A DNA stretch of 64,000 nt from an uncultured Alphaproteobacteria bacterium (GCA_902540805.1 CACBON010000004.1:25320-89319); one strand, 5' to 3'. Positions 1-64,000 are shown, counted from the stretch's first letter. Numbers and translations are program-made. Notes: generated by a model not told the origin, from the sequence alone.

Positions 1-143
1 ATCATTTCTTGATTTTTAATGTTTGGATCATCGTGCCAAACTAACTCCGTGTTGACATTCATATATTTTTGAACTGCAATATCTAAGTCTCTATCGCAAT
101 TTGAACCTGGGAAAACGACAATTGAAACAACTTTTTTTGGCAC
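1..143 (-). CDS. purQ: Phosphoribosylformylglycinamidine synthase, glutaminase subunit PurQ (N-terminal part, runs off left edge)
   Basis: The reverse strand from GTG at 141-143 reads VPKKVVSIVVFPGSNCDRDLDIAVQKYMNVNTELVWHDD with no stop up to the window edge. VFPGSNCDxD is the typical PurQ N-terminus. It lies 3 nt downstream of purS, as in purS-purQ operons. Confidence 0.7.
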   Translation of the reverse strand, partial: MPKKVVSIVVFPGSNCDRDLDIAVQKYMNVNTELVWHDDPNIKNQEM

Positions 144-146
144 AAG

Positions 147-404
147 TTATTTCTTTATAATTTTAAAATTTTCAATTATAGGATTTGATAGCAAATCTGA
201 GCTAATTTTTTCTAAATCTCCTAATGTGTTTTTTGATGAAGAAATTTCAATATCAAAAAACTTCCCTTTTGAAATATTTTTAATAGTTTTATAACCCATA
301 CTATCAATTGTTCTTTTAATTGCCTCTGCTTCGGGATCCAAAATACCTTTTTTAAAATTTATATAAACTCTATAGATCATTTTTAATAACTTTCTTAAAT
401 TCAT
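147..404 (-). CDS. purS: Phosphoribosylformylglycinamidine synthase subunit PurS
   Basis: Small ORF ([28 protein letters not shown]...) of PurS size and pattern, located between purC and purQ. The internal ATG at 380 (MIYRV...) is the more likely true start. Confidence 0.85.
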
Positions 405-1128
405 TTTCCGATAAAACTCCTAATCTGTATGCGACTTCTTTATATGCCTTCCCAACCTCACCTAAATCTTGCCTAAATCTATCCTTGTCCAGTTTTTTGT
501 TAGTTTTTACATCCCATAATCTACAGTTATCTGGACTTATTTCATCAGCAACTATAACTGAAGCTTCCTCGTTATCCCAATATCGCCCAAATTCAAGTTT
601 AAAGTCTACAAGCCTGATATTCAGAGAAAAGAAGTAACCTGTTAAAAAATCGTTAATGCGTGAACTTAAAGAAATAATTTCCTCAAGTTCATTTGGTGTA
701 GCCCATTCAAAAACTATTATGTGTTCTTCATTTATAATCGGATCATTTAATTTATCATTTTTTAAGTAAAACTCAATTATAGGTCTATTTAATACTTTTC
801 CCTCTTTTATACCCAATCTTTGAACTAATGATCCTGTTGCAATGTTTCTAACAACTACCTCAATTGGTATTATATCCAATTTCTTGATAAGTTGTTCTCT
901 CATATTCATTCTTTTTATTAAGTGATTTGAAATGTTAACGTCTCTTAATCTTGTCATTATCAACTCCGAAATGAAGTTATTTAATACACCTTTTCCTGGA
1001 ATCTGATCTTTCTTTTTGTTATTGAATGCAGTTGCGTCATCCTTGAAATATTGAATCAATGTATTTGGTTCTGGACCTTGATAAAGTATTTTAGCTTTTC
1101 CTTCGTATATTTTTTTTCTATTTTTCAT
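370..1128 (-). CDS. purC: Phosphoribosylaminoimidazole-succinocarboxamide (SAICAR) synthase
   Basis: 252 aa. [10 protein letters not shown]-terminus, [14 protein letters not shown] and LVDFKLEFG blocks are typical of PurC. Sits in a pur operon context. Confidence 0.95.
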
Positions 1129-2417
1129 CCAAGAACTTTCTTGTAAATAGCATTAATATTTTTTAAAAAATATTTCAAATCAAACAATTCATTAATCTCT
1201 CTAACATTCAATAAAGATTTAACTTCATTATTTTTTTCTAATAATTTTTTAAAACTTTTATTTTCTTTCCATGCTTTTAAAGCTATCTTCTGAACAATTT
1301 TATAAGCTGATTCTCTTGAAATATTTTTTTCAATTAGCTTCAGCATTACTCTTTGTGAGTTAAAAAGTCCATTAGTTTTTTCAAGGTTGTAGAACATCAT
1401 TTTTTTATCAACTACTAAATTTTCTACAATATTATTCATTCTACTTAGTGCAAAATCACATAATATGATTGTATCAGGTCCGAGTGTTCTCTCAACTGAC
1501 GAGTGAGAGATATCTCTTTCATGCCAGAGTGAAATGTTCTCCATGAAAGGAATACAACTTGCCCTTATGACTCTTGCAATTCCAGTAAGGTTTTCACTTA
1601 AAACTGGATTTTTTTTATGGGGCATCGCAGAAGAGCCTTTTTGATCTTTAGAAAAAAATTCCTCTACTTCCCTTACCTCACTTCTGTGAAGATGTCTAAA
1701 TTCAATTGCTAAATTTTCAATTGAAGAAGCAATCATTGCTAAAGCTGTGAAAAAGAATGCATGTCTATCTCTAGGAATAATCTGTGTCGAAACATCCTCA
1801 GTCTTTAGTCTAAGTTTTTTTGCTACAAAACTTTCAATAGAGGGATCAATATTAGCATAAGTTCCAACTGCACCTGAAATACTGCAAATGGAAATTTGTT
1901 TTTCAGCATCACAAAGTCTTTTATAATGTCTTTCAAATTCACAATATTTGCCTAACATTTTTAATCCAAAAGTTGTTGGTTCTGCAAAAATGCCGTGGCT
2001 TCTTCCTATGCAAGCTATATTTTTAAAATTTAGAGACTTTTCTTTAAGATTGTTTAATAACCTTTTTAACTCTCTTTTCAAAATTGAGCATGACTGCTTC
2101 AATTGAATTGAAAAAGCCGTATCTATAATATCAGAGGATGTTACGCCCATGTGAACAAACCTAGAGTCGTGTCCAATATTTTCTCCAATGTTTGTTAAAA
2201 AAGCTATTACGTCGTGTTTTACATCTTTTTCTATAACATCAATTCTATCAATATCAAAACGAGCATTCTTTTTTATAGTTTTGAAAGAATCTTTAGGAAT
2301 ATCACCTCTATTGGAAAGTGCTTCACAAATTAGCAATTCAATTTTTAGCCAAATGTTAAATTTATTTTCTGGCTCCCAAATTTTTGAGATTTCTTTTCTT
2401 TTATATCTTGGAATCAT
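1125..2417 (-). CDS. purB: Adenylosuccinate lyase
   Basis: [20 protein letters not shown]... aligns with the Bacillus-type PurB N-terminus, and the [11 protein letters not shown] fumarate-lyase signature is present. Start placed at the ATG at 2417; the longest ORF would reach 2471. Confidence 0.95.
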
Positions 2418-3204
2418 TTTTTGTATATGGAGGAAATTTAAAGTTTCTCTTTGAAAGAGTAAATATTTCATATCCTGTTTTTGTTACTCCTACTGTATGC
2501 TCAAATTGTGCAGATAATGATTTATCAGATGTAACTGCAGTCCAACCATCTGAAAGAACTTTTACTTTATAATCTCCAATATTAATCATTGGCTCTACAG
2601 TAAAAAACATTCCTTCTTGCAACAATTCTCCTTCTCCGGGTTTTCCAAAATGAAGAACACTGGGGTTATCATGAAAAACTTTACCTAAACCATGACCACA
2701 GAAATCTCTAACTATTGAATAGTTTTTTTTTTCAGCATATACCTGAATTGCATTTCCAATATCTCCAAATGTGTTTCCAGGTTTAATTTTTTCAATACCT
2801 TTCATCATTGCTTCATAAGTAGTTTCAACAAGTTTAATAGCTTTCAGTTTAACTTTACCTACATAAAACATTCTACTTGTATCTCCATGCCACCCATTCA
2901 AAACTGGTGTGACATCAATATTTATAATATCGCCATCTTGCAAAACTTTATCCCCTGGTATTCCGTGACATACTACGTGATTAACAGACGTACAAACAGA
3001 CTTAGGAAACCCTTTGTAATTCAATGGAGCAGGCCTTGCCCCTCTACTCACTTGATACTCGTGACAAATATCGTTAAGTTTAGAAGTGGAAATACCAGGT
3101 TCAATGAAATCAGTAACGTAATCAAGGCATTCAGCCGCAAGTTGTCCAGCTTTTCGCATAAACTCGAATTCATCTTTGGTATGTAATTTAATATTGTTAT
3201 TCAT
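2401..3204 (-). CDS. map: Methionine aminopeptidase type I
   Basis: 267 aa with VCHGIP, DIINIDVT, GHGLG and FTVEPM blocks characteristic of MetAP-I. Confidence 0.95.
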   Translation of the reverse strand: MNNNIKLHTKDEFEFMRKAGQLAAECLDYVTDFIEPGISTSKLNDICHEYQVSRGARPAPLNYKGFPKSVCTSVNHVVCHGIPGDKVLQDGDIINIDVTPVLNGWHGDTSRMFYVGKVKLKAIKLVETTYEAMMKGIEKIKPGNTFGDIGNAIQVYAEKKNYSIVRDFCGHGLGKVFHDNPSVLHFGKPGEGELLQEGMFFTVEPMINIGDYKVKVLSDGWTAVTSDKSLSAQFEHTVGVTKTGYEIFTLSKRNFKFPPYTKNDSKI

Positions 3205-3252
3205 TAAAAGATCAATTTATAATAAAAATTTAAAAACTTACAGAAATATTTT

Positions 3253-3999
3253 ATGAAAAAAAAAAGAAAAACTTCAGGTATAATAATAATTGGTAATGAG
3301 ATTTTATCTGGTAAAACTCTCGAAAAAAATTCAAATTTTATGTGTAAAGAATTATTTCGTATTGGGGTATCCTGTGAGGAAATAGTGATTATAAAAGATG
3401 ATAAATCAAGAATTATAGAAAAATTAAATAATTTTAGAAAAAAGTATAGTTATGTTTTCACGTCAGGTGGAATTGGTCCAACACATGATGATATTACTTC
3501 AGACTCTGTGGCTTGTGCTCTTGGAAAAAAATTGATTTTAAATACTGAAGCTAAAAGGCGTCTTGAAAAACATTATGCCGATGATGTATTGACAAAGGCA
3601 CGATTAAAAATGGCTTATATGCCAGAAAATTCAACTTTAATAGATAATCCGGTTAGTGTTGCTCCAGGATTTTCTATACAAAATATTTTTGTATTTCCAG
3701 GAGTACCAAAAATTATGCAAGTAATGTTTAAAGAAAAAGTTAAATCATTTGACGAGGGGCTGAGGTATTATAAAAAAACAATCTCAACAACTCTATCAGA
3801 GGGAATTATTGGCGAATATATTGAAAAAATACAAAACAAATTTAATACATTAGAAATTGGAAGTTACCCCTATTTTAAAAAAAATTCATTTGGCGTTTCT
3901 CTTGTTATCAAAGGAGAGAAAGAATTAGAAGTATCGAAAGCTAGCAACGAAATTTACAATTATATAGAATCTATAAATGGTAATCCTGAGATTTTTTAG
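3253..3999 (+). CDS. CinA-like molybdopterin-binding (MoCF-biosynthesis domain) protein, without PncC domain
   Basis: IIIGNEILSGKT...FTSGGIGPTHDDIT matches the CinA/MoaB-type N-terminal domain. At 248 aa it lacks a C-terminal deamidase domain. Confidence 0.8.
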   Translation: MKKKRKTSGIIIIGNEILSGKTLEKNSNFMCKELFRIGVSCEEIVIIKDDKSRIIEKLNNFRKKYSYVFTSGGIGPTHDDITSDSVACALGKKLILNTEAKRRLEKHYADDVLTKARLKMAYMPENSTLIDNPVSVAPGFSIQNIFVFPGVPKIMQVMFKEKVKSFDEGLRYYKKTISTTLSEGIIGEYIEKIQNKFNTLEIGSYPYFKKNSFGVSLVIKGEKELEVSKASNEIYNYIESINGNPEIF

Positions 4000-4418
4000 T
4001 CTTGTCTATTTTTGATGTAATTTGAAATTTCTAGTTCAATTAATTTATTTAAATTTCGCTTTAACCAGGAATCCAAGAGTAAACGAAATTCAACTTCTAT
4101 CGTTTTCTTGTTGGGGTTAGAAAAATTATTTGAAAAACTTTTCAAATTAGATTTTTTAATTGTTTTTTTAAAATTTATGTTTTGCCAGCTATGAAAACTT
4201 TTTAATTGCTTTTCTTCGGTTGAATTAATTTGTAACTGAGAATTAGTATTTGAATTTTTATTTACTTTTATAGTGTCTTCTGTTTGAATTTTTTCTATTT
4301 CCGGATAGATGTTTTTTGGTAAATCTTTGTTTATAACAAATTCATATTCATTTTTTGCTTCATTAATTAAACTGACTATAGAGCTAAGCAGCTCATTTAT
4401 AGATTTATTTTTACTCAT
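3996..4418 (-). CDS. Hypothetical protein with DUF2497/PopZ-like C-terminal motif
   Basis: 140 aa, low-complexity N/S/K-rich middle region. The C-terminus LLLDSWLKRNLNKLIELEISNYIK resembles the conserved PopZ/DUF2497 tail (LL.EWLD.NLP.IVE..V.EE..RI). Confidence 0.45.
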   Translation of the reverse strand: MSKNKSINELLSSIVSLINEAKNEYEFVINKDLPKNIYPEIEKIQTEDTIKVNKNSNTNSQLQINSTEEKQLKSFHSWQNINFKKTIKKSNLKSFSNNFSNPNKKTIEVEFRLLLDSWLKRNLNKLIELEISNYIKNRQD

Positions 4419-4537
4419 ATCTTCTAACCTTATACTCTAGAATGTTAAAATTTTAAGTCAAAAAATAAAAACATTTGATAAGTAAAAAAAACGGGTGACT
4501 GTTATATTTAACAAATATATTGATATACTGTAAGTAA

Positions 4538-4987
4538 ATGTCTGTTATACCAAATGAAATAATACCATACGCCTTCGTCTTTATTTTAATGATCTTCCTT
4601 TTAGCATTAAAGAAGACAAAAAGCTCTGCTAAATTATTTGATGCTGAAAAAAAATTAGAGGTATTTGATGACGATAAGAAAATAATACTTGAAGCAGCTG
4701 AGCAAAAACTTTTAGCACTCAAAGATTTATATCTTCAGGAATTAATAGATGTTAAAGTCTACTTAAAAAAAACAGAATTGGTAGCTTCAAATTTAAGCAA
4801 TGAAATGGGTGAAAATATGATGGAAATACATGAACTTCAAAAAAAAATCGTATACAACGATTTAAAAAAAGAAATAAAAAAGAAAATTGATTTTCAAACT
4901 ACTACTGAATCAAAAACTAATATTGACAGATTAATATTAGCAGTAGATAAAAAAATTAAAACTGGAGAAATGCATGAGGAAAAGTAA
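4538..4987 (+). CDS. Hypothetical membrane-anchored coiled-coil protein (SHOCT-like segment)
   Basis: N-terminal hydrophobic helix (IIPYAFVFILMIFLLAL). The segment LLALKDLYLQELIDVKVYLKKTEL resembles a SHOCT motif. The rest is charged and coiled-coil-like. Confidence 0.4.
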   Translation: MSVIPNEIIPYAFVFILMIFLLALKKTKSSAKLFDAEKKLEVFDDDKKIILEAAEQKLLALKDLYLQELIDVKVYLKKTELVASNLSNEMGENMMEIHELQKKIVYNDLKKEIKKKIDFQTTTESKTNIDRLILAVDKKIKTGEMHEEK

Positions 4988-5174
4988 CTCTGAAATCTTA
5001 AATAAGGTCAAGAACATTGTTAATGAAAAAAAAAAAACAAATCCTTCTAATAATAATTTATCAAATAATAAAACAAACGAAACAAGAAAGTTTTTAGAGC
5101 GATGGATCGAGGTTAATGCGGAAAAAATAACAAAAGAAATAATAAAAGAAGAAGTAAAAAAAATTTTTAAGTAA
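4974..5174 (+). CDS. Small hypothetical protein with PopZ/DUF2497-like C-terminal motif
   Basis: 66 aa. The C-terminus FLERWIEVNAEKITKEIIKEEVKKIF aligns position by position with the PopZ tail pattern. Overlaps the preceding ORF by 14 nt in another frame. Confidence 0.35.
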   Translation: MRKSNSEILNKVKNIVNEKKKTNPSNNNLSNNKTNETRKFLERWIEVNAEKITKEIIKEEVKKIFK

Positions 5175-5658
5175 TTTTTTAAAATACAAAAAATCTTATT
5201 TTATTAAATGTTTCTTTCAGAAATTAATTTGTTTTTAAGAAATTAGAAAATCAATGTCTATTGTATCTATTATTTGCTAAGGAATGGGCAATCAACATGT
5301 AGCGTTTGTTAATATATAGTCAATCGTTTTTATGTATTCAATTGAATCGAAAGAAAAACCTATTTTTCAATTACAAAAGCCTTAATCATAAATATTATCT
5401 TTTTACTCATTGAATACAGAAATATTTGAGTAGCAATATCTAATTATAAAATCAAGATAAACTAAAGTATTTTCAATAGTCGTTTATTGCAAAATGAAAC
5501 TGTATATGTTTCTTGTTTAATTCAATATTCATTATGATATAAAGTATTTAATATTAATATAATGACTAGGAATAAAGAGTAAAATGAGCCTTGATAACAT
5601 ACCTATGGATATTTGTATAAAGTTAAATTTTATTTTTTATAACCTTTTTTTGATGCTT

Positions 5659-5747
5659 GCGAGCGTGCTGAAATTGGTAAACAGACAGGACTTAAAATCC
5701 TGCGGGTGGCAACACCCTTGTGGGTTCAAGTCCCACCGCTCGCACCA
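5659..5747 (+). tRNA. tRNA-Leu (anticodon UAA), CCA encoded
   Basis: Manual fold. Acceptor stem GCGAGCG/CGCTCGC and D-arm CTG-AAATTGGTAAA-CAG. Anticodon stem CAGGA/TCCTG with loop CTTAAAA. Long variable arm GGGTG-GCAA-CACCC, T-arm GTGGG-TTCAAGT-CCCAC, then A-CCA. Confidence 0.9.
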
Positions 5748-5756
5748 ATAAGAAAG

Positions 5757-6467
5757 ATGAAATTAAATAACTACACACTTATAGCATTTTCCTTTTCAAT
5801 TTTATTGAGCGGTTTTAACGTAAGGGGAGATGATATAGAAGGAAAAATTAAGGATTTTATTTTGAAAAATCCAGAAGTAATAATCGAATCCCTTCAAAAG
5901 TTTGAAGTAAAAAAAGAAAATGAAAAAAAACTAGAGAATAAAAATAAGATTAATACATTGAGTAAACAGATTTACAATTCTGAAAGTCTATTTGAAGGAA
6001 ATAAACTGTCTAATAAGATTATTGTAGAGTTTTTTGACTATAATTGCTCATATTGTAGAAGAGCTCACCAAGATTTAAAAAAAATAATTAGCGAGGATAA
6101 AAATATAAAAGTTATTTACAAAAATTATCCCATTCTTTCAGAAAATTCTATTGAGCTAGCTAAGTATGCATTAATAATTTCAGAAATTGATAAAAAAAAA
6201 TTTGTAAAATTTCACAATTTGATTTTGACAAATAAAGGCAAGATTAATGATGATATTTTGATTTCAATTTTAAAGGAATTAAATATTGATAAAAATTACT
6301 TAGAGAACAAAATCAATGATGAGGAAATTAATCAAAAGCTTAAAAATGATATCGATTTAGCAAGAAATCTTGGTTTAAGAGGCACTCCTGCATTCATAAT
6401 TTCAGATGAGATCTTTTTTGGATACATAGATAAAGATGATATGGTTTCAATACTAAATCAGCAATAA
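5757..6467 (+). CDS. DsbA-family periplasmic thiol:disulfide oxidoreductase
   Basis: Signal-like N-terminus, thioredoxin CxxC motif (FFDYNCSYCRRAH) and C-terminal GTPAFII block. Start moved to the ATG at 5757 because the longer ORF overlaps the tRNA. Confidence 0.8.
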   Translation: MKLNNYTLIAFSFSILLSGFNVRGDDIEGKIKDFILKNPEVIIESLQKFEVKKENEKKLENKNKINTLSKQIYNSESLFEGNKLSNKIIVEFFDYNCSYCRRAHQDLKKIISEDKNIKVIYKNYPILSENSIELAKYALIISEIDKKKFVKFHNLILTNKGKINDDILISILKELNIDKNYLENKINDEEINQKLKNDIDLARNLGLRGTPAFIISDEIFFGYIDKDDMVSILNQQ

Positions 6468-6904
6468 AGATTCTGTTTAGCTTCACTTTTAAATTTTGCC
6501 GCGAATCCATTACTGTAAAGAATCTTTTTACCAAACTGACTTAAAAAAACGTTATGGTTAACTAGCGCATCCATCTCTCTCAAATGTTTTTTTGTTCTAT
6601 CTTCGTAGTTTACAAATATTTCTTGATCTTCTTGTAATATGTGAATCAGTTCGTGAAGTAAAATTCCTCTGTGACAAATATCATCCATTGGGGAAAGTGT
6701 ATCAGCCAAAAAAATTGTATATTTAGGATTATCTGGTGTTAATGCTAATATTTCACATTCCCTACCACACGCCATTTCTGCTAATGCTTTTTGTTCAATA
6801 AACTGAATTTTTGGGAATGTTTTTGGTTCTTTGTAATCAGTATGGGTTGTGATCCATAAAAGTAATGCTAGTATTAGCTCATTAAATGTTTCAAATTTTT
6901 CCAT
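6458..6904 (-). CDS. Hypothetical protein with HExxH zinc-metallopeptidase-like motif
   Basis: 148 aa, hydrophobic N-terminus and a single GILLHELIHILQ motif. I recognise no further family. Confidence 0.45.
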   Translation of the reverse strand: MEKFETFNELILALLLWITTHTDYKEPKTFPKIQFIEQKALAEMACGRECEILALTPDNPKYTIFLADTLSPMDDICHRGILLHELIHILQEDQEIFVNYEDRTKKHLREMDALVNHNVFLSQFGKKILYSNGFAAKFKSEAKQNLYC

Positions 6905-6916
6905 TATATTATACTC

Positions 6917-7858
6917 ATGATTAAAAAATTATTTATTCATCGTTCTCTTCCTGAAATGTATAACATAGATGTTGGAGATGACAATAAAATTTATACTGAA
7001 GCCAGTGGAAAAAAAGACGGTATTCCTGTTATTTTTGTGCATGGTGGACCTGGGGGACAATGTCGTAGTGAACATCACTCACTTTTTAATCCTCAGATAT
7101 TTAGATCAATTATTTTTGACCAAAGGGGATGCGGTAAGAGTATCCCGTACAGATCTTTAGAAGGAAATAATACTGAAAATTTAGTTGAAGATATTGAAAA
7201 AATAAGAGATTTTTTCAAAATAAAAAAATTTCTAATTGTTGGTGGGTCATGGGGTGCTACGTTAGCAATAAAATATGCCCTAAAGTTTCCCAAAAATTTA
7301 ATTGGTGTTCTTTTAAGGTCAGTTTTTCTTGGAACAATTAATGAGATAAATTGGGCATTCATTGATGGTCCTAAAAATTTTGCTCCAAACTTGTATAAAA
7401 CATTTGAAAAATATTCGAACGGTAAAGAAATAATTGATTCATATTACAAAAAAATTTTAAAAGAAAATTCTAAGGTCCATTCATGGATTTGGCATGACTA
7501 TGAAAGAATTTTATCTCAATTAAATCCTAAAAATTATTTCTTTGAATCTGAAGAAGAGTTACTCAAGAGAGAAGGTCTTCCAAATTCGCCATTCATGGAA
7601 TTACATTTCATAAAAAATAATTTTTTTATGGAAGATAATGAAATAGTTAAAAAAATTTCGAAAATAAAAAATTTACCTTCGTTTATCGTTCAAGGAAGAT
7701 ATGATCTTATATGTCCGCCAGTAAATGCTTATAAACTTCATGAAAATTGGAAATCTTCTGAAATAAAGTTTGTTAATACAGCAGGACACTCTTCCTCTGA
7801 TGAAGGCATAATTGATAATTTGTTGATAGGTTTAAAAAAATTAACTGAGCATCTTTAA
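6917..7858 (+). CDS. pip: Proline iminopeptidase (alpha/beta hydrolase)
   Basis: VHGGPGG, FDQRGCGKS and GGSWGATLA nucleophile-elbow blocks are typical of prolyl aminopeptidase. Confidence 0.9.
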   Translation: MIKKLFIHRSLPEMYNIDVGDDNKIYTEASGKKDGIPVIFVHGGPGGQCRSEHHSLFNPQIFRSIIFDQRGCGKSIPYRSLEGNNTENLVEDIEKIRDFFKIKKFLIVGGSWGATLAIKYALKFPKNLIGVLLRSVFLGTINEINWAFIDGPKNFAPNLYKTFEKYSNGKEIIDSYYKKILKENSKVHSWIWHDYERILSQLNPKNYFFESEEELLKREGLPNSPFMELHFIKNNFFMEDNEIVKKISKIKNLPSFIVQGRYDLICPPVNAYKLHENWKSSEIKFVNTAGHSSSDEGIIDNLLIGLKKLTEHL

Positions 7859-8947
7859 TTCGTATAGAACATAATTATTTTTTTCCTTTTTTATCAATTC
7901 ACTTTTAAGTTTTTCTTTGCTTTTCTTCTCCATTAGCTGAAACAACGACCAAACACAAGCACCCCTTACTAAACTACTTTTATTATTAATATGACTGAGA
8001 ATGTATTTTATTAATTTTTTATTTTTGCTATTTCCAGAAGCAATAATTATGTTTCTTAGAAACCTATTCCAACCTATTCTTTTTACAGAAGAATTATGAA
8101 AGTATGTTTTGAAGTGTTCTTCACTGAATTTTAAGAAAAATAATAAATCATTTTTGTCATTCGATATAAGTTTTTTCTCACCTGTTTCAGTCGCAAACTT
8201 ATTCCAAGGACAAATAGATAAACAATCGTCGCAACCATATATTTTGTTTCCAATCAACTTTCGTAAACTTATTGGAATTGGACCTTTATTTTCTATCGTT
8301 AAATATGAAATACATCTTTTAGAGTCAATTTTATAATTGCCTAAAATTGCGTTTGTAGGACATATTTCTAAACATTTCACACATGATCCACATCCATTAA
8401 TAATATTTTTTGTTTCATTTATTTTTATAGGGAGAAATATTTCTGCTAGAAATAACCAAGATCCAAAACTTTTTGAAACAATGTTAGTATGTTTACCTTG
8501 CCAACCTAAACCAGCCTTTTCAGCAAAATATTTTTCCATTATAGGTGAAGTGTCAACGAAGATTTTTGTTTCAAGATTATATTTGTCTTTAAACCAATAT
8601 TGTAAATTTTTCAATTTATTTTTAATTACGGAATGATAGTCTTCATCATGAGCATAAATACTAATATTTCCATGATTTTTGTCTTTGTTTAAAAGCAATG
8701 GATTCTCTTTAGGACCATAATTTTGTCCCAAAACAATAATAGTTTCTACTTTATCCCAAATTTTCTTTGGATTTGTTTTTTTTTCAAAATGCCTTTCTAA
8801 CCATTTCATATCTCCATGATAATTTTTATTTAGAAAATTTTTGTATCTTTGCTTTGTCTTTTCATCAACATACGGTTCTGAATAACCAATGGAATCAAAG
8901 CCGAGTTTAATAATTTCTTTTTGTATATTTTTTTTTAAATTCTTCAT
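7841..8947 (-). CDS. queG: Epoxyqueuosine reductase
   Basis: 368 aa. Two ferredoxin-type clusters (CGSCVKCLEICP, CDDCLSICPWNKF) and a HEAT-like C-terminus match QueG architecture. Adjacent to queC/E/D. Confidence 0.9.
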   Translation of the reverse strand: MKNLKKNIQKEIIKLGFDSIGYSEPYVDEKTKQRYKNFLNKNYHGDMKWLERHFEKKTNPKKIWDKVETIIVLGQNYGPKENPLLLNKDKNHGNISIYAHDEDYHSVIKNKLKNLQYWFKDKYNLETKIFVDTSPIMEKYFAEKAGLGWQGKHTNIVSKSFGSWLFLAEIFLPIKINETKNIINGCGSCVKCLEICPTNAILGNYKIDSKRCISYLTIENKGPIPISLRKLIGNKIYGCDDCLSICPWNKFATETGEKKLISNDKNDLLFFLKFSEEHFKTYFHNSSVKRIGWNRFLRNIIIASGNSKNKKLIKYILSHINNKSSLVRGACVWSLFQLMEKKSKEKLKSELIKKEKNNYVLYELKMLS

Positions 8948-8979
8948 TTTTTTATTTTGTTAAATATTATAATTATTAA

Positions 8980-9660
8980 ATGTCTAAAAAATCAAATAAA
9001 GCTTTAGTTCTTTTAAGTGGGGGCTTAGACTCCTCAGTTGTTTTATCAGTGTGCCAAGATAAAGGTTATGATATATATGCCATTTCCTTTGATTATGGTC
9101 AAAGACATAAGGTTGAATTAGAGTATGCAAAATTTCAAGCAACATTTTTTAATTGTATATCTCATGAAGTCTTTAAGATGGAATTCTACGGAGGTTCAGC
9201 ATTAACAGATGACATTAAGGTTCCTAAAAACAGAGATTCTCATTCAATGTCCAAAGATATTCCTGTTACATACGTTCCAAGTAGAAATATTGTATTTCTC
9301 TCTTTTGCCTCAGGATACGCTGAATGTCACGATATTGATAATATCTTTATAGGAGTAAATGCAATAGACTACTCAGGGTATCCTGATTGCAGAAAAAATT
9401 TTATAGATAATTTTGAAAAACTTATTAATAAATCTACCAAGAAGGGTTTAGAAGGGAGTAAATTTAAGATAAATACTCCTTTAATAAACTTATCCAAAAA
9501 AGACATTATTAAACTGGGTCATAAAAATGGTGTTGATTTTTCCATGACTTCGAGTTGTTATAGTCCAAAATTAAAAAAAAACTGTGGAGTATGTGATTCA
9601 TGCTTATTAAGAAAACAAGGGTTTGAGGAAGCCGGTTTAAGAGATCCAGCCAGAATTTAG
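8980..9660 (+). CDS. queC: 7-cyano-7-deazaguanine (preQ0) synthase
   Basis: LLSGGLDSSV PP-loop and C-terminal Cys cluster (CGVCDSCLLRKQGF) are typical of QueC. Confidence 0.95.
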   Translation: MSKKSNKALVLLSGGLDSSVVLSVCQDKGYDIYAISFDYGQRHKVELEYAKFQATFFNCISHEVFKMEFYGGSALTDDIKVPKNRDSHSMSKDIPVTYVPSRNIVFLSFASGYAECHDIDNIFIGVNAIDYSGYPDCRKNFIDNFEKLINKSTKKGLEGSKFKINTPLINLSKKDIIKLGHKNGVDFSMTSSCYSPKLKKNCGVCDSCLLRKQGFEEAGLRDPARI

Positions 9661-9663
9661 TTA

Positions 9664-10296
9664 ATGTATAAAGTAAAAGAAATTTTTAGATCAATTCAAG
9701 GAGAAGGTTTTAATACTGGAAAAGAAAGCGTATTTATAAGATTTTCTGGTTGTAATTTCTGGAATGGAAGGGTCGAAGACAGGATGGAAGCAAAATGTAA
9801 TTTTTGTGATACTGATTTTGTTGGTGTTAATGGTAAAAATGGAGGTAACTATAATCTAAAAGAGTTAATTGAAGTCGTAGAAAGAGTTTGGGATTTGTCT
9901 TTTTCACTAAAAAAAAAAAACGTAATTCTAACTGGTGGGGAACCCCTATTACAAGTTGATAAAAAATTGTTAGATTTTTTGAAAAAAAAGAATTTTACAG
10001 TTGCTTTAGAAACAAACGGATCAATTAAAACAGACCTTGACTTTGACTGGATTTGTGTGAGCCCAAAGGATCCAGACCACTGGAAACAAAAAAAAGGCGA
10101 CGAATTAAAAATAATATATCCCCAAGATAAATTTAATTTAAAAGAAATAGTCAATTTAGATTTTAAATATTTTTTTTTACAACCAAAAGATGATAGCTTA
10201 ATGAAACTTAATCTTAATAAAACTATTGACTATTGCAATCTAAATAAGAAGTGGATACCTAGTTTTCAATTTCATAAAGTAATCGGAATTCAGTAA
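9664..10296 (+). CDS. queE: 7-carboxy-7-deazaguanine synthase (radical SAM)
   Basis: IFRSIQGEG...FIRFSGCNFWN...CNFCDTDF matches the QueE modified radical-SAM motif. Located between queC and queD. Confidence 0.9.
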   Translation: MYKVKEIFRSIQGEGFNTGKESVFIRFSGCNFWNGRVEDRMEAKCNFCDTDFVGVNGKNGGNYNLKELIEVVERVWDLSFSLKKKNVILTGGEPLLQVDKKLLDFLKKKNFTVALETNGSIKTDLDFDWICVSPKDPDHWKQKKGDELKIIYPQDKFNLKEIVNLDFKYFFLQPKDDSLMKLNLNKTIDYCNLNKKWIPSFQFHKVIGIQ

Positions 10297-10297
10297 A

Positions 10298-10654
10298 ATG
10301 ATAATCTTCAAAAAATATTACTTTGATGCGGCACATTACATGCCTGAATTCAAGAAACATCACAAATATAATAAAGTTCATGGGCATAGTTATGAAATTA
10401 TTATAAAATTGAAAGGTGAATTAGATCCAAAAAATAATTGGGTCATGGATTTAGAAAAACTTGATTCTTATGTCAAACCTGAGTTATCAAAACTCGACCA
10501 TTCAATATTAAATGAAGTTAAGGGTCTTGAAAAACCGACTAGTGAAAACATCGCAAAATGGCTTTGGAAAAGATTAAAAAAGAAAATTCACAATTTAGAT
10601 AGTGTTGAAATCAATAGACCAAGAATCGGAGGATGTATCTTCACAGGTGATTGA
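10298..10654 (+). CDS. queD: 6-carboxy-5,6,7,8-tetrahydropterin synthase
   Basis: 118 aa. FDAAHYMP...HGHSY zinc-binding His pattern of PTPS/QueD. Confidence 0.9.
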   Translation: MIIFKKYYFDAAHYMPEFKKHHKYNKVHGHSYEIIIKLKGELDPKNNWVMDLEKLDSYVKPELSKLDHSILNEVKGLEKPTSENIAKWLWKRLKKKIHNLDSVEINRPRIGGCIFTGD

Positions 10655-10655
10655 G

Positions 10656-11111
10656 TTACCTTCCTGAATAATTTGGAATGTCTAGGTCTTCTACATAAAC
10701 GTCTTTTGGTCTTTTTCCTCTTTGAAAAATTACATCAATAGGTATACCTCCTCTGGGATTCCAGTAACTTGCAACCCTAATCCACTTTGGTGATATATAC
10801 TTTATAATTTTTTTGGCTACTTTAATAGTACAATCTTCGTGGAAACCTCCGTAATTTCTGAATGTGAATAAAAAAAGTTTGAAAGATTTACTTTCCATTA
10901 TTTTTTTGTTAGGTACATAATCAACTATAAAATTACCAAAATCAGGTTGAGAAGTAATTGGACAAATACTTGTAAATTCTGGTGCAGTAAATCTTACACA
11001 ATAATCTTCATCTGGATGAGGGTTTCTCACCGTATCCAAAATAAAATTATCTGGTGAATTTTGAATTTTAGACCTTGATCCAAGGTACCTAGGTTCTTTT
11101 GTGTTTTTCAT
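10656..11111 (-). CDS. queF: NADPH-dependent 7-cyano-7-deazaguanine reductase (type I, unimodular)
   Basis: Catalytic Cys context FTSICPITSQPDF and QueF motif ESKSFKLFLFTF. Confidence 0.9.
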   Translation of the reverse strand: MKNTKEPRYLGSRSKIQNSPDNFILDTVRNPHPDEDYCVRFTAPEFTSICPITSQPDFGNFIVDYVPNKKIMESKSFKLFLFTFRNYGGFHEDCTIKVAKKIIKYISPKWIRVASYWNPRGGIPIDVIFQRGKRPKDVYVEDLDIPNYSGR

Positions 11112-12210
11112 GATTTGCAGAATATTTTTTTTTTAGTTCATAAAATTTTTTATTAATTATAGACTCTCGTATATCACACATCATTTTTTTGTAAAAAGCA
11201 ATATTATGTAAACTTAAAATCATACACGCTAAAATTTCATTATTTTTAACTAAGTGATGAATGTAAGATTTAGAAAAATTTTGAGAAACATATAAATCCA
11301 ATCCTTCATCAAGAGGAGAGTCGTCTTTAAGATATTTCGCATTTTTCAAGTTTATTTCACCATTACTTGTAAAAGCCCTACCATTCCTCCCAAACCTCGT
11401 AGGTAAAACACAATCAAACATATCAACTCCTCTTTCTACTGCTGCAAATATGTCAATTGGTCTGCCAACACCCATCAAATATCTAGGTTTATCTTCATCG
11501 ATATTTTCGAGAGAAAAATCAATTGATTTGATCATCTCTTCATGAGACTCTCCAACTGAAAGTCCCCCGAGGGCATAACCATCAAATCCAATTTTACTTA
11601 ATTTTTCAGAGCATTTCTTTCTTAGAGTTTCAAACATACCTCCTTGAATAATTCCAAATAAACCAAAACCTTCTCTGGATGTGAAAGTATTTTTACACCT
11701 ATTCGCCCATCTTATTGATAATTCCATTGACTCTTCAGCTCTTGAAAAGGATGCAGGATATTCCGTACATTCATCTAGTACCATGGAAATATCAGAATTT
11801 AATCTTTCTTGGATTTGAATTGCAGATTCAGGGGTTAATTCAATTTTCTTTCCGTCAATATGAGATACAAAATTAATTCCATGTTCATTTATTTTTCTTA
11901 ATTTTGATAAAGACCATACTTGATATCCGCCAGAATCTGTCAAAATTGGTTTATTCCAATTAATAAATTTGTGAAGCCCTCCCAATTCTTTTACTAAACG
12001 ATCTCCTGGGCGAAGCATCAAATGGTATGTATTTGCTAAAATAATTTCTATACCAAGTTTTTCTAAATCTCTCTGAAAAATTGCCTTTACGCTTCCAAGC
12101 GTACCAACAGGCATAAAAACAGGAGTTTTAATTTTTCCATGAAACGTTTCAATTGATCCTGCGCGTGCCTTTTGATATTTATTTTCTATATAGAATTTAA
12201 ACTTTGCCAT
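11089..12210 (-). CDS. tgt: Queuine tRNA-ribosyltransferase
   Basis: 373 aa. TPVFMPVGT, LTDSGGYQV and GLFGIIQGG blocks are characteristic of bacterial TGT. Confidence 0.95.
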   Translation of the reverse strand: MAKFKFYIENKYQKARAGSIETFHGKIKTPVFMPVGTLGSVKAIFQRDLEKLGIEIILANTYHLMLRPGDRLVKELGGLHKFINWNKPILTDSGGYQVWSLSKLRKINEHGINFVSHIDGKKIELTPESAIQIQERLNSDISMVLDECTEYPASFSRAEESMELSIRWANRCKNTFTSREGFGLFGIIQGGMFETLRKKCSEKLSKIGFDGYALGGLSVGESHEEMIKSIDFSLENIDEDKPRYLMGVGRPIDIFAAVERGVDMFDCVLPTRFGRNGRAFTSNGEINLKNAKYLKDDSPLDEGLDLYVSQNFSKSYIHHLVKNNEILACMILSLHNIAFYKKMMCDIRESIINKKFYELKKKYSANHEKHKRT

Positions 12211-13237
12211 TTTTATTCCAAATTAAACATGCATCTCCATAAGAAAAAAAACGAAGTTTATTTTTTATAGCAAAATCATAAAGTCTCATTGTTTTTTTTT
12301 TTCCAATAAGTGTGAAGATTAAAAGAAGTAATGTAGATTTTGGTGTATGAAAATTTGTAACAAGTCCATCAACAGAATTTATTTCCCATCCGGGTTTTAT
12401 AAATATATTTGTTTCACCTTTATATGGTGAAATATAACCTTTGCTGTCTTTTGATGATTCAAGTAATCTTAAAACCGTTGTTCCAATAGCAATTATTCTT
12501 CCGCCATTGTTCTTTACTTTATTAATTTCTTCAGATGTTTTTTTTGAAATACATCCATATTCATAATGCATCTTATGTTTAAAAACATTTGCTGTTCTTA
12601 TTGGAGTGAAAGTCCCACCATTTACATGTAAAGTAATATAAATTATTTTAATTTTTTTTTTTTTTAGTTTGTTAATTAAACGTTTAGTAAAGTGAAAGCT
12701 TGCTGTTGGAGCAGCTACTGCTCCCTCATTTTTGGCAAAGATAGTTTGATAATTATTAAAATCCGATTTCTTGTGACCTCTCTTTTTTATGTAGGGGGGG
12801 ATGGGCGGTTTTCCAAAAATTTTAATTTTTTCTAAAAATTCTTTGTAGGGTAAGTCAAACTTTAAAGATATTTCATAATCATGAATTTGAATTATTTCAG
12901 CAAATTGTTTTTTAAAAATACTGATTTTCATTCCGGTCATTAGCTTTTTTTTTGCTTTTAAAAAGGCACTCCATATGTTTTCTTTTTTATCTTCAATTTT
13001 ATTTAGATTTATTGAAACTTTTTGATTGTTAATTACGCCTTCGAGTTCAGCATGGATTACTTTAGTGTTGTTGATAATAATTGCATCTGATGAATTTAAT
13101 TCATTTATAAGTTCATTAAACTTTATTATTCTGTTATTTTTACCTACAACAACTAATTTTGAATTGTCTCTAGGTTTTACAGGGTGCAGGGCTACCAGTT
13201 CCTTTGGAATTTCATAATCTAAATCTTTTAGATGCAT
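12197..13237 (-). CDS. queA: S-adenosylmethionine:tRNA ribosyltransferase-isomerase
   Basis: 346 aa. LDYEIPKELVALHP N-terminus, PPYIKK, GAVAAPTASFHFT and IAIGTT blocks match QueA. Confidence 0.95.
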   Translation of the reverse strand: MHLKDLDYEIPKELVALHPVKPRDNSKLVVVGKNNRIIKFNELINELNSSDAIIINNTKVIHAELEGVINNQKVSINLNKIEDKKENIWSAFLKAKKKLMTGMKISIFKKQFAEIIQIHDYEISLKFDLPYKEFLEKIKIFGKPPIPPYIKKRGHKKSDFNNYQTIFAKNEGAVAAPTASFHFTKRLINKLKKKKIKIIYITLHVNGGTFTPIRTANVFKHKMHYEYGCISKKTSEEINKVKNNGGRIIAIGTTVLRLLESSKDSKGYISPYKGETNIFIKPGWEINSVDGLVTNFHTPKSTLLLLIFTLIGKKKTMRLYDFAIKNKLRFFSYGDACLIWNKNGKV

Positions 13238-13238
13238 T

Positions 13239-14372
13239 TTAGTAAAGATTATCTATTACTTTAGTCAGAAAATCTTCACATTTTTTTAACTGTACTATTT
13301 CAATGTATTCATCTGGTTTGTGAGCTTGTTTAATACTTCCTGGACCACAAACAATTGTCTGAAAACCTATCTGATTGAAAATACCTGCTTCTGTACCGAA
13401 ACTCACAGTATTTACAGAGTTAGTTCTCAATTTTTCTAAGCAAAGTGATATGATATTTGAATTGTGATTTGTTATCAAAGGTGGGAAATTATTCTGTTCA
13501 GACAAAGATATACTGCATTTCTTGTTAAATGACTTCATCTCTCCCTCTAAAATTAATAGATATTCTTTGATTTGGCTTACAAACTTTTCTGTATTAAATT
13601 TTGGAGTATCTCTTATCTCAAATTCAATTTTACAATTGTTCGGTATAATGTTAACTGCGGTTCCACCAGAAATTTTTCCAACATTAATGGTTGTAAAACT
13701 TGGATAGAAATTAAGGTCTTTTTTTTTTTCAATTAATTTTTGTTTAGCTTCTAGAAATTGAATAAACTTTGAGCAGTATTGTATTGCATTGACACCCTCA
13801 TTTATTAAAGATGAGTGAGATTCTAATCCATTAAATGTTACTTCAAAGTTTTTCTTTCCTTTGTGCTGATTTACAAGTTTCATTTCAGTTGGTTCACCGA
13901 CAATACAAAATTTTGGTTTAGGATCTAGTTTATTCAAAAAAGGAACTAATTTCTGAATACCGAGACATCCTACTTCTTCATCATATGAGAAAATTAGAAA
14001 AAGAGGCTTCTTCATTTTTTTAATTTTTAATTTTTTTAATAAAGACAATACAACTGCTATGAATCCTTTCATATCAGCAGTTCCTCTACCATAATATTTA
14101 TTATTTTTCATAGTTAAATTAAAAGGGTTCGATGTCCATTTTTGTCCATCTGTTGGAACAACGTCTGTATGGCCAGATAAGGCAATTCCACCGTCTTTTT
14201 TTGGTCCAATTCTGCAAAAAATATTAAACCTACCTTTTTCGCCTTCAATTTTTTTGGCTTTTAATCCAATTTTATTTAAATAATCTATAATAAAATTTGC
14301 CAATTCTTTATTCGAATTTTCACTAATTGTTGGAAAAGAAATTAATTTGGAAAAGATCTTATCTAAATTCAT
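13239..14372 (-). CDS. argE: Acetylornithine deacetylase (M20 peptidase family)
   Basis: LSGHTDVVP, YGRGTADMKGF and SYDEEVGCLG blocks match ArgE-type M20 enzymes. A related M20 specificity cannot be excluded. Confidence 0.75.
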   Translation of the reverse strand: MNLDKIFSKLISFPTISENSNKELANFIIDYLNKIGLKAKKIEGEKGRFNIFCRIGPKKDGGIALSGHTDVVPTDGQKWTSNPFNLTMKNNKYYGRGTADMKGFIAVVLSLLKKLKIKKMKKPLFLIFSYDEEVGCLGIQKLVPFLNKLDPKPKFCIVGEPTEMKLVNQHKGKKNFEVTFNGLESHSSLINEGVNAIQYCSKFIQFLEAKQKLIEKKKDLNFYPSFTTINVGKISGGTAVNIIPNNCKIEFEIRDTPKFNTEKFVSQIKEYLLILEGEMKSFNKKCSISLSEQNNFPPLITNHNSNIISLCLEKLRTNSVNTVSFGTEAGIFNQIGFQTIVCGPGSIKQAHKPDEYIEIVQLKKCEDFLTKVIDNLY

Positions 14373-14374
14373 TT

Positions 14375-15139
14375 TTAAGAATTATTAAATTGTTCGTTAA
14401 TTATGCGCTCTTCTAAGTCATGACCAGGATCAAACAACAAGTTTACAAATAATTTTTTTTCAAGTTCAATTTCAAGCTTGTCAATATTTTCAAATTGCAT
14501 GAAGTCTGCTTCTGCCCTAACAGGTCTCAATTTAGAGTCAATTGCGTACAGAGTAATTTTTGCATCATTGGTAAGTAAAGCACCTCTCCATCTTCTTGGC
14601 CTGTAAGGACTTATTGGAGTCAGTGCTAAAACTTTAGCACCTACAGGAATAACAGGACCTCTCAATGAAAGATTATAAGCTGAACTCCCAGCTGGAGTTG
14701 CGATTAAACAACCGTCACCAAGGAATTCTTCAATCCTAGTTTTATTATTTACTTCAATTTTAATTTTTGCAATTTTTGAGCTACTTCTTATTAGAGATAC
14801 ATCGTTAAAAGCTAAACTCTCTTTAATTTTTTTATTTTTTTCAAAGCATTTGATTTTCAAAGGTGATAGCTTATATGGAATTGCTTCTTCTAATCTTTTT
14901 TTTAAATTTTTCTCAGAAAATTGATTCATCAAAAATCCAATGTGACCTCTGTTCATTCCATAAATTGGTTTGTTCAAATGTAAAAAATCATGTAATGATT
15001 TTAACATTGTTCCATCACCTCCTAGTGCCACTATAATATCTGCTTTTTCAGGCGGAACAGAATCGTAAGTTTGTTTCATCATTTTAAGAGATTTAATAGC
15101 GTCTGGTTTTTCTGAAGAAACAAATCCAATTTTTGTCAT
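14375..15139 (-). CDS. nadK: NAD kinase
   Basis: GGDGTML motif plus ATPAGSSAYNLS block. Confidence 0.9.
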   Translation of the reverse strand: MTKIGFVSSEKPDAIKSLKMMKQTYDSVPPEKADIIVALGGDGTMLKSLHDFLHLNKPIYGMNRGHIGFLMNQFSEKNLKKRLEEAIPYKLSPLKIKCFEKNKKIKESLAFNDVSLIRSSSKIAKIKIEVNNKTRIEEFLGDGCLIATPAGSSAYNLSLRGPVIPVGAKVLALTPISPYRPRRWRGALLTNDAKITLYAIDSKLRPVRAEADFMQFENIDKLEIELEKKLFVNLLFDPGHDLEERIINEQFNNS

Positions 15140-15142
15140 TTA

Positions 15143-16126
15143 TTAACCACCTGTAGTATTCATAAATCTTTTATGAATATAGCTCTTTTCGTCAATCTTA
15201 AAGTAATGTCTTTCTGGTTTCATGAAAATGACTTTCTTTAATGCATTCAACAAATTTGGTCTGTCATTAGCTCTAATAAAAGGAGTTAGGTCTAAAGAAT
15301 TGTTATCACCAAGACATGGATAAACTTTTCCATTTGAAGTTATTCTTAATCTGTTACAAGTTTCACAAAAATGATCAGATATAGGAGAGATGAAACCCAC
15401 AAATAAATTTAATCTTTTGCAATAGAAATAGTTTGATGGACCAGACGACTTTAGTGAAGATTGTTCTAAATCAAAATCTTTACAAATAATTTCCTTTGCT
15501 TTGTTAACAGAAAAATATTGCGACTTTCTGGAAGTAAACATATCTCCTACTGGCATAACTTCAATGAAAGATAATGTAAAAGAATTATGACTACACCATT
15601 TCATTATTTCTAATAATTCATCATCATTAAAATTTTTTAAAAGAACTGTATTTATCTTTATAGATAACTTATTTTCTTTAGCACTTTCAATACCTTCAAA
15701 AACACTTTCAATGTTTCCTCCATTAGTAATGAAATTAAATTTTTCTTTTATAAGCGAATCAAGTGAAACATTTACTCGTTTGACTCCAAGGTCTGACAAT
15801 GTTTTTGCATATTTTTTTAACTGTGTACCATTCGTTGTTAATAAAATTTCATCGATAACTTTTTTACTTAGTTTTTTGGACAGGAATTCAATATATTCCA
15901 CTATATCTTTTCTCACTAACGGTTCTCCACCAGTAATACGAAATTTTTTGATCCCTAAATCAATGAGTGACTCTGAAATTAATTTGAGTTTATCAATATC
16001 TAAAATTTCCTCTTTTTTGTAAAAATTAGGATTGGACTCAGGCATACAATATTTGCATCTAAGATCACATCTGTCAGTAACAGAAATTCTTACATAGTCA
16101 ATTTTTCTTCCAAAGTTATCCAGCAT
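15143..16126 (-). CDS. moaA: GTP 3',8-cyclase (molybdenum cofactor biosynthesis protein A)
   Basis: Radical-SAM motif CDLRCKYCMP, a C-terminal second cluster (CETCNRLRITSNGKVYPC) and a terminal GG. Confidence 0.95.
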   Translation of the reverse strand: MLDNFGRKIDYVRISVTDRCDLRCKYCMPESNPNFYKKEEILDIDKLKLISESLIDLGIKKFRITGGEPLVRKDIVEYIEFLSKKLSKKVIDEILLTTNGTQLKKYAKTLSDLGVKRVNVSLDSLIKEKFNFITNGGNIESVFEGIESAKENKLSIKINTVLLKNFNDDELLEIMKWCSHNSFTLSFIEVMPVGDMFTSRKSQYFSVNKAKEIICKDFDLEQSSLKSSGPSNYFYCKRLNLFVGFISPISDHFCETCNRLRITSNGKVYPCLGDNNSLDLTPFIRANDRPNLLNALKKVIFMKPERHYFKIDEKSYIHKRFMNTTGG

Positions 16127-16205
16127 AATTTTTTTGAATAATATTCATATTTTAATTCTTAGGTTAAAATAATATAGTAATCAAATTATTAGTAAACTTA
16201 AAGTC

Positions 16206-17000
16206 ATGAAAATTAAACCCAACTTAGAAAATTCATCCTTAACAAGAAAAATCTTTGGATTAGATGAGTATTTAAAGCGAAAGAGGATTGACGTAATAGA
16301 AGAAAAGCCGATAACACTCTATTTAAACAGTCAAGAAATTGTGACAATGATGACAATTAACGATTTCCCAGAATATTTAGCACTTGGTTATCTTTTAAAT
16401 CAAAATATGATTACCAAAACAACAAAAATTGAGTCTGTTGAATATTATGCAGATCTAAAAACAGTTGTTGTAAGAACAAAAAAATCAACAAATTTTGAAG
16501 CAAAATTAAAAAAAAAGACCATTACCTCAGGTTGTGCTCAAGGAACAGTATTCGGTGATATTATGGATAATTTGAAAAAATTTAAATTTAAAAATTCTTT
16601 CAAAATTAAAAAATCATGGATTTATGACTTATCAAAAAAAATTAATCTAACTCCTAGTCTTTATCTTAAAGCTGGAGCTATTCATGGTTGTGTCTTATGT
16701 GTGAAAAACAAGCCTTTAATATATATGGAGGATGTTGGGAGACATAATGCTATTGATAAGATTGCAGGTTACATGAAAGCAAAAAAGATTTCTCCAGCCA
16801 ATAAAATTTTTTATACAACTGGAAGACTCACAAGTGAAATGGTAATGAAGTCAGTTAAAATGAGAATCCCAATAGTTATTTCAAGATCAGGTTTCACAGC
16901 ATGGGGCGTTGACCTTGCTCGACAAGCTAACCTGACTTTAATTGGAAGAGCCAAAGGTAAAAAATTTTTTGTCTTGAGTGGAGAACATAGAATTGAATAA
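16206..17000 (+). CDS. fdhD: Formate dehydrogenase accessory sulfurtransferase FdhD
   Basis: 264 aa with TSGCAQG and GRHNAIDK signature blocks. Confidence 0.9.
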   Translation: MKIKPNLENSSLTRKIFGLDEYLKRKRIDVIEEKPITLYLNSQEIVTMMTINDFPEYLALGYLLNQNMITKTTKIESVEYYADLKTVVVRTKKSTNFEAKLKKKTITSGCAQGTVFGDIMDNLKKFKFKNSFKIKKSWIYDLSKKINLTPSLYLKAGAIHGCVLCVKNKPLIYMEDVGRHNAIDKIAGYMKAKKISPANKIFYTTGRLTSEMVMKSVKMRIPIVISRSGFTAWGVDLARQANLTLIGRAKGKKFFVLSGEHRIE

Positions 17001-17613
17001 AGACAAAATTTTAGGCGTTATACTATCAGGGGGGTTGTCAAGAAGAATGGGATCTGACAAAACTTTTAAGAAAATTTCAGGTGTAAATTTGATACAGCAT
17101 ACCATTAAGAGATCCATCAACCAGGTTGGAAGATTAATTGTAAATTCAAATGATTCTAATAAAATTTTTAAGAATCTTGACTCAACCATAATTGTAAAGG
17201 ATTGTATTCCAGGAAACTTTGGTCCTCTTGTAGGAATTTTATCTGGTATTAAGTGGGCAAGGCATGATTCAAATTATAATTGGTTAGTAAGTTTTCCGGT
17301 AGATTCTCCTTTTTTTCCAAATGATATTGTAAATAGATTCATTGAAGAGAGTGAAAATTATGAAATTCTAATGGCGGAATGTTCCAAAAGAGTACATCCA
17401 GTTTTTTCAATGTGGAAAGTAAATATAGAAATGGAAAATCAATTGGAAATTTTCTTGAATGCTGGTGGAAGGAAGATAGATGCATTTACTAAAAAATTTA
17501 ATACGAGGGTGGTAAAGTTTGAGGAATTTAGATATGATCCATTTTTTAACGTTAATACTGTCAAAGACTTAAAAATTGCGAATGAAATTTACAACAAATA
17601 CTTCAAAGATTAA
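16978..17613 (+). CDS. mobA: Molybdenum cofactor guanylyltransferase
   Basis: GVILSGGLSRRMGSDK nucleotide-binding motif. Follows fdhD with a 23-nt overlap. Confidence 0.85.
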   Translation: MENIELNKDKILGVILSGGLSRRMGSDKTFKKISGVNLIQHTIKRSINQVGRLIVNSNDSNKIFKNLDSTIIVKDCIPGNFGPLVGILSGIKWARHDSNYNWLVSFPVDSPFFPNDIVNRFIEESENYEILMAECSKRVHPVFSMWKVNIEMENQLEIFLNAGGRKIDAFTKKFNTRVVKFEEFRYDPFFNVNTVKDLKIANEIYNKYFKD

Positions 17614-17615
17614 AA

Positions 17616-19373
17616 ATGAGTTTTTTAGATAAATTACACAAAAAAAATATAATCGCAAAACCAGGATTTAATAGGTGGTTAGTGCCACCAGCCTCTATTG
17701 CTATTCATTTGTGTATTGGATCAGTTTACGCATGGAGTATGTTTAACCCAGCTTTGGTTAAAATTCTAGGAGTTGTAACATCCTCTGGAGATGACTGGAA
17801 TCTCGGTCAAGTTGTTTGGATTTTTTCTGTAGCAATTGTTAGCTTAGGATTTGCAGCAGCTTATGCTGGTAAATGGCTTGAGGAAGTTGGTCCTAGGATG
17901 GTTGGATTTGTAGCAGCGTGCTGTTGGGGTGGGGGGTTTGTCATTGGCTCAATTGGAATCTTTCTCCAAGAAATGGGGGTTCAAATAACTTTGTCTCTCC
18001 CAATGTTAAGCGACGATCCAATAATATTAAGTGTTGGGTTATATCTTCTGTATCTAGGTTATGGCGTAATTGGTGGAATTGGGTTAGGACTTGGTTACGT
18101 TTCGCCAGTATCAACTTTAATAAGATGGTTTCCAGATAGGAGAGGGATGGCAACTGGCATGGCTATAATGGGTTTTGGTGGTGGTGCTATGATTGCAAAA
18201 GTTACTATAGACAGATTATTAGCAAAATTTTACAAAGTTCCAGAGTATTTAGGAGATATAGATTCACTGAACCTAATAACGGAGGGTGGAAGAAGATTTG
18301 TAGATATTTCAGGAAACTTAGTTGAAGTTGTAATTGTTACAGTCAATGATTTAGCAAAAATGATAGTACCTGGAGATCCTGGTGTGTATATTGTCGGAAC
18401 CGGTTCAAGTGGTGCTGCCCAAACATTCCTTTTTTTGGGTATTGTTTATTTTATCATTATGACCATTGCCGCATTTTCTTATAGAGTTCCTCCTGAAGGA
18501 TGGAAACCCAAAGGATGGACACCTCCAAAAGATTCAAAAAAGACAAGATTAATTACTAAGAATAACGTGCATATTGATCAAGCTTTAAAAACTCCACAAT
18601 TTTATTTCTTATGGATTGTACTTTGCTTTAACGTCACAGCTGGTATAGGAGTTATTGGGGTTGCTAAAACAATGATGATTGAAATTTTTGAACCAAGTTT
18701 ACCAGTCATTGTAACGGCAGGTTTTGCCGGAACATACGTATTGATGATAAGTGTTTTTAACATGGTTGGAAGAATATTTTGGGCATCCATGTCAGACTTT
18801 ATTGGAAGAAAACCCACATACTTTATATTTTTTTCGCTTGGAATACTTTTATACTTGTCAATTCCTTTTACTGCTAAAGCTATGAGTGTTGACCCCGTTG
18901 TAACTTATCTCATACTCTTTTATGCAGCATCAATGGTGATTTTTACAATGTATGGTGGTGGTTTTGCAACAATTCCGGCTTATCTTGCCGATATCTTTGG
19001 CACAAAATATGTTGGAGGAATACACGGAAGACTTCTTACAGCTTGGTCCACAGCTGGTGTTTTGGGTCCTGTTGCAATTACTCAACTTAGACAAAATTCA
19101 GTAGATAGCGCTATTAATGATCTTGTATCCAAAATAAGTCCCGAAAAATTTACAGAAATTTACGGAGCTTCCGTAGAAAATTTATCACTTTTGGTTCAAG
19201 AAAAAACAGTCACGATATCTAACTTAATGCCTCATATGCCAGAAGGCACAATCAATCCATCAACAACATTATATAACTCTACAATGTTTGCCATGGCTGG
19301 TTTATTGGCCATAGCTTTTGTTGCCAACCTCTTGATAGGTCCGGTAAATGAAAAACACCATATGAAAGAATAG
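17616..19373 (+). CDS. MFS transporter, oxalate/formate antiporter (OFA) family-like
   Basis: 585 aa with many TM helices and a RWFPDRRGMATG loop typical of OFA-type MFS. Carries extra soluble inserts after TM6 and near the C-terminus. Embedded in the formate dehydrogenase cluster. Confidence 0.75.
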   Translation: MSFLDKLHKKNIIAKPGFNRWLVPPASIAIHLCIGSVYAWSMFNPALVKILGVVTSSGDDWNLGQVVWIFSVAIVSLGFAAAYAGKWLEEVGPRMVGFVAACCWGGGFVIGSIGIFLQEMGVQITLSLPMLSDDPIILSVGLYLLYLGYGVIGGIGLGLGYVSPVSTLIRWFPDRRGMATGMAIMGFGGGAMIAKVTIDRLLAKFYKVPEYLGDIDSLNLITEGGRRFVDISGNLVEVVIVTVNDLAKMIVPGDPGVYIVGTGSSGAAQTFLFLGIVYFIIMTIAAFSYRVPPEGWKPKGWTPPKDSKKTRLITKNNVHIDQALKTPQFYFLWIVLCFNVTAGIGVIGVAKTMMIEIFEPSLPVIVTAGFAGTYVLMISVFNMVGRIFWASMSDFIGRKPTYFIFFSLGILLYLSIPFTAKAMSVDPVVTYLILFYAASMVIFTMYGGGFATIPAYLADIFGTKYVGGIHGRLLTAWSTAGVLGPVAITQLRQNSVDSAINDLVSKISPEKFTEIYGASVENLSLLVQEKTVTISNLMPHMPEGTINPSTTLYNSTMFAMAGLLAIAFVANLLIGPVNEKHHMKE

Positions 19374-19379
19374 CTTCTA

Positions 19380-22136
19380 CTAAGCTGTTAACTTTTCAAT
19401 TTTTGCGGCGCAATATTTTAGTTCTGGAATTTTACCATCTGGATCTAAAGCTTGATTGGTCAGCAAATTAGCAGGAGCATTTTCAAAACAAAACGGCATG
19501 AAAACCATTCCATCTGGGATCATTTTATCAAACCTAACTTTGACACTTACCTTGCCTCTCCTTGTTGACAATTGAACTTGTTCATCTTGTGAAAAATTAT
19601 TTTTTTTCATTTCATTTTTTGAAAGATGAACATATGGTTGTGGCTCTATTGTGTTCAAAACCTTGGATCTAGAAGTCATTGAGCCTGTATGCCAATGCTC
19701 AAGTAATCTTCCAGTTGTAAGTACAAGCGGGTATTTTTCGTCAGGTTTCTCATCAGGAGAAATAAGTTTAGCAGGAACAAGCTTTCCTTTTTTGTTATTT
19801 GTCGGAAAACCTTCTCCAAAGATTACCTCATTTCCTGGTTTGTTAACATCATCGCAAGGATAAGTTACGGCACCATCTTTAACTAATCTTTCCCAGGTAA
19901 TGTTTTTCATAGATTCCATACATTTGCTAAGTTCGTCATAAACCTCGTCTGGACCATTATAATCCCAATTTAATCCCATTCTTTTAGCTAATTCTTGTAT
20001 TATCCAAAGGTCTTGTTTTGCTTTTCCAGGAGGATTAACCGCTTTTTTTGCTAACTGAACTCGTCTATCCGTGTTTGTAAAAGTCCCAGTTTTTTCAGGA
20101 AAAGCTGATGCAGGTAAAACAATATCAGCAAGATATGCTGTTTCTGTTAAGAAGATATCTTGGACAATGAGAATTTCTAGCCTAGCTAATGCTTCTCTTG
20201 CGTGATTAGCATTTGGATCGGACATGGCAGGATTTTCTCCCATAACATAAAGTCCTTTGATGCTTTTATTATATATAGATTCCATGATTTCAACCACAGT
20301 CAAGCCTGGGTTGGGATCAAGTTTTGTTTGCCAATAATTTTCAAAAAATTTAAGATTTTTGCTGTCTGATATTGGTTGATAATCAGGAAAAACCATTGGT
20401 ATCAAACCTACATCAGACGCACCTTGAACATTATTTTGTCCACGAAGAGGGTGAAGTCCAGTTCCCTTTCTTCCAATATTTCCTGTAATCATTGCAAGTG
20501 AAATTAAACATCTTGAGTTGTCTGTACCGTGAATATGTTGAGAGATTCCCATACCCCAAAAGATCATTGCGGATTTAGCGTTAGCAAATAATCTGGCTGT
20601 TTCTCTTATCTCTGAAGGAGAAATTCCACAAATATCTGACATCTCTTCAGGTGTAAAATCTTTGATATGTTCTTTAAGATCTTTATAACCTTCTGTGTTT
20701 TTTTCAATGTACTGTCTATCTACGAGACCTTCTTCAATAATTGTATTAATCATTGCATTTAACAATGCTACATCAGCACCTGGAGTGAATTGCAAGCTTT
20801 TCTCAGATATTCTAGATAAGTCTTGTTTTCTTGGGTCCATTATTATTAGTTTTAATCCATTTTTTTTTACGGCATTTTTAATAAATGTAGCAGCCACTGG
20901 ATGATTTTGCGTCGGTCTTGCTCCAATAACAATGGCAACATCTGCATTTTGAATTTCTGAAACTGGAGCTGTAACTGCTCCTGATCCAATTGTTTCCATA
21001 AGAGCAGCAACGGAAGACGCATGACACATTCGTGTACAATGGTCGACATTATTATTTTTAAAACCTGTTCTTATTAACTTTTGGAATAAATAAGCTTCCT
21101 CATTTGAACCTTTAGCACAACCGAAACCAGCAAGGGATTTGTCTCCAGAACTATTTAATATTTCTTTAAGTTTACTAGCAGCTAAATCGAGAGCCTCATC
21201 CCATGAAGCTTCTCTAAAATGAGTCAATGGGTTTAGTGGATCTATTTTTTCTAATGGGTCTTTTGGTTTGTCTGATTTTCTAATTAAGGGTACTGTTAGT
21301 CTTTCAGGGTTGTGAATATAATCAAAACCAAATCTTCCTTTAACGCATAGCCTATTCTTATTTGCAGGACCATCTCTTCCGTCAACAGATATAATTTTTT
21401 CATTTTGAATGTTGTATGTTAATTGACAACCAACTCCACAGTATGGACATAATGAGTCGACTTTTCTGTCAGGTTTAGCATTTTTGGTTCCATTATCATC
21501 TAATAAATTAGATTCCATTAATGCGCCAGTAGGACATGCTTGAACACATTCTCCACAACTTACACAAGATGAATCACCCATTGGATCATTAAAGTCGAAA
21601 ACCACTTTTGAATGATGCCCCCTGTTACCCATTCCAATAACATCGTTCACTTGAACTTCTCTACATGCTCTTACACATAGATTACAATGGATACAAGCAT
21701 CAAGGTTTACTGACATCGCAACGTGTGATGAGTCTTCACAAGGAACTATTTTTTTCTCTCTTTTTTCAAATCTACTTTTTTCAACATCTATATCTGAAGC
21801 AATTTTCCAGAAATGTGAGTCGGGGTCATGAGAAGTATCTCTATCTGGTTGATCTGTAACTAATAGTTCTAAAACCATTTTTCTAGACTTGATGGATCTT
21901 TCATCGTTTGTTAGAACTTTCATACCTTCCGTTGGTTTCCTTATACAAGAAGCAGCTAGAACTCTCTCTCCCTCAATAGAAACCATGCATGCTCTGCAAT
22001 TACCATCGGCTCTGTATCCAGGTTTATCTGCAAAACAAAGGTGGGGAAGTGTTATGCCCTCTCTTTTGGCAACGCTCCATATTGTTTCTTCATCCTTAGC
22101 GACAACTTTTTTATTGTTAAGAAAAAATTCAACCAT
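19380..22136 (-). CDS. fdsA: NAD-dependent formate dehydrogenase, catalytic alpha subunit (NuoG-like N-terminus plus Mo-bisPGD domain)
   Basis: 918 aa with an N-terminal 2Fe-2S motif (CRACMVSIEG), ferredoxin 4Fe-4S motifs and a MopB domain. A Cys stands at the active-site position (TRMCHASSV), and the ORF has no in-frame TGA. Confidence 0.9.
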   Translation of the reverse strand: MVEFFLNNKKVVAKDEETIWSVAKREGITLPHLCFADKPGYRADGNCRACMVSIEGERVLAASCIRKPTEGMKVLTNDERSIKSRKMVLELLVTDQPDRDTSHDPDSHFWKIASDIDVEKSRFEKREKKIVPCEDSSHVAMSVNLDACIHCNLCVRACREVQVNDVIGMGNRGHHSKVVFDFNDPMGDSSCVSCGECVQACPTGALMESNLLDDNGTKNAKPDRKVDSLCPYCGVGCQLTYNIQNEKIISVDGRDGPANKNRLCVKGRFGFDYIHNPERLTVPLIRKSDKPKDPLEKIDPLNPLTHFREASWDEALDLAASKLKEILNSSGDKSLAGFGCAKGSNEEAYLFQKLIRTGFKNNNVDHCTRMCHASSVAALMETIGSGAVTAPVSEIQNADVAIVIGARPTQNHPVAATFIKNAVKKNGLKLIIMDPRKQDLSRISEKSLQFTPGADVALLNAMINTIIEEGLVDRQYIEKNTEGYKDLKEHIKDFTPEEMSDICGISPSEIRETARLFANAKSAMIFWGMGISQHIHGTDNSRCLISLAMITGNIGRKGTGLHPLRGQNNVQGASDVGLIPMVFPDYQPISDSKNLKFFENYWQTKLDPNPGLTVVEIMESIYNKSIKGLYVMGENPAMSDPNANHAREALARLEILIVQDIFLTETAYLADIVLPASAFPEKTGTFTNTDRRVQLAKKAVNPPGKAKQDLWIIQELAKRMGLNWDYNGPDEVYDELSKCMESMKNITWERLVKDGAVTYPCDDVNKPGNEVIFGEGFPTNNKKGKLVPAKLISPDEKPDEKYPLVLTTGRLLEHWHTGSMTSRSKVLNTIEPQPYVHLSKNEMKKNNFSQDEQVQLSTRRGKVSVKVRFDKMIPDGMVFMPFCFENAPANLLTNQALDPDGKIPELKYCAAKIEKLTA

Positions 22137-22142
22137 AATATA

Positions 22143-23807
22143 CTATATTCTGTCTTTGAAATAATTTAAAGAACAAGTTATTGGGTTGCCTGCAGCTTGA
22201 CCTAATCCGCAAATTGAGGCCTCACTCATTGTGTCAACAAGTTCTCTTAGTAACTTCTCATCCCAGATATTCTTTTCAAGTAACTTTACAGCTTTTTCAG
22301 TTCCTACTCTGCAAGGGGTACATTGACCACAGCTTTCGTCGTTGAAAAATTTTAATAAGTTTAAAACAACATTTTTGATGCTATCTTTATGTGAAAAGAC
22401 AACAATTGCTCCTGACCCTATAAAGCAACCATGTTTTTCTAAAGAACCAAAGTCAAGTGGAATATCTGCTTTTTCTGCTGGAAGAATACCACCTGAGGCA
22501 CCGCCTGGAAGATATCCAAAAAAATTGTGACCGTCTTGCATTCCTCCGCAATATTCATTTAGTAACTCATTCATTGTTATTCCTGCTGGTGCTAACTTGA
22601 CACCAGGATTTTTCACTCTACCCGATACTGAATAACTATGCGGCCCCTTGTGACCTTTCTTACCTTGATTGCTATACCACTTGTGACCTTTCTCAAGAAT
22701 ATCTCTAACCCAATATACAGTTTCAATATTGTGGTTAAGTGTGGGTTTACCAAAAAGACCTACTTTTGAAACAAATGGTGGTTTATGCCTCGGAAGACCT
22801 CTTTTACCCTCAATAGATTCAATCATAGCAGATTCTTCGCCACAAATGTAAGCACCAGCACCTCTTCTGACATAGATTTTTGTATCTTCCCTCAGTATTT
22901 TACTATTTTCTAGTTTTGTTAATTCATTTTTCATTTTTTTTAAGATACCAGGGTATTCGTCTCGCATGTAAATATATATTTTTTTTGCTTCTACAGCCCA
23001 AGCTGCTATCAACATTCCCTCAAAAAATTTGTGCATATTTGTTTCTAGATACAATTTATCTTTAAAAGTTCCTGGTTCTCCCTCATCACCGTTTATTGTC
23101 ATAAGTCTTGGCCCTTTTTCCATTCTGACAAATTTCCATTTTTGTCCAGAGGGGAAACCAGCTCCTCCCATACCTTTTAAACCAGATTTGTTTAACTCGT
23201 CTATAACTTCATCTACGCTTAATTTTCCCTCATAGCATTTTAATAAAGTTTTATAACCGTCATCTTGAGTATATTTGCTAAAGTCGATTCCTCCTACCTC
23301 CTTTGGATGAACTTCATTTTTTGACAACGCTTTTTCTACATCCTTTAGAGAGAATTTTTCAAGGTGATTGTGACCAACTTCACAGGCGGGCGCCTTGTCA
23401 CATAAGCCCATACACGGTGCTCTTACAACTCTTACTTTCTTTTTATCTAATGTTGATTCTAACTTTTTCATCAGATCGTTAGCCCCGAACAATTCACATG
23501 TTAAGCTATCGCATACTCTTATTGTAGTAGGTGGTAGCGATTCATCTTCATCATCGATAACATCAAAGTGGGCATAGAATGTGGCAACCTCAAATGCTTC
23601 AGCCATTGGTATTTTTAGGAGGTTAGCTAGAGCAGCAAGATGTTTTTTGCGGATTTGATTATACTTATCTTGTATCAAATGAAGATATTCAATTAGCATA
23701 TCTCTTTTTAAAGGGAGATGATTTATTAAATCTTTTATTTCAGCAATATCTGAATCTTTAGAGTCTCTTCCTTTTGGATAAAAGTTTTTGTTTTTAATGT
23801 CTAACAT
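22143..23807 (-). CDS. fdsB: Formate dehydrogenase diaphorase subunit, fused NuoE-like (FdsG) plus NuoF-like (FdsB)
   Basis: The N-terminal ~150 aa carry NuoE-type 2Fe-2S motifs (CDSLTC, CMGLCDKAP). The remainder is NuoF-like (GGAGFPSGQKW FMN/NADH site, ESCGQCTPCR 4Fe-4S). Confidence 0.85.
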   Translation of the reverse strand: MLDIKNKNFYPKGRDSKDSDIAEIKDLINHLPLKRDMLIEYLHLIQDKYNQIRKKHLAALANLLKIPMAEAFEVATFYAHFDVIDDEDESLPPTTIRVCDSLTCELFGANDLMKKLESTLDKKKVRVVRAPCMGLCDKAPACEVGHNHLEKFSLKDVEKALSKNEVHPKEVGGIDFSKYTQDDGYKTLLKCYEGKLSVDEVIDELNKSGLKGMGGAGFPSGQKWKFVRMEKGPRLMTINGDEGEPGTFKDKLYLETNMHKFFEGMLIAAWAVEAKKIYIYMRDEYPGILKKMKNELTKLENSKILREDTKIYVRRGAGAYICGEESAMIESIEGKRGLPRHKPPFVSKVGLFGKPTLNHNIETVYWVRDILEKGHKWYSNQGKKGHKGPHSYSVSGRVKNPGVKLAPAGITMNELLNEYCGGMQDGHNFFGYLPGGASGGILPAEKADIPLDFGSLEKHGCFIGSGAIVVFSHKDSIKNVVLNLLKFFNDESCGQCTPCRVGTEKAVKLLEKNIWDEKLLRELVDTMSEASICGLGQAAGNPITCSLNYFKDRI

Positions 23808-23856
23808 TTTAAGTATCTCAATTATATATAATATATATATCGATTTTCTAGAAATA

Positions 23857-24369
23857 CTATAGATGATCTTTCAAAATTTTACTAATTTTTACTAACAAAT
23901 TGCCCTCTTTAAACAAAAACCCCTTGATTGAGGCATTCTTTGCTGCAATTAAATCAGTTTTTTTGTCTCCAACCATAAAACATCTTGTCTTATCTAAATT
24001 ATATTTTTCAACCGCTTCGTTTATCATTTTAGGTGAAGGTTTTCTTCTCGATTCAGGGTTATTGTTAGGTAAATCTTCAGAAAAAAAAAAATCGTTAATT
24101 TGGATACCTTCTTTTTTTAGGATTTTATTCATCCATTTATGCAGATTTGTGACATCTTTAGAAGTGAAATAGCCTCGACTAATTCCAGATTGATTCGTTA
24201 TTACAATCACAAGAAAATTGTTTTTTTTTAATAATTTTATAGCCTCAACAGCTCCATCAATCCATTTAAAATCCTCACTTTTATGAAGATAACCTATGTC
24301 CTCATTTAAGACTCCATCTCTATCTAAAAAGCATGCTTTATTAATTTTTTTAAATTTTTCTTGATTCAT
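23857..24369 (-). CDS. gmhB: D,D-heptose 1,7-bisphosphate phosphatase-like HAD-IIIA hydrolase
   Basis: FLDRDGVLN motif I, ITNQSG motif II, RKPSP and VGDKKTDL motifs match GmhB or histidinol-phosphatase-type HAD-IIIA. Confidence 0.7.
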   Translation of the reverse strand: MNQEKFKKINKACFLDRDGVLNEDIGYLHKSEDFKWIDGAVEAIKLLKKNNFLVIVITNQSGISRGYFTSKDVTNLHKWMNKILKKEGIQINDFFFSEDLPNNNPESRRKPSPKMINEAVEKYNLDKTRCFMVGDKKTDLIAAKNASIKGFLFKEGNLLVKISKILKDHL

Positions 24370-24415
24370 TTTTTTTCAAATATAATTATAGTGCAATAAA
24401 TTATAATGTTGAAAT

Positions 24416-24844
24416 ATGGTTAAAAAAAAAAAAATTAACGGTTCTTACACACCATCTGAAAAAGAAAAATTCATGAGTGCAAAGCAGTTGAAATATTTTA
24501 AACAGTTACTTAGTGATTGGAAAGATGACCTTCTCCAGGGTTCATCTCTTACAATAAATAATCTGAAAGAAGAATCCTCTAATAAACCAGATAATGCTGA
24601 CAGAGCTTCAATTGAGTCAGAGAGAAGTTTGGAGCTAAGAACAAGAGATAGAGAGCGCAAATTAATAAGTAAAATAAATAAAGCACTCAGAAAGATTGAG
24701 GATGGAACCTATGGTTATTGTGAAGAAACCAATCAACCTATCTCTTTAAAAAGACTGATAGCTAGACCAATAGCAACATTGTCATTAGAGGCACAGGAAT
24801 CTCATGAAAAATCAGAAAAGATTTATAAAGAGAAAGAATATTAA
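24416..24844 (+). CDS. dksA: RNA polymerase-binding transcription factor DksA (single-cysteine, zinc-finger-less variant)
   Basis: Coiled-coil tip DNADRAS (DxxDxA) and C-terminal globular region YGYCEETNQPISLKRLIARPIATLSLEAQ. Only 1 of the 4 canonical Zn-finger Cys residues is retained. Confidence 0.9.
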   Translation: MVKKKKINGSYTPSEKEKFMSAKQLKYFKQLLSDWKDDLLQGSSLTINNLKEESSNKPDNADRASIESERSLELRTRDRERKLISKINKALRKIEDGTYGYCEETNQPISLKRLIARPIATLSLEAQESHEKSEKIYKEKEY

Positions 24845-24888
24845 TTAATCTATTGCTATAATCATTTTTAATGCTACATTATAAAAAA

Positions 24889-24903
24889 GAACATTTATAG
24901 AAC
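24889..24903 (+). promoter_or_regulatory. Putative alphaproteobacterial LexA (SOS) box GAAC-N7-GAAC upstream of recA
   Basis: The sequence GAACATTTATAGAAC ends 5 nt before the recA ATG (24908) and matches the direct-repeat GAAC(N7)GAAC SOS operator described for alphaproteobacteria. Confidence 0.6.
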
Positions 24904-24907
24904 ATTT

Positions 24908-25960
24908 ATGGATAAATTAAAAACATTAGAATCCACCATCAGTCAGATAGAGAGAAACTTCGGTAAAGGCTCTGTCATGAAATTAGGAGAAAGAGAAGTG
25001 GTCGAAATTGACGCAATATCTTCAGGTTCACTAAGTCTTGACGTAGCATTGGGCATCGGAGGATTACCAAAAGGTAGAATAGTCGAAATATACGGTCCCG
25101 AGAGTTCCGGTAAGACAACACTAGCACTTCATGTTATTGCCGAAGCTCAAAAAAAAGGTGGGACATGTGCATTTGTAGATGCTGAACACGCATTGGATCC
25201 AGTATACGCAAAAAAATTAGGCGTTAACACTGATGAGATGCTTATTTCCCAGCCAGATAACGGTGAGCAAGCGCTCGAAATTGCAGATACTCTTGTAAAT
25301 TCAAATGCAATTGATGTTTTAGTCGTAGATTCCGTTGCTGCCCTGGTTCCGAGAGCTGAAATTGAAGGTGATATGGGAGACTCTCATATGGGATTACATG
25401 CAAGACTAATGAGCCAAGCTTTAAGAAAATTAACTGGATCAATTTCAAGGTCTCAAGCTTTGGTCATATTTATTAACCAAATCAGGCAAAAAATTGGTGT
25501 AATGTTTGGAAATCCAGAGACAACCACAGGAGGAAATGCACTTAAATTTTATGCTTCAATTAGAATGGATATTAGGAGAATCGGTGCAATTAAAGATAGA
25601 GACGAGGTTGTTGGTAATCAGACAAGGGTAAAAGTTGTTAAAAATAAACTTGCCCCTCCATTTAAAACGGTTGAATTTGATATCATGTATGGTGAAGGAA
25701 TTTCCAAAAATGGAGAAATCTTAGATTTAGCAACTAAAGACGGGTTGGTTGAAAAGGCAGGTGCGTGGTACTCATACAATGGTGAAAGAATTGGTCAAGG
25801 AAGAGAAAATGCAAAAATTTATCTAAAAGAGAATCCAAAAGTAGCTCTTGAAATAGAGGAATCGATTCGCTCTCAAAATAAAGAACAAGTTGTAAAAGCC
25901 GAAGATGATGTTAACGATAATACAGAAGATCTGCCAGATAAAGAAATGAAAGTTGATTAA
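24908..25960 (+). CDS. recA: Recombinase RecA
   Basis: GPESSGKTT Walker [15 protein letters not shown] and the rest are unmistakably RecA. Confidence 0.98.
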
Positions 25961-25994
25961 TTACTAACTTTTTAATTATAATCATTTTAGAAAA

Positions 25995-28622
25995 ATGCAA
26001 AATTCAAATGATTATTCAAACAAAATAAGAGAAACATTCTTAAATTTTTTTAAAAAAAATTCACACTTAGAGATTGAATCATCATCTCTGGTTCCTAATG
26101 ATGATTCAACTTTACTATTTGTAAACTCTGGGATGGTTCAATTTAAAAAATGGTTTACTGGTGAAGAAAATCCAAAAAATAAGAATGTTGTTTCTATACA
26201 AAAATGCTTGAGAGCAGGAGGTAAACATAATGACCTCGACAATGTTGGTTTTACCCCAAGACATCATACTTTTTTTGAAATGCTGGGTAATTTTTCATTT
26301 GGTGGTTATTTCAAGGAAGAAGCAATAAAACTTGCATGGGATTTATTAACAAAAGAATATTCAATAGATGAAAAAAGATTAATTATTACTGTATATGAGG
26401 AGGACGAACTCTCTTTTAAAATTTGGAAAAAAATTTCAGGGTTTAATGACGAAAAAATAATAAGAATTTCATCCAACGATAATTTTTGGTCCATGGGTGA
26501 CTCTGGACCTTGTGGTCCTTGCAGCGAAATATTCTATGATAATGGTGAAAATATAAAAGGAGGCTTGCCTGGTACCAAAAATCAGGATGGAGACAGATTT
26601 GTTGAGATATGGAACCTTGTTTTCATGGAATATGAAAAAAAAAGGGATACTTTAGAAATACTACCAGGTAAATTTGTTGATACAGGTATGGGGTTAGAAA
26701 GAATATTGGCCGTTTTAAATGGAAAAGTTAACAATTACGATACTGACTTATTTGAATATGTTTTTAAAAGAATAGAAGAGGAAACTAAAACAAATTTAAA
26801 TAAAAATTTATTGATACCTTTCAGGATAATTTCTGACCATTTGAAGTCGATAATTTTTATGATGTCTGAGGGTATTTTACCTTCTAACGAGGGAAGAGGT
26901 TATGTATTGAGAAGAATAATAAGACGAGCTCTTCTAAATGTTAATAAACTTAATCCAGATGTAATAATTCTAAACAGACTTGTGGACGATGTAATAAAAA
27001 AATATATAAAAACCTATCCTGAATTAACCAAAGCAGAATTCTTTATTAAAGATAATTTAAAGAATGAAGAGGAAAAATTTTCTGAAACTTTATCAGTAGG
27101 ACTTGAACTATTGAACAAAGAAATTAAAAAAATTAAAACTAAAGAATTTAAACCTGAAATAGCTTTTAAACTTTATGATACTTATGGATTTCCAGTCGAT
27201 ATGACTGAGTCGATTTTAAATGATAGGAAATTAAGTTTAAATATTAAGAAATACAAATCTATTGTCGAAGCGCATAAAAAATTGCAAAAAAAAACATGGG
27301 TTGGAATTGGCAATAAAGATAATAAAAAAAATTATCAAGAAATTTTTAAGAATTTTCCTAGTACACAATTTTGTGGATATGAGACGACCGCATGTAATTC
27401 AAAATTATTAAATATTATCAAAAATGATATGTTGGTTGATTCAACAAAAAAAAACGAGGAAGTAATATTAATATTTGACAAAACCCCTTTTTATGCAGAA
27501 GCTGGAGGTCAACTTGGGGATTCAGGAAATATATACAATTCTAAAGGACAAATTGTAGCTGAAATTTCTGATACTAAGAAAATTAAAAATGGAATTTATT
27601 TGCACTTCGTAAATCGATGCTTATTCGAATTGAAAAAAAATGAATCGTATTTTTTAGAAATTGATAAAGATAAACGAGTTAAAACTAGTAATAATCATTC
27701 TGCCACTCATTTACTTCACGAATCTTTAAGACAAATCGTTGGGAAACACGTGAGTCAAAAAGGTTCATTAGTTAGTTCAAAAAAACTTAGATTTGACTAT
27801 TCATCTAATGAGCAATTGTCATTGGAAAAACATAAGAAAATTGAGAATTTAGTTAATAACTCAATTAGATCAAATATTGGAGTTGAAATAAATCAAATGA
27901 GTTTGGATAAAGCTCTTAAGTTGGGAGCTATTGCTTTGTTTGGAGAAAAATACCCTAATAAAGTAAGAGTTGTAAGCATGAAAAGTAAATTTAAAAATGA
28001 GCAGACATTGACATCAATCGAGTTATGTGGAGGAACTCATGTTAAGCAAACTGGACAAATTGGTTTCTTTAAAATTTTAAGTGATATTTCTGTTTCTTCG
28101 GGTGTCAGAAGGATAGAGGCTCTAACGGGTCAAGATGCACATGATTATGTTGATGATAAAATAAATTCTTTAGTTGAGATAAAAAATATTTTAAAAGCTT
28201 CTGATGAGAATATTGTTGAAAAAATTAAAAATTTAAAAAATAGTTCTACAAATAAAATAAAAATTTCTAATGAAATTGAATATTCAAATCTAAAAATCAT
28301 TAGTACCAAAGAATGTAAGATATATTTTGACAACATAGATTGTCATTCAAAGGAGTTAAGAAATAATTCTGATTCAATAAAAAAACAATTTAAATCAGGA
28401 ATAATAATATTAACCTCGCAAGAAGGTGACAAAGTTTCAGTTGTGGTATCTATTACTGAAAATCTCTTAGGTAAATTTGATTCTACTATTATAATAAAAA
28501 AAATAATTGCTTATTTAGGTGGCAAGGGGGGGGGTGGAAGAAAGGATCTTTCACAAGGTGGAGCTCCACTAAATGAAAAATTTAAAAAACTTAAAAATAA
28601 CTTAGAAAAAATAATAGTTTAA
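25995..28622 (+). CDS. alaS: Alanine--tRNA ligase
   Basis: 875 aa with class II core (FTPRHHTFFEMLGNFSFG), editing-domain HSATHLLH and CGGTH motifs, and C-terminal GGKGGG. Confidence 0.98.
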   Translation: MQNSNDYSNKIRETFLNFFKKNSHLEIESSSLVPNDDSTLLFVNSGMVQFKKWFTGEENPKNKNVVSIQKCLRAGGKHNDLDNVGFTPRHHTFFEMLGNFSFGGYFKEEAIKLAWDLLTKEYSIDEKRLIITVYEEDELSFKIWKKISGFNDEKIIRISSNDNFWSMGDSGPCGPCSEIFYDNGENIKGGLPGTKNQDGDRFVEIWNLVFMEYEKKRDTLEILPGKFVDTGMGLERILAVLNGKVNNYDTDLFEYVFKRIEEETKTNLNKNLLIPFRIISDHLKSIIFMMSEGILPSNEGRGYVLRRIIRRALLNVNKLNPDVIILNRLVDDVIKKYIKTYPELTKAEFFIKDNLKNEEEKFSETLSVGLELLNKEIKKIKTKEFKPEIAFKLYDTYGFPVDMTESILNDRKLSLNIKKYKSIVEAHKKLQKKTWVGIGNKDNKKNYQEIFKNFPSTQFCGYETTACNSKLLNIIKNDMLVDSTKKNEEVILIFDKTPFYAEAGGQLGDSGNIYNSKGQIVAEISDTKKIKNGIYLHFVNRCLFELKKNESYFLEIDKDKRVKTSNNHSATHLLHESLRQIVGKHVSQKGSLVSSKKLRFDYSSNEQLSLEKHKKIENLVNNSIRSNIGVEINQMSLDKALKLGAIALFGEKYPNKVRVVSMKSKFKNEQTLTSIELCGGTHVKQTGQIGFFKILSDISVSSGVRRIEALTGQDAHDYVDDKINSLVEIKNILKASDENIVEKIKNLKNSSTNKIKISNEIEYSNLKIISTKECKIYFDNIDCHSKELRNNSDSIKKQFKSGIIILTSQEGDKVSVVVSITENLLGKFDSTIIIKKIIAYLGGKGGGGRKDLSQGGAPLNEKFKKLKNNLEKIIV

Positions 28623-29818
28623 TTTTCGATTTTGTTCTTAATAATGTCGAAAAATTTATTTGTAGTAATCCATTTTTGCTCTGGACCACACATCAGAGCT
28701 AAATCTTTTGTCATAAAACCGTTATCAATTGTGTCTATGCAAATATTTTCTAAATTTTCAGAGAATTTTAATAAATCAGAGTTATTATCAATGATTGCTC
28801 TTTGATTTAAAGCTCTTGTCCAGGCAAAAATAGAAGCTATAGGATTTGTTGACGTCTGGATGCCTTGCTGGTGTTGTCTAAAATGGCTAGTGATTGTACC
28901 ATGAGCTGCTTCAGACTTTAATATTTTTCCATCTGGACTCTGTAAAACAGAAGACATTAATCCCAATGAGCCAAAGCCTTGAGCAACGAGATCAGACATA
29001 ACGTCACCATCATAATTTTTACATGCCCATATAAATCCTCCACTCCATTTCATAAGACAAGCGACCATATCATCAATCAGTCTATGTTGATAAGTTAAGT
29101 TATTATTTTCAAATTCTTTTTTAAATCTTTTAAACACATCATCAAATATTTGTTTAAAACTTTCATCATATTTTTGCAAAATAGTATTTTTTGTTGATAA
29201 GAATAGAGATACTTTTCTTTTTAAAGCAAAATTAAAACAAGAATTAGCAAAATCATTTATAGACTCAAACACATTGAAATACGCAAGACCAACACCGCTT
29301 GTTTCAAAATTGTGAATCAACTTTACTTCTTTATTTCCTTTTTCATCTTCAAAACAAATTGTAAGTTTGCCTTTTTTATTTACTACTATTTCTTGAGATC
29401 TATAAATATCACCAAATGCATGACGGGCTATGATTACTGGTTGGCTCCAATGATTAACTATTTTTGGAATTTTATTAATCATAATAGGTTCTCGAAAAAT
29501 TGTTCCTTTAAGAATATTCCTTATAGTTCCATTCGGTGAAGGATATTTTTTTTTTAAATTATATTCTCTCACTCTTTTGTCATCAGGGGTGATTGTGGCA
29601 CACTTGAGACCAACATTTATCTTTTTTATCTCAAGAGCAGCGTCAGAAGTAATCTGATCATTTGTTTTATCACGATTGGTAATACTAAGATCAAAATTAA
29701 TAAGCTTTAGATCTAAGTAAGGTAGGATTAATTCATTCTCAATTTTATTCCACAACACTCTTGCCATTTCATCGCCATTGAGATTAACGATTTTATTTTT
29801 TACAACAATTTTTGGCAT
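28619..29818 (-). CDS. icd: NADP-dependent isocitrate dehydrogenase, eukaryote-like (subfamily II) type
   Basis: 399 aa. The N-terminus LNGDEMARVLWNKIENELILPYLDL...NVGLKCATITPD is collinear with the IDH1/IDH2-type enzymes common in alphaproteobacteria. Confidence 0.95.
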   Translation of the reverse strand: MPKIVVKNKIVNLNGDEMARVLWNKIENELILPYLDLKLINFDLSITNRDKTNDQITSDAALEIKKINVGLKCATITPDDKRVREYNLKKKYPSPNGTIRNILKGTIFREPIMINKIPKIVNHWSQPVIIARHAFGDIYRSQEIVVNKKGKLTICFEDEKGNKEVKLIHNFETSGVGLAYFNVFESINDFANSCFNFALKRKVSLFLSTKNTILQKYDESFKQIFDDVFKRFKKEFENNNLTYQHRLIDDMVACLMKWSGGFIWACKNYDGDVMSDLVAQGFGSLGLMSSVLQSPDGKILKSEAAHGTITSHFRQHQQGIQTSTNPIASIFAWTRALNQRAIIDNNSDLLKFSENLENICIDTIDNGFMTKDLALMCGPEQKWITTNKFFDIIKNKIEN

Positions 29819-29962
29819 ATATAATTTAATAAAATTCTACTAAATACTTTAATTTAAAATCCTAAATTCGTTCAGATATATTTTTAATAAATAACTTACA
29901 AAAAAAAAATAAATAACATTGGAAACTAAGAATTACATTATATTATAAATTTATAAACGTTT

Positions 29963-30931
29963 ATGAAAAAAGAATTTACAACATTATCAATCTTATCTGC
30001 AGGTTTAGTCTTATTCTATTTTTTATTTCCTGTCTTACAAGAAAACATTTATAAAGAAGAAATTAATGATGGTAATAGGGAGGATCTAAATTTTGATCAG
30101 ACATCTCAGACAATTCAAAACTATAACACCTCATTCCTAACTTTTGATATTGTAAGGATTTCTAAAACTGGAGATATAGTGATAGCCGGAAAGTCTGAAC
30201 CAAATGAAACCATCGAATTGTTAGATGGAGAAGAGATTATTGCTGAAGTTATTTCTGACGAAAATGGAGAGTGGATATGGGTTAGTGAACTCACTACAAA
30301 GAGTGGAATAAAAAAATTTAAGCTACAATATAAAAATAATCTCAACAAGTCTTCAATTTCTGATCAAACAGTTATTATTTTAGTTGATAATGAATCTAAT
30401 AGTGTTCCCAAAGTCGCTAGAGTTTTTAGTAGTGATGTTGAAAATATCGATATGCTAAATCTTGAAAAACTTAATGATGCCATAACACTTGATTTTTTAA
30501 GTTATTCTCCTAATGGTCTTATTATTCTTTCTGGAAGGACTATCTCCAATACTGAAATTGAAATTCTTAAGTCTGCAGAAGTTCTTGGGAAGACAAAATC
30601 AGACGAAAATGGAGTATGGAAATTTATAATTAAAAAAAATGATTATGCAAACGAAGAAATTTCTATAAAAACAACAATAAATGGAGAAACTCTAATACTT
30701 ACATATGATCAGGCTGAGATTCAGAGAAGATTTAAAAACACAAATTTTGAATTTTATGATGATAGAATCGTTGTTCAAAAAGGGAATAGTCTTTGGAGGA
30801 TTGCTAGAAAAACTTTAGGTGGGGGAATATTCTATACAGAAATTTATAAGAATAATCTAGCAAAAATTAAAAACCCGAACCTAATTTATCCTGGACAAGT
30901 TTTTAATATTCCAATTAAAAGAAATAGATAA
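29963..30931 (+). CDS. Secreted or membrane-anchored LysM peptidoglycan-binding protein
   Basis: N-terminal hydrophobic helix and two internal Ig-like repeats (…GKSEPNETIELLDGEEIIAEVISDENGEWIW / …GRTISNTEIEILKSAEVLGKTKSDENGVWKF). C-terminal LysM segment (VQKGNSLWRIARKTLGGG...IYPGQVFNIP). Confidence 0.75.
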   Translation: MKKEFTTLSILSAGLVLFYFLFPVLQENIYKEEINDGNREDLNFDQTSQTIQNYNTSFLTFDIVRISKTGDIVIAGKSEPNETIELLDGEEIIAEVISDENGEWIWVSELTTKSGIKKFKLQYKNNLNKSSISDQTVIILVDNESNSVPKVARVFSSDVENIDMLNLEKLNDAITLDFLSYSPNGLIILSGRTISNTEIEILKSAEVLGKTKSDENGVWKFIIKKNDYANEEISIKTTINGETLILTYDQAEIQRRFKNTNFEFYDDRIVVQKGNSLWRIARKTLGGGIFYTEIYKNNLAKIKNPNLIYPGQVFNIPIKRNR

Positions 30932-30935
30932 ATAT

Positions 30936-31667
30936 ATGAGTAAACAAAAAGATTTTTTTGATAAATTCAGCGAATTTTTGAAAGATATTGATTTATTAAA
31001 AAGCTTTATTCCTCCAGTTCATAAAGCAGGATACCCTTTTATTATATTGTTTATTGCCGGTACAATAATCTTCTCTATTTTCTCGGATTTCCTAGGATGG
31101 ATGGGTATTATTCTTACAATTTGGTGTGTATATTTTTTTAGAGATCCAGAAAGAGTGACTCCAAAAAAAGATAATATACTCGTTTCACCTGCTGATGGTA
31201 GAATTCTGTCTATTTCAACTGAATTAGCACCAGAAAATCTTACAGAGGACAAAGAAAAAAAAATGAAAAAAATTTCAATTTTTATGAATGTTTTTAATGT
31301 CCATGTAAACAGAATGCCTGTTTCAGGAAAAGTTATATGGCTAAAATATATACCTGGAGCTTTTTTTAATGCTTCATTAGATAAATCGAGTAAAAAAAAT
31401 GAACGAATGATTTCTAAGATTGAAATTAAAAAAGATGTTTACGTCTATGTTGTTCAAATTGCTGGATTAGTAGCCAGGAGAATTAAATGCGAATTAGAAG
31501 AAAATCAGTCGGTGAATATAGGGGATAGATTTGGTATAATTAGATTTGGAAGTAGAGTTGACTTGTATATCCCGGAAAATTTTAAAATCAATTCATTGGA
31601 GAATCAAATTTCTGTGGCTGGAGAAACCATACTTGCAGAGTTCGACAATAAAAATGTAAAAAAGTAA
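30936..31667 (+). CDS. psd: Phosphatidylserine decarboxylase proenzyme
   Basis: 243 aa with an FGSRVD self-cleavage (G-S) site near the C-terminus. Adjacent to pssA. Confidence 0.9.
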   Translation: MSKQKDFFDKFSEFLKDIDLLKSFIPPVHKAGYPFIILFIAGTIIFSIFSDFLGWMGIILTIWCVYFFRDPERVTPKKDNILVSPADGRILSISTELAPENLTEDKEKKMKKISIFMNVFNVHVNRMPVSGKVIWLKYIPGAFFNASLDKSSKKNERMISKIEIKKDVYVYVVQIAGLVARRIKCELEENQSVNIGDRFGIIRFGSRVDLYIPENFKINSLENQISVAGETILAEFDNKNVKK

Positions 31668-31670
31668 AAA

Positions 31671-32387
31671 ATGAAAAAACTGCCTTTAAGAAGTTTGATA
31701 CCGAATTTATTTACTTTTATTTCTTTAACTCTTGGTCTTACCGCAATCAAATTTGCAATTGACGAAAAATGGCAGATTTCAGTTTCACTGATCGTTTTTG
31801 CTTCATTTTTAGATAATATTGATGGAAAATTAGCTCGTTTACTTAAAACTAATTCAGATTTTGGAGTTGAGTTAGATTCATTATCAGATTTTATAAGTTT
31901 TGGAATTGCTCCAGCTATTGTTGTTTATCTTTGGTCCAAGTCTGTGTTCATGGAAAGTAATTGGGCCGTTGTAATTTTTTATGCAATTTGTTCTTCCTCC
32001 AGACTTGCGAAATTTAACCTTTCAAATTTTGAAGATACAAATGACTTAAAAAAAATAAAATTCTTCTCTGGAGTTTCAACTCCTGCTGCAGCAGGACTAA
32101 CACTTCTTCCTTTGATGTTTTTTTTTAGGTTTAATACTCCACTTGAAGCAAATGAGTTTATAATGAAGTTTTATTTATTTATTCCAGCAATATTAATGAT
32201 AACTAACGTTCCTACTTACTCACTTAAAGGTATAAAGTTTGAAAAAAAGATTATATCCCTAATAATTATTTTGTTGGCAAGTTTTCTATCTCTTTTACTT
32301 ACTGACTTTTGGTTAGCAATGATCATTTTAATTATCGTTTATTTTCTGAGCATTCCATTTGCAATAATTGACTTCAAAAAGACCTAA
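31671..32387 (+). CDS. pssA: CDP-diacylglycerol--serine O-phosphatidyltransferase
   Basis: CDP-alcohol phosphotransferase motif DGKLARLLKTNSDFGVELDSLSD in a polytopic membrane protein. Confidence 0.9.
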   Translation: MKKLPLRSLIPNLFTFISLTLGLTAIKFAIDEKWQISVSLIVFASFLDNIDGKLARLLKTNSDFGVELDSLSDFISFGIAPAIVVYLWSKSVFMESNWAVVIFYAICSSSRLAKFNLSNFEDTNDLKKIKFFSGVSTPAAAGLTLLPLMFFFRFNTPLEANEFIMKFYLFIPAILMITNVPTYSLKGIKFEKKIISLIIILLASFLSLLLTDFWLAMIILIIVYFLSIPFAIIDFKKT

Positions 32388-35300
32388 ATATCTTTGATTT
32401 TTCTCCTACATAAATCAAGCATGGTGTAATAATCAAAGTTAAAATAAATGAAAACATTACTCCGGAAACCATGGCATTTGATAACTGAATCCACCACTGG
32501 GAACTCGGACTGCCAAAGTTAACCTCAGTATCTATAAAATTTATGTTTAGTCCAATGGCCATAGGAATTAGTCCAAAAAAAGTTGTAAGAGTGGTCAACA
32601 AAACTGGTCTCAGTCTTTGGGCTCCTGTTCTAATTATAGCTTCACGAACACTTTCACCTTTTTTTCTCAAACTTTTATATGTATTTAGTAAAACTATATT
32701 ATTATTGACTACAATACCAGCTAAAGCAATAACTCCAATTCCACTCATAACAATTCCAAAGGGTTTATTTGTTAAAATTAATCCTATCATTACACCAATA
32801 GTTGAGAAGATTATTGCAGTTAAGATAATCAAACAATAATAGAAACTATTAAAAGTTGCAATTAAGATAATTGTTATTAGGAAAACTGAAATAAAAAAAG
32901 CCTTAATTAGAAATTCTTTTGCTTCTCTTTGGTCTTGCTCTTGACCTATAAAAATAATTTTCGATTCAAAAGAGTCTTTGTTATTAAATAACCATGATTT
33001 AATTTCTTTAACTTTATTGTTGCTAACAATTCCTTCTTTTACATCAAACCTTATTGTTTTTGAATTGCTATTTGAGTATCTGGTTATTTTTCCAATTTTT
33101 TTTTTGGGAATCCTTTTAACAAATAAACTTAGAGATACAGCCCCTTTTTTTCCTTCAATAAGTATTTGATCTAGTTCGTCCAAAGTTCTAAAAGGTTTAT
33201 CATATTTTACAACGATGTCTATTTCTTCATCGCTATCCTCAGGCATAAATTCAGTTACTTTTAAACCGTGTGTTAACATTTGTATTGCATCTCCAACTGT
33301 TTGAATATCTACACCATGTTTATCTGCCTGTTCTCTATCAATAATTAATTCCCATTCAATGCCAGGGTTGTTGATATCCGAATCAATGTTTTTTATCCAT
33401 GTTTTTTGTTTTAGAAAATTTAAAAGACTTTGTGAATCAGAATTTAAACTTTTTAATTCAGTATTTAATATCTTTATTTCAACATCTCTGTCTTTTGGGG
33501 GACCATCTTTTTTTTCAATAAATTCTATATAGATTCCTGGAAAATTTTTAGTTTGTATTTTTAAATCATTTAAAATTTGATTTGCTTTGGGTCTTTTTTT
33601 CCAATTTATTAATTCTACTTTAATGCTTCCGATAACGTCTTCAGATTCACTTCTTTTTTGACCCTTTACAGTTCCGCTTCTTGAGTAAAGATTCCTTATG
33701 TATTGATTTTCGATAATTTTATTCTCAACTTTTCTTAAAATTTTATCTTTCTCGATTGGTGAATAATTACCTCTAGCATGAACAATAATTTCAGCATAAT
33801 CAGGTTCTATCGGTGGAAAATATTCTACTCCTTTTCCATATCTCAAGTATAAAAATTGTGTAAAAACTAAAAAAACTAATGTCAATGTTATTAGTTTTTT
33901 TGGGTTATTCAGTGAATATCTAATAAGCTTTATATACTTTGCCTGCAAACCTGTAATTTTATTAAGATCTCCACTTTCTAAAAGAGTCAGATTTTTTAAA
34001 TTTTGTTGGTTTAAAGATTTATCAAAGCCAAAAATTCCACCAATGGTTGGGATAAAAATTAATGCCATTAGCAATGAAGAAGAAAGAACTGCCAATAATG
34101 TTACTGGAAGAAAAAACATAAATTCTCCTGCAACACCTGGCCAAAATATTAGTGGAAAGAAAGCTGCCAAGGTTGTTAGTGTTGACGCTAGAACAGGTAT
34201 AAACATCTTTTTTGCTGATAATATAAAGACTTTTCTCTTATCAATCCCTTCACTTGCCCTTCTATTAGCATATTCTACAACAATAATTGCTCCATCTATT
34301 AAAATACCAACTGAAAGAATTAACGCAAAAAGAACTACAACATTAATTGTTACGTTAAAAAAAGATAGAATAATCATCGATAATAAAAATGATGAAGGAA
34401 TAGAAACACTAACTAAAAAAGCTGATTTCCAGCCCATAAAAAGAATAATAATCACCAAGACAATCAAAGTCGCCAGTATTACATTATTTTCTAGATCTTT
34501 TATTTGAGTTTTAATTTTTTCTGATTCATCTTGAAAAATCTCAATATCTAAAGCTTTAGGGATAATTTTTTTTTCATTTATAATTAATTCTTTAATTTTG
34601 TTAATTGTCTCAATTATGTTTTCGCCAGTTCTTTTTGAAATCTCTAGAATTATTGCATTTTGTCCGTTATTCCTTGCGAAACCTAATTTATCTTTGAAGG
34701 AGTCCCTAATCTCTGCCACGTCTTTGAGAGTTACGACAGAATCTTTGTTTGATTTTATTGGAATATTTAAAAGATCTACTCTATTTTCTATTAAACTTGG
34801 AATTTTTAAATTGAAACTCCCTTTATCATTACTCAATGTTCCTGCTGGAATCATGAGATTACTTTTTGCTATGGATGCAAGAACATCTTTATTGGTAAGT
34901 CCGTAATTTTTAACAATATCAGGGTTCACGATTATTTTAACTTCTCGATCACTTTCTCCAAGTGTAGTTACTTCTAAAACCTCTGAAAAACTTTCAATTT
35001 TTTTTTTTAAATATTTGGAATACTTCTGGATAACTCTATCTTCTAAATTTCCAGAAATTGCAACTGCCAAAACTGGGAATCGTGATAAATTTACTTCAGT
35101 TGCACGAGGTTCTTCTGTCTCATCCGGAAGTTTATTTTTTGTTATATCAATTTTTACTCTTGTATCAGAAAGTGCTTTATTTGAGTTGAATCCTGCATCA
35201 AATTCTAAGACTATATTTCCACCACCTAAATAAGCTGTTGATGAAATTTTTTTTACACCTTCAATGTTTTTAAGTTCTCTTTCAAATGGTTTTATTAGTA

Positions 35301-35478
35301 GACGCTCAGAATCTTTTGGTGAAATACCTTTATGAGATAAAGAAATATATATTATTGGAAGACTAATATCTGGATCTGATTCTTTAGGAAGAGAAATATA
35401 TTTATACATTCCAAAAGTAATAAAGAAAAATAAAAAAGTTAATATTAATTTTCTCTGAGAAAGTAAGTTTTCAATCAT
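32374..35478 (-). CDS. RND-family efflux transporter, inner-membrane permease (AcrB/AcrD/AcrF family)
   Basis: 1034 aa with the 12-TM, two-large-loop architecture typical of RND pumps. Overlaps its MFP gene by 8 nt. Confidence 0.9.
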   Translation of the reverse strand: MIENLLSQRKLILTFLFFFITFGMYKYISLPKESDPDISLPIIYISLSHKGISPKDSERLLIKPFERELKNIEGVKKISSTAYLGGGNIVLEFDAGFNSNKALSDTRVKIDITKNKLPDETEEPRATEVNLSRFPVLAVAISGNLEDRVIQKYSKYLKKKIESFSEVLEVTTLGESDREVKIIVNPDIVKNYGLTNKDVLASIAKSNLMIPAGTLSNDKGSFNLKIPSLIENRVDLLNIPIKSNKDSVVTLKDVAEIRDSFKDKLGFARNNGQNAIILEISKRTGENIIETINKIKELIINEKKIIPKALDIEIFQDESEKIKTQIKDLENNVILATLIVLVIIILFMGWKSAFLVSVSIPSSFLLSMIILSFFNVTINVVVLFALILSVGILIDGAIIVVEYANRRASEGIDKRKVFILSAKKMFIPVLASTLTTLAAFFPLIFWPGVAGEFMFFLPVTLLAVLSSSLLMALIFIPTIGGIFGFDKSLNQQNLKNLTLLESGDLNKITGLQAKYIKLIRYSLNNPKKLITLTLVFLVFTQFLYLRYGKGVEYFPPIEPDYAEIIVHARGNYSPIEKDKILRKVENKIIENQYIRNLYSRSGTVKGQKRSESEDVIGSIKVELINWKKRPKANQILNDLKIQTKNFPGIYIEFIEKKDGPPKDRDVEIKILNTELKSLNSDSQSLLNFLKQKTWIKNIDSDINNPGIEWELIIDREQADKHGVDIQTVGDAIQMLTHGLKVTEFMPEDSDEEIDIVVKYDKPFRTLDELDQILIEGKKGAVSLSLFVKRIPKKKIGKITRYSNSNSKTIRFDVKEGIVSNNKVKEIKSWLFNNKDSFESKIIFIGQEQDQREAKEFLIKAFFISVFLITIILIATFNSFYYCLIILTAIIFSTIGVMIGLILTNKPFGIVMSGIGVIALAGIVVNNNIVLLNTYKSLRKKGESVREAIIRTGAQRLRPVLLTTLTTFFGLIPMAIGLNINFIDTEVNFGSPSSQWWIQLSNAMVSGVMFSFILTLIITPCLIYVGEKSKIFRSF

Positions 35479-36511
35479 TTTTAATTATTTCAACTTGTTC
35501 ACCGTCGACTGTGAAGTCTTGTCCCTGTATAATTATATCAATAAACTCTTTTGTTTTAAGTTCTTTTGAATTGATCCAATATCCATTGCCAGTATCACTT
35601 ACAATTTTAATAGGAATGAATTTAACCTTGTTATCTAAAATAATTTTTACACCAATTTTTCCTGCATTATTGAGTGTTACTAAAGATGAAGGTATAAAAT
35701 AAGCTTCTGTTGCAGGGCCAAGTATTTGTATTTCGCTTGTTAGTCCACTGAGTATTTTATAATCTTCGTTTTTAACCTCAACTTGTATTTTGAAGCTTCT
35801 TGTATTTGGATCTGATGTTTTGGAAATATAATTAACCATCCCATCAAAAAAAATATCACCAATTTTTACACGAGCATTCTGGTTGATGCGTATATTATTA
35901 ATTTCTTTTTCATTGGCTGTAGAGCTCACAAAAATTGGATCCAAATCAACTACCTTAGCAATGGAATCACCTTTTTTTAAATAATCACCTAGTTCTACAT
36001 AACTATCTTCTATTGTACTATCAAAGGGCATAGATACTTTAGTATTATTTAGAGCAACCTGACTCTTTTCAAAGAGAGCAAGCGCGTTTTCAAAATTAGT
36101 AAGTGATTGACTTAATTTTACCTCTGATCTAAACCCTTTTTTAAATAAACTTTCTGCTACTTCGTATTCTTTTTTTCTTTGATTGAGTAAAGCTTCCATC
36201 TCTTTAACTTTTGCTACTTTATCTTCTGGATCGATTAATAGAATTTGTGTTCCTGCTTTATAAAAATTTCCTTTATCAAATTGTTTCGTGCTTATTCTCC
36301 CATCTACTTGAGCTTTAAGGATAACAGTTCTGGAAGCTTCACTAAATCCTCTAAGTTTTATTTTTTTTGAAAATTTAGATTTTTTAAAAATTTTAACTTC
36401 AACTTGTTTTTTTTTTTCAATGTTTTGAATTGAGTCCACTTCTTCCTCTTTTTTTAAAAAGAGAAAAACCGAACCTAGTGAGAACAAAATAATTAATGCA
36501 GTTATCTTCAT
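35471..36511 (-). CDS. RND efflux membrane fusion (periplasmic adaptor) protein
   Basis: 346 aa with an N-terminal anchor and HlyD/AcrA-like lipoyl, coiled-coil and beta-barrel order. Lies directly upstream of the RND permease. No outer-membrane factor gene is adjacent. Confidence 0.85.
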   Translation of the reverse strand: MKITALIILFSLGSVFLFLKKEEEVDSIQNIEKKKQVEVKIFKKSKFSKKIKLRGFSEASRTVILKAQVDGRISTKQFDKGNFYKAGTQILLIDPEDKVAKVKEMEALLNQRKKEYEVAESLFKKGFRSEVKLSQSLTNFENALALFEKSQVALNNTKVSMPFDSTIEDSYVELGDYLKKGDSIAKVVDLDPIFVSSTANEKEINNIRINQNARVKIGDIFFDGMVNYISKTSDPNTRSFKIQVEVKNEDYKILSGLTSEIQILGPATEAYFIPSSLVTLNNAGKIGVKIILDNKVKFIPIKIVSDTGNGYWINSKELKTKEFIDIIIQGQDFTVDGEQVEIIKND

Positions 36512-36591
36512 TGTTTCTTTGAAATTAAAATACGAATTTGATTAAATAATTAATTATTAATAAAATAAAGTCTAACAAATAAATTAAAAAA

Positions 36592-37518
36592 TTGAAAAAT
36601 TTAATCTTTGCGGCAATAGATATTGGAAGTTACAACTGTAGATTAACAATTGTAAAAAAAATTAAGGACAATTTTAAAATAATCCATAACTTTTCTTACG
36701 CAACTAATTTAATAAGAAACTTAACTTTTAATAATGAATTTACAGACAAGAATATATATAAAACTCTTAAGTGTTTAAAAAAAATTTCAGAAAAACTTTT
36801 GAAATTTAAAGTCAATCACTACAGATGTATTGCTACTGAAGCCTGTAGACAGGTCATAAATCCTGAATTTTTTATTAAAAAGGTAAAAAAAGAAACTGGA
36901 ATTTCTGTCGAGGTTATTTCATCATATGAGGAAGCAAAATTAAGTTTAAAAAGTTGTCAAAAATATTTTACTAAAATTAAAAATCGAGGAATAATTTTTG
37001 ATATTGGCGGCGGCAGTACGGAATTAACATTTTTTGATTTTAAAAAAAAAATTTTTCATTCTAAATCAATTTCATACGGAGTAATTAATCTATCAGAAAA
37101 AGAAGATATATTTGGAAAGGAGGTTGTTATAAAGCAACTTAAAGACCATTTTAATTTTTTTAAAAATACTCTCCTAAATTTATTTGATTATGAATTTGTG
37201 TCCATTGGATCATGCAGCACAATTACAACTTTATGTGCTATTCATAAAAAATTGGATTTTTTTGATTTAAATAAAATTGAAGGTCATTTAATGAATAAGA
37301 ATCAAATCATGGACTCAATTGATTTTATAAATAATCTAGAGCTAACAGATTTAAAAAAAATGTCATGCGTTGGTTCAAGGTATAAACTGTTGATAAATGG
37401 GATTGTAATTCTAAAAATAATATTAGATATCTTTCCAATTAACAAAGTAATAGCTTCTCAAAATGGTTTGAGAGAAGGAATGTTGCGTGAGTTACTTTTA
37501 GCACATGAAAAAAATTAA
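36592..37518 (+). CDS. Ppx/GppA-family phosphatase (short, two-domain form)
   Basis: TTG start. AAIDIGSYNCRL and DIGGGSTEL ASKHA-fold phosphate motifs. At 308 aa it lacks the C-terminal HD-like domains. Confidence 0.8.
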   Translation: MKNLIFAAIDIGSYNCRLTIVKKIKDNFKIIHNFSYATNLIRNLTFNNEFTDKNIYKTLKCLKKISEKLLKFKVNHYRCIATEACRQVINPEFFIKKVKKETGISVEVISSYEEAKLSLKSCQKYFTKIKNRGIIFDIGGGSTELTFFDFKKKIFHSKSISYGVINLSEKEDIFGKEVVIKQLKDHFNFFKNTLLNLFDYEFVSIGSCSTITTLCAIHKKLDFFDLNKIEGHLMNKNQIMDSIDFINNLELTDLKKMSCVGSRYKLLINGIVILKIILDIFPINKVIASQNGLREGMLRELLLAHEKN

Positions 37519-38140
37519 ATTAAAAAAAAAAAATATTAGCTCAAATAGTTCTAGATGGCTTCAAAGACATTTGAATGATGAATTTGTAATTAAATCAAAA
37601 ATTGAAGGTTACAGATCTAGGTCTTCTTATAAATTAATTGAAATTGAAAAAAAATTTAATTTTCTAAAAAACTCACAAAATATTTTAGACCTTGGATGCG
37701 CTCCAGGTGGATGGCTCCAAGTTGCAAAAAAATTTGGACCAAAAAATGCCAAAATAGTTGGAATTGATTTATTAAAGATTGAAAAAATAGATAATGTAGT
37801 GACAATCGAAAAAAATATATTTGATGAAGATACAGAAGAAATAATCCAAAAAAATTTTACGAATAAAGTTGAACTTTTGATGAGTGATATGTCCCCTAAC
37901 TCATCTGGTAACAAAAAAATTGATCATTTGAGAATTGTCTCACTGATAGAAAGAGTTTTAGAAATAACAAAAGTGGTCCTCAAACCAAAAGGTTTTTTAA
38001 TTTCTAAAATTTTTCAAGGTGGTGCGCAAGGAGATCTTATTTTCAAAATGAAAAAAGATCTTAGTGATATTAAATATTTCAAACCGAGAGCTTCCAGAAA
38101 AGAGTCATCTGAAACCTATTTAATAGCAAAAAAAAATTAA
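37505..38140 (+). CDS. rlmE: 23S rRNA (uridine2552-2'-O)-methyltransferase
   Basis: WLQRHLND..., RSRSSYKLIEI, DLGCAPGGW and SDMSPNSSG blocks match FtsJ/RlmE. Confidence 0.9.
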   Translation: MKKIKLKKKNISSNSSRWLQRHLNDEFVIKSKIEGYRSRSSYKLIEIEKKFNFLKNSQNILDLGCAPGGWLQVAKKFGPKNAKIVGIDLLKIEKIDNVVTIEKNIFDEDTEEIIQKNFTNKVELLMSDMSPNSSGNKKIDHLRIVSLIERVLEITKVVLKPKGFLISKIFQGGAQGDLIFKMKKDLSDIKYFKPRASRKESSETYLIAKKN

Positions 38141-38182
38141 TTATTTTGTTTAAAATTTTACAAGATTAGATTAAATTGTTTT

Positions 38183-39652
38183 ATGAAGTATTTAACAGAA
38201 GCTCTTACTTTTGATGATGTTCTCATTGTACCAGCAAAATCATCAATCAGACCGTCTGAAGCTAACATTTCAACCAAGTTAACAAAGAATATAAAACTCA
38301 ATGTTCCTTTAATTTCAGCAGCTATGGATACTGTGACGGAATCCAATCTAGCTATTAAAATAGCGCAGATGGGTGGACTCGGAATCATTCATAAAAATCT
38401 AAATTTTGTTGATCAAGCTTTGGAGGTATCGAAAGTAAAAAGGTTTGAATCTGGGATGGTAATAAATCCAGTAACGATTTCACCTGACGAGACTCTAAAT
38501 AATGTTTTAAAAAAAAAAGAAAAATATAATATTTCCGGAATTCCTGTTGTAGATAATAAATCACAGAAGTTAGTTGGTATACTGACTAATAGAGACATGC
38601 GATTCGCAAAGAATCTTCAGCAGAAAGTAAGTACTTTAATGACAAAAAATAATTTAGTAACTGTCTCTGAAGATATTTCTATGGATAATGCACAAAAACT
38701 TTTACATGAACATAGAATTGAAAAGTTATTAGTAGTAGATAAAAATTTTAAATGTGTGGGTTTAATAACGGTTAAAGACATTGAAAAGGCAGAACAATTT
38801 CCTTTTGCCTCAAAAGATAAGATGGGAAGACTACTAGTTGGAGCGGCTGTTGGTGTTGGAGAGAGCGAAGGCATAAACAGGATTAGAACCCTGGAAAAGG
38901 CTGGTGTTGATGTTATAGTAATTGACACCGCTCACGGTCACTCTGAAAATGTATTGGAAACACTAAAAATTTCTAAAAAAGAATTCCCGAAACTACCTGT
39001 TGTTGTTGGCAACATAGCTACAGCGGAAGCAGCGAAAGAACTAATACAAAATGGCGCTGACGCTTTAAAAGTTGGAATTGGTCCGGGCTCTATTTGTACA
39101 ACAAGAATTATTGCAGGTGTTGGTGTGCCTCAGTTGCATGCAATTTCCGAAACGTTTAAAATAGCAAAAAAAAATAATATACCTATTATTTCAGATGGTG
39201 GCATAAAATATTCAGGTGATATCGCTAAAGCAATAGCATTTGGTGCTGATGTGGTTATGATAGGTTCATTATTTGCTGGAACAGACGAGTCACCAGGAGA
39301 AATATTTCTATCAAACGGAAGAACATACAAATCATACAGGGGTATGGGCTCACTGGGTGCTATGGGAAGCGGTTCAGCAGATAGATATTTTCAAGAGGAA
39401 ATAATAAATGATGATAAGTTTGTTCCAGAAGGAGTGGAGGGAAGGGTTCCATATAGAGGAAGTGTTGTTAAAATAATTGAACAACTGATCGGAGGTTTAA
39501 AAGCTTCGATGGGTTACACTGGTAATAAAACTATTAAAGATTTTAAAAATAAAACAAAAGTTATAAAAATTACCTCAGCAGGTCTTAATGAAAGTCACGT
39601 ACACAGTATTTCAATAACAAGGGAATCTCCAAATTATCAGCTTAACAAATGA
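38183..39652 (+). CDS. guaB: Inosine-5'-monophosphate dehydrogenase
   Basis: 489 aa with a CBS pair insert, catalytic [11 protein letters not shown] loop and GGIKYSGDI block. Confidence 0.98.
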
Positions 39653-41199
39653 ACGAGTCAATCGTAATAATTGATTTTGGATCACAGGTTACAAAGCTAA
39701 TCGCAAGAAGAATTCGAGAGTTCGGAGTTTTTAGCAACATAATACCTTTTAACCAAGTTACAAAAAATTTATTTAATAATAATTCTATAAAAGGAATTAT
39801 TTTCTCAGGTGGTCCAAAATCAGTTCATGAAAAAAACTCACCCAAGATTGACGACTATATCTACGAACAAGAAATCCCAATTTTGGGTATTTGTTACGGA
39901 CTTCAATTAATTGCCAAACAATTTGGAGGAAAGATAACTCCGTCAAAAGACAGAGAATTTGGTAAAACACAAATAAAATTAAACAAAAAGTCTCCGCTTC
40001 TTGAAAATGTTCTTATTCCAAACAAACAAGTTCAAGTGTGGATGAGTCACTCAGATAAAATTTCAGTAATTCCAAATAGTTTTGAAAAGATAGCATCCTC
40101 AGACAATTGTGAGTTTGCTGTAATTCAAAATCAAAAAAAAAAACTTTACGGCGTTCAATTTCATCCAGAGGTGGTTCACACCATTGGAGGAAAAAAAATA
40201 CTTAAGAATTTTATAAGAAATATTTGCGGATGTTCTGCAAAATGGAATATGAAATTTTTCAAAAAAAAAATAATTGAAGATATAAAAAAGCAAGTGGGAC
40301 AAAATAAAGTAATATGTGGATTGTCAGGGGGTGTTGATTCAACAGTTACAGCCGCCTTAATAAATTCTGCAATTGGAAAAAATCTAATTTGTGTTTTTGT
40401 TGATACTGGTCTTATGAGAGAAAACGAAGGAAAGGAAATAAAGAATCTTTTTCAAAAAAATTTTAAAATCAAATTGAAGGTAATTAATAGTGCTAATGAT
40501 TTTTTTTCAAAACTAAAAGGTAAAAGTGATCCTGAAAAAAAAAGAAAAATTATTGGAAAAGAATTTATAAAAATTTTTGAAAGATTTGCACTTGAACAAA
40601 AAAATGTAAAGTTTTTAGCTCAAGGAACACTTTATCCGGACGTAATAGAATCACTTTCAAAAGTTGGTAAGGCCTCAGTTACAATTAAATCTCATCATAA
40701 TGTTGGTGGATTGCCAAAAAAAATGAAACTGAAATTAATCGAACCGTTATCAGAATTATTTAAAGATGAAGTTAGGTTATTAGGTAAAGAACTCAACGTT
40801 CCAGAAGCTTTTTTGAATAGACATCCTTTTCCTGGTCCGGGCCTAGCAATAAGACTTTTGGGGTGTGTGGATGAAAAAAATATAAAAATTCTCCGAAAAG
40901 CTGATTCAATTTTTATTAAATTAATAAAAGAAGAGGGTTTGTATGACAAAATTTGGCAAGCATTTTGTGTTTTACTTCCAATAAATACCGTCGGTGTAAT
41001 GGGTGATAATAGAACCTATGAGAAAATTTGTGTGCTAAGAGCAGTAACGTCTATTGATGGGATGACGGCTGAAACTTATAAATTCAACGATGATTTTATA
41101 AAGCGTTGTGCAAATGAAATTATTAATCGTGTGCCTGGAATAAATAGAGTTTGCTACGATATTACATCTAAGCCACCTGGAACAATTGAATTTGAATGA
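39649..41199 (+). CDS. guaA: GMP synthase (glutamine-hydrolysing)
   Basis: GATase domain (GICYGLQL, HPE), SGGVDS PP-loop and C-terminal dimerisation domain ending in TIEFE. Confidence 0.98.
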   Translation: MNESIVIIDFGSQVTKLIARRIREFGVFSNIIPFNQVTKNLFNNNSIKGIIFSGGPKSVHEKNSPKIDDYIYEQEIPILGICYGLQLIAKQFGGKITPSKDREFGKTQIKLNKKSPLLENVLIPNKQVQVWMSHSDKISVIPNSFEKIASSDNCEFAVIQNQKKKLYGVQFHPEVVHTIGGKKILKNFIRNICGCSAKWNMKFFKKKIIEDIKKQVGQNKVICGLSGGVDSTVTAALINSAIGKNLICVFVDTGLMRENEGKEIKNLFQKNFKIKLKVINSANDFFSKLKGKSDPEKKRKIIGKEFIKIFERFALEQKNVKFLAQGTLYPDVIESLSKVGKASVTIKSHHNVGGLPKKMKLKLIEPLSELFKDEVRLLGKELNVPEAFLNRHPFPGPGLAIRLLGCVDEKNIKILRKADSIFIKLIKEEGLYDKIWQAFCVLLPINTVGVMGDNRTYEKICVLRAVTSIDGMTAETYKFNDDFIKRCANEIINRVPGINRVCYDITSKPPGTIEFE

Positions 41200-42023
41200 A
41201 AAAGTTATGCTTAATTTGCAGTGGATCTGTAAAAGAGATAAATAGTTACTCACATAAATGTAAGAAATGTGGTTTTTATTTTTCAACTCTTTCTTCAGGT
41301 TATGGTCAGGATGTAAAAGGTCTTGAACATATTCGTAAACAAAATTTCAAGAAAATATTAAATATCATTATGAATTTAAAAAAAAATCCCAAAATTCTAG
41401 AAATTGGTTCAGGCGATGGTTATTTCATTGAAGAATGTATTAATTTTGATATTTCTATATTCGGATCTGAAGCGTCTTTGGACAGTTTAAAGAGTTTAAA
41501 AAAAAAATTTAAAAACAAGGTAGAAATATTTAATCTTTCTCTTCCAGAATCGATAATTAAAAAAACAAAAACTAGATTTGATTTTATTGTTTTTAATGAT
41601 GTTTTTGAACATCTAACTAATCTACATAAAGTTATAAATACTTCGCAACTGGCTTTAAAGAAAGATGGCATTATTATAATAAACTCTCCAACATCTGACG
41701 GAATAATTTTTAATTTTTCGTTATTTTTAATGAACTTAGGTTTTACAAAGTTTTATGATAGACTCTGGCAGAAGAATATGAATTCACCTCATTTAAGTTA
41801 TTTCAATAAAAAAAACTTAAATCTATTATTTTCTAAACATAATTTTTATGAATTTATCTCAGGTAATCTTAATTCATTGGATATTAATAATTCCTCAAGG
41901 TTTAATAATCTCTTTGATTCCGTTTTTAAAAGAATTGTCTTTTCAATTTTCTGTTTTTTATTTTTTTTCTTTCAAAAATTTTTGCCAAAAGACATTATGT
42001 TTGTTTTTTTTAAACATAAGTAA
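41196..42023 (+). CDS. Class I SAM-dependent methyltransferase with N-terminal zinc ribbon
   Basis: CLICSG...CKKCGFYF zinc ribbon, ILEIGSGDGYF motif I and IVFNDVFEHL motif. Hydrophobic C-terminal tail. Its start overlaps the guaA stop (ATGA). Confidence 0.7.
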   Translation: MKKLCLICSGSVKEINSYSHKCKKCGFYFSTLSSGYGQDVKGLEHIRKQNFKKILNIIMNLKKNPKILEIGSGDGYFIEECINFDISIFGSEASLDSLKSLKKKFKNKVEIFNLSLPESIIKKTKTRFDFIVFNDVFEHLTNLHKVINTSQLALKKDGIIIINSPTSDGIIFNFSLFLMNLGFTKFYDRLWQKNMNSPHLSYFNKKNLNLLFSKHNFYEFISGNLNSLDINNSSRFNNLFDSVFKRIVFSIFCFLFFFFQKFLPKDIMFVFFKHK

Positions 42024-42157
42024 TTGGTAAATAAACAAATACAGATGAAATTCAAATTGTCTTTAAATCAATGACTTACAATCAAATGCAACTGATTCAC
42101 AATCTGTTGAACTTCGGTTAATGATCGAGCGAGTTGGACTCGGCGTACAAAATAAAG

Positions 42158-43576
42158 TTAACTTAGTAAGCTCTTCTCAATAGTTTTCGTTAACTCTTCG
42201 ATATGTAATAAGTGCATCCCAAGACCGTTACCTACTTTTGCATTTCCATTGTAAAAGGAGTCACCTATAGGATAAATTATTTTATTATGATATTTAGGCA
42301 AATCTTTATAAAATAATTTTACTCTGGGAATATATGCGAAAGGAGGCTCTAAATAAATTTGGCTGTCTATGGGTTTGTTTTTCAATATAAGATTTATCAA
42401 TTCAATTATTCTGCTGTCAATTTTTAATTTAATCTTTTCTTCAAGTTGTGCAAATTCATTGATATGAATTCTGTTTTTAAGTAAATCTTGAAATATTTTT
42501 ATATTCGATTCTTTTATATTAATTATAATTAGAACTTCATTAAGTTCTTTAATTAACTTCCCCATCCAAACATAAAAAAGATTATCACGATTATTTTTAT
42601 TTACGTAATCAGTTATTATAGTGTTTAAATTTTCTGTAATTCCAACTATTTTGAATTGATAATTAATTATCGGTTTATCGAGAAAAAACGGATAATGATA
42701 ATTATTTTTTTCTTTCAAGAGAAATGACAAATTCTCAGTGTTATTTTCATTGGTCGGTATATTAAGTAAAATTTCTTTTGTTTCATGCTCAGGATAATAT
42801 TGATAGATTTTTCCACCAGTCGCATCAATTATTAAATCAATGCCGGAGTTAATTATAAGTTCATCATAAGGATCTTTTTTAAAAAGAAATTTAACATCAA
42901 TTTTTTTGCATGACTGTAATAATAGTACTTCCATCATATTTAAATTTACTCCGATGTAATCACTATTAGAAAACCAGTCGAAGACTTCTGTTATGCTCTT
43001 GTCTACTTTAGAATTAAAAAGAAATTTTGGAAGATTTGTTAACCAATTTCTAGAATAAATTTCTTTTACACGCGGTTCTTGAATTCTGTTATCACAAACA
43101 AGTATATTAACTAAACCACCAAGTTTTTTTTTTAAATTGTTAGCAAAAAAAAGACCACAACAACCAGCGCCTATTACAACGATGTTAAATTTTTGATTTG
43201 ACGAAATAAATTTTTTTGCCAACTGAAGTGCTTGTTCATCTGTTTGGTTTTCAAAACTATCTTTTAAAAGACTACAGTTACTCATGGCAGTTATTTCTTT
43301 CATAAGTTTCCATCTCGACTCAACTGTTACAAGACTTTGCAATTTCTGAAAAAGACAAAATTCTGCTTGTGTTAATGGGAGGTTATAATTCTTTTTGTCT
43401 TTTTTAAACTTCCCTATATTGCAACTTTTTACTTCAAGGTTATCAATTAAAAATTCTTTATCATGACTTAGTGAATATATCCAGCCCATTGATGCTGTTT
43501 TAAGTGATTGAGATAATTGTTTAAAAAAAAAATTTTTGAGTTCTAAATTTAGAATTAATCTTTTCTTTTCTTCCAT
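42158..43576 (-). CDS. Hypothetical FAD/NAD(P)-binding (Rossmann GxGxxG) protein with ~130-aa N-terminal extension
   Basis: NIVVIGAGCCGLFFANNLKKKLGGLVNILVCDNR is a beta-alpha-beta dinucleotide fold. The C-terminal IGDSFYNGNAKVGNGLGMH resembles the GD motif of flavoprotein monooxygenases or oxidases. I recognise no closer family. Confidence 0.45.
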   Translation of the reverse strand: MEEKKRLILNLELKNFFFKQLSQSLKTASMGWIYSLSHDKEFLIDNLEVKSCNIGKFKKDKKNYNLPLTQAEFCLFQKLQSLVTVESRWKLMKEITAMSNCSLLKDSFENQTDEQALQLAKKFISSNQKFNIVVIGAGCCGLFFANNLKKKLGGLVNILVCDNRIQEPRVKEIYSRNWLTNLPKFLFNSKVDKSITEVFDWFSNSDYIGVNLNMMEVLLLQSCKKIDVKFLFKKDPYDELIINSGIDLIIDATGGKIYQYYPEHETKEILLNIPTNENNTENLSFLLKEKNNYHYPFFLDKPIINYQFKIVGITENLNTIITDYVNKNNRDNLFYVWMGKLIKELNEVLIIINIKESNIKIFQDLLKNRIHINEFAQLEEKIKLKIDSRIIELINLILKNKPIDSQIYLEPPFAYIPRVKLFYKDLPKYHNKIIYPIGDSFYNGNAKVGNGLGMHLLHIEELTKTIEKSLLS

Positions 43577-43676
43577 TTGAATTGTATTTTTTAATTAGCT
43601 AAATTTTAATTGATTTTTATTGAGTTTGCTCCAATTTTTTTTTAAAAAATTGGTATGTAAATTGCTTTACAATTGT

Positions 43677-44885
43677 ATGGGTAATTTAAATCCTAATTAT
43701 TATAATAAATTTCAATGTTTGGGCTCTGAATGTATTGAAACATGTTGTCAGGGTTGGAACATTGATGTAGATCATAATTCTCACTTTAAGTTACATGATT
43801 TAAGTAGAAAATATGGTGAAAAGATTGAAAAGTTTTTAACAAAAAGTACAGATCCAACACATGATAAGTTTTCATATATTAATATGAAAAAGAATGGTTT
43901 CTGTCCTTTTTTAGATAAAAACAAACTATGTGGTATTCAAAAAAAATATGGTGAAAATTATTTACCAGAAACATGTAAAAATTTTCCTAGGAGAAAAGTT
44001 AATTTTGACACAATTCAAATTAAAACTCTGTCTCTGGCTTGTCCAGAAGTAGCAAGATTATGTCTTACTCAGAAAGACTCGATGAAAGTTTTTTTAAATG
44101 AAAAAAAAGAGGTTAATTTTTTTAAAATAGTTCCTGATCATTTGCACAATTCTTACACAAGAGTAGGTGAGCAATTATTTAATAGAATTTACAATCTTTT
44201 CAAGAAAAAAAAATTGCACATTCCAAATTTACTTTTTATTTGCGAGAGTATTCTAAATGAACAAAAAAATCTTGAGGTTAATCCTGACAAAATAGATAGT
44301 GTTTTAGATTTTTTGGTCAATGAATTTAAAAAATTAGATTTTCTAAATTTTGATAGATCAACACTAAAACTTAATTTTTTGAATGATCTGAATATTTTCT
44401 TTCAAAAAACACTACCAGAAAGTTCGTTGAGTGGAATATTATCAAAAACTCAGAATGAATTAGTTGAAAAATTTTCTAATCTCGAAGAAGCATCAAATAA
44501 TTTTAAAATTATTAATAAAATGAAATATGAAAACTTTGAAAAAAAAAATTATAGAATTTTTAGGAATTATTTTTTAAATGAAATATTGGGACATGCCCAA
44601 ATTTTTACCAATCAAACACCTAATTGCAGAAATAGATTCTATTTGACAATTTTATGCGCAATAGTCTCAAAAATTATAACCATTGGAAATATTTCAGAAA
44701 ATCCAAATAAAAATCATAAAGAAGATATTTTGATAAACTCAATACAAAAAGTAGCTAAAAATTTTTCAGCTTTCGTTAACGTTGATGAAAATCAAGAATA
44801 CAAATTTGATTCAGAAATTTGTGCGATGCTAGAAAAAATTGATAAAAATAATATCTTTAACGCTCTGTTCTTGCTTTTTGATTAA
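43677..44885 (+). CDS. FliB-like protein lysine-N-methylase family protein (Cys-rich CxxxCxxxCC domain)
   Basis: FQCLGSECIETCCQGWNIDVD, FCPFLDKNKLCGIQKKYG, ETCKNFPRR and LSLACPEVARL follow the order and spacing of the Salmonella FliB flagellin lysine methylase N-terminal region. Start set at the ATG at 43677; a TTG at 43620 is possible. Confidence 0.6.
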   Translation: MGNLNPNYYNKFQCLGSECIETCCQGWNIDVDHNSHFKLHDLSRKYGEKIEKFLTKSTDPTHDKFSYINMKKNGFCPFLDKNKLCGIQKKYGENYLPETCKNFPRRKVNFDTIQIKTLSLACPEVARLCLTQKDSMKVFLNEKKEVNFFKIVPDHLHNSYTRVGEQLFNRIYNLFKKKKLHIPNLLFICESILNEQKNLEVNPDKIDSVLDFLVNEFKKLDFLNFDRSTLKLNFLNDLNIFFQKTLPESSLSGILSKTQNELVEKFSNLEEASNNFKIINKMKYENFEKKNYRIFRNYFLNEILGHAQIFTNQTPNCRNRFYLTILCAIVSKIITIGNISENPNKNHKEDILINSIQKVAKNFSAFVNVDENQEYKFDSEICAMLEKIDKNNIFNALFLLFD

Positions 44886-45089
44886 AAAGTAACCTCTAAT
44901 CTAAAATAACTTAAATCACTCCACTTTAATATATGACCCTACCCCACGATTCTAGAGTTATAGATTAAACATTAATAGAAATATTATGTATTTTTTTTTT
45001 ACAAGTAATTGATAAATTTAAAAAATTACAGTTGAGATTTTCAAAATATTATTCCATAAACAACTTGATGCTATAATATTTGATATGAA

Positions 45090-45980
45090 TCATTTTTTAG
45101 AAAATATATTTTCTACCACTTCACTTGAAGAAAAATGTCCGTATTTGCATGCTAAATCAAAGTTTGGTTCCATGAAAATATCATTTATATCTTCTGGGAT
45201 TTCTTCAAAATTCTTTTTGAACTCCTCTTTTATAAAAAAAGCATTCGATCCGGTATGAGAATTACAACAAATTAATTTATAATCGTGATTCTTAAAGAGC
45301 TTGTTAAAACTTTCCAACGAAGCGCCATAATTATCGTCTAACTCCCAGTTATGAAATTGGTTATACTTCATTATAAATTCAATTGGTGGAAAAAACTTTG
45401 GATTATATTCAACTATAAAAAGCTTGGGGTAAATTTTATTGTCCAGTAATTTTTTGGTAAAATGAAAATCATTTCCATCTAAGTCTAGCGAAATTACATC
45501 TAGATTTTTAATGTTCATATTCTTTAAATTATTTTTTGTAATCTCTAATATATTATCTAGAGTAATCCAGTTTTTTGAATAATTAAATCTACTACCTGGT
45601 TTGTATTTAAAATTTAAATCTTCACCACCAACCCAGAAACCTTTCCAGCCCAAAGCTGCAAGTAAAATTGTATTATTTTCAAGACCATCTCCAACTCCAT
45701 ATTCTGCATAACTCCCTTTTTTAATATTTAATCTTTTTATAATCTCGAATGTAATCCCATCTTCATCAGTTTGAGAAAAACATTTTCTCCCATATTTATT
45801 AAATGGATTTTTACAATTTTCTTTTCTTGATACATAACCGTTTTTAACAATTAGATCTTTAATAATTGTTAAGAGTTGGCTCTGTAAATTTGATTGATCT
45901 ACTATTTTTCTATTTTCTATTATAAGTTTATTAATAGAAGAAACTGTAGAGTCATTTGATAACAAATTATTATGATCCAT
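45090..45980 (-). CDS. Putative FkbM-like SAM-dependent methyltransferase
   Basis: SQTDEDGITFEII...GSYAEYGVGDGLENNTILLAALGWKGFWVGGE resembles the SQxGED...E.GAxDG..SNT...GW.G pattern of FkbM-type methyltransferases. Weak call. Confidence 0.4.
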   Translation of the reverse strand: MDHNNLLSNDSTVSSINKLIIENRKIVDQSNLQSQLLTIIKDLIVKNGYVSRKENCKNPFNKYGRKCFSQTDEDGITFEIIKRLNIKKGSYAEYGVGDGLENNTILLAALGWKGFWVGGEDLNFKYKPGSRFNYSKNWITLDNILEITKNNLKNMNIKNLDVISLDLDGNDFHFTKKLLDNKIYPKLFIVEYNPKFFPPIEFIMKYNQFHNWELDDNYGASLESFNKLFKNHDYKLICCNSHTGSNAFFIKEEFKKNFEEIPEDINDIFMEPNFDLACKYGHFSSSEVVENIFSKK

Positions 45981-46056
45981 AATTGAATAACAGCAAATTA
46001 TATGCCATGTGATAATAGTAAAAATAAGAAATTTTTTAAAATTTAATAACTTATAA

Positions 46057-47358
46057 TTACTTACAGTTTGTTCTTAATTTCAAAAACTCTTTAATTTCTT
46101 CTAAAGGATGATGCCAGTTATTTAATTCTTTTTGTTTGAATTTTTTAACGCATTTATAGAGTACACCGTTATTTTTTTCATTCCACCTAGGATCATGTAT
46201 TTTTGATAGCAGAAGAAGGGTTTTTTTATTTAACATTGCTGATAAATGTACAAGAGATGTACATGAAGAAATTACAAGATCCATTCGAGATAAAAAAGAT
46301 GCTGTGTCAGTGAAATCATCCAGATAATTACTTAAATCATGAAGGTTACTAATTTGATCAATTATCTCATGATCTTTAACATTTGTTATTTTTTGTAATA
46401 CAAAAAAATTAATGTTCTTATTATTAAGTATTTGTTTTAAAAAATCCAATCGAACAGACCTAAAAGAATTTCTCGTTTGACTGCATCTGCCGCTCCATGC
46501 AATTCCGACATTAAGTTTCTTGTTATCCATTAATTTAAGAATTTTTTTAGGATATTTTTTATAATCTTTTGTAAGATTGATATCATCGACTTTTAAAGGC
46601 TTTCTTTTAATTTTTGATTTATAAAAAAGAAAGAGCAAACTCATACTATAAATTTTGTAACTATACAAATTCAAGTCGTTTTTATTAACATTCTTTATGA
46701 TTTTAATATTTTTTAACCCTTTAATATTTCTGATAAAATTATATAATTTATCACTCACCAAATATGTAATACTATAACCTAATAGTGAAAGTCTTGATAG
46801 GTAATGACAAATCATAAGTTGATCTCCAAAACCTTGTTCACCAATAATTAGAATTTTATTATTCTTATTTATTTGTTTTAAATCCGTGACCTCTTGAAGA
46901 TGGTTTTCTTTATAATTTTCATGTAATAGCAAACATCTTTCTTTATCCCTTTCTTCATACAATAATAATCCTTTACAGTAATCTCCTGAAGTTTGTTCTA
47001 AGATTGAAAGATTCAATTTAGCCCATTCAGAATTTTTATCAATTTCTAGAGTCCTTTTATAAAATTCTTTTGCCATTTTAAATTTATTTGATTCATAATA
47101 AAAAAGACCAAGGGCACATGTAGCATTAGGATTTTTCGGATTTATTTTGTATGCAGTTTCAAAACACATAAATGACATTTCGAAATCAAGGTTCTTTAGG
47201 TGAGCAAATCCAAGTTCTACCCAAATATTGGAATCATGAGGATATTTTTGTAAAATATTACTAAATAAGTTAATCCCTTCAACTAAATCACCTTGTGAAT
47301 ACAAAATGTAGGGTTTTGAGTTAAGGATATCTGAGTAAGTATTATTAAACCTTTCCAT
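46057..47358 (-). CDS. TPR-repeat protein fused to a glycosyltransferase family 9 (heptosyltransferase)-like domain
   Basis: The N-terminal ~130 aa are TPR-like. The C-terminal region has IIGEQGFGDQLM, VGIAWSG and a TSLVHLSAML block resembling GT9 donor-binding motifs. Paralogous to 61615..63255. Confidence 0.6.
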   Translation of the reverse strand: MERFNNTYSDILNSKPYILYSQGDLVEGINLFSNILQKYPHDSNIWVELGFAHLKNLDFEMSFMCFETAYKINPKNPNATCALGLFYYESNKFKMAKEFYKRTLEIDKNSEWAKLNLSILEQTSGDYCKGLLLYEERDKERCLLLHENYKENHLQEVTDLKQINKNNKILIIGEQGFGDQLMICHYLSRLSLLGYSITYLVSDKLYNFIRNIKGLKNIKIIKNVNKNDLNLYSYKIYSMSLLFLFYKSKIKRKPLKVDDINLTKDYKKYPKKILKLMDNKKLNVGIAWSGRCSQTRNSFRSVRLDFLKQILNNKNINFFVLQKITNVKDHEIIDQISNLHDLSNYLDDFTDTASFLSRMDLVISSCTSLVHLSAMLNKKTLLLLSKIHDPRWNEKNNGVLYKCVKKFKQKELNNWHHPLEEIKEFLKLRTNCK

Positions 47359-47580
47359 TTCTATATTTGTTCAAGTATTATGCCAAAATTTCTTATGGTT
47401 ATTAAATTAGAACATACCCAAGATTTTATTTAGTAATTTTCAATAATATAGATTAAATGAAGTGCAGGCTTTTTTATAAATAGTGGCATAATTATTGCTC
47501 ACTATTTAATTATTATAATGAAATTAAGATTAACGAATAGAAAGTAAATTTATTATAATTTTTGCTCCAAAGGTACATTT

Positions 47581-48345
47581 ATGAAAGCAGTGATTTTAGC
47601 AGGTGGATTAGGAACTAGAATTTCTGAAGAAACTCATTTAAAACCCAAACCAATGATTGAAATTGGAGGCAAACCAATAATTTGGCACATTATGAAACAA
47701 TATTCTCAGCATGGAATTAATGATTTCATAATTTGTTGTGGATATAAGGGGTATTTAATAAAAGAATATTTTTATAATTATTCACTTCATTTAACTGATA
47801 TCACCATAAATACAAAGAACAACCAGACTTGGTTCCATGATAATTATGCTGAAGATTGGAATGTAACATTGGTAGATACTGGCGAAAAAACAATGACAGG
47901 TGGAAGACTTAAGAGAATCTCAAGGTATTTAGATAGTGAAGAAGATTTCTGTTTTACCTATGGAGATGGTATTGGTGATATAAACATCTCTAAAGCAATT
48001 AATGAACATAAAAAAAGTGGAAAGTTAGCTACCGTCACGGCAACTCAACCCCAAGGAAGATTTGGTTCACTTTCGATAGATAAGGGGAAAATAAAAAGTT
48101 TTAAAGAAAAACCAGCTGAGTGGATAAATGCAGGATTTTTTGTATTGAAAAAAAAGGTTATTGACAGAATTGATGGAGATAATTGTGCATGGGAAGAAAA
48201 ACCTATGGAGAGTTTAGCGTCTGAGGGACAATTTTCTGTGTATTTTCACAATGGATTTTGGCAACCAATGGACACATTAAGAGATAAAATAAAATTGGAA
48301 AAATTATGGAACAATGGTGATGCTCCCTGGAAAACGTGGTCATGA
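47581..48345 (+). CDS. rfbF: Glucose-1-phosphate cytidylyltransferase
   Basis: MKAVILAGGLGTRISEETHLKPKPMIEIGGKPIIWHIMK is near-canonical RfbF/DdhA. 254 aa. Confidence 0.92.
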   Translation: MKAVILAGGLGTRISEETHLKPKPMIEIGGKPIIWHIMKQYSQHGINDFIICCGYKGYLIKEYFYNYSLHLTDITINTKNNQTWFHDNYAEDWNVTLVDTGEKTMTGGRLKRISRYLDSEEDFCFTYGDGIGDINISKAINEHKKSGKLATVTATQPQGRFGSLSIDKGKIKSFKEKPAEWINAGFFVLKKKVIDRIDGDNCAWEEKPMESLASEGQFSVYFHNGFWQPMDTLRDKIKLEKLWNNGDAPWKTWS

Positions 48346-49409
48346 ATAATTCCTTCTGGAATAATAGAAAGGTTTTCATAACAGGACATACTGGTTTCAA
48401 AGGTAGTTGGTTGACTTTATGGTTAAAAAGTCTTGGAGCAAAGATTTGTGGTTATGCTTTAAAACCTGAGTCTAAGAAATCTCTTTTTTATGAAGCCGAC
48501 GTTTCAAAAGGCATAGAATCAAATTTTGCAAATATCCTAAATTACAAAGTTTTATGTGAAAAAATTAACAATTTTTCTCCAGAAGTTGTTTTTCATCTTG
48601 CTGCTCAACCATTAGTGAAAAAGTCTTATCTTAATCCATTAGATACCTTTTCAACTAATATTTCTGGAACAATAAATGTACTAGAATCACTAAGATATTC
48701 TAAAAATATCAGATCCGTCGTAATTGTCACAACGGACAAAGTTTATGAAAATAAAGAAATTAAAGAGGGATACAAAGAGACTGATTCACTGGGTGGTTTT
48801 GATCCGTATAGTAGCAGTAAAGCATGTTGTGAAATTATAACAAATTGTTATAGATCTTCTTTTTTTCAAAATAAAAATTTAAAAATTGGGATTGCCACAG
48901 CTAGAGCTGGAAATGTAATTGGTGGGGGAGATTATTCAGAGAATAGATTAGTACCGGATATATTTAGATCTATAAAGGAGAAAAAAGCAATAAAAGTAAG
49001 AAATATAGGATCTACTAGACCATGGCAACATGTCTTAGAAGCATTAAATGGATACATAATTCTGGCAGAAGCGCTTTACCATAATCATAAAAAGTACTCT
49101 GAAGCGTGGAATTTTGGGCCAAGATCTCAAGACTGTAAAAAAGTTAAATGGATACTTAATGAATTTCAAAAAAAACATAATTTTGATATTATTGATACTT
49201 CTAATCATATTAATGATCATGAATCAAAATCTCTAAATCTGGATATTTCAAAATCCATCAAAAAACTTAGTTGGAAGCCATATTTACCTATTAATGAAGC
49301 AATACAACTTACGTCACAATGGTTCAAGCAAAAAGAAGGTGGAAAATTACCATCGCAAATCATTAAAGATCAAATAAATTATTATGAAGAAAAAAAAATG
49401 GTAATGTAG
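48336..49409 (+). CDS. rfbG: CDP-glucose 4,6-dehydratase
   Basis: FWNNRKVFITGHTGFKGSWLTLWL N-terminus and the YSSSKA catalytic motif. 357 aa, overlaps rfbF by 10 nt. Confidence 0.9.
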   Translation: MVMNNSFWNNRKVFITGHTGFKGSWLTLWLKSLGAKICGYALKPESKKSLFYEADVSKGIESNFANILNYKVLCEKINNFSPEVVFHLAAQPLVKKSYLNPLDTFSTNISGTINVLESLRYSKNIRSVVIVTTDKVYENKEIKEGYKETDSLGGFDPYSSSKACCEIITNCYRSSFFQNKNLKIGIATARAGNVIGGGDYSENRLVPDIFRSIKEKKAIKVRNIGSTRPWQHVLEALNGYIILAEALYHNHKKYSEAWNFGPRSQDCKKVKWILNEFQKKHNFDIIDTSNHINDHESKSLNLDISKSIKKLSWKPYLPINEAIQLTSQWFKQKEGGKLPSQIIKDQINYYEEKKMVM

Positions 49410-49430
49410 GCTGGTTCAGAACTTAATTTA

Positions 49431-50522
49431 CTAAAGACTGTTATAAAACTTAAAAGTTTTTATTATGGAATTTTCAAGAGTTGTAAAGACTTTTAAGTTA
49501 TTTTTTTTTGCTAAGCTTATATCGGGAACGTAGGCAGTTGGTAAATATTGTGGTTTGTTTTCAGTTAAAATCTGAATATTTCTTTTAGTAACTTTTTTTA
49601 CTAAACAAGCTACATCATACAATGAAAAAGCCTCATCTGATCCAACATTTATAGTGAGGAATTTCTTTTCACTTAATAAAATTTTTAATAACCAAATTAC
49701 AAGATCAGATGTATACATATAACTTCTTACTGAAGATCCATCACTGTGAATAACTATATCCGAGTTAGTTGTTACAGACTTTATAAAATTACCTATAGCA
49801 AAGTGAGTATCAATTGGAAGCCATGGACCAACAAATGAAAAGCATCTGGCAATTTTAATCGTTTTTTCATTTGTCTCTGTTGCCCAATAATTGCAAAGTA
49901 GTTCTGCAGTTTTCTTAAAAATACCACTGGCATCGTTAGTATTTGAAGAGTCTAAGTAAAATCCAGAACTTTCAATAATTTTTGTGAAGTTTTTTGCAGG
50001 CTGTTTTCCGTATACTGAACCTGATGAAATATAAAGTATATTATTGATTCTTTTTTTATTAGCAAAATTTAAAATGTTTTTAGTACCATTAATTACTACA
50101 TCTGATAGGTTAGAAATATTTTGGTGTGCTTCAATAGTAGCTTCTGTAGCGCCATGAATAATATGAGTAAAATCATTTTCATTTGTCGTGAAATTTACAA
50201 TATTTCCTTTAATAAAAAAAAGTTCTTTATAATTTCTTACTTCAGGAAACTTGTTTTTAAACTTACTTGGATTTCTTGATAAAACAAAAATTTTAATATT
50301 TAAATTTAATGATGCATTTAAATGTAAAAGACTACTCAAAATAGATTTTCCAAAAAATCCTGTTCCTCCAGTTATCAATATTTTTGCGTTTTTAAGTTTT
50401 ATAATTGATGTTTTTAATTCAGATAGAATAAATTTTAAATCATCATTACAAATATTAAAAATGCTGCGTTTTTCAGGCTTCACACAGATTAGTATGGCAT
50501 TATAATTGCAGCAAATAAACAC
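49431..50522 (-). CDS. NAD-dependent epimerase/dehydratase-family (extended SDR) sugar-nucleotide reductase or epimerase
   Basis: KILITGGTGFFGKS Rossmann motif. The start is uncertain: the 45-aa leader before the Rossmann motif is atypical, and 50522 leaves only 16 nt to the divergent gene. Confidence 0.75.
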   Translation of the reverse strand: MFICCNYNAILICVKPEKRSIFNICNDDLKFILSELKTSIIKLKNAKILITGGTGFFGKSILSSLLHLNASLNLNIKIFVLSRNPSKFKNKFPEVRNYKELFFIKGNIVNFTTNENDFTHIIHGATEATIEAHQNISNLSDVVINGTKNILNFANKKRINNILYISSGSVYGKQPAKNFTKIIESSGFYLDSSNTNDASGIFKKTAELLCNYWATETNEKTIKIARCFSFVGPWLPIDTHFAIGNFIKSVTTNSDIVIHSDGSSVRSYMYTSDLVIWLLKILLSEKKFLTINVGSDEAFSLYDVACLVKKVTKRNIQILTENKPQYLPTAYVPDISLAKKNNLKVFTTLENSIIKTFKFYNSL

Positions 50523-50538
50523 TTTTTAAACAAATTAA

Positions 50539-52443
50539 ATGGATAAAATTAACTATAATCAAGAACCTCCAATAAATAATCCGGAAGAAAAAAACTTTAG
50601 TTTCAGAGGATTAAATTTTAAACAAAAAGAAGATACTCTTTCATATCTTCTATTTGATTATCTCTCAAAAATTGGAACAAAAGCTGTTTTTCTTGTGCCT
50701 GGAGGTGGAAACATGTTTCTTGTCGATGCAGTAGGAAGACATCCAGATATCAAATGTATTTGTACTCATAATGAACAATCTGCTGTAATTGCTGCCGAAG
50801 CATACTCAAGACTTAATGAGGGGATAGGGGTTGCGTTGGTAACAACTGGTCCAGGTGCTACAAATTCAGTTACAGGTATAGCAGGATCGTGGATTGATTC
50901 TATTCCTCTTTTAGTTATTTCAGGGCAGGTTAAAATTGATGATATCAATTTTGAAAAAAAATTGAGGCAAAAAGGCCCTCAAGAAGTTGATATAGTTTCC
51001 ATGGTTAAAGGTATAACAAAGCATTCTGAAACAATTACAGATCACAAAAATTTTCTAAAAAAACTAAGCAAAATTATAAATCTTTCAAGAAATGGAAGAC
51101 CAGGGCCATGTCTAATAGATATCCCTCTAGACATTCAATCTCAAAAAGTCAAAATACCTTTCGACTACCAACCGTTCCTAAAGAATGAAATAATTAAAGT
51201 TAAAAAACAAATACCTAATGAATTAATACGTAAGATCACAAAATCCAAGAAACCACTTTTTTTAATGGGACATGGTATAAAAAGTTCAAAATCACAAAAA
51301 TTAGCTATAGAACTGATTAAGTATTCAAATATCCCTGTGTGTGTTACCTGGCCAATGATAGATCTGCTAGCTTTTGATGATCCACTTTACGTCGGAAGGC
51401 CTGGGGTAGTAGCAAAACGAAATGCTAATTTAACAATACAAAATTGTGATTTATTAATTAGTATAGGAGCAAGATTAGATAGAATTGTTACGGCTTTCAA
51501 TTCAGATAATTTCGCAAAAAATGCAGAAATCTATTGTATAGATATTGACAAGGCTGAACTAAAGAAGCATCCAAAAAGATTTAAAACAATCAAATTTGAT
51601 TGTAAATATTTTTTGTCAGACCTATTGATTAAACTAAAGAATAATAAATATAAAAATAAAAATACTAAATGGATTGATTTTTGTAAAAATCTCAAAACAA
51701 AGTACGGCAAAAGTGAGTCAAGAAAAAAAAAGAGTATGAGTATTTATAATACTGTAAATTTTTTATCCAAAATAATACCACCTAATAGCACCATCGTTAC
51801 TGGAAGTTCTGGTCTATGTATTGAAGTTTTTTATACACATTTTGAAAATAAAAAGAACCAAAAAACATTTCTTACAACAGGTTTAGGTTCAATGGGTTAT
51901 GGATTTCCGGCTTTAGTTGGTGCCAGTACACAAATCCAAAAAAAATTATTTTTGTATGAAGGCGATGGAAGTGCGATGATGAACCTTCAAGAGTTGCAAA
52001 CTTTAAAAACTAACAATTGTAAAGCAAAAATCTTTCTCATAAATAATCAAGGTTATGTATCCATAAGGAATACCCAAAAAAACTATTTTAGAGGAAGGTT
52101 TGTAGGAATTAACAAAAAATCGGGGATGGAAACTTCGTCTATATCGAAAATTGCCAAGGCAATTGGTATTAAATCATATGTAGTAAAGAAATACTCTGAT
52201 TTTAATAAAATCAAAAAGACCTTAGACAAAGACGAACTTATTATTTATGAAATTTTTGTAAATAAAGATGAGAAATTAATTCCTAAATGTTCGGCATATA
52301 AATTGGACAATGGGACAATGGTTTCATCACCAATTGAAGATATGACACCTTTAATAGAGATTGAAGAATTAAAAAAAATTATCCCAGGCCCAATCGATCA
52401 GAGATCATATTCAATGAGAGAAGTTAGAAATGAAACAACTTAA
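50539..52443 (+). CDS. Thiamine-diphosphate-dependent enzyme, acetolactate-synthase-like (YerE-like candidate)
   Basis: Three-domain ALS layout. N-terminal PYR domain (LVTTGPGATNSVTGIAGSW) and ThDP motif GDGSAMMNLQELQT...NNQGY. Located inside a CDP-sugar cluster. Confidence 0.85.
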   Translation: MDKINYNQEPPINNPEEKNFSFRGLNFKQKEDTLSYLLFDYLSKIGTKAVFLVPGGGNMFLVDAVGRHPDIKCICTHNEQSAVIAAEAYSRLNEGIGVALVTTGPGATNSVTGIAGSWIDSIPLLVISGQVKIDDINFEKKLRQKGPQEVDIVSMVKGITKHSETITDHKNFLKKLSKIINLSRNGRPGPCLIDIPLDIQSQKVKIPFDYQPFLKNEIIKVKKQIPNELIRKITKSKKPLFLMGHGIKSSKSQKLAIELIKYSNIPVCVTWPMIDLLAFDDPLYVGRPGVVAKRNANLTIQNCDLLISIGARLDRIVTAFNSDNFAKNAEIYCIDIDKAELKKHPKRFKTIKFDCKYFLSDLLIKLKNNKYKNKNTKWIDFCKNLKTKYGKSESRKKKSMSIYNTVNFLSKIIPPNSTIVTGSSGLCIEVFYTHFENKKNQKTFLTTGLGSMGYGFPALVGASTQIQKKLFLYEGDGSAMMNLQELQTLKTNNCKAKIFLINNQGYVSIRNTQKNYFRGRFVGINKKSGMETSSISKIAKAIGIKSYVVKKYSDFNKIKKTLDKDELIIYEIFVNKDEKLIPKCSAYKLDNGTMVSSPIEDMTPLIEIEELKKIIPGPIDQRSYSMREVRNETT

Positions 52444-53329
52444 TCAAAGCTTTGAAAAATTACCCAAGGACAGAATTGCGGATTTTTGTATTTGTTGTGG
52501 ATCAAAAAAATTAAAAAATAGTCCTGCAGTTTTAATGCCTTTTGTAGCTGAACGAGTCTTTAATTGGAAGCAAATTAAAATAGACAAAACCTGGGGACTT
52601 AACACAATACAAAATGGACAAACTTATTCTATATGCAATACGTTGTTATGTAGTAAGTGCAATTTTGTATTTTTAGATATTAGATTTTCAGACAAAGAAC
52701 TTTCAAATCTTTACAATAATTATAGAGGTGTCAAATACACTAAACTCAGAGAAAAATACGAAAAGAATTATGAAAAAAGAAATAGAGATTTAATAAAAGG
52801 AATAACTTATTTAGATGAGGTAGAAAAATTTATTTTAAAAAATACAAAATTACCACTATCAATATTGGATTGGGGAGGTGATACTGGAAAAAATACACCT
52901 TTTAAAAATCATAGTAAAAAAATTCATATTTATGATGTAGGAAACTCAAAAACCGTAAATGGAACTATAAAAGTAAGTAAATCCAATTTAAAAAATAGAA
53001 AATACGATTTAATTGTATGCAGCAATGTGCTTGAACATGTTTCTTATCCTTCTGAGACTCTTTTTGATATAAAAAAAAATATGAGTTTAAAATCATTACT
53101 GTACATTGAACTTCCTTACGAAAAACTAATTATAGAAATTGAGAATAAAAAAAAATCATACGAAGATAAAAAACATTGGCATGAGCATGTGAACTTTTTT
53201 TCAAAAAAATCAATATTAAAATTATTAAAAAAATGTAAACTTAAATTGGTTGACTTTAGAAAACTTGATGTGGCTGAGGGAAACTTCTCCCTGATGCAGA
53301 TTGTTTGTAGAAAGGATTTTGATCAATAA
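52430..53329 (+). CDS. SAM-dependent methyltransferase with N-terminal zinc ribbon
   Basis: CICCGS...CSKCNFVF zinc ribbon, ILDWGGDTG motif I and LIVCSNVLEHV motif. Confidence 0.65.
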   Translation: MKQLNQSFEKLPKDRIADFCICCGSKKLKNSPAVLMPFVAERVFNWKQIKIDKTWGLNTIQNGQTYSICNTLLCSKCNFVFLDIRFSDKELSNLYNNYRGVKYTKLREKYEKNYEKRNRDLIKGITYLDEVEKFILKNTKLPLSILDWGGDTGKNTPFKNHSKKIHIYDVGNSKTVNGTIKVSKSNLKNRKYDLIVCSNVLEHVSYPSETLFDIKKNMSLKSLLYIELPYEKLIIEIENKKKSYEDKKHWHEHVNFFSKKSILKLLKKCKLKLVDFRKLDVAEGNFSLMQIVCRKDFDQ

Positions 53330-53333
53330 CTCA

Positions 53334-54800
53334 ATGAGACCTAGAAGAATTTACAGAACTCCAACGACAGTAGATCTAGAAATTACCGATATTTGTAATG
53401 AAAAATGTGTCTATTGTTTTAACTTCGACAGAGATCTTTCTATGGGATCCTTGAAACTTGATAAAGAAAAAATAGACCATTTAGTTAGACAATTTGTAAA
53501 CTTTGAAGTGTTTCATGTGATTTCCTCCGGTGGCGAAGCTTTTGCAAATTTTGAGATGCTATTATATCTAAATAAAAAGCTTAAAGAAAATAATATTTCA
53601 ACTTCAGTTAATAGTAACCTCTCGATTAAGGCTCAAAGAAAAGAAAGGTTGAAAAGACTATTTGATTCAGGATGTGATCACATTTTAACAAGTTTACCTT
53701 CATATCTACCTGATGTAACAAATAAACTAGTTAATAGCAAAAATGCATTCGATAGAATAACAAGCGGGATTAAGGATGCAGTAGAAATCGGATTTAGAAT
53801 TAGTGCTAACATGGTCGTACACAACTCTAATAAAAATCAGGTATATCTTACAGCAAAACTCGCAAGTGAATTGGGATGCCAAAGAATATTTGCAACACGA
53901 ATAGTTGGACCTGATTATGAAACTGAAGTAGATTATGAAAATACAAGTGATGAAAATCCCAATATATTGTCAAAAAAATCAGCGTTAGATTGTTTAGATC
54001 AACTTATAAAAGCTCGGGATGAATGTGGAATCGATGTTAGTACAATAGTAAGCTATCCTCTTTGTTTGCTTGGTGATCTTCAAAAATACGCAGATTTTGT
54101 TGGAAGAGGGTGTCCCACTCAAAGAGGCCATAGGTTAAATATTTTGCCTAATGGAGACATAAGATCTTGTGTACATCTTTCTTCAGAAAGATTAGGAAAT
54201 GTCTTTAGAGATAATATTGATTTGTCTGAGCAATATAAAAAACTTAGGAAATGGCATGATGGATCACTAGCTTTTAACGAATGCAAAAAATGTGATTATA
54301 AATATGTTTGCAACAGTGGATGTAGAGTTGACGCAAAAGCTTATTCGGGAAAACTCAATGGGAAAGATCCTCTGATGGTTGGTCCTATTATTAACGGAAA
54401 GATTCATGGACGATCGTTAAGAAAGTTTGTACCATTTAAAATTACCTATGATAAAAAAACCAGAGAAATAGTTCAAAATAGTGAGTTTATTGTTAGTAAA
54501 GAAGCAAGATTTAGATATGAGGAAAGTTTTTATTTATGCAGTATAAAATATGGAAATATAATTGAAATTGATTACGATATTGCGAAATTTCTCATTGAAA
54601 AACAAAGAACAAACCAATCATTCAATTTAAAAGAATTTGGTTTAAAGAATATTCAAATTATGATTGACTACTTCTGTAAAGATTTAATAAGAAGTGTTGA
54701 TAATAATTTGAATGATAAAAGAAATAAAAACTTGCTAAAAAAAGGCCTTGGAATAGATCCAAATAATCTTCCGGATTATGACAAGTTTATATTTAATTAA
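53334..54800 (+). CDS. Radical SAM enzyme with SPASM-type auxiliary cluster domain and ~130-aa C-terminal extension
   Basis: CNEKCVYC (CX3CX2C) near the N-terminus. The SPASM-like region reads GCP...LNILPNGDIRSCVH...CKKCDYKYVCNSGCR. Start set at the ATG at 53334, 4 nt after the upstream stop. Confidence 0.85.
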   Translation: MRPRRIYRTPTTVDLEITDICNEKCVYCFNFDRDLSMGSLKLDKEKIDHLVRQFVNFEVFHVISSGGEAFANFEMLLYLNKKLKENNISTSVNSNLSIKAQRKERLKRLFDSGCDHILTSLPSYLPDVTNKLVNSKNAFDRITSGIKDAVEIGFRISANMVVHNSNKNQVYLTAKLASELGCQRIFATRIVGPDYETEVDYENTSDENPNILSKKSALDCLDQLIKARDECGIDVSTIVSYPLCLLGDLQKYADFVGRGCPTQRGHRLNILPNGDIRSCVHLSSERLGNVFRDNIDLSEQYKKLRKWHDGSLAFNECKKCDYKYVCNSGCRVDAKAYSGKLNGKDPLMVGPIINGKIHGRSLRKFVPFKITYDKKTREIVQNSEFIVSKEARFRYEESFYLCSIKYGNIIEIDYDIAKFLIEKQRTNQSFNLKEFGLKNIQIMIDYFCKDLIRSVDNNLNDKRNKNLLKKGLGIDPNNLPDYDKFIFN

Positions 54801-54805
54801 TTTAT

Positions 54806-56296
54806 TTAAATAACGCCTTTTACTCTCACAAGGGATTCGCTTAGAATTTCAAAAGTTTTTTTATATTTACTTGAAATTTTTGAATTTTTAAAAATTCTTT
54901 CTACTTCATCAAATGTATGATTATTCCAGTATTCAAACAAAGGAAAAGGAAATGTTTTAGGTACTTCCTTCATATAGAAGTTCATAAACTTTTCTGCATT
55001 TTTTTTTTTGACGCTAGGAATTGTAATTTTTTTTCTTTTAATAAAAAAATCAATTTTACTAAAATATTCTTTTAAATTTTTTGGATCGTATTGGATGTTT
55101 TTACCCCACGCAGCTCCCATGCCTCCTGAAATTACTGGTTTATTTTTTAAAATCATCTCCCAGCCTATATCTGAGGAATATACTATTCCCAAATCTGCTA
55201 CTTCTATCAAACCATATGTATTTATCGAAGTGCTACTTGGGAGTATTTTAAAATTATCACTTAACTTATCCAAATACATATCGACATATTTTTCGCATGA
55301 CATGTTACAATTTGTTAATTTTTCTGCGGGATGAGGTCTAATTATAATGTTACAGTTCTTTTTAGGTAATAAAAAATTAATAGTTTCTTTTAACCAATCA
55401 AAGTGAGATTTAAACAAGTAATTGGTTTTTCTTGTAAGAACGGTTGTATCGAAGGCCAGATTGGTAAGAATTAAAATTGTATATGCATTTTTATTTAAAG
55501 ATAATTTCTTGTAAATTATATCTTTATTCAATGGATTTTCAGTATGGAAGCTTAAGAAAACATTTTTTTTATAATATTCTTTTTTTGAAAGTTTCTCAAT
55601 TGTTAGATATGGTTTGCTAATAGAACTATGCTTATTTCTTTTCCAAGCCTCCTCAATATTCAAATTATTAAAGGGTGTATTTTTTGAAATCATAATGGTG
55701 TTTTTATCATTTTTGTAGCCATAACAAGTTATTGTTTTATCTAGTTCTCGTAGAATCGTAAATGCCACTCCATACTCTGCCCATGACCCACTGTCGATGA
55801 TATAGTTATCAAAGTTATTCTTTTTTACGAATGATTCAAACGTAGTAGCAAAATTAAAATTATTCATTTTAATTGTCTCAAATAATTTTTTATTTTTTTG
55901 GTTTTTTAAATAAAGAGGATTTTTTAAAATTCTTTTAATATCCTCTTCAGTTTGACGATAAATTTCTTTTTTTAATTTTACAGAAACATTTGTTTTCTTT
56001 TCTTTTAGTGTTTTTAGGCTTTCAATTTTAATTTCATTTTTCTTTATAACTTTGATTATGGATGGAAATATTTTTCGCAATGATAATCCAGTGAAGTGTT
56101 GTGTGAGTTTTTCACTGGGCTTTTGGATTAATAAAGTAACCTGATGACCAAGTTTAACTAGAACATGAGCAATAGAACAGTTAATTATAAAGTCATTAGA
56201 AGCTATAGAAAGGATTAAAATTTTTTTTGGGTTGGCATTGTGATTATTATTACTATCAAATTTTTCTAGAATTTTTAAATATCTATTTAATGACAT
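54806..56296 (-). CDS. Putative GT-B-fold glycosyltransferase, capsule-polysaccharide-biosynthesis (KpsS/KpsC/LpsZ)-like
   Basis: Pattern ILILTNLAFDT...IIRPHPAE...YGLIEVADLGIVYSSDIGWEMILKNKPVI resembles Capsule_synth-type retaining or beta-Kdo transferases. Weak call based on motif order only. Confidence 0.4.
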   Translation of the reverse strand: MSLNRYLKILEKFDSNNNHNANPKKILILSIASNDFIINCSIAHVLVKLGHQVTLLIQKPSEKLTQHFTGLSLRKIFPSIIKVIKKNEIKIESLKTLKEKKTNVSVKLKKEIYRQTEEDIKRILKNPLYLKNQKNKKLFETIKMNNFNFATTFESFVKKNNFDNYIIDSGSWAEYGVAFTILRELDKTITCYGYKNDKNTIMISKNTPFNNLNIEEAWKRNKHSSISKPYLTIEKLSKKEYYKKNVFLSFHTENPLNKDIIYKKLSLNKNAYTILILTNLAFDTTVLTRKTNYLFKSHFDWLKETINFLLPKKNCNIIIRPHPAEKLTNCNMSCEKYVDMYLDKLSDNFKILPSSTSINTYGLIEVADLGIVYSSDIGWEMILKNKPVISGGMGAAWGKNIQYDPKNLKEYFSKIDFFIKRKKITIPSVKKKNAEKFMNFYMKEVPKTFPFPLFEYWNNHTFDEVERIFKNSKISSKYKKTFEILSESLVRVKGVI

Positions 56297-56939
56297 AACT
56301 TATATAACTTGAGAAAGGTAGAGTTTTAATAATATTTGGTTTATTACTAAAAAATTCATCAATTGCTTTATTAGCACCTGGAAAAGCACCATAATCATCT
56401 AGGATAATTACGCCATTTTTTACAACGTGTGGATATAGAATTTCTAAACAGAGTTTAGTGGGTTCATAGGTATCAACATCGATGTGTAATAAAGAGATTT
56501 TTAAATGTTTATTTGATTTTATAAAATGAGGTAGTGTTCTGAGGATATTTCCTTTTATTAAGTCTAAATTTTTATCAACACCTAATTTTTTAAATATTCT
56601 TAATAATTCGTTTTTTTTAATAGATTGATTACCAGCTTGATTCGTAAAACTATTCAAATACTTTTTATCATCAGGGTTACATTTTTCAGGGAATTTACCG
56701 AATGTATCGAATGCTATGATTTTTTTTGATGATGAGTGTCCATAAAGCGCCCTTAATTTTACAAATTGAGACAAAGTGGAACCTTTAAAAACTCCACATT
56801 CTATTATTTCACCCGGTATATTCTTAATCTTACTAAATAATTCAAATCTAGTTATTAACTTTCCAATTCTTTCTACTGGTGCAGATAGCATAAAAGCATT
56901 TTCATAATCAAAGTTTTTTTTTATATCTTTTTTTTTCAT
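56283..56939 (-). CDS. TylF/MycF-like (macrocin-type) O-methyltransferase
   Basis: IECGVFKGST motif I and LLHIDVDTYEPTK...GVIILDDY metal/SAM motifs are typical of the TylF family. Confidence 0.7.
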   Translation of the reverse strand: MKKKDIKKNFDYENAFMLSAPVERIGKLITRFELFSKIKNIPGEIIECGVFKGSTLSQFVKLRALYGHSSSKKIIAFDTFGKFPEKCNPDDKKYLNSFTNQAGNQSIKKNELLRIFKKLGVDKNLDLIKGNILRTLPHFIKSNKHLKISLLHIDVDTYEPTKLCLEILYPHVVKNGVIILDDYGAFPGANKAIDEFFSNKPNIIKTLPFSSYISYVIK

Positions 56940-57802
56940 TATTTTACTAATCTTAATTTATTACGTATTAACTTTTCTGAATCATAAACTTTCTTAACTC
57001 CATCGCCTAAAGATTTCTCTAAAACTCTAATATCTCTGATTAATTTTTTTAAACCAGGCGGTTCAAGAGATGCAGCTTGATCCGTGCCCCACATTGATCT
57101 ATCTAACGTAAAGTGTCTTTCGATAAAACAAGCACCTAATACGCATGCAGCCAAAGTTGTTTGAATTCCAAGTTCATGTCCAGAATAACCAATCGGATGA
57201 TTAAACTCTTTCATTAATGTTGTAATAACATTTAGATTTAGTTCCTCAGACTTGCAAGGATATGCGCTAGTTGAATGTGCAATAAGTAAATTAGCATCAC
57301 TCAAAATTTGTTCTGCCTTTTTTATCTCTTTCATAGTAGACATTCCAGTTGAAAGAATTATTGGCTTTTTTAGCATAGCGTGTTCTTTTAATAGTTTTTG
57401 ATCAGTAAGTGAAGCAGATGCAATCTTGTAGGCAACAGGATTAAAGTTTCTTATAAATTTGAGTGATTCTAGATCCCAACATGAAGCAAACCAATCTATT
57501 TCTTTTCTTTTACAATAGTCATTGATGTAAATGTAATTTTCTTTAGATAATTCAATTTTTTGCTTATATTCCAAATAAGTGATTCTTCCCCATGGGGTAT
57601 CTCTTTCAATTGATTTTTGGTTCTCTGGAACACAAATCTCTGGGGTCCTTTTCTGAAATTTAACAGCATCAGCACCCGCTGAATGAGCTTCATCAATTAG
57701 ATTTTTTACTAACTGCATATCTCCATTGTGGTTGATACCAATTTCAGCAATAACATAAGTTGGATATTTGTGACCAATTGTGTGTTTACCAATTTTAATC
57801 AT
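56939..57802 (-). CDS. neuB: N-acylneuraminate (nonulosonate) synthase family protein, lacking the C-terminal SAF domain
   Basis: YVIAEIGINHNGDMQLVKNLIDEAHSAGADAVKFQKR and GYSGHELG blocks of the NeuB TIM barrel. The ORF ends at 287 aa, just after the barrel. Confidence 0.88.
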   Translation of the reverse strand: MIKIGKHTIGHKYPTYVIAEIGINHNGDMQLVKNLIDEAHSAGADAVKFQKRTPEICVPENQKSIERDTPWGRITYLEYKQKIELSKENYIYINDYCKRKEIDWFASCWDLESLKFIRNFNPVAYKIASASLTDQKLLKEHAMLKKPIILSTGMSTMKEIKKAEQILSDANLLIAHSTSAYPCKSEELNLNVITTLMKEFNHPIGYSGHELGIQTTLAACVLGACFIERHFTLDRSMWGTDQAASLEPPGLKKLIRDIRVLEKSLGDGVKKVYDSEKLIRNKLRLVK

Positions 57803-59003
57803 TTATTCCTGATAAAATAATATTCGTTAATTCTCTTATTGCTCCATTACCCCCATTCTGGGTTAAAACGTGATCAACTTTTTCCTTAATTAAACTCTCT
57901 GCGTCATTCGGACAAAAACTTGTTCCCACTTTTTGTATACATTCAATATCGTTAATATCATTACCTATAAAAAAAACTTCTTTATATTTGAGCTTATTAT
58001 TTTTTAACCAACAATCTAGGGTTTCAATCTTACTCCCTTTAGTCTGTATACATTCAATATTTAATTTTTCTGCTCTTTTTTTTACTATTTTATTTTGTTC
58101 GTTTGAAAGAATTAATAACTTGATCATTAGATTTTCTTTTAATTGCTTTAACCCCATGCCGTCGCTTCTTGAACATAAAACTAACTCATTTCCATTAGAA
58201 TCTAAGTAAACTTTATTATTAGTATGTACGCCATCAAAATCCATAATTAATGCTTTTGGTTTGCTAATTTTTTTTTTTTTTACAATAATATTTTTTAGAT
58301 AAATTTCTGCTAAATCTGCATCTTGATAATCATTTATATCCAACACCTTTTTTTTTTCAATTAAAAAGGGCTCACATTTTCCACAAAAACGATATTTCTC
58401 TTTCAAAAAACTTTTTGTTCTCATAATATAAATAGAACCAGCTTCTAAAAATTCCGTTGACCTTTTTTGTCTCATTAAACGCTTTCTATGATTATGATTT
58501 ATTCCTATAAATTGTTTGTTCTTCTTTTTCCAAATAAATCCATCGAAAGTTGTGCATGCAAATGTTGAATCAAGCTTATTATCATTTAAATATTCAATAC
58601 CTTTCTCAATATCAGAAAATGATATTAGTGGTGAAGTGCATTGTAAAAAAACAATAATTTCCGGTAAAACATTTTTTTCATTATAATATTCAAGTGTATG
58701 AAGAATTGCACTTTCAGATGATGAGTCATCACCACTGATTTCTTTGGGTCTGTCAACGACATCCACAAAAAATTTTTTTGCAAATTTTTTTATTTTATAA
58801 TAATCGGTTGAAACAACTACTTTATCTACTGATTTAACTTTTTTTGATTCTTCTAACATCCATTGCAATAATGGTTTTTTATTTACAATATGAAGATTTT
58901 TGTTTTTAATTGATTTTGATCCGCCCCTTGCGGGAATTATAATAAAAATACTATTTTTTTTATCAATATATTTTCTCTGTTTTTTATCTTTTTTTAATCT
59001 CAT
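57795..59003 (-). CDS. neuA: Bifunctional CMP-nonulosonate synthetase (NeuA-like) / KdsC-type HAD phosphatase fusion
   Basis: N-terminal IIPARGGSKSIKNKN cytidylyltransferase motif. The C-terminal ~160 aa carry MDFDGVHTNN...RSDGMGL...GNDINDIECIQ...GGNGAIRE, collinear with KdsC/YrbI phosphatases. Confidence 0.85.
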   Translation of the reverse strand: MRLKKDKKQRKYIDKKNSIFIIIPARGGSKSIKNKNLHIVNKKPLLQWMLEESKKVKSVDKVVVSTDYYKIKKFAKKFFVDVVDRPKEISGDDSSSESAILHTLEYYNEKNVLPEIIVFLQCTSPLISFSDIEKGIEYLNDNKLDSTFACTTFDGFIWKKKNKQFIGINHNHRKRLMRQKRSTEFLEAGSIYIMRTKSFLKEKYRFCGKCEPFLIEKKKVLDINDYQDADLAEIYLKNIIVKKKKISKPKALIMDFDGVHTNNKVYLDSNGNELVLCSRSDGMGLKQLKENLMIKLLILSNEQNKIVKKRAEKLNIECIQTKGSKIETLDCWLKNNKLKYKEVFFIGNDINDIECIQKVGTSFCPNDAESLIKEKVDHVLTQNGGNGAIRELTNIILSGIND

Positions 59004-59029
59004 AATAATTAATATTTATTTAAAAAAAA

Positions 59030-60364
59030 TTATTTTTTTTTTGTATATATGTAATCAGAAACTGTATTTACTATAAAATCAAGCATCTTAGTTTCTAAAC
59101 CTGGGAAAACTCCTAACCAAAATGTATCAAACAAGATTTTTTCTGTATTTCTCAATGTTCCTGCAACTCTGTATTTTTGTTCATTCATATATGGTTGCTT
59201 TATAACATTTCCTGCAAATAAAAGCCTTGAATGAATTTTTTTCTGTTCTAAAAACCTAATTAATTCGTTTCTATTAAAATATTTATTTTCTCTAATCGTT
59301 ATTGGAAAACCAAACCATGATGGTTCCGAATTTTTTGTTTCTTCCGGTAATATAAAAAATTCCTCTAGCTTTCTAAATTTTTTTAATAAGTAATTGAAAT
59401 TATAATTTCTTTTTTTTATAAAATAAGATAGTTTCTTCAATTGTCCTAAACCACATGCAGCTTGCATATCTGTGATTTTTAGGTTAAAGCCTAGATTAGA
59501 ATAAATATATTTGTGATCATAACCTTCTGGAAGATTCCCAAGTTTCCAACAAAATCTTCTTCCACATGAGTTATCCTTACCTGGCGCACAGAAACAATCT
59601 CTACCCCAATCTCTTATCGATTCTGCTATCTTTTTTAATTTGAAATTATTTGAAAAAACTGCTCCTCCTTCTCCCATCGTAATGTGGTGTGCTGGATAAA
59701 AACTTAAAGTACCAAAATCACCAAAAGTACCAACATTTTGACCATTAAACTTTGAGCCAAGTGCATCACAAGAATCTTCGATCAGCCATAAATTATATTT
59801 TTTGCAAATTTTCATAACTGCACTTAAATTAAATGGATTTCCAAGAGTATGGGCAAGCATTATTGCCTTTGTTTTTTTTGTAATTGCACTTTCAATTCTT
59901 TCTTCATCAATATTATAATTACCCATTTTGACATCCACAAAAACAGGAATTGCTTTATACAAAAGTATTGGATTAATTGTTGTAGGAAATCCTGCGGCAA
60001 CTGTGATGACCTCGTCTCCTGGTTTGATGGCTTTTGAACCAAGTCTGGGCGAAGTAAGACTAGCGAAAGCAATTAAATTAGCAGAAGATCCGGAATTCAC
60101 AGTAATTAAAGAGCGGGTCTTTAAAAATTTTGATAATTCCTTTTCAAATTCAAAATTAAATCGTCCAGTGGTTAAATGACCATCTAAAGCAGCATCAACC
60201 ATATTTACGATTTCTTCATGATCCAACACTTTGCCTGAAACTAGAACTTGATCAAGTCCAGGAGTAAATTTTTTTTTTGAGTATTTTATATTCGAGTAGT
60301 GAATAACTAAATCTGAAATTTTTTTTCTAATGTCGTTTAAATGTTCCATAACTACTCTAGACAA
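59030..60364 (-). CDS. rfbH: CDP-6-deoxy-L-threo-D-glycero-4-hexulose-3-dehydrase (E1, PMP- and [2Fe-2S]-dependent)
   Basis: DegT-family fold with His-His in place of the Schiff-base Lys (FYPAHHITMGEGG). My residue count from the translation gives an exact C-X57-C-X1-C-X7-C cysteine spacing (EDSC...RDCFCAPGKDNSC). Confidence 0.9.
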   Translation of the reverse strand: MSRVVMEHLNDIRKKISDLVIHYSNIKYSKKKFTPGLDQVLVSGKVLDHEEIVNMVDAALDGHLTTGRFNFEFEKELSKFLKTRSLITVNSGSSANLIAFASLTSPRLGSKAIKPGDEVITVAAGFPTTINPILLYKAIPVFVDVKMGNYNIDEERIESAITKKTKAIMLAHTLGNPFNLSAVMKICKKYNLWLIEDSCDALGSKFNGQNVGTFGDFGTLSFYPAHHITMGEGGAVFSNNFKLKKIAESIRDWGRDCFCAPGKDNSCGRRFCWKLGNLPEGYDHKYIYSNLGFNLKITDMQAACGLGQLKKLSYFIKKRNYNFNYLLKKFRKLEEFFILPEETKNSEPSWFGFPITIRENKYFNRNELIRFLEQKKIHSRLLFAGNVIKQPYMNEQKYRVAGTLRNTEKILFDTFWLGVFPGLETKMLDFIVNTVSDYIYTKKK

Positions 60365-61509
60365 ATTTGAGATGGAAAGTTTGGAATTGCAATGACATTT
60401 GTTAAACTGTCAAATAGATTGGTTCTAATTTCCTCTGAAAAATTATTAGATACATATACCTGTAAATAGTTAATGCACATAGTTACTTTTAAGGTTAAAT
60501 CTTTTCTATCATTAACATTTTTGAGAAAATTTTCTGCTTTCAGTAATCTACATAAATTATTTGAAAGAATTTGTATATGATTGTTGATATCGTTGATGTC
60601 CGATCTAGAACGAATGTATTGAGGTAACCTTTTAAAAGTAAGAAAAATCAAATGATCCCACAGAAAATATGCATGATATCTAAAAAAAGTGAGATTTAAG
60701 CTATTTGGTTCAAGAATTTTTTGATTTATTAGATTTTCAATATCATCAATTACATGGAAATATCGCCATAACATGTTTTCTTCTTCCCATCTTTTTTGTG
60801 TTTCTATTGTCTGAAGTTTATCTTGAGTTTCAACTAAACCAAAATCATAAAATAATCCGTTTTTATCGTGTGTGTATTTTAGAATTGATGCTGAATGAGG
60901 ATATGCTGAAGTTATTGCGTCATCAAAATTCTGATATTGTGTAGTAATAGATTGACTGATATCATCAAAAACCTTTTGAAAAGTTTGTTTTTTTAAAATT
61001 ATACTAGAAATCCAACCCAACATTTCATGATAGCCAAATTTGTTACAAAGATTAAAAACTTTATCGATGAATACTTTGGATGTATTTCTCGATCTTCTTT
61101 TTTCACAAGCACAGAAGAATTCTAAATCATTAATATTATTTTCCTTCAAGCATTCATAAACCTTTTGAAGAGAATTCTTTTCTGATAATTTATCATCATC
61201 TCCCATAAACCAAACCCATTCAATGTCTGATGATATAATTTTATTAAGATAAAATATATTTGGTTTGATAGTTTGATCCTCAGGTCTATTATAAACTTTC
61301 AAGTTATATCTTTTTTGAACTTCTTCTTCTAAAAATTCACTTGTTCCGTCGGTAGAAGCAATATTTGAAATAAATAAAGATAAATCTAAGTTTTTCGAGA
61401 AGATTTGTTTATCAATCGAATTCAATAAAACTTTAAGTTTTTCTAATCTGTTATAGGTAGGAATCGCAATTCCAAGTTTTAATTTCTCCACTTTTCTCTT
61501 TTCCATCAA
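60352..61509 (-). CDS. Glycosyltransferase family 2 with uncharacterised C-terminal half
   Basis: GIAIPTYNRLEKLKVLLNSI, ASTDGTSEF and WFMGDDDKL are GT-A/GT2 hallmarks. The last ~200 aa resemble nothing I recognise. Confidence 0.75.
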   Translation of the reverse strand: MMEKRKVEKLKLGIAIPTYNRLEKLKVLLNSIDKQIFSKNLDLSLFISNIASTDGTSEFLEEEVQKRYNLKVYNRPEDQTIKPNIFYLNKIISSDIEWVWFMGDDDKLSEKNSLQKVYECLKENNINDLEFFCACEKRRSRNTSKVFIDKVFNLCNKFGYHEMLGWISSIILKKQTFQKVFDDISQSITTQYQNFDDAITSAYPHSASILKYTHDKNGLFYDFGLVETQDKLQTIETQKRWEEENMLWRYFHVIDDIENLINQKILEPNSLNLTFFRYHAYFLWDHLIFLTFKRLPQYIRSRSDINDINNHIQILSNNLCRLLKAENFLKNVNDRKDLTLKVTMCINYLQVYVSNNFSEEIRTNLFDSLTNVIAIPNFPSQICLE

Positions 61510-61614
61510 AAATTCTTATAGATGTACAGCAAATGTTATGCCACACTAAATAAAAACGCTAGGTGTGATTCTATTTTATTTTTTAATATTTACTTTTTTA
61601 AATCTTGAATAAAA

Positions 61615-63255
61615 TTAAAGTTCATTGGCCAAGCAATTAATAATACTTTTCCAATCTCCATTTTTATCTTGTCTGATTAGTTCTACAGATTTATACCATT
61701 CTGTTTTCTTTTCTTTTAATCCCCATCTCCAATCAGGAACTTTAGAAATTAAAATTTTAGTTGGGACTCCTAGTGCACCGGATATATGAGCTAGAGATGT
61801 GTCTACAGTAATTACTTTGTCTAATCTTGAAACAATGATAGCTGTGTCTATCCAATTTTTTATAAGATTATCGCATAATAAAACATTACTAAATTTTTTA
61901 AGAAAATTACTATCTTTACTGGAGACTTCCTTGTCTATTATTAAGAAAGTAATTTTTTTATTTTTAAAAAGTTTACTAAATAATTTTAAATTTATTGACC
62001 GTGACTCATCATAAAGATGTTTTTTATTACCTTTCCAGGATACCCCGACTACTTTCCCGTCTGATTTTAATTTCTTCAATTTATTAATAAGGGTAACTTT
62101 ATTTTTTTCTAATTTTTTAAAATTAAATTTGTTAGGTGCAGGAGGTTTATTTACAGTATCTAAAATATAAGGCAAATTGAGTGCAATTGTTTTTAAATCA
62201 AAATTTGCTATTTCTTTGTAATTAATTTTTTTTAAAAATCTTATTTTTTCGCTTCCTAATAAGCATTTAAGAAGAGGAATCATAGAATCTTGTGATACAA
62301 TAGTTGTAATAGAATGTCCCATTTTTTGTAAATATGGTAAGTATCTGAAAAAATTAATAATATCACCAAAACCCTGTTCCATGAAAACCAAAATATTATA
62401 TGACTTTTTTGAAGTAATATGAAACTTACTAAGATCTTCTAAATTCTGTATTGCTTTTAGAGGATTGTTATCATTACTTATTTTTTCTGTGTCGATTAGA
62501 TTATATAAATTTATTCTTTTTGATAAATTAATGTGATTATATAATTCATATCCCTCGAGTTTTTTACCGATTCTTAGATAAAAAACAGCCAAATCAGTCA
62601 TTATTTCATTATCATTTGGGTATAGTTCCATTGCCCTTTTGTAAATTTCTAAAGTTTCTTTATGCATTGACTTCTCTTGAAATAATAATGCAGAGAGCAT
62701 AAAGCATCGTTTGTGATCAAAGTTAATTTTTTGAGCAGTTGATAAACACAACTCTGCCATTTGTAAATTTCTTAAAGTAAAATAACAAAAAGCTAAGTCC
62801 AACCAAAAAGAACAATTATGTGGACTCTTATCAACTGATCTTTCAAAAATTTTTAATGCTTTAAATTTTTCTCCTTTGAAAAGAAGAATTTTTCCATATA
62901 GGTTTAAAAATAGTGAGTCTCGTGGATGATGTTTTAGTGCATTTTTAATAGTTTTTTCAATTTTAAATTCTAAATTTAATTTTATCAGTATCTGAATATA
63001 AAAAAGATAAGCCGAATGATATTCTGGTTGTTTATTTATAATATACTCTAGTCTTTTAATAGAACTTATAAGATTGCCGCTTGATAAATCATGTGATGCC
63101 ATCATTAGATTGCCAACATCATATTTATTTTTTTTTTTGTACTTATCGTAATAATAAAAATCTCCCTGCATTTTTACTGAGTCAAAATTTGATTTATCTT
63201 TTATGGAATTTGCAAAGTTAGAAATAATTTCAGAGTGAGAGATGTTCGATTCCAT
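61615..63255 (-). CDS. TPR-repeat protein fused to a glycosyltransferase family 9-like domain (paralog of 46057..47358)
   Basis: ~270 aa of TPR repeats, then FMEQGFGDIINFFRY, VGVSWKG and VDTSLAHISGALGVP motifs. Its C-terminal block DWRWG...WYKSV is collinear with DPRWN...LYKCV of the other copy. Confidence 0.6.
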   Translation of the reverse strand: MESNISHSEIISNFANSIKDKSNFDSVKMQGDFYYYDKYKKKNKYDVGNLMMASHDLSSGNLISSIKRLEYIINKQPEYHSAYLFYIQILIKLNLEFKIEKTIKNALKHHPRDSLFLNLYGKILLFKGEKFKALKIFERSVDKSPHNCSFWLDLAFCYFTLRNLQMAELCLSTAQKINFDHKRCFMLSALLFQEKSMHKETLEIYKRAMELYPNDNEIMTDLAVFYLRIGKKLEGYELYNHINLSKRINLYNLIDTEKISNDNNPLKAIQNLEDLSKFHITSKKSYNILVFMEQGFGDIINFFRYLPYLQKMGHSITTIVSQDSMIPLLKCLLGSEKIRFLKKINYKEIANFDLKTIALNLPYILDTVNKPPAPNKFNFKKLEKNKVTLINKLKKLKSDGKVVGVSWKGNKKHLYDESRSINLKLFSKLFKNKKITFLIIDKEVSSKDSNFLKKFSNVLLCDNLIKNWIDTAIIVSRLDKVITVDTSLAHISGALGVPTKILISKVPDWRWGLKEKKTEWYKSVELIRQDKNGDWKSIINCLANEL

Positions 63256-63354
63256 TTATTTATTATTTAGTTGTATTAATATGATAAAAATAAATACAAA
63301 TTTCATGCCAGTTTTAAATAAAATTTGTATTGTATTAAATAGATGATTAATAAA

Positions 63355-64000
63355 TCAAAATTTGGATCTAGCCTGCTCCACCTTGGACGCTACTAAGCTT
63401 AAAAGCAAATAATAGCTTCCTTGCCACCACCCAAGCCAAAAAGAAAAGTTTACAAGAGAAGACCCCCAAAAATAAGCATTTAAGAATATAAGAAATATTT
63501 TTGATTCTAGTGAATTACAAAGTTTCAAAACTCTTATATTTATAATTAAAATGAATAAAATAAACAAAGATGACCCGATTGTACCTGTTTCTAAAATCAA
63601 CTCCACAATAAAGTTATGCGGATGACTTGGAATAAAGTTCATATCACCAGTATTGTAATCATTGTTTTTTAAACCAATTTCTCGTTGACTTCCTTCAATG
63701 AAATTTGACGTGTCAGGACCATAACCAAACAAAAATTTATTTTTGATTTTTTCAATTGAGAATCCCCATATAAACTGACGATGTATGTCAACGATTTGTG
63801 GTGAAATAGAGTGTTGAAAATTATCAATGGAAATCCTGTCAAACTTTTGAGGCAGTTGTTTGGAAAAAATAATTAATAAAGGAGTTATCAAAACAATAAA
63901 AATTATTAATACGGATAAGTTAATAGATATATTCTTCAAAAATTTTCTTAAGATAAAAAAAATAAAACAGATAAAAATCCCGCTTATTACACCAAGAATT
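63355..64000 (-). CDS. O-antigen ligase/polymerase (Wzy_C-domain) family membrane protein, C-terminal part (ORF open to window edge)
   Basis: GYGPDTSNF...IPSHPHNFIVELILETGTIGS loop and helix are typical of the O-antigen ligase family. By my manual reading the frame stays open upstream of the annotated start to position 64000, but that reading was 1 nt out of register with the supplied ORF track beyond ~63900. The gene probably begins outside the window. Confidence 0.55.
   Translation of the reverse strand, partial: ILGVISGIFICFIFFILRKFLKNISINLSVLIIFIVLITPLLIIFSKQLPQKFDRISIDNFQHSISPQIVDIHRQFIWGFSIEKIKNKFLFGYGPDTSNFIEGSQREIGLKNNDYNTGDMNFIPSHPHNFIVELILETGTIGSSLFILFILIINIRVLKLCNSLESKIFLIFLNAYFWGSSLVNFSFWLGWWQGSYYLLLSLVASKVEQARSKF

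What the first reader, a model, noticed from the sequence alone, without database searches (positions are those of the whole stretch)
42158..44885. FliB-like protein-lysine methylase divergently paired with an unknown flavoprotein in a lineage not expected to have flagella
Seen: ORF 43677..44885 has the FliB N-terminal cysteine architecture (F-x-C-x-GS-x-C-x3-CC-x-GW; CPFLD-x3-LC; TC-x2-FPR; LACPE). Established: FliB methylates surface lysines of flagellin. Inference: the rest of the window looks like SAR11, which is described as non-motile, so the substrate would have to be another surface protein such as a pilin or an abundant periplasmic or outer-membrane protein. Its divergent neighbour (472 aa) has a GxGxxG Rossmann fold, a GD-type flavoprotein motif and a novel ~130-aa N-terminal domain. 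That neighbour could hydroxylate or oxidise the same substrate; acting as an amine-oxidase-type demethylase is pure speculation. The pair shares a ~100-nt divergent promoter region.
Basis: partly seen in the sequence, partly recalled or inferred. Interest (0 to 1): 0.7.

Follow-up and report, generated by a model that had tools for sequence, protein, structure and literature searches.

The report
FliB-type methylase–flavoenzyme cassette in SAR11
A SAR11-type marine bacterium, from a group regarded as non-motile, carries a gene of the family that methylates flagellin lysines, held in a conserved two-gene cassette with an undescribed flavin oxygenase and preceded by a sigma-54-type promoter inside its cell-surface island, so it probably decorates a surface component other than flagellin.

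Summary
ORF 43677-44885 is a full-length FliB-family protein: NCBIfam NF038110 scores 190 bits against a cut-off of 85, and the CX4CX3CC [4Fe-4S] motif and all eight cysteines are present. Its divergent neighbour (42158-43576) has a flavoprotein monooxygenase or halogenase fold, not an amine-oxidase fold. It belongs to a small sequence-orphan family (422 representatives) whose members often carry TPR repeats.

The pair is a real unit. It recurs in six different gene neighbourhoods, with a gap of about 100-107 nt and parallel divergence. More distant SAR11-type FliB genes lack this partner. In four loci a PhyH-like dioxygenase lies beside FliB or within 3 kb.

Every SAR11-type FliB gene I examined has an invariant sigma-54-type -24/-12 motif 11-13 nt before its start codon, which implies a leaderless mRNA. 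The window has five such motifs against 0.1 expected, all inside the surface-glycan island between guaA and a Wzy_C gene.

No flagellin or pilin gene lies in the window or the related loci. The whole genome could not be checked.

My best reading is a cytoplasmic Fe-S/SAM N-methylase plus a tailoring oxygenase acting on a non-flagellin surface protein, or less likely a glycan. I rate it a new variant of a known kind, of moderate interest.

The parts
43677..44885 (+). FliB-family [4Fe-4S]/SAM N-methylase homologue (402 aa). Cys-rich N-terminal domain at residues 1-140 and a divergent all-helical C-terminal domain at residues 159-401.
   Evidence: NF038110 at 190 bits against a cut-off of 85. CX4CX3CC plus 8 invariant Cys. 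AlphaFold model pLDDT 86.6 with no PDB fold match. N-terminal domain alone 157 bits, C-terminal domain alone no hit.
42158..43576 (-). Flavoprotein of the monooxygenase/halogenase fold (472 aa), member of a small sequence-orphan family that is often fused or adjacent to TPR repeats.
   Evidence: No Pfam or NCBIfam hit above cut-off. GxGxxG, DATGG and GD motifs invariant. pLDDT 89.6. Foldseek top hits VioD, KMO, TetX, Rox, StyA, MalA' and RadH at E down to 3e-8, TM 0.3-0.5. 422 representatives among 1.84 billion proteins. TPR fusions.
43577..43676 (.). 100-nt intergenic region between the divergent genes. Conserved at 79% mean column identity across seven aligned intergenic regions from five distinct contexts.
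43651..43665 (+). Sigma-54-type -24/-12 element TGGTATGTAAATTGC, 11 nt before the FliB ATG. That spacing predicts a transcription start at the A of the ATG, i.e. a leaderless mRNA.
   Evidence: GG and GC are invariant, with fixed spacing, in every SAR11-type FliB locus examined regardless of the upstream gene.
45090..45980 (-). 296-aa protein with no family hit. It has a class-I methyltransferase-like motif (EYGVGDGLENN), which I read by eye. It co-occurs with FliB in L011 and L016.
   Evidence: Its own sigma-54-type element is at 46007-45993, 12 nt before the ATG.
45993..46007 (-). Sigma-54-type element TGGCATATAATTTGC upstream of ORF 45090-45980.
46057..47358 (-). TPR plus GT9-like (GT-B) glycosyltransferase (433 aa). 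A paralogue lies at 61615-63255. It is the divergent partner of FliB in L011 and L016.
41196..42023 (+). Class I SAM methyltransferase (Methyltransf_23), the first gene of the island after guaA. Also present in L011 and L016.
47484..47498 (+). Sigma-54-type element upstream of the rfbF-rfbG (CDP-glucose) genes.
50495..50509 (+). Sigma-54-type element upstream of the operon encoding a ThDP enzyme, a methyltransferase and a radical SAM/SPASM protein.
61529..61543 (-). Sigma-54-type element upstream of the minus-strand operon that starts with the GT2 gene (60352-61509) and runs through the aminotransferase (59030-60364) towards the PseF/KdsC-like and NeuB-like genes.
39649..41199 (+). guaA, the conserved left boundary of the island. 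The same boundary is seen in L011, L012, L013 and L016.
63355..63939 (-). Wzy_C (O-antigen ligase / O-oligosaccharyltransferase family) gene, the right boundary of the island. In the minimal islands of L011, L012 and L016 it lies directly against FliB; L013 has a short ORF of the same cluster at that position, where the contig ends.

Best explanation
The pair is a two-gene tailoring cassette within the cell-surface diversification island of a SAR11-type bacterium.

The FliB homologue is a cytoplasmic enzyme; neither protein has a signal-peptide-like N-terminus by eye. It holds a [4Fe-4S] cluster on its CX4CX3CC motif and uses S-adenosylmethionine to N-methylate amino groups. Following the only characterised member of the family, the likeliest targets are lysine epsilon-amines of a protein that is later exported or displayed. 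That protein is not flagellin. The conserved N-terminal domain would do the chemistry, and the divergent helical C-terminal domain would choose the substrate.

The partner binds FAD and uses O2 to hydroxylate (or halogenate) the same substrate. Other lineages fill this role with a PhyH-like Fe/2-oxoglutarate dioxygenase.

FliB is transcribed from its own sigma-54-type promoter as a leaderless mRNA. The same promoter type precedes several glycan-synthesis operons of the island, so surface decoration would be switched on as a regulon.

Shown: family membership, motifs, folds, conservation of the pair, and the promoter motif with its enrichment. Inferred: the catalytic activities, a shared substrate, a protein target, sigma-54 dependence and the leaderless start.
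For: - FliB membership and intact Fe-S motif.
- Catalytic N-terminal domain conserved while the C-terminal domain is divergent: 36% identity to E. coli fliB over the first 136 aa only, and the C-terminal domain alone gives no HMM hit.
- Partner has a flavin monooxygenase/halogenase fold with all three dinucleotide/flavin motifs.
- The pair is kept as a unit while its flanks change: guaA/methyltransferase in the window, a VTT-domain gene in L005, an acyltransferase in L006 and L096, a GDSL lipase in L010, a MacB ABC transporter in L092, and sulfotransferases in L096. The gap stays at about 100-107 nt and the two proteins diverge in parallel.
- A second, unrelated oxygenase (PhyH-like, E 1.2e-6) lies directly beside FliB in L012 and L013 and within 3 kb in L011 and L016.
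- Neighbouring TPR-glycosyltransferases and TPR-fused homologues of the partner point to protein recognition, as in FlmG, whose TPR domain binds flagellin.
- Sigma-54-type motif: 5 in the window against 0.10 expected, and 30 in 281 kb of SAR11-type DNA against about 1 expected. It sits 11-13 nt before every FliB start.
- RpoN is abundant in 27-30% GC marine alphaproteobacterial contigs up to 1.5-1.6 Mb.
- No hit to defence-system models and no copy on viral contigs.
Against: - No candidate substrate gene was found. There is no flagellin, pilin or other obvious structural protein in the window or in about 280 kb of related loci.
- The island looks like an LPS/O-antigen locus, with CDP-sugar, nonulosonate and Wzy_C genes. 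A glycan amine is therefore a real alternative target.
- The smallest islands (L012, L013) have FliB with only an FkbM methyltransferase, a PhyH-like enzyme and (in L012) Wzy_C. They have no TPR protein.
- About a third of SAR11-type FliB contexts have no oxygenase adjacent to FliB (L001/L015, L007, L014).
- Distant homologues of the partner sit away from any FliB.
- FliB activity has been shown for one enzyme only.
- rpoN could not be shown in this genome, and the freshwater SAR11 strain LSUCC0530 has none annotated (PMC12113158).
- One FliB gene (L092) starts with GTG, which fits a leaderless mRNA poorly.
Confidence: 0.45

Rival explanations
1. The FliB homologue methylates an amino group of a surface glycan or lipid rather than a protein. 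Possible targets are an amino sugar, a nonulosonic-acid substituent or an amino acid amide-linked to a sugar. The oxygenase would tailor the same sugar.
For: The cassette lies inside an island of CDP-hexose, ThDP-dependent, radical-SAM, NeuB-like and PseF/KdsC-like genes and several methyltransferases, bounded by a Wzy_C ligase-family gene. The same sigma-54-type promoter precedes FliB and the sugar operons. In minimal islands FliB lies directly against Wzy_C.
Against: The only characterised FliB acts on protein lysines (PMC8598068). TPR modules around the cassette suggest protein recognition. Minimal islands contain no sugar-nucleotide genes at all. Flagellin glycosylation islands of flagellated bacteria contain the same kinds of sugar genes; this last point is my own knowledge.
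Confidence: 0.25
2. The two genes are neighbours without a shared substrate. Both are independent tailoring genes that happen to travel together in a recombination-prone island.
For: FliB relatives at 33-56% identity lack this partner. Distant homologues of the partner occur away from FliB, next to a TPR gene or next to sulfatases. Only FliB has the sigma-54-type element.
Against: The pair is retained in six different flanking contexts with the same orientation, the same gap of about 100-107 nt and matching divergence. The intergenic DNA is 79% conserved. A different oxygenase occupies the equivalent position in other lineages.
Confidence: 0.15
3. The organism, or the lineages that carry the cassette, does make a flagellum or a flagellin-like filament, and the protein is a conventional flagellin methylase.
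For: Low-GC marine alphaproteobacterial contigs up to 1.5 Mb carry rpoN beside strongly conserved PomA-like and MotB-family stator genes. PomA is 87-91% identical between contigs, and the MotB-family model scores 277 bits against a cut-off of 259. Sigma-54 control, FliB, TPR-glycosyltransferases and nonulosonate synthesis are all typical of flagellar systems; that is my own knowledge.
Against: SAR11 isolates are described as non-motile and lacking flagellar genes (established knowledge, not tested here). No flagellin-probe hit was found in the window, in any SAR11-type locus or in any rpoN locus. The window's 41 kb of core genes hold no flagellar gene. The link between the rpoN/stator contigs and this genome is unproven. 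Stator-like pairs also exist without flagella (my own knowledge).
Confidence: 0.07
4. The FliB-like protein uses its Fe-S/SAM chemistry for a reaction other than N-methylation, for example a radical-type modification.
For: [quoted passage not shown] The fold has no solved relative. The NCBIfam hit rests mostly on the N-terminal Cys-rich domain.
Against: The full-length alignment covers 362 of 373 profile positions at more than twice the equivalog cut-off. All eight cysteines are conserved.
Confidence: 0.08

Closest known systems
FliB, flagellin lysine-N-methylase of Salmonella enterica (NCBIfam NF038110; Wang et al. 2021, PMC8598068)
   Same: Same length class (about 400 aa). The CX4CX3CC [4Fe-4S] motif and all eight conserved cysteines are present. 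The HMM score is more than twice the equivalog cut-off. The protein is predicted cytoplasmic. The fold is unrelated to Rossmann or SET methyltransferases and has no PDB match.
   Different: No flagellin gene is nearby and the host lineage is regarded as non-flagellated. The C-terminal domain is not recognisable on its own. The gene sits in a surface-glycan island, carries a sigma-54-type leaderless promoter and is locked to a flavoenzyme gene.
Class A flavoprotein monooxygenases (VioD, kynurenine 3-monooxygenase, TetX, rifampicin monooxygenase) and flavin-dependent halogenases (MalA', RadH)
   Same: Same fold by Foldseek (probability 1.0, E down to 3e-8). GxGxxG, a DG-like motif (DATGG) and a GD motif are in the right order.
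   Different: 8-16% identity and TM only 0.3-0.5. There are no significant Pfam, NCBIfam or PDB sequence hits. The protein has an extra conserved helical N-terminal domain of about 130 aa. Homologues frequently carry N-terminal TPR repeats, and one has them at the C-terminus. Whether it is a monooxygenase or a halogenase, and its substrate, are unknown.
Flagellin modification islands with FlmG-type TPR-glycosyltransferases and nonulosonic-acid synthesis (Caulobacter crescentus; Ardissone et al. 2020, PMC7591256)
   Same: The gene set is similar: TPR N-terminal plus GT-B C-terminal glycosyltransferases, NeuB-like and PseF-like genes, and a FliB-family methylase.
   Different: No flagellin gene is present. 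Sequence homology of the TPR-glycosyltransferases to FlmG was not tested. The island also has O-antigen-type features, namely CDP-hexose genes and a Wzy_C boundary gene.
Sigma-54 (RpoN) -24/-12 promoters, consensus TGGCAC-N5-TTGCW
   Same: GG and GC are invariant with the exact spacing. The sites match the IUPAC core pattern TGGYAY-N5-TTGC and are positioned immediately upstream of genes or operons.
   Different: The distance to the start codon (11-13 nt) implies leaderless transcripts. No sigma-54 regulon turned up for SAR11 in the papers I could search. rpoN and an activator were not shown for this genome.

Membership tests
FliB / flagellin lysine-N-methylase (NF038110) | Whole-protein HMM score above the curated equivalog cut-off | tested here: met
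   190.3 bits against a cut-off of 85, E 7.3e-56, profile positions 1-362 of 373. SAR11-type relatives score 189-201 bits.
FliB / flagellin lysine-N-methylase (NF038110) | CX4CX3CC motif that ligates the [4Fe-4S] cluster | tested here: met
   C14-LGSE-C19-IET-C23C24. Invariant in 27 relatives. The motif is defined in PMC8598068.
FliB / flagellin lysine-N-methylase (NF038110) | Eight conserved cysteines | tested here: met
   C14, C19, C23, C24, C76, C85, C100 and C122 are invariant. All align with the cysteines of the E. coli PGAP-annotated fliB.
FliB / flagellin lysine-N-methylase (NF038110) | Recognisable C-terminal FliB_C domain (PF27117) | tested here: inconclusive
   Many homologues carry precomputed PF27117 hits, often flagged faint or weak. 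The window's C-terminal 262 aa alone hit nothing. The local Pfam copy gave no hit.
FliB / flagellin lysine-N-methylase (NF038110) | A flagellin substrate encoded in the genome, typically adjacent | tested here: not met
   No flagellin-probe hit in the window or in any SAR11-type locus within 10 kb either side. Whole-genome absence could not be tested.
FliB / flagellin lysine-N-methylase (NF038110) | SAM-dependent epsilon-N-methylation of lysine | not testable with these tools
   This needs biochemistry.
Class A flavoprotein monooxygenase / flavin-dependent halogenase superfamily | Dinucleotide-binding beta-alpha-beta with GxGxxG and an acidic residue at the end of strand 2 | tested here: met
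   IGAGCCGL at 133-140 and LVCDNR at 158-163. Model strand 130-135, helix 139-155, strand 156-162.
Class A flavoprotein monooxygenase / flavin-dependent halogenase superfamily | DG-type and GD-type flavin motifs | tested here: met
   DATGG (251-255) and PIGDS (436-440) followed by GN.K.GNGL..H. The family-wide invariant and near-invariant columns are listed.
Class A flavoprotein monooxygenase / flavin-dependent halogenase superfamily | Overall fold | tested here: met
   183 PDB matches at E of 0.001 or better; the 50 listed are all flavin monooxygenases or halogenases, with probability 1.0 and TM 0.3-0.5.
Class A flavoprotein monooxygenase / flavin-dependent halogenase superfamily | Significant hit to a curated sequence model of the family | tested here: not met
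   The best Pfam and NCBIfam hits are far below their cut-offs. A PDB profile search matches only the GxGxxG segment, at E of 0.004 or worse.
Flavin amine oxidase / LSD1-type demethylase | Amine-oxidase fold | tested here: not met
   No amine oxidase appears among the 50 fold matches listed. MAO-A appears only at E 0.08, on the dinucleotide-binding motif alone.
Sigma-54-dependent promoter | -24 GG and -12 GC with canonical spacing and flanking consensus | tested here: met
   TGGYAY-N5-TTGC before every SAR11-type FliB gene. 5 in the window against 0.10 expected; 30 against about 1 expected in 281 kb.
Sigma-54-dependent promoter | rpoN and an enhancer-binding activator in the same genome | not testable with these tools
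   RpoN was found in abundant 27-30% GC marine contigs but was not linked to this genome. LD12 strain LSUCC0530 has none annotated. NtrX is known in Pelagibacter ubique (PMC3870248).
FlmG-type TPR protein glycosyltransferase | N-terminal TPR domain plus C-terminal GT-B domain | tested here: met
   TPR Pfam hits at residues 18-115. A weak GT9 hit at 348-386 (E 0.099, below cut-off). The FlmG architecture is described in PMC7591256.
FlmG-type TPR protein glycosyltransferase | Sequence homology to FlmG and a protein acceptor | not tested

The most novel reading that the evidence does not exclude
Non-flagellated Pelagibacterales keep a flagellin-style protein-decoration toolkit: a FliB lysine methylase, TPR-glycosyltransferases, nonulosonic-acid synthesis and sigma-54 control. 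On this reading they have re-aimed it at another abundant exported or surface protein. FliB plus an interchangeable oxygenase (a flavin monooxygenase or a PhyH-like dioxygenase) would then generate methylated and hydroxylated lysines. This would be a strain-variable surface code, expressed as a leaderless sigma-54 regulon, in the ocean's most abundant bacteria.
Probability: 0.2. Interest if true: 0.8.

Novelty: new variant of a known kind. Interest (0 to 1): 0.55.

Why it matters
SAR11 hypervariable islands are thought to set phage and grazer susceptibility, yet most of their genes have no assigned chemistry.

A FliB-type Fe-S methylase locked to an oxygenase would add protein or glycan N-methylation and hydroxylation to that repertoire. 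It would also show that the 'flagellin' methylase family has substrates beyond flagellin, which bears on how NCBI's annotation pipeline names these proteins.

The sigma-54-type leaderless promoters give a concrete, testable handle on how a genome with very few regulators switches its surface genes.

The partner protein defines a small, uncharacterised, TPR-associated branch of the flavin monooxygenase fold.

Tried and rejected
- Local Pfam scan of the FliB-like protein gave no hit. The relevant model, PF27117, appears only in precomputed annotations.
- Amine-oxidase or demethylase reading of the partner: rejected on fold.
- Generic sigma-70 promoter and terminator scan of 41900-45200: at chance level, 25 against 22.7.
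- Inverted repeats in the intergenic region: only AT-rich palindromes, with no arm conserved across loci.
- Rfam scan of the window found only one tRNA, so this island is not the rRNA-bounded HVR2 arrangement described for SAR11 isolates.
- The second TPR protein (61615-63255) is a paralogue of the TPR-glycosyltransferase, not a TPR-fused relative of the partner.
- Defence-system models gave no hit for the pair.
- Viral contigs hold no relative of either protein.
- Exact look-up of the window's partner protein on contigs found nothing on record.
- Literature searches for FliB, lysine methylation, rpoN or sigma-54 in SAR11/Pelagibacter found nothing relevant, apart from the statement that LD12 lacks an annotated rpoN.
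- I tried to tie rpoN to the window's own genome through shared contigs. A protein identical to the window's RecA is on a 1.58-Mb contig, while rpoN was seen on different contigs of 1.52 and 1.62 Mb, so no link was established.
- PDB sequence searches of ORF 45090-45980 and of the PhyH-like protein gave nothing significant.


Full report
**Observation.**
- The window is AT-rich (GC 0.25-0.36) and has one tRNA and no rRNA.
- Positions 1-41199 encode housekeeping genes: purC, purB, map, a queuosine set, formate dehydrogenase, recA, alaS, icd, psd, pssA, acrB, guaB and guaA.
- From 41196 to the end of the window lies a cell-surface island. It holds methyltransferases, TPR-glycosyltransferases, CDP-glucose genes, a ThDP enzyme, a radical SAM/SPASM protein, NeuB-like and PseF/KdsC-like genes, an aminotransferase, a GT2 glycosyltransferase and a Wzy_C gene.

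**The FliB-like protein.**
- ORF 43677-44885 hits NCBIfam NF038110 (flagellin lysine-N-methylase) at E 7.3e-56, 190 bits against a cut-off of 85, across 362 of 373 profile positions.
- Salmonella FliB is a SAM-dependent enzyme whose oxygen-sensitive [4Fe-4S] cluster is held by a CX4CX3CC motif. It has eight conserved cysteines and no similarity to known methyltransferase folds (PMC8598068).
- The window protein has C14-X4-C19-X3-C23C24 plus C76, C85, C100 and C122. All eight are invariant in 27 relatives and align with those of an E. coli protein annotated fliB.
- Its AlphaFold model (pLDDT 86.6) has a Cys-rich N-terminal domain and an all-helical C-terminal domain. It has no PDB fold match.
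- The HMM score comes mostly from the N-terminal 140 aa (157 bits). The C-terminal domain alone is not recognised, and it shows no pairwise similarity to the E. coli protein.
- I read this as conserved chemistry with a changed specificity domain. That reading is an inference.

**The neighbour.**
- ORF 42158-43576 has no curated family and no significant PDB sequence match.
- About 50 word-indexed homologues and 422 representatives in an exhaustive profile search define a small family.
- The family conserves GxGxxG, DATGG and PIGDS..GN.K.GNGL..H, and also an N-terminal helical domain.
- Many members have an N-terminal extension, and eleven of the 49 carry TPR Pfam hits.
- The model (pLDDT 89.6) matches only flavin-dependent monooxygenases and halogenases: VioD, KMO, TetX, Rox, StyA, MalA' and RadH, at E down to 3e-8 and TM 0.3-0.5.
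- It is therefore an FAD oxygenase-type enzyme. It is not an amine-oxidase-type demethylase.

**Is the pair real?** Yes, within one clade.
- The divergent pair recurs in L005 (FliB 86%, partner 92% identity), L006 (63%, 65%), L010 (62%, 67%), L092-L095 (65%, 61%) and L096-L098 (62%, 63%).
- The gap stays at about 100-107 nt while the flanking genes differ each time.
- Metagenome contigs of matching lengths carry members of both 90%-identity clusters.
- SAR11-type FliB genes at 33-56% identity lack this partner.
- In L012 and L013 the divergent neighbour is instead a PhyH-like Fe/2OG dioxygenase. The same gene lies within 3 kb of FliB in L011 and L016.
- So two unrelated oxygenases accompany FliB in different lineages.
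- Distant homologues of the flavoenzyme sit elsewhere: after a separate TPR gene in L090 and beside sulfatases in L091.

**Island architecture.**
- In L011, L012, L013 and L016 the FliB gene lies in a short island after guaA. In L011, L012 and L016 a Wzy_C gene bounds the island and overlaps the 3' end of FliB; in L013 the contig ends at a short ORF in that position.
- The minimal island is: FkbM methyltransferase, PhyH-like enzyme, FliB, Wzy_C.
- The window has the same boundaries with about 22 kb inserted.
- A second chromosomal site, next to a MacB-type ABC transporter and a GDSL lipase, holds FliB in L001/L015, L007, L014 and L092.
- One single-cell genome has FliB at both sites (L011 and L014).
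- Only seven species representatives with SAR11-type names appeared among more than 542 species with a relative, and none is a cultured Pelagibacter isolate. The gene is therefore a flexible-genome trait.

**A sigma-54-type promoter.**
- Aligning the intergenic regions showed an invariant TTGG(T/C)AT-N3/4-(A/T)TTGC block.
- It matches the sigma-54 consensus TGGCAC-N5-TTGCW and lies 11-13 nt before the start codon of every SAR11-type FliB gene, whatever lies upstream.
- With the -12 C placed 11 nt before the ATG, the predicted start is the A of the ATG, giving a leaderless mRNA. This is an inference.
- The window has 5 exact matches to TGGYAY-N5-TTGCW against 0.10 expected. All five are in the island and each precedes a gene or operon.
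- 281 kb of SAR11-type loci have 30 matches against about 1 expected. One of them precedes the TPR gene and flavoenzyme-homologue operon of L090.
- The flavoenzyme gene of the window has no such element.
- No paper I could search links SAR11 to sigma-54, and LD12 strain LSUCC0530 has no annotated rpoN.
- A codon-biased RpoN-box scan of metagenomes, followed by a protein search, found a very microdiverse RpoN family of about 484 aa. It lies on 27-30% GC marine contigs up to 1.5-1.6 Mb, with MAG names such as 'Rickettsiales bacterium'.
- I could not tie rpoN to this genome.

**Flagella.**
- Flagellin probes, written from my memory of FliC and Hag, hit 10 of about 72 non-SAR11 FliB loci. They hit no SAR11-type locus, nothing in the window and no rpoN locus.
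- FliB homologues away from flagellin are common. Examples are Myxococcus, Archangium and an orphan fliB in E. coli beside a tRNA-Sec island.
- The rpoN loci carry adjacent PomA-like and MotB-family stator genes. I record this as an open point and not as evidence of motility.

**Interpretation.**
- I favour (0.45) a cytoplasmic Fe-S/SAM N-methylase acting with a tailoring oxygenase on a non-flagellin surface protein, expressed as part of a sigma-54-type surface regulon.
- The main rival (0.25) is methylation of a glycan amine.
- Lesser rivals are an accidental neighbourhood (0.15), different Fe-S chemistry (0.08) and a hidden flagellum (0.07).
- The cassette is not a known defence system and is not phage-borne.

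**Novelty.**
- Family membership would be assigned automatically by PGAP; one relative is already named that way.
- What is new is the non-flagellar context, the conserved coupling to an undescribed flavoenzyme family, the alternative PhyH-like partner and the sigma-54-type leaderless promoter set.
- I rate it a new variant of a known kind, with interest 0.55.

Noticed in passing
window 43651-43665(+), 45993-46007(-), 47484-47498(+), 50495-50509(+), 61529-61543(-); also L005-L017, L090, L092, L096: Sigma-54-type -24/-12 motifs (TGGYAY-N5-TTGC) are strongly enriched: 5 against 0.1 expected in the window, and 30 against about 1 in 281 kb of SAR11-type DNA. They are confined to the surface island and sit directly upstream of genes, often 11-14 nt before the start codon, which suggests leaderless transcripts.
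   Followed up: yes
L229 2479-7461; L173 5700-10650; L183 3910-8986; L165: Low-GC (27-30%) marine alphaproteobacterial contigs up to 1.5 Mb carry rpoN next to a highly conserved PomA-like and MotB-family stator pair. PomA is 87-91% identical between contigs. Whether these contigs are SAR11, and what the stators drive, is open.
   Followed up: partly
L012 8998-9906(-), L013 8982-9893(-), L011 5856-6767(-), L016 7695-8570(-): In FliB loci that lack the flavoenzyme, a PhyH-like Fe/2-oxoglutarate dioxygenase of about 300 aa lies beside FliB or within 3 kb. An oxygenase of a different fold thus occupies the equivalent place.
   Followed up: partly
window 47581-54800: This stretch holds rfbF, rfbG, an SDR (on the opposite strand), a ThDP-dependent acetolactate-synthase-like enzyme (634 aa), a methyltransferase and a radical SAM/SPASM protein. 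From memory this resembles CDP-linked branched-chain sugar (yersiniose-type) pathways.
   Followed up: no
window 56283-59003: A TylF-type O-methyltransferase, a short NeuB-like synthase (287 aa, below the NeuB and PseI cut-offs) and a fused PseF-like cytidylyltransferase/KdsC-like phosphatase (402 aa). Together they look like a nonulosonic or ulosonic acid branch.
   Followed up: no
L011 and L014 (both from single-cell genome AG-911-L17): One genome carries two FliB paralogues. They are 47% and 33% identical to the window protein and sit at two different island sites: the guaA site and the MacB/GDSL-lipase site.
   Followed up: partly
L089 9102-10316 (E. coli CUPF09, NZ_CP182142.1): PGAP annotates a lone 'fliB' between yicL and a toxin-antitoxin/IS island near tRNA-Sec, far from fliC. 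Only 1 of 5426 complete E. coli genomes holds it at 80% coverage or more.
   Followed up: no
window 41196-42023: The first island methyltransferase hits the PADLOC model mad2 (a methylation-associated defence component) at E 1.8e-12. The match covers only its generic methyltransferase domain, so it is probably not meaningful.
   Followed up: no
window 54806-56296(-): A 496-aa ORF inside the island with no Pfam or NCBIfam hit.
   Followed up: no
window 7841-13237: A compact queuosine cluster on both strands: queG-like, queC, a radical-SAM queE-like gene, queF-like, tgt and queA.
   Followed up: no
L049 9930-9944, L055 9923-9937 (Acidobacteriota): The same sigma-54-type motif lies about 60 nt upstream of FliB homologues in two acidobacterial genomes.
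   Followed up: no
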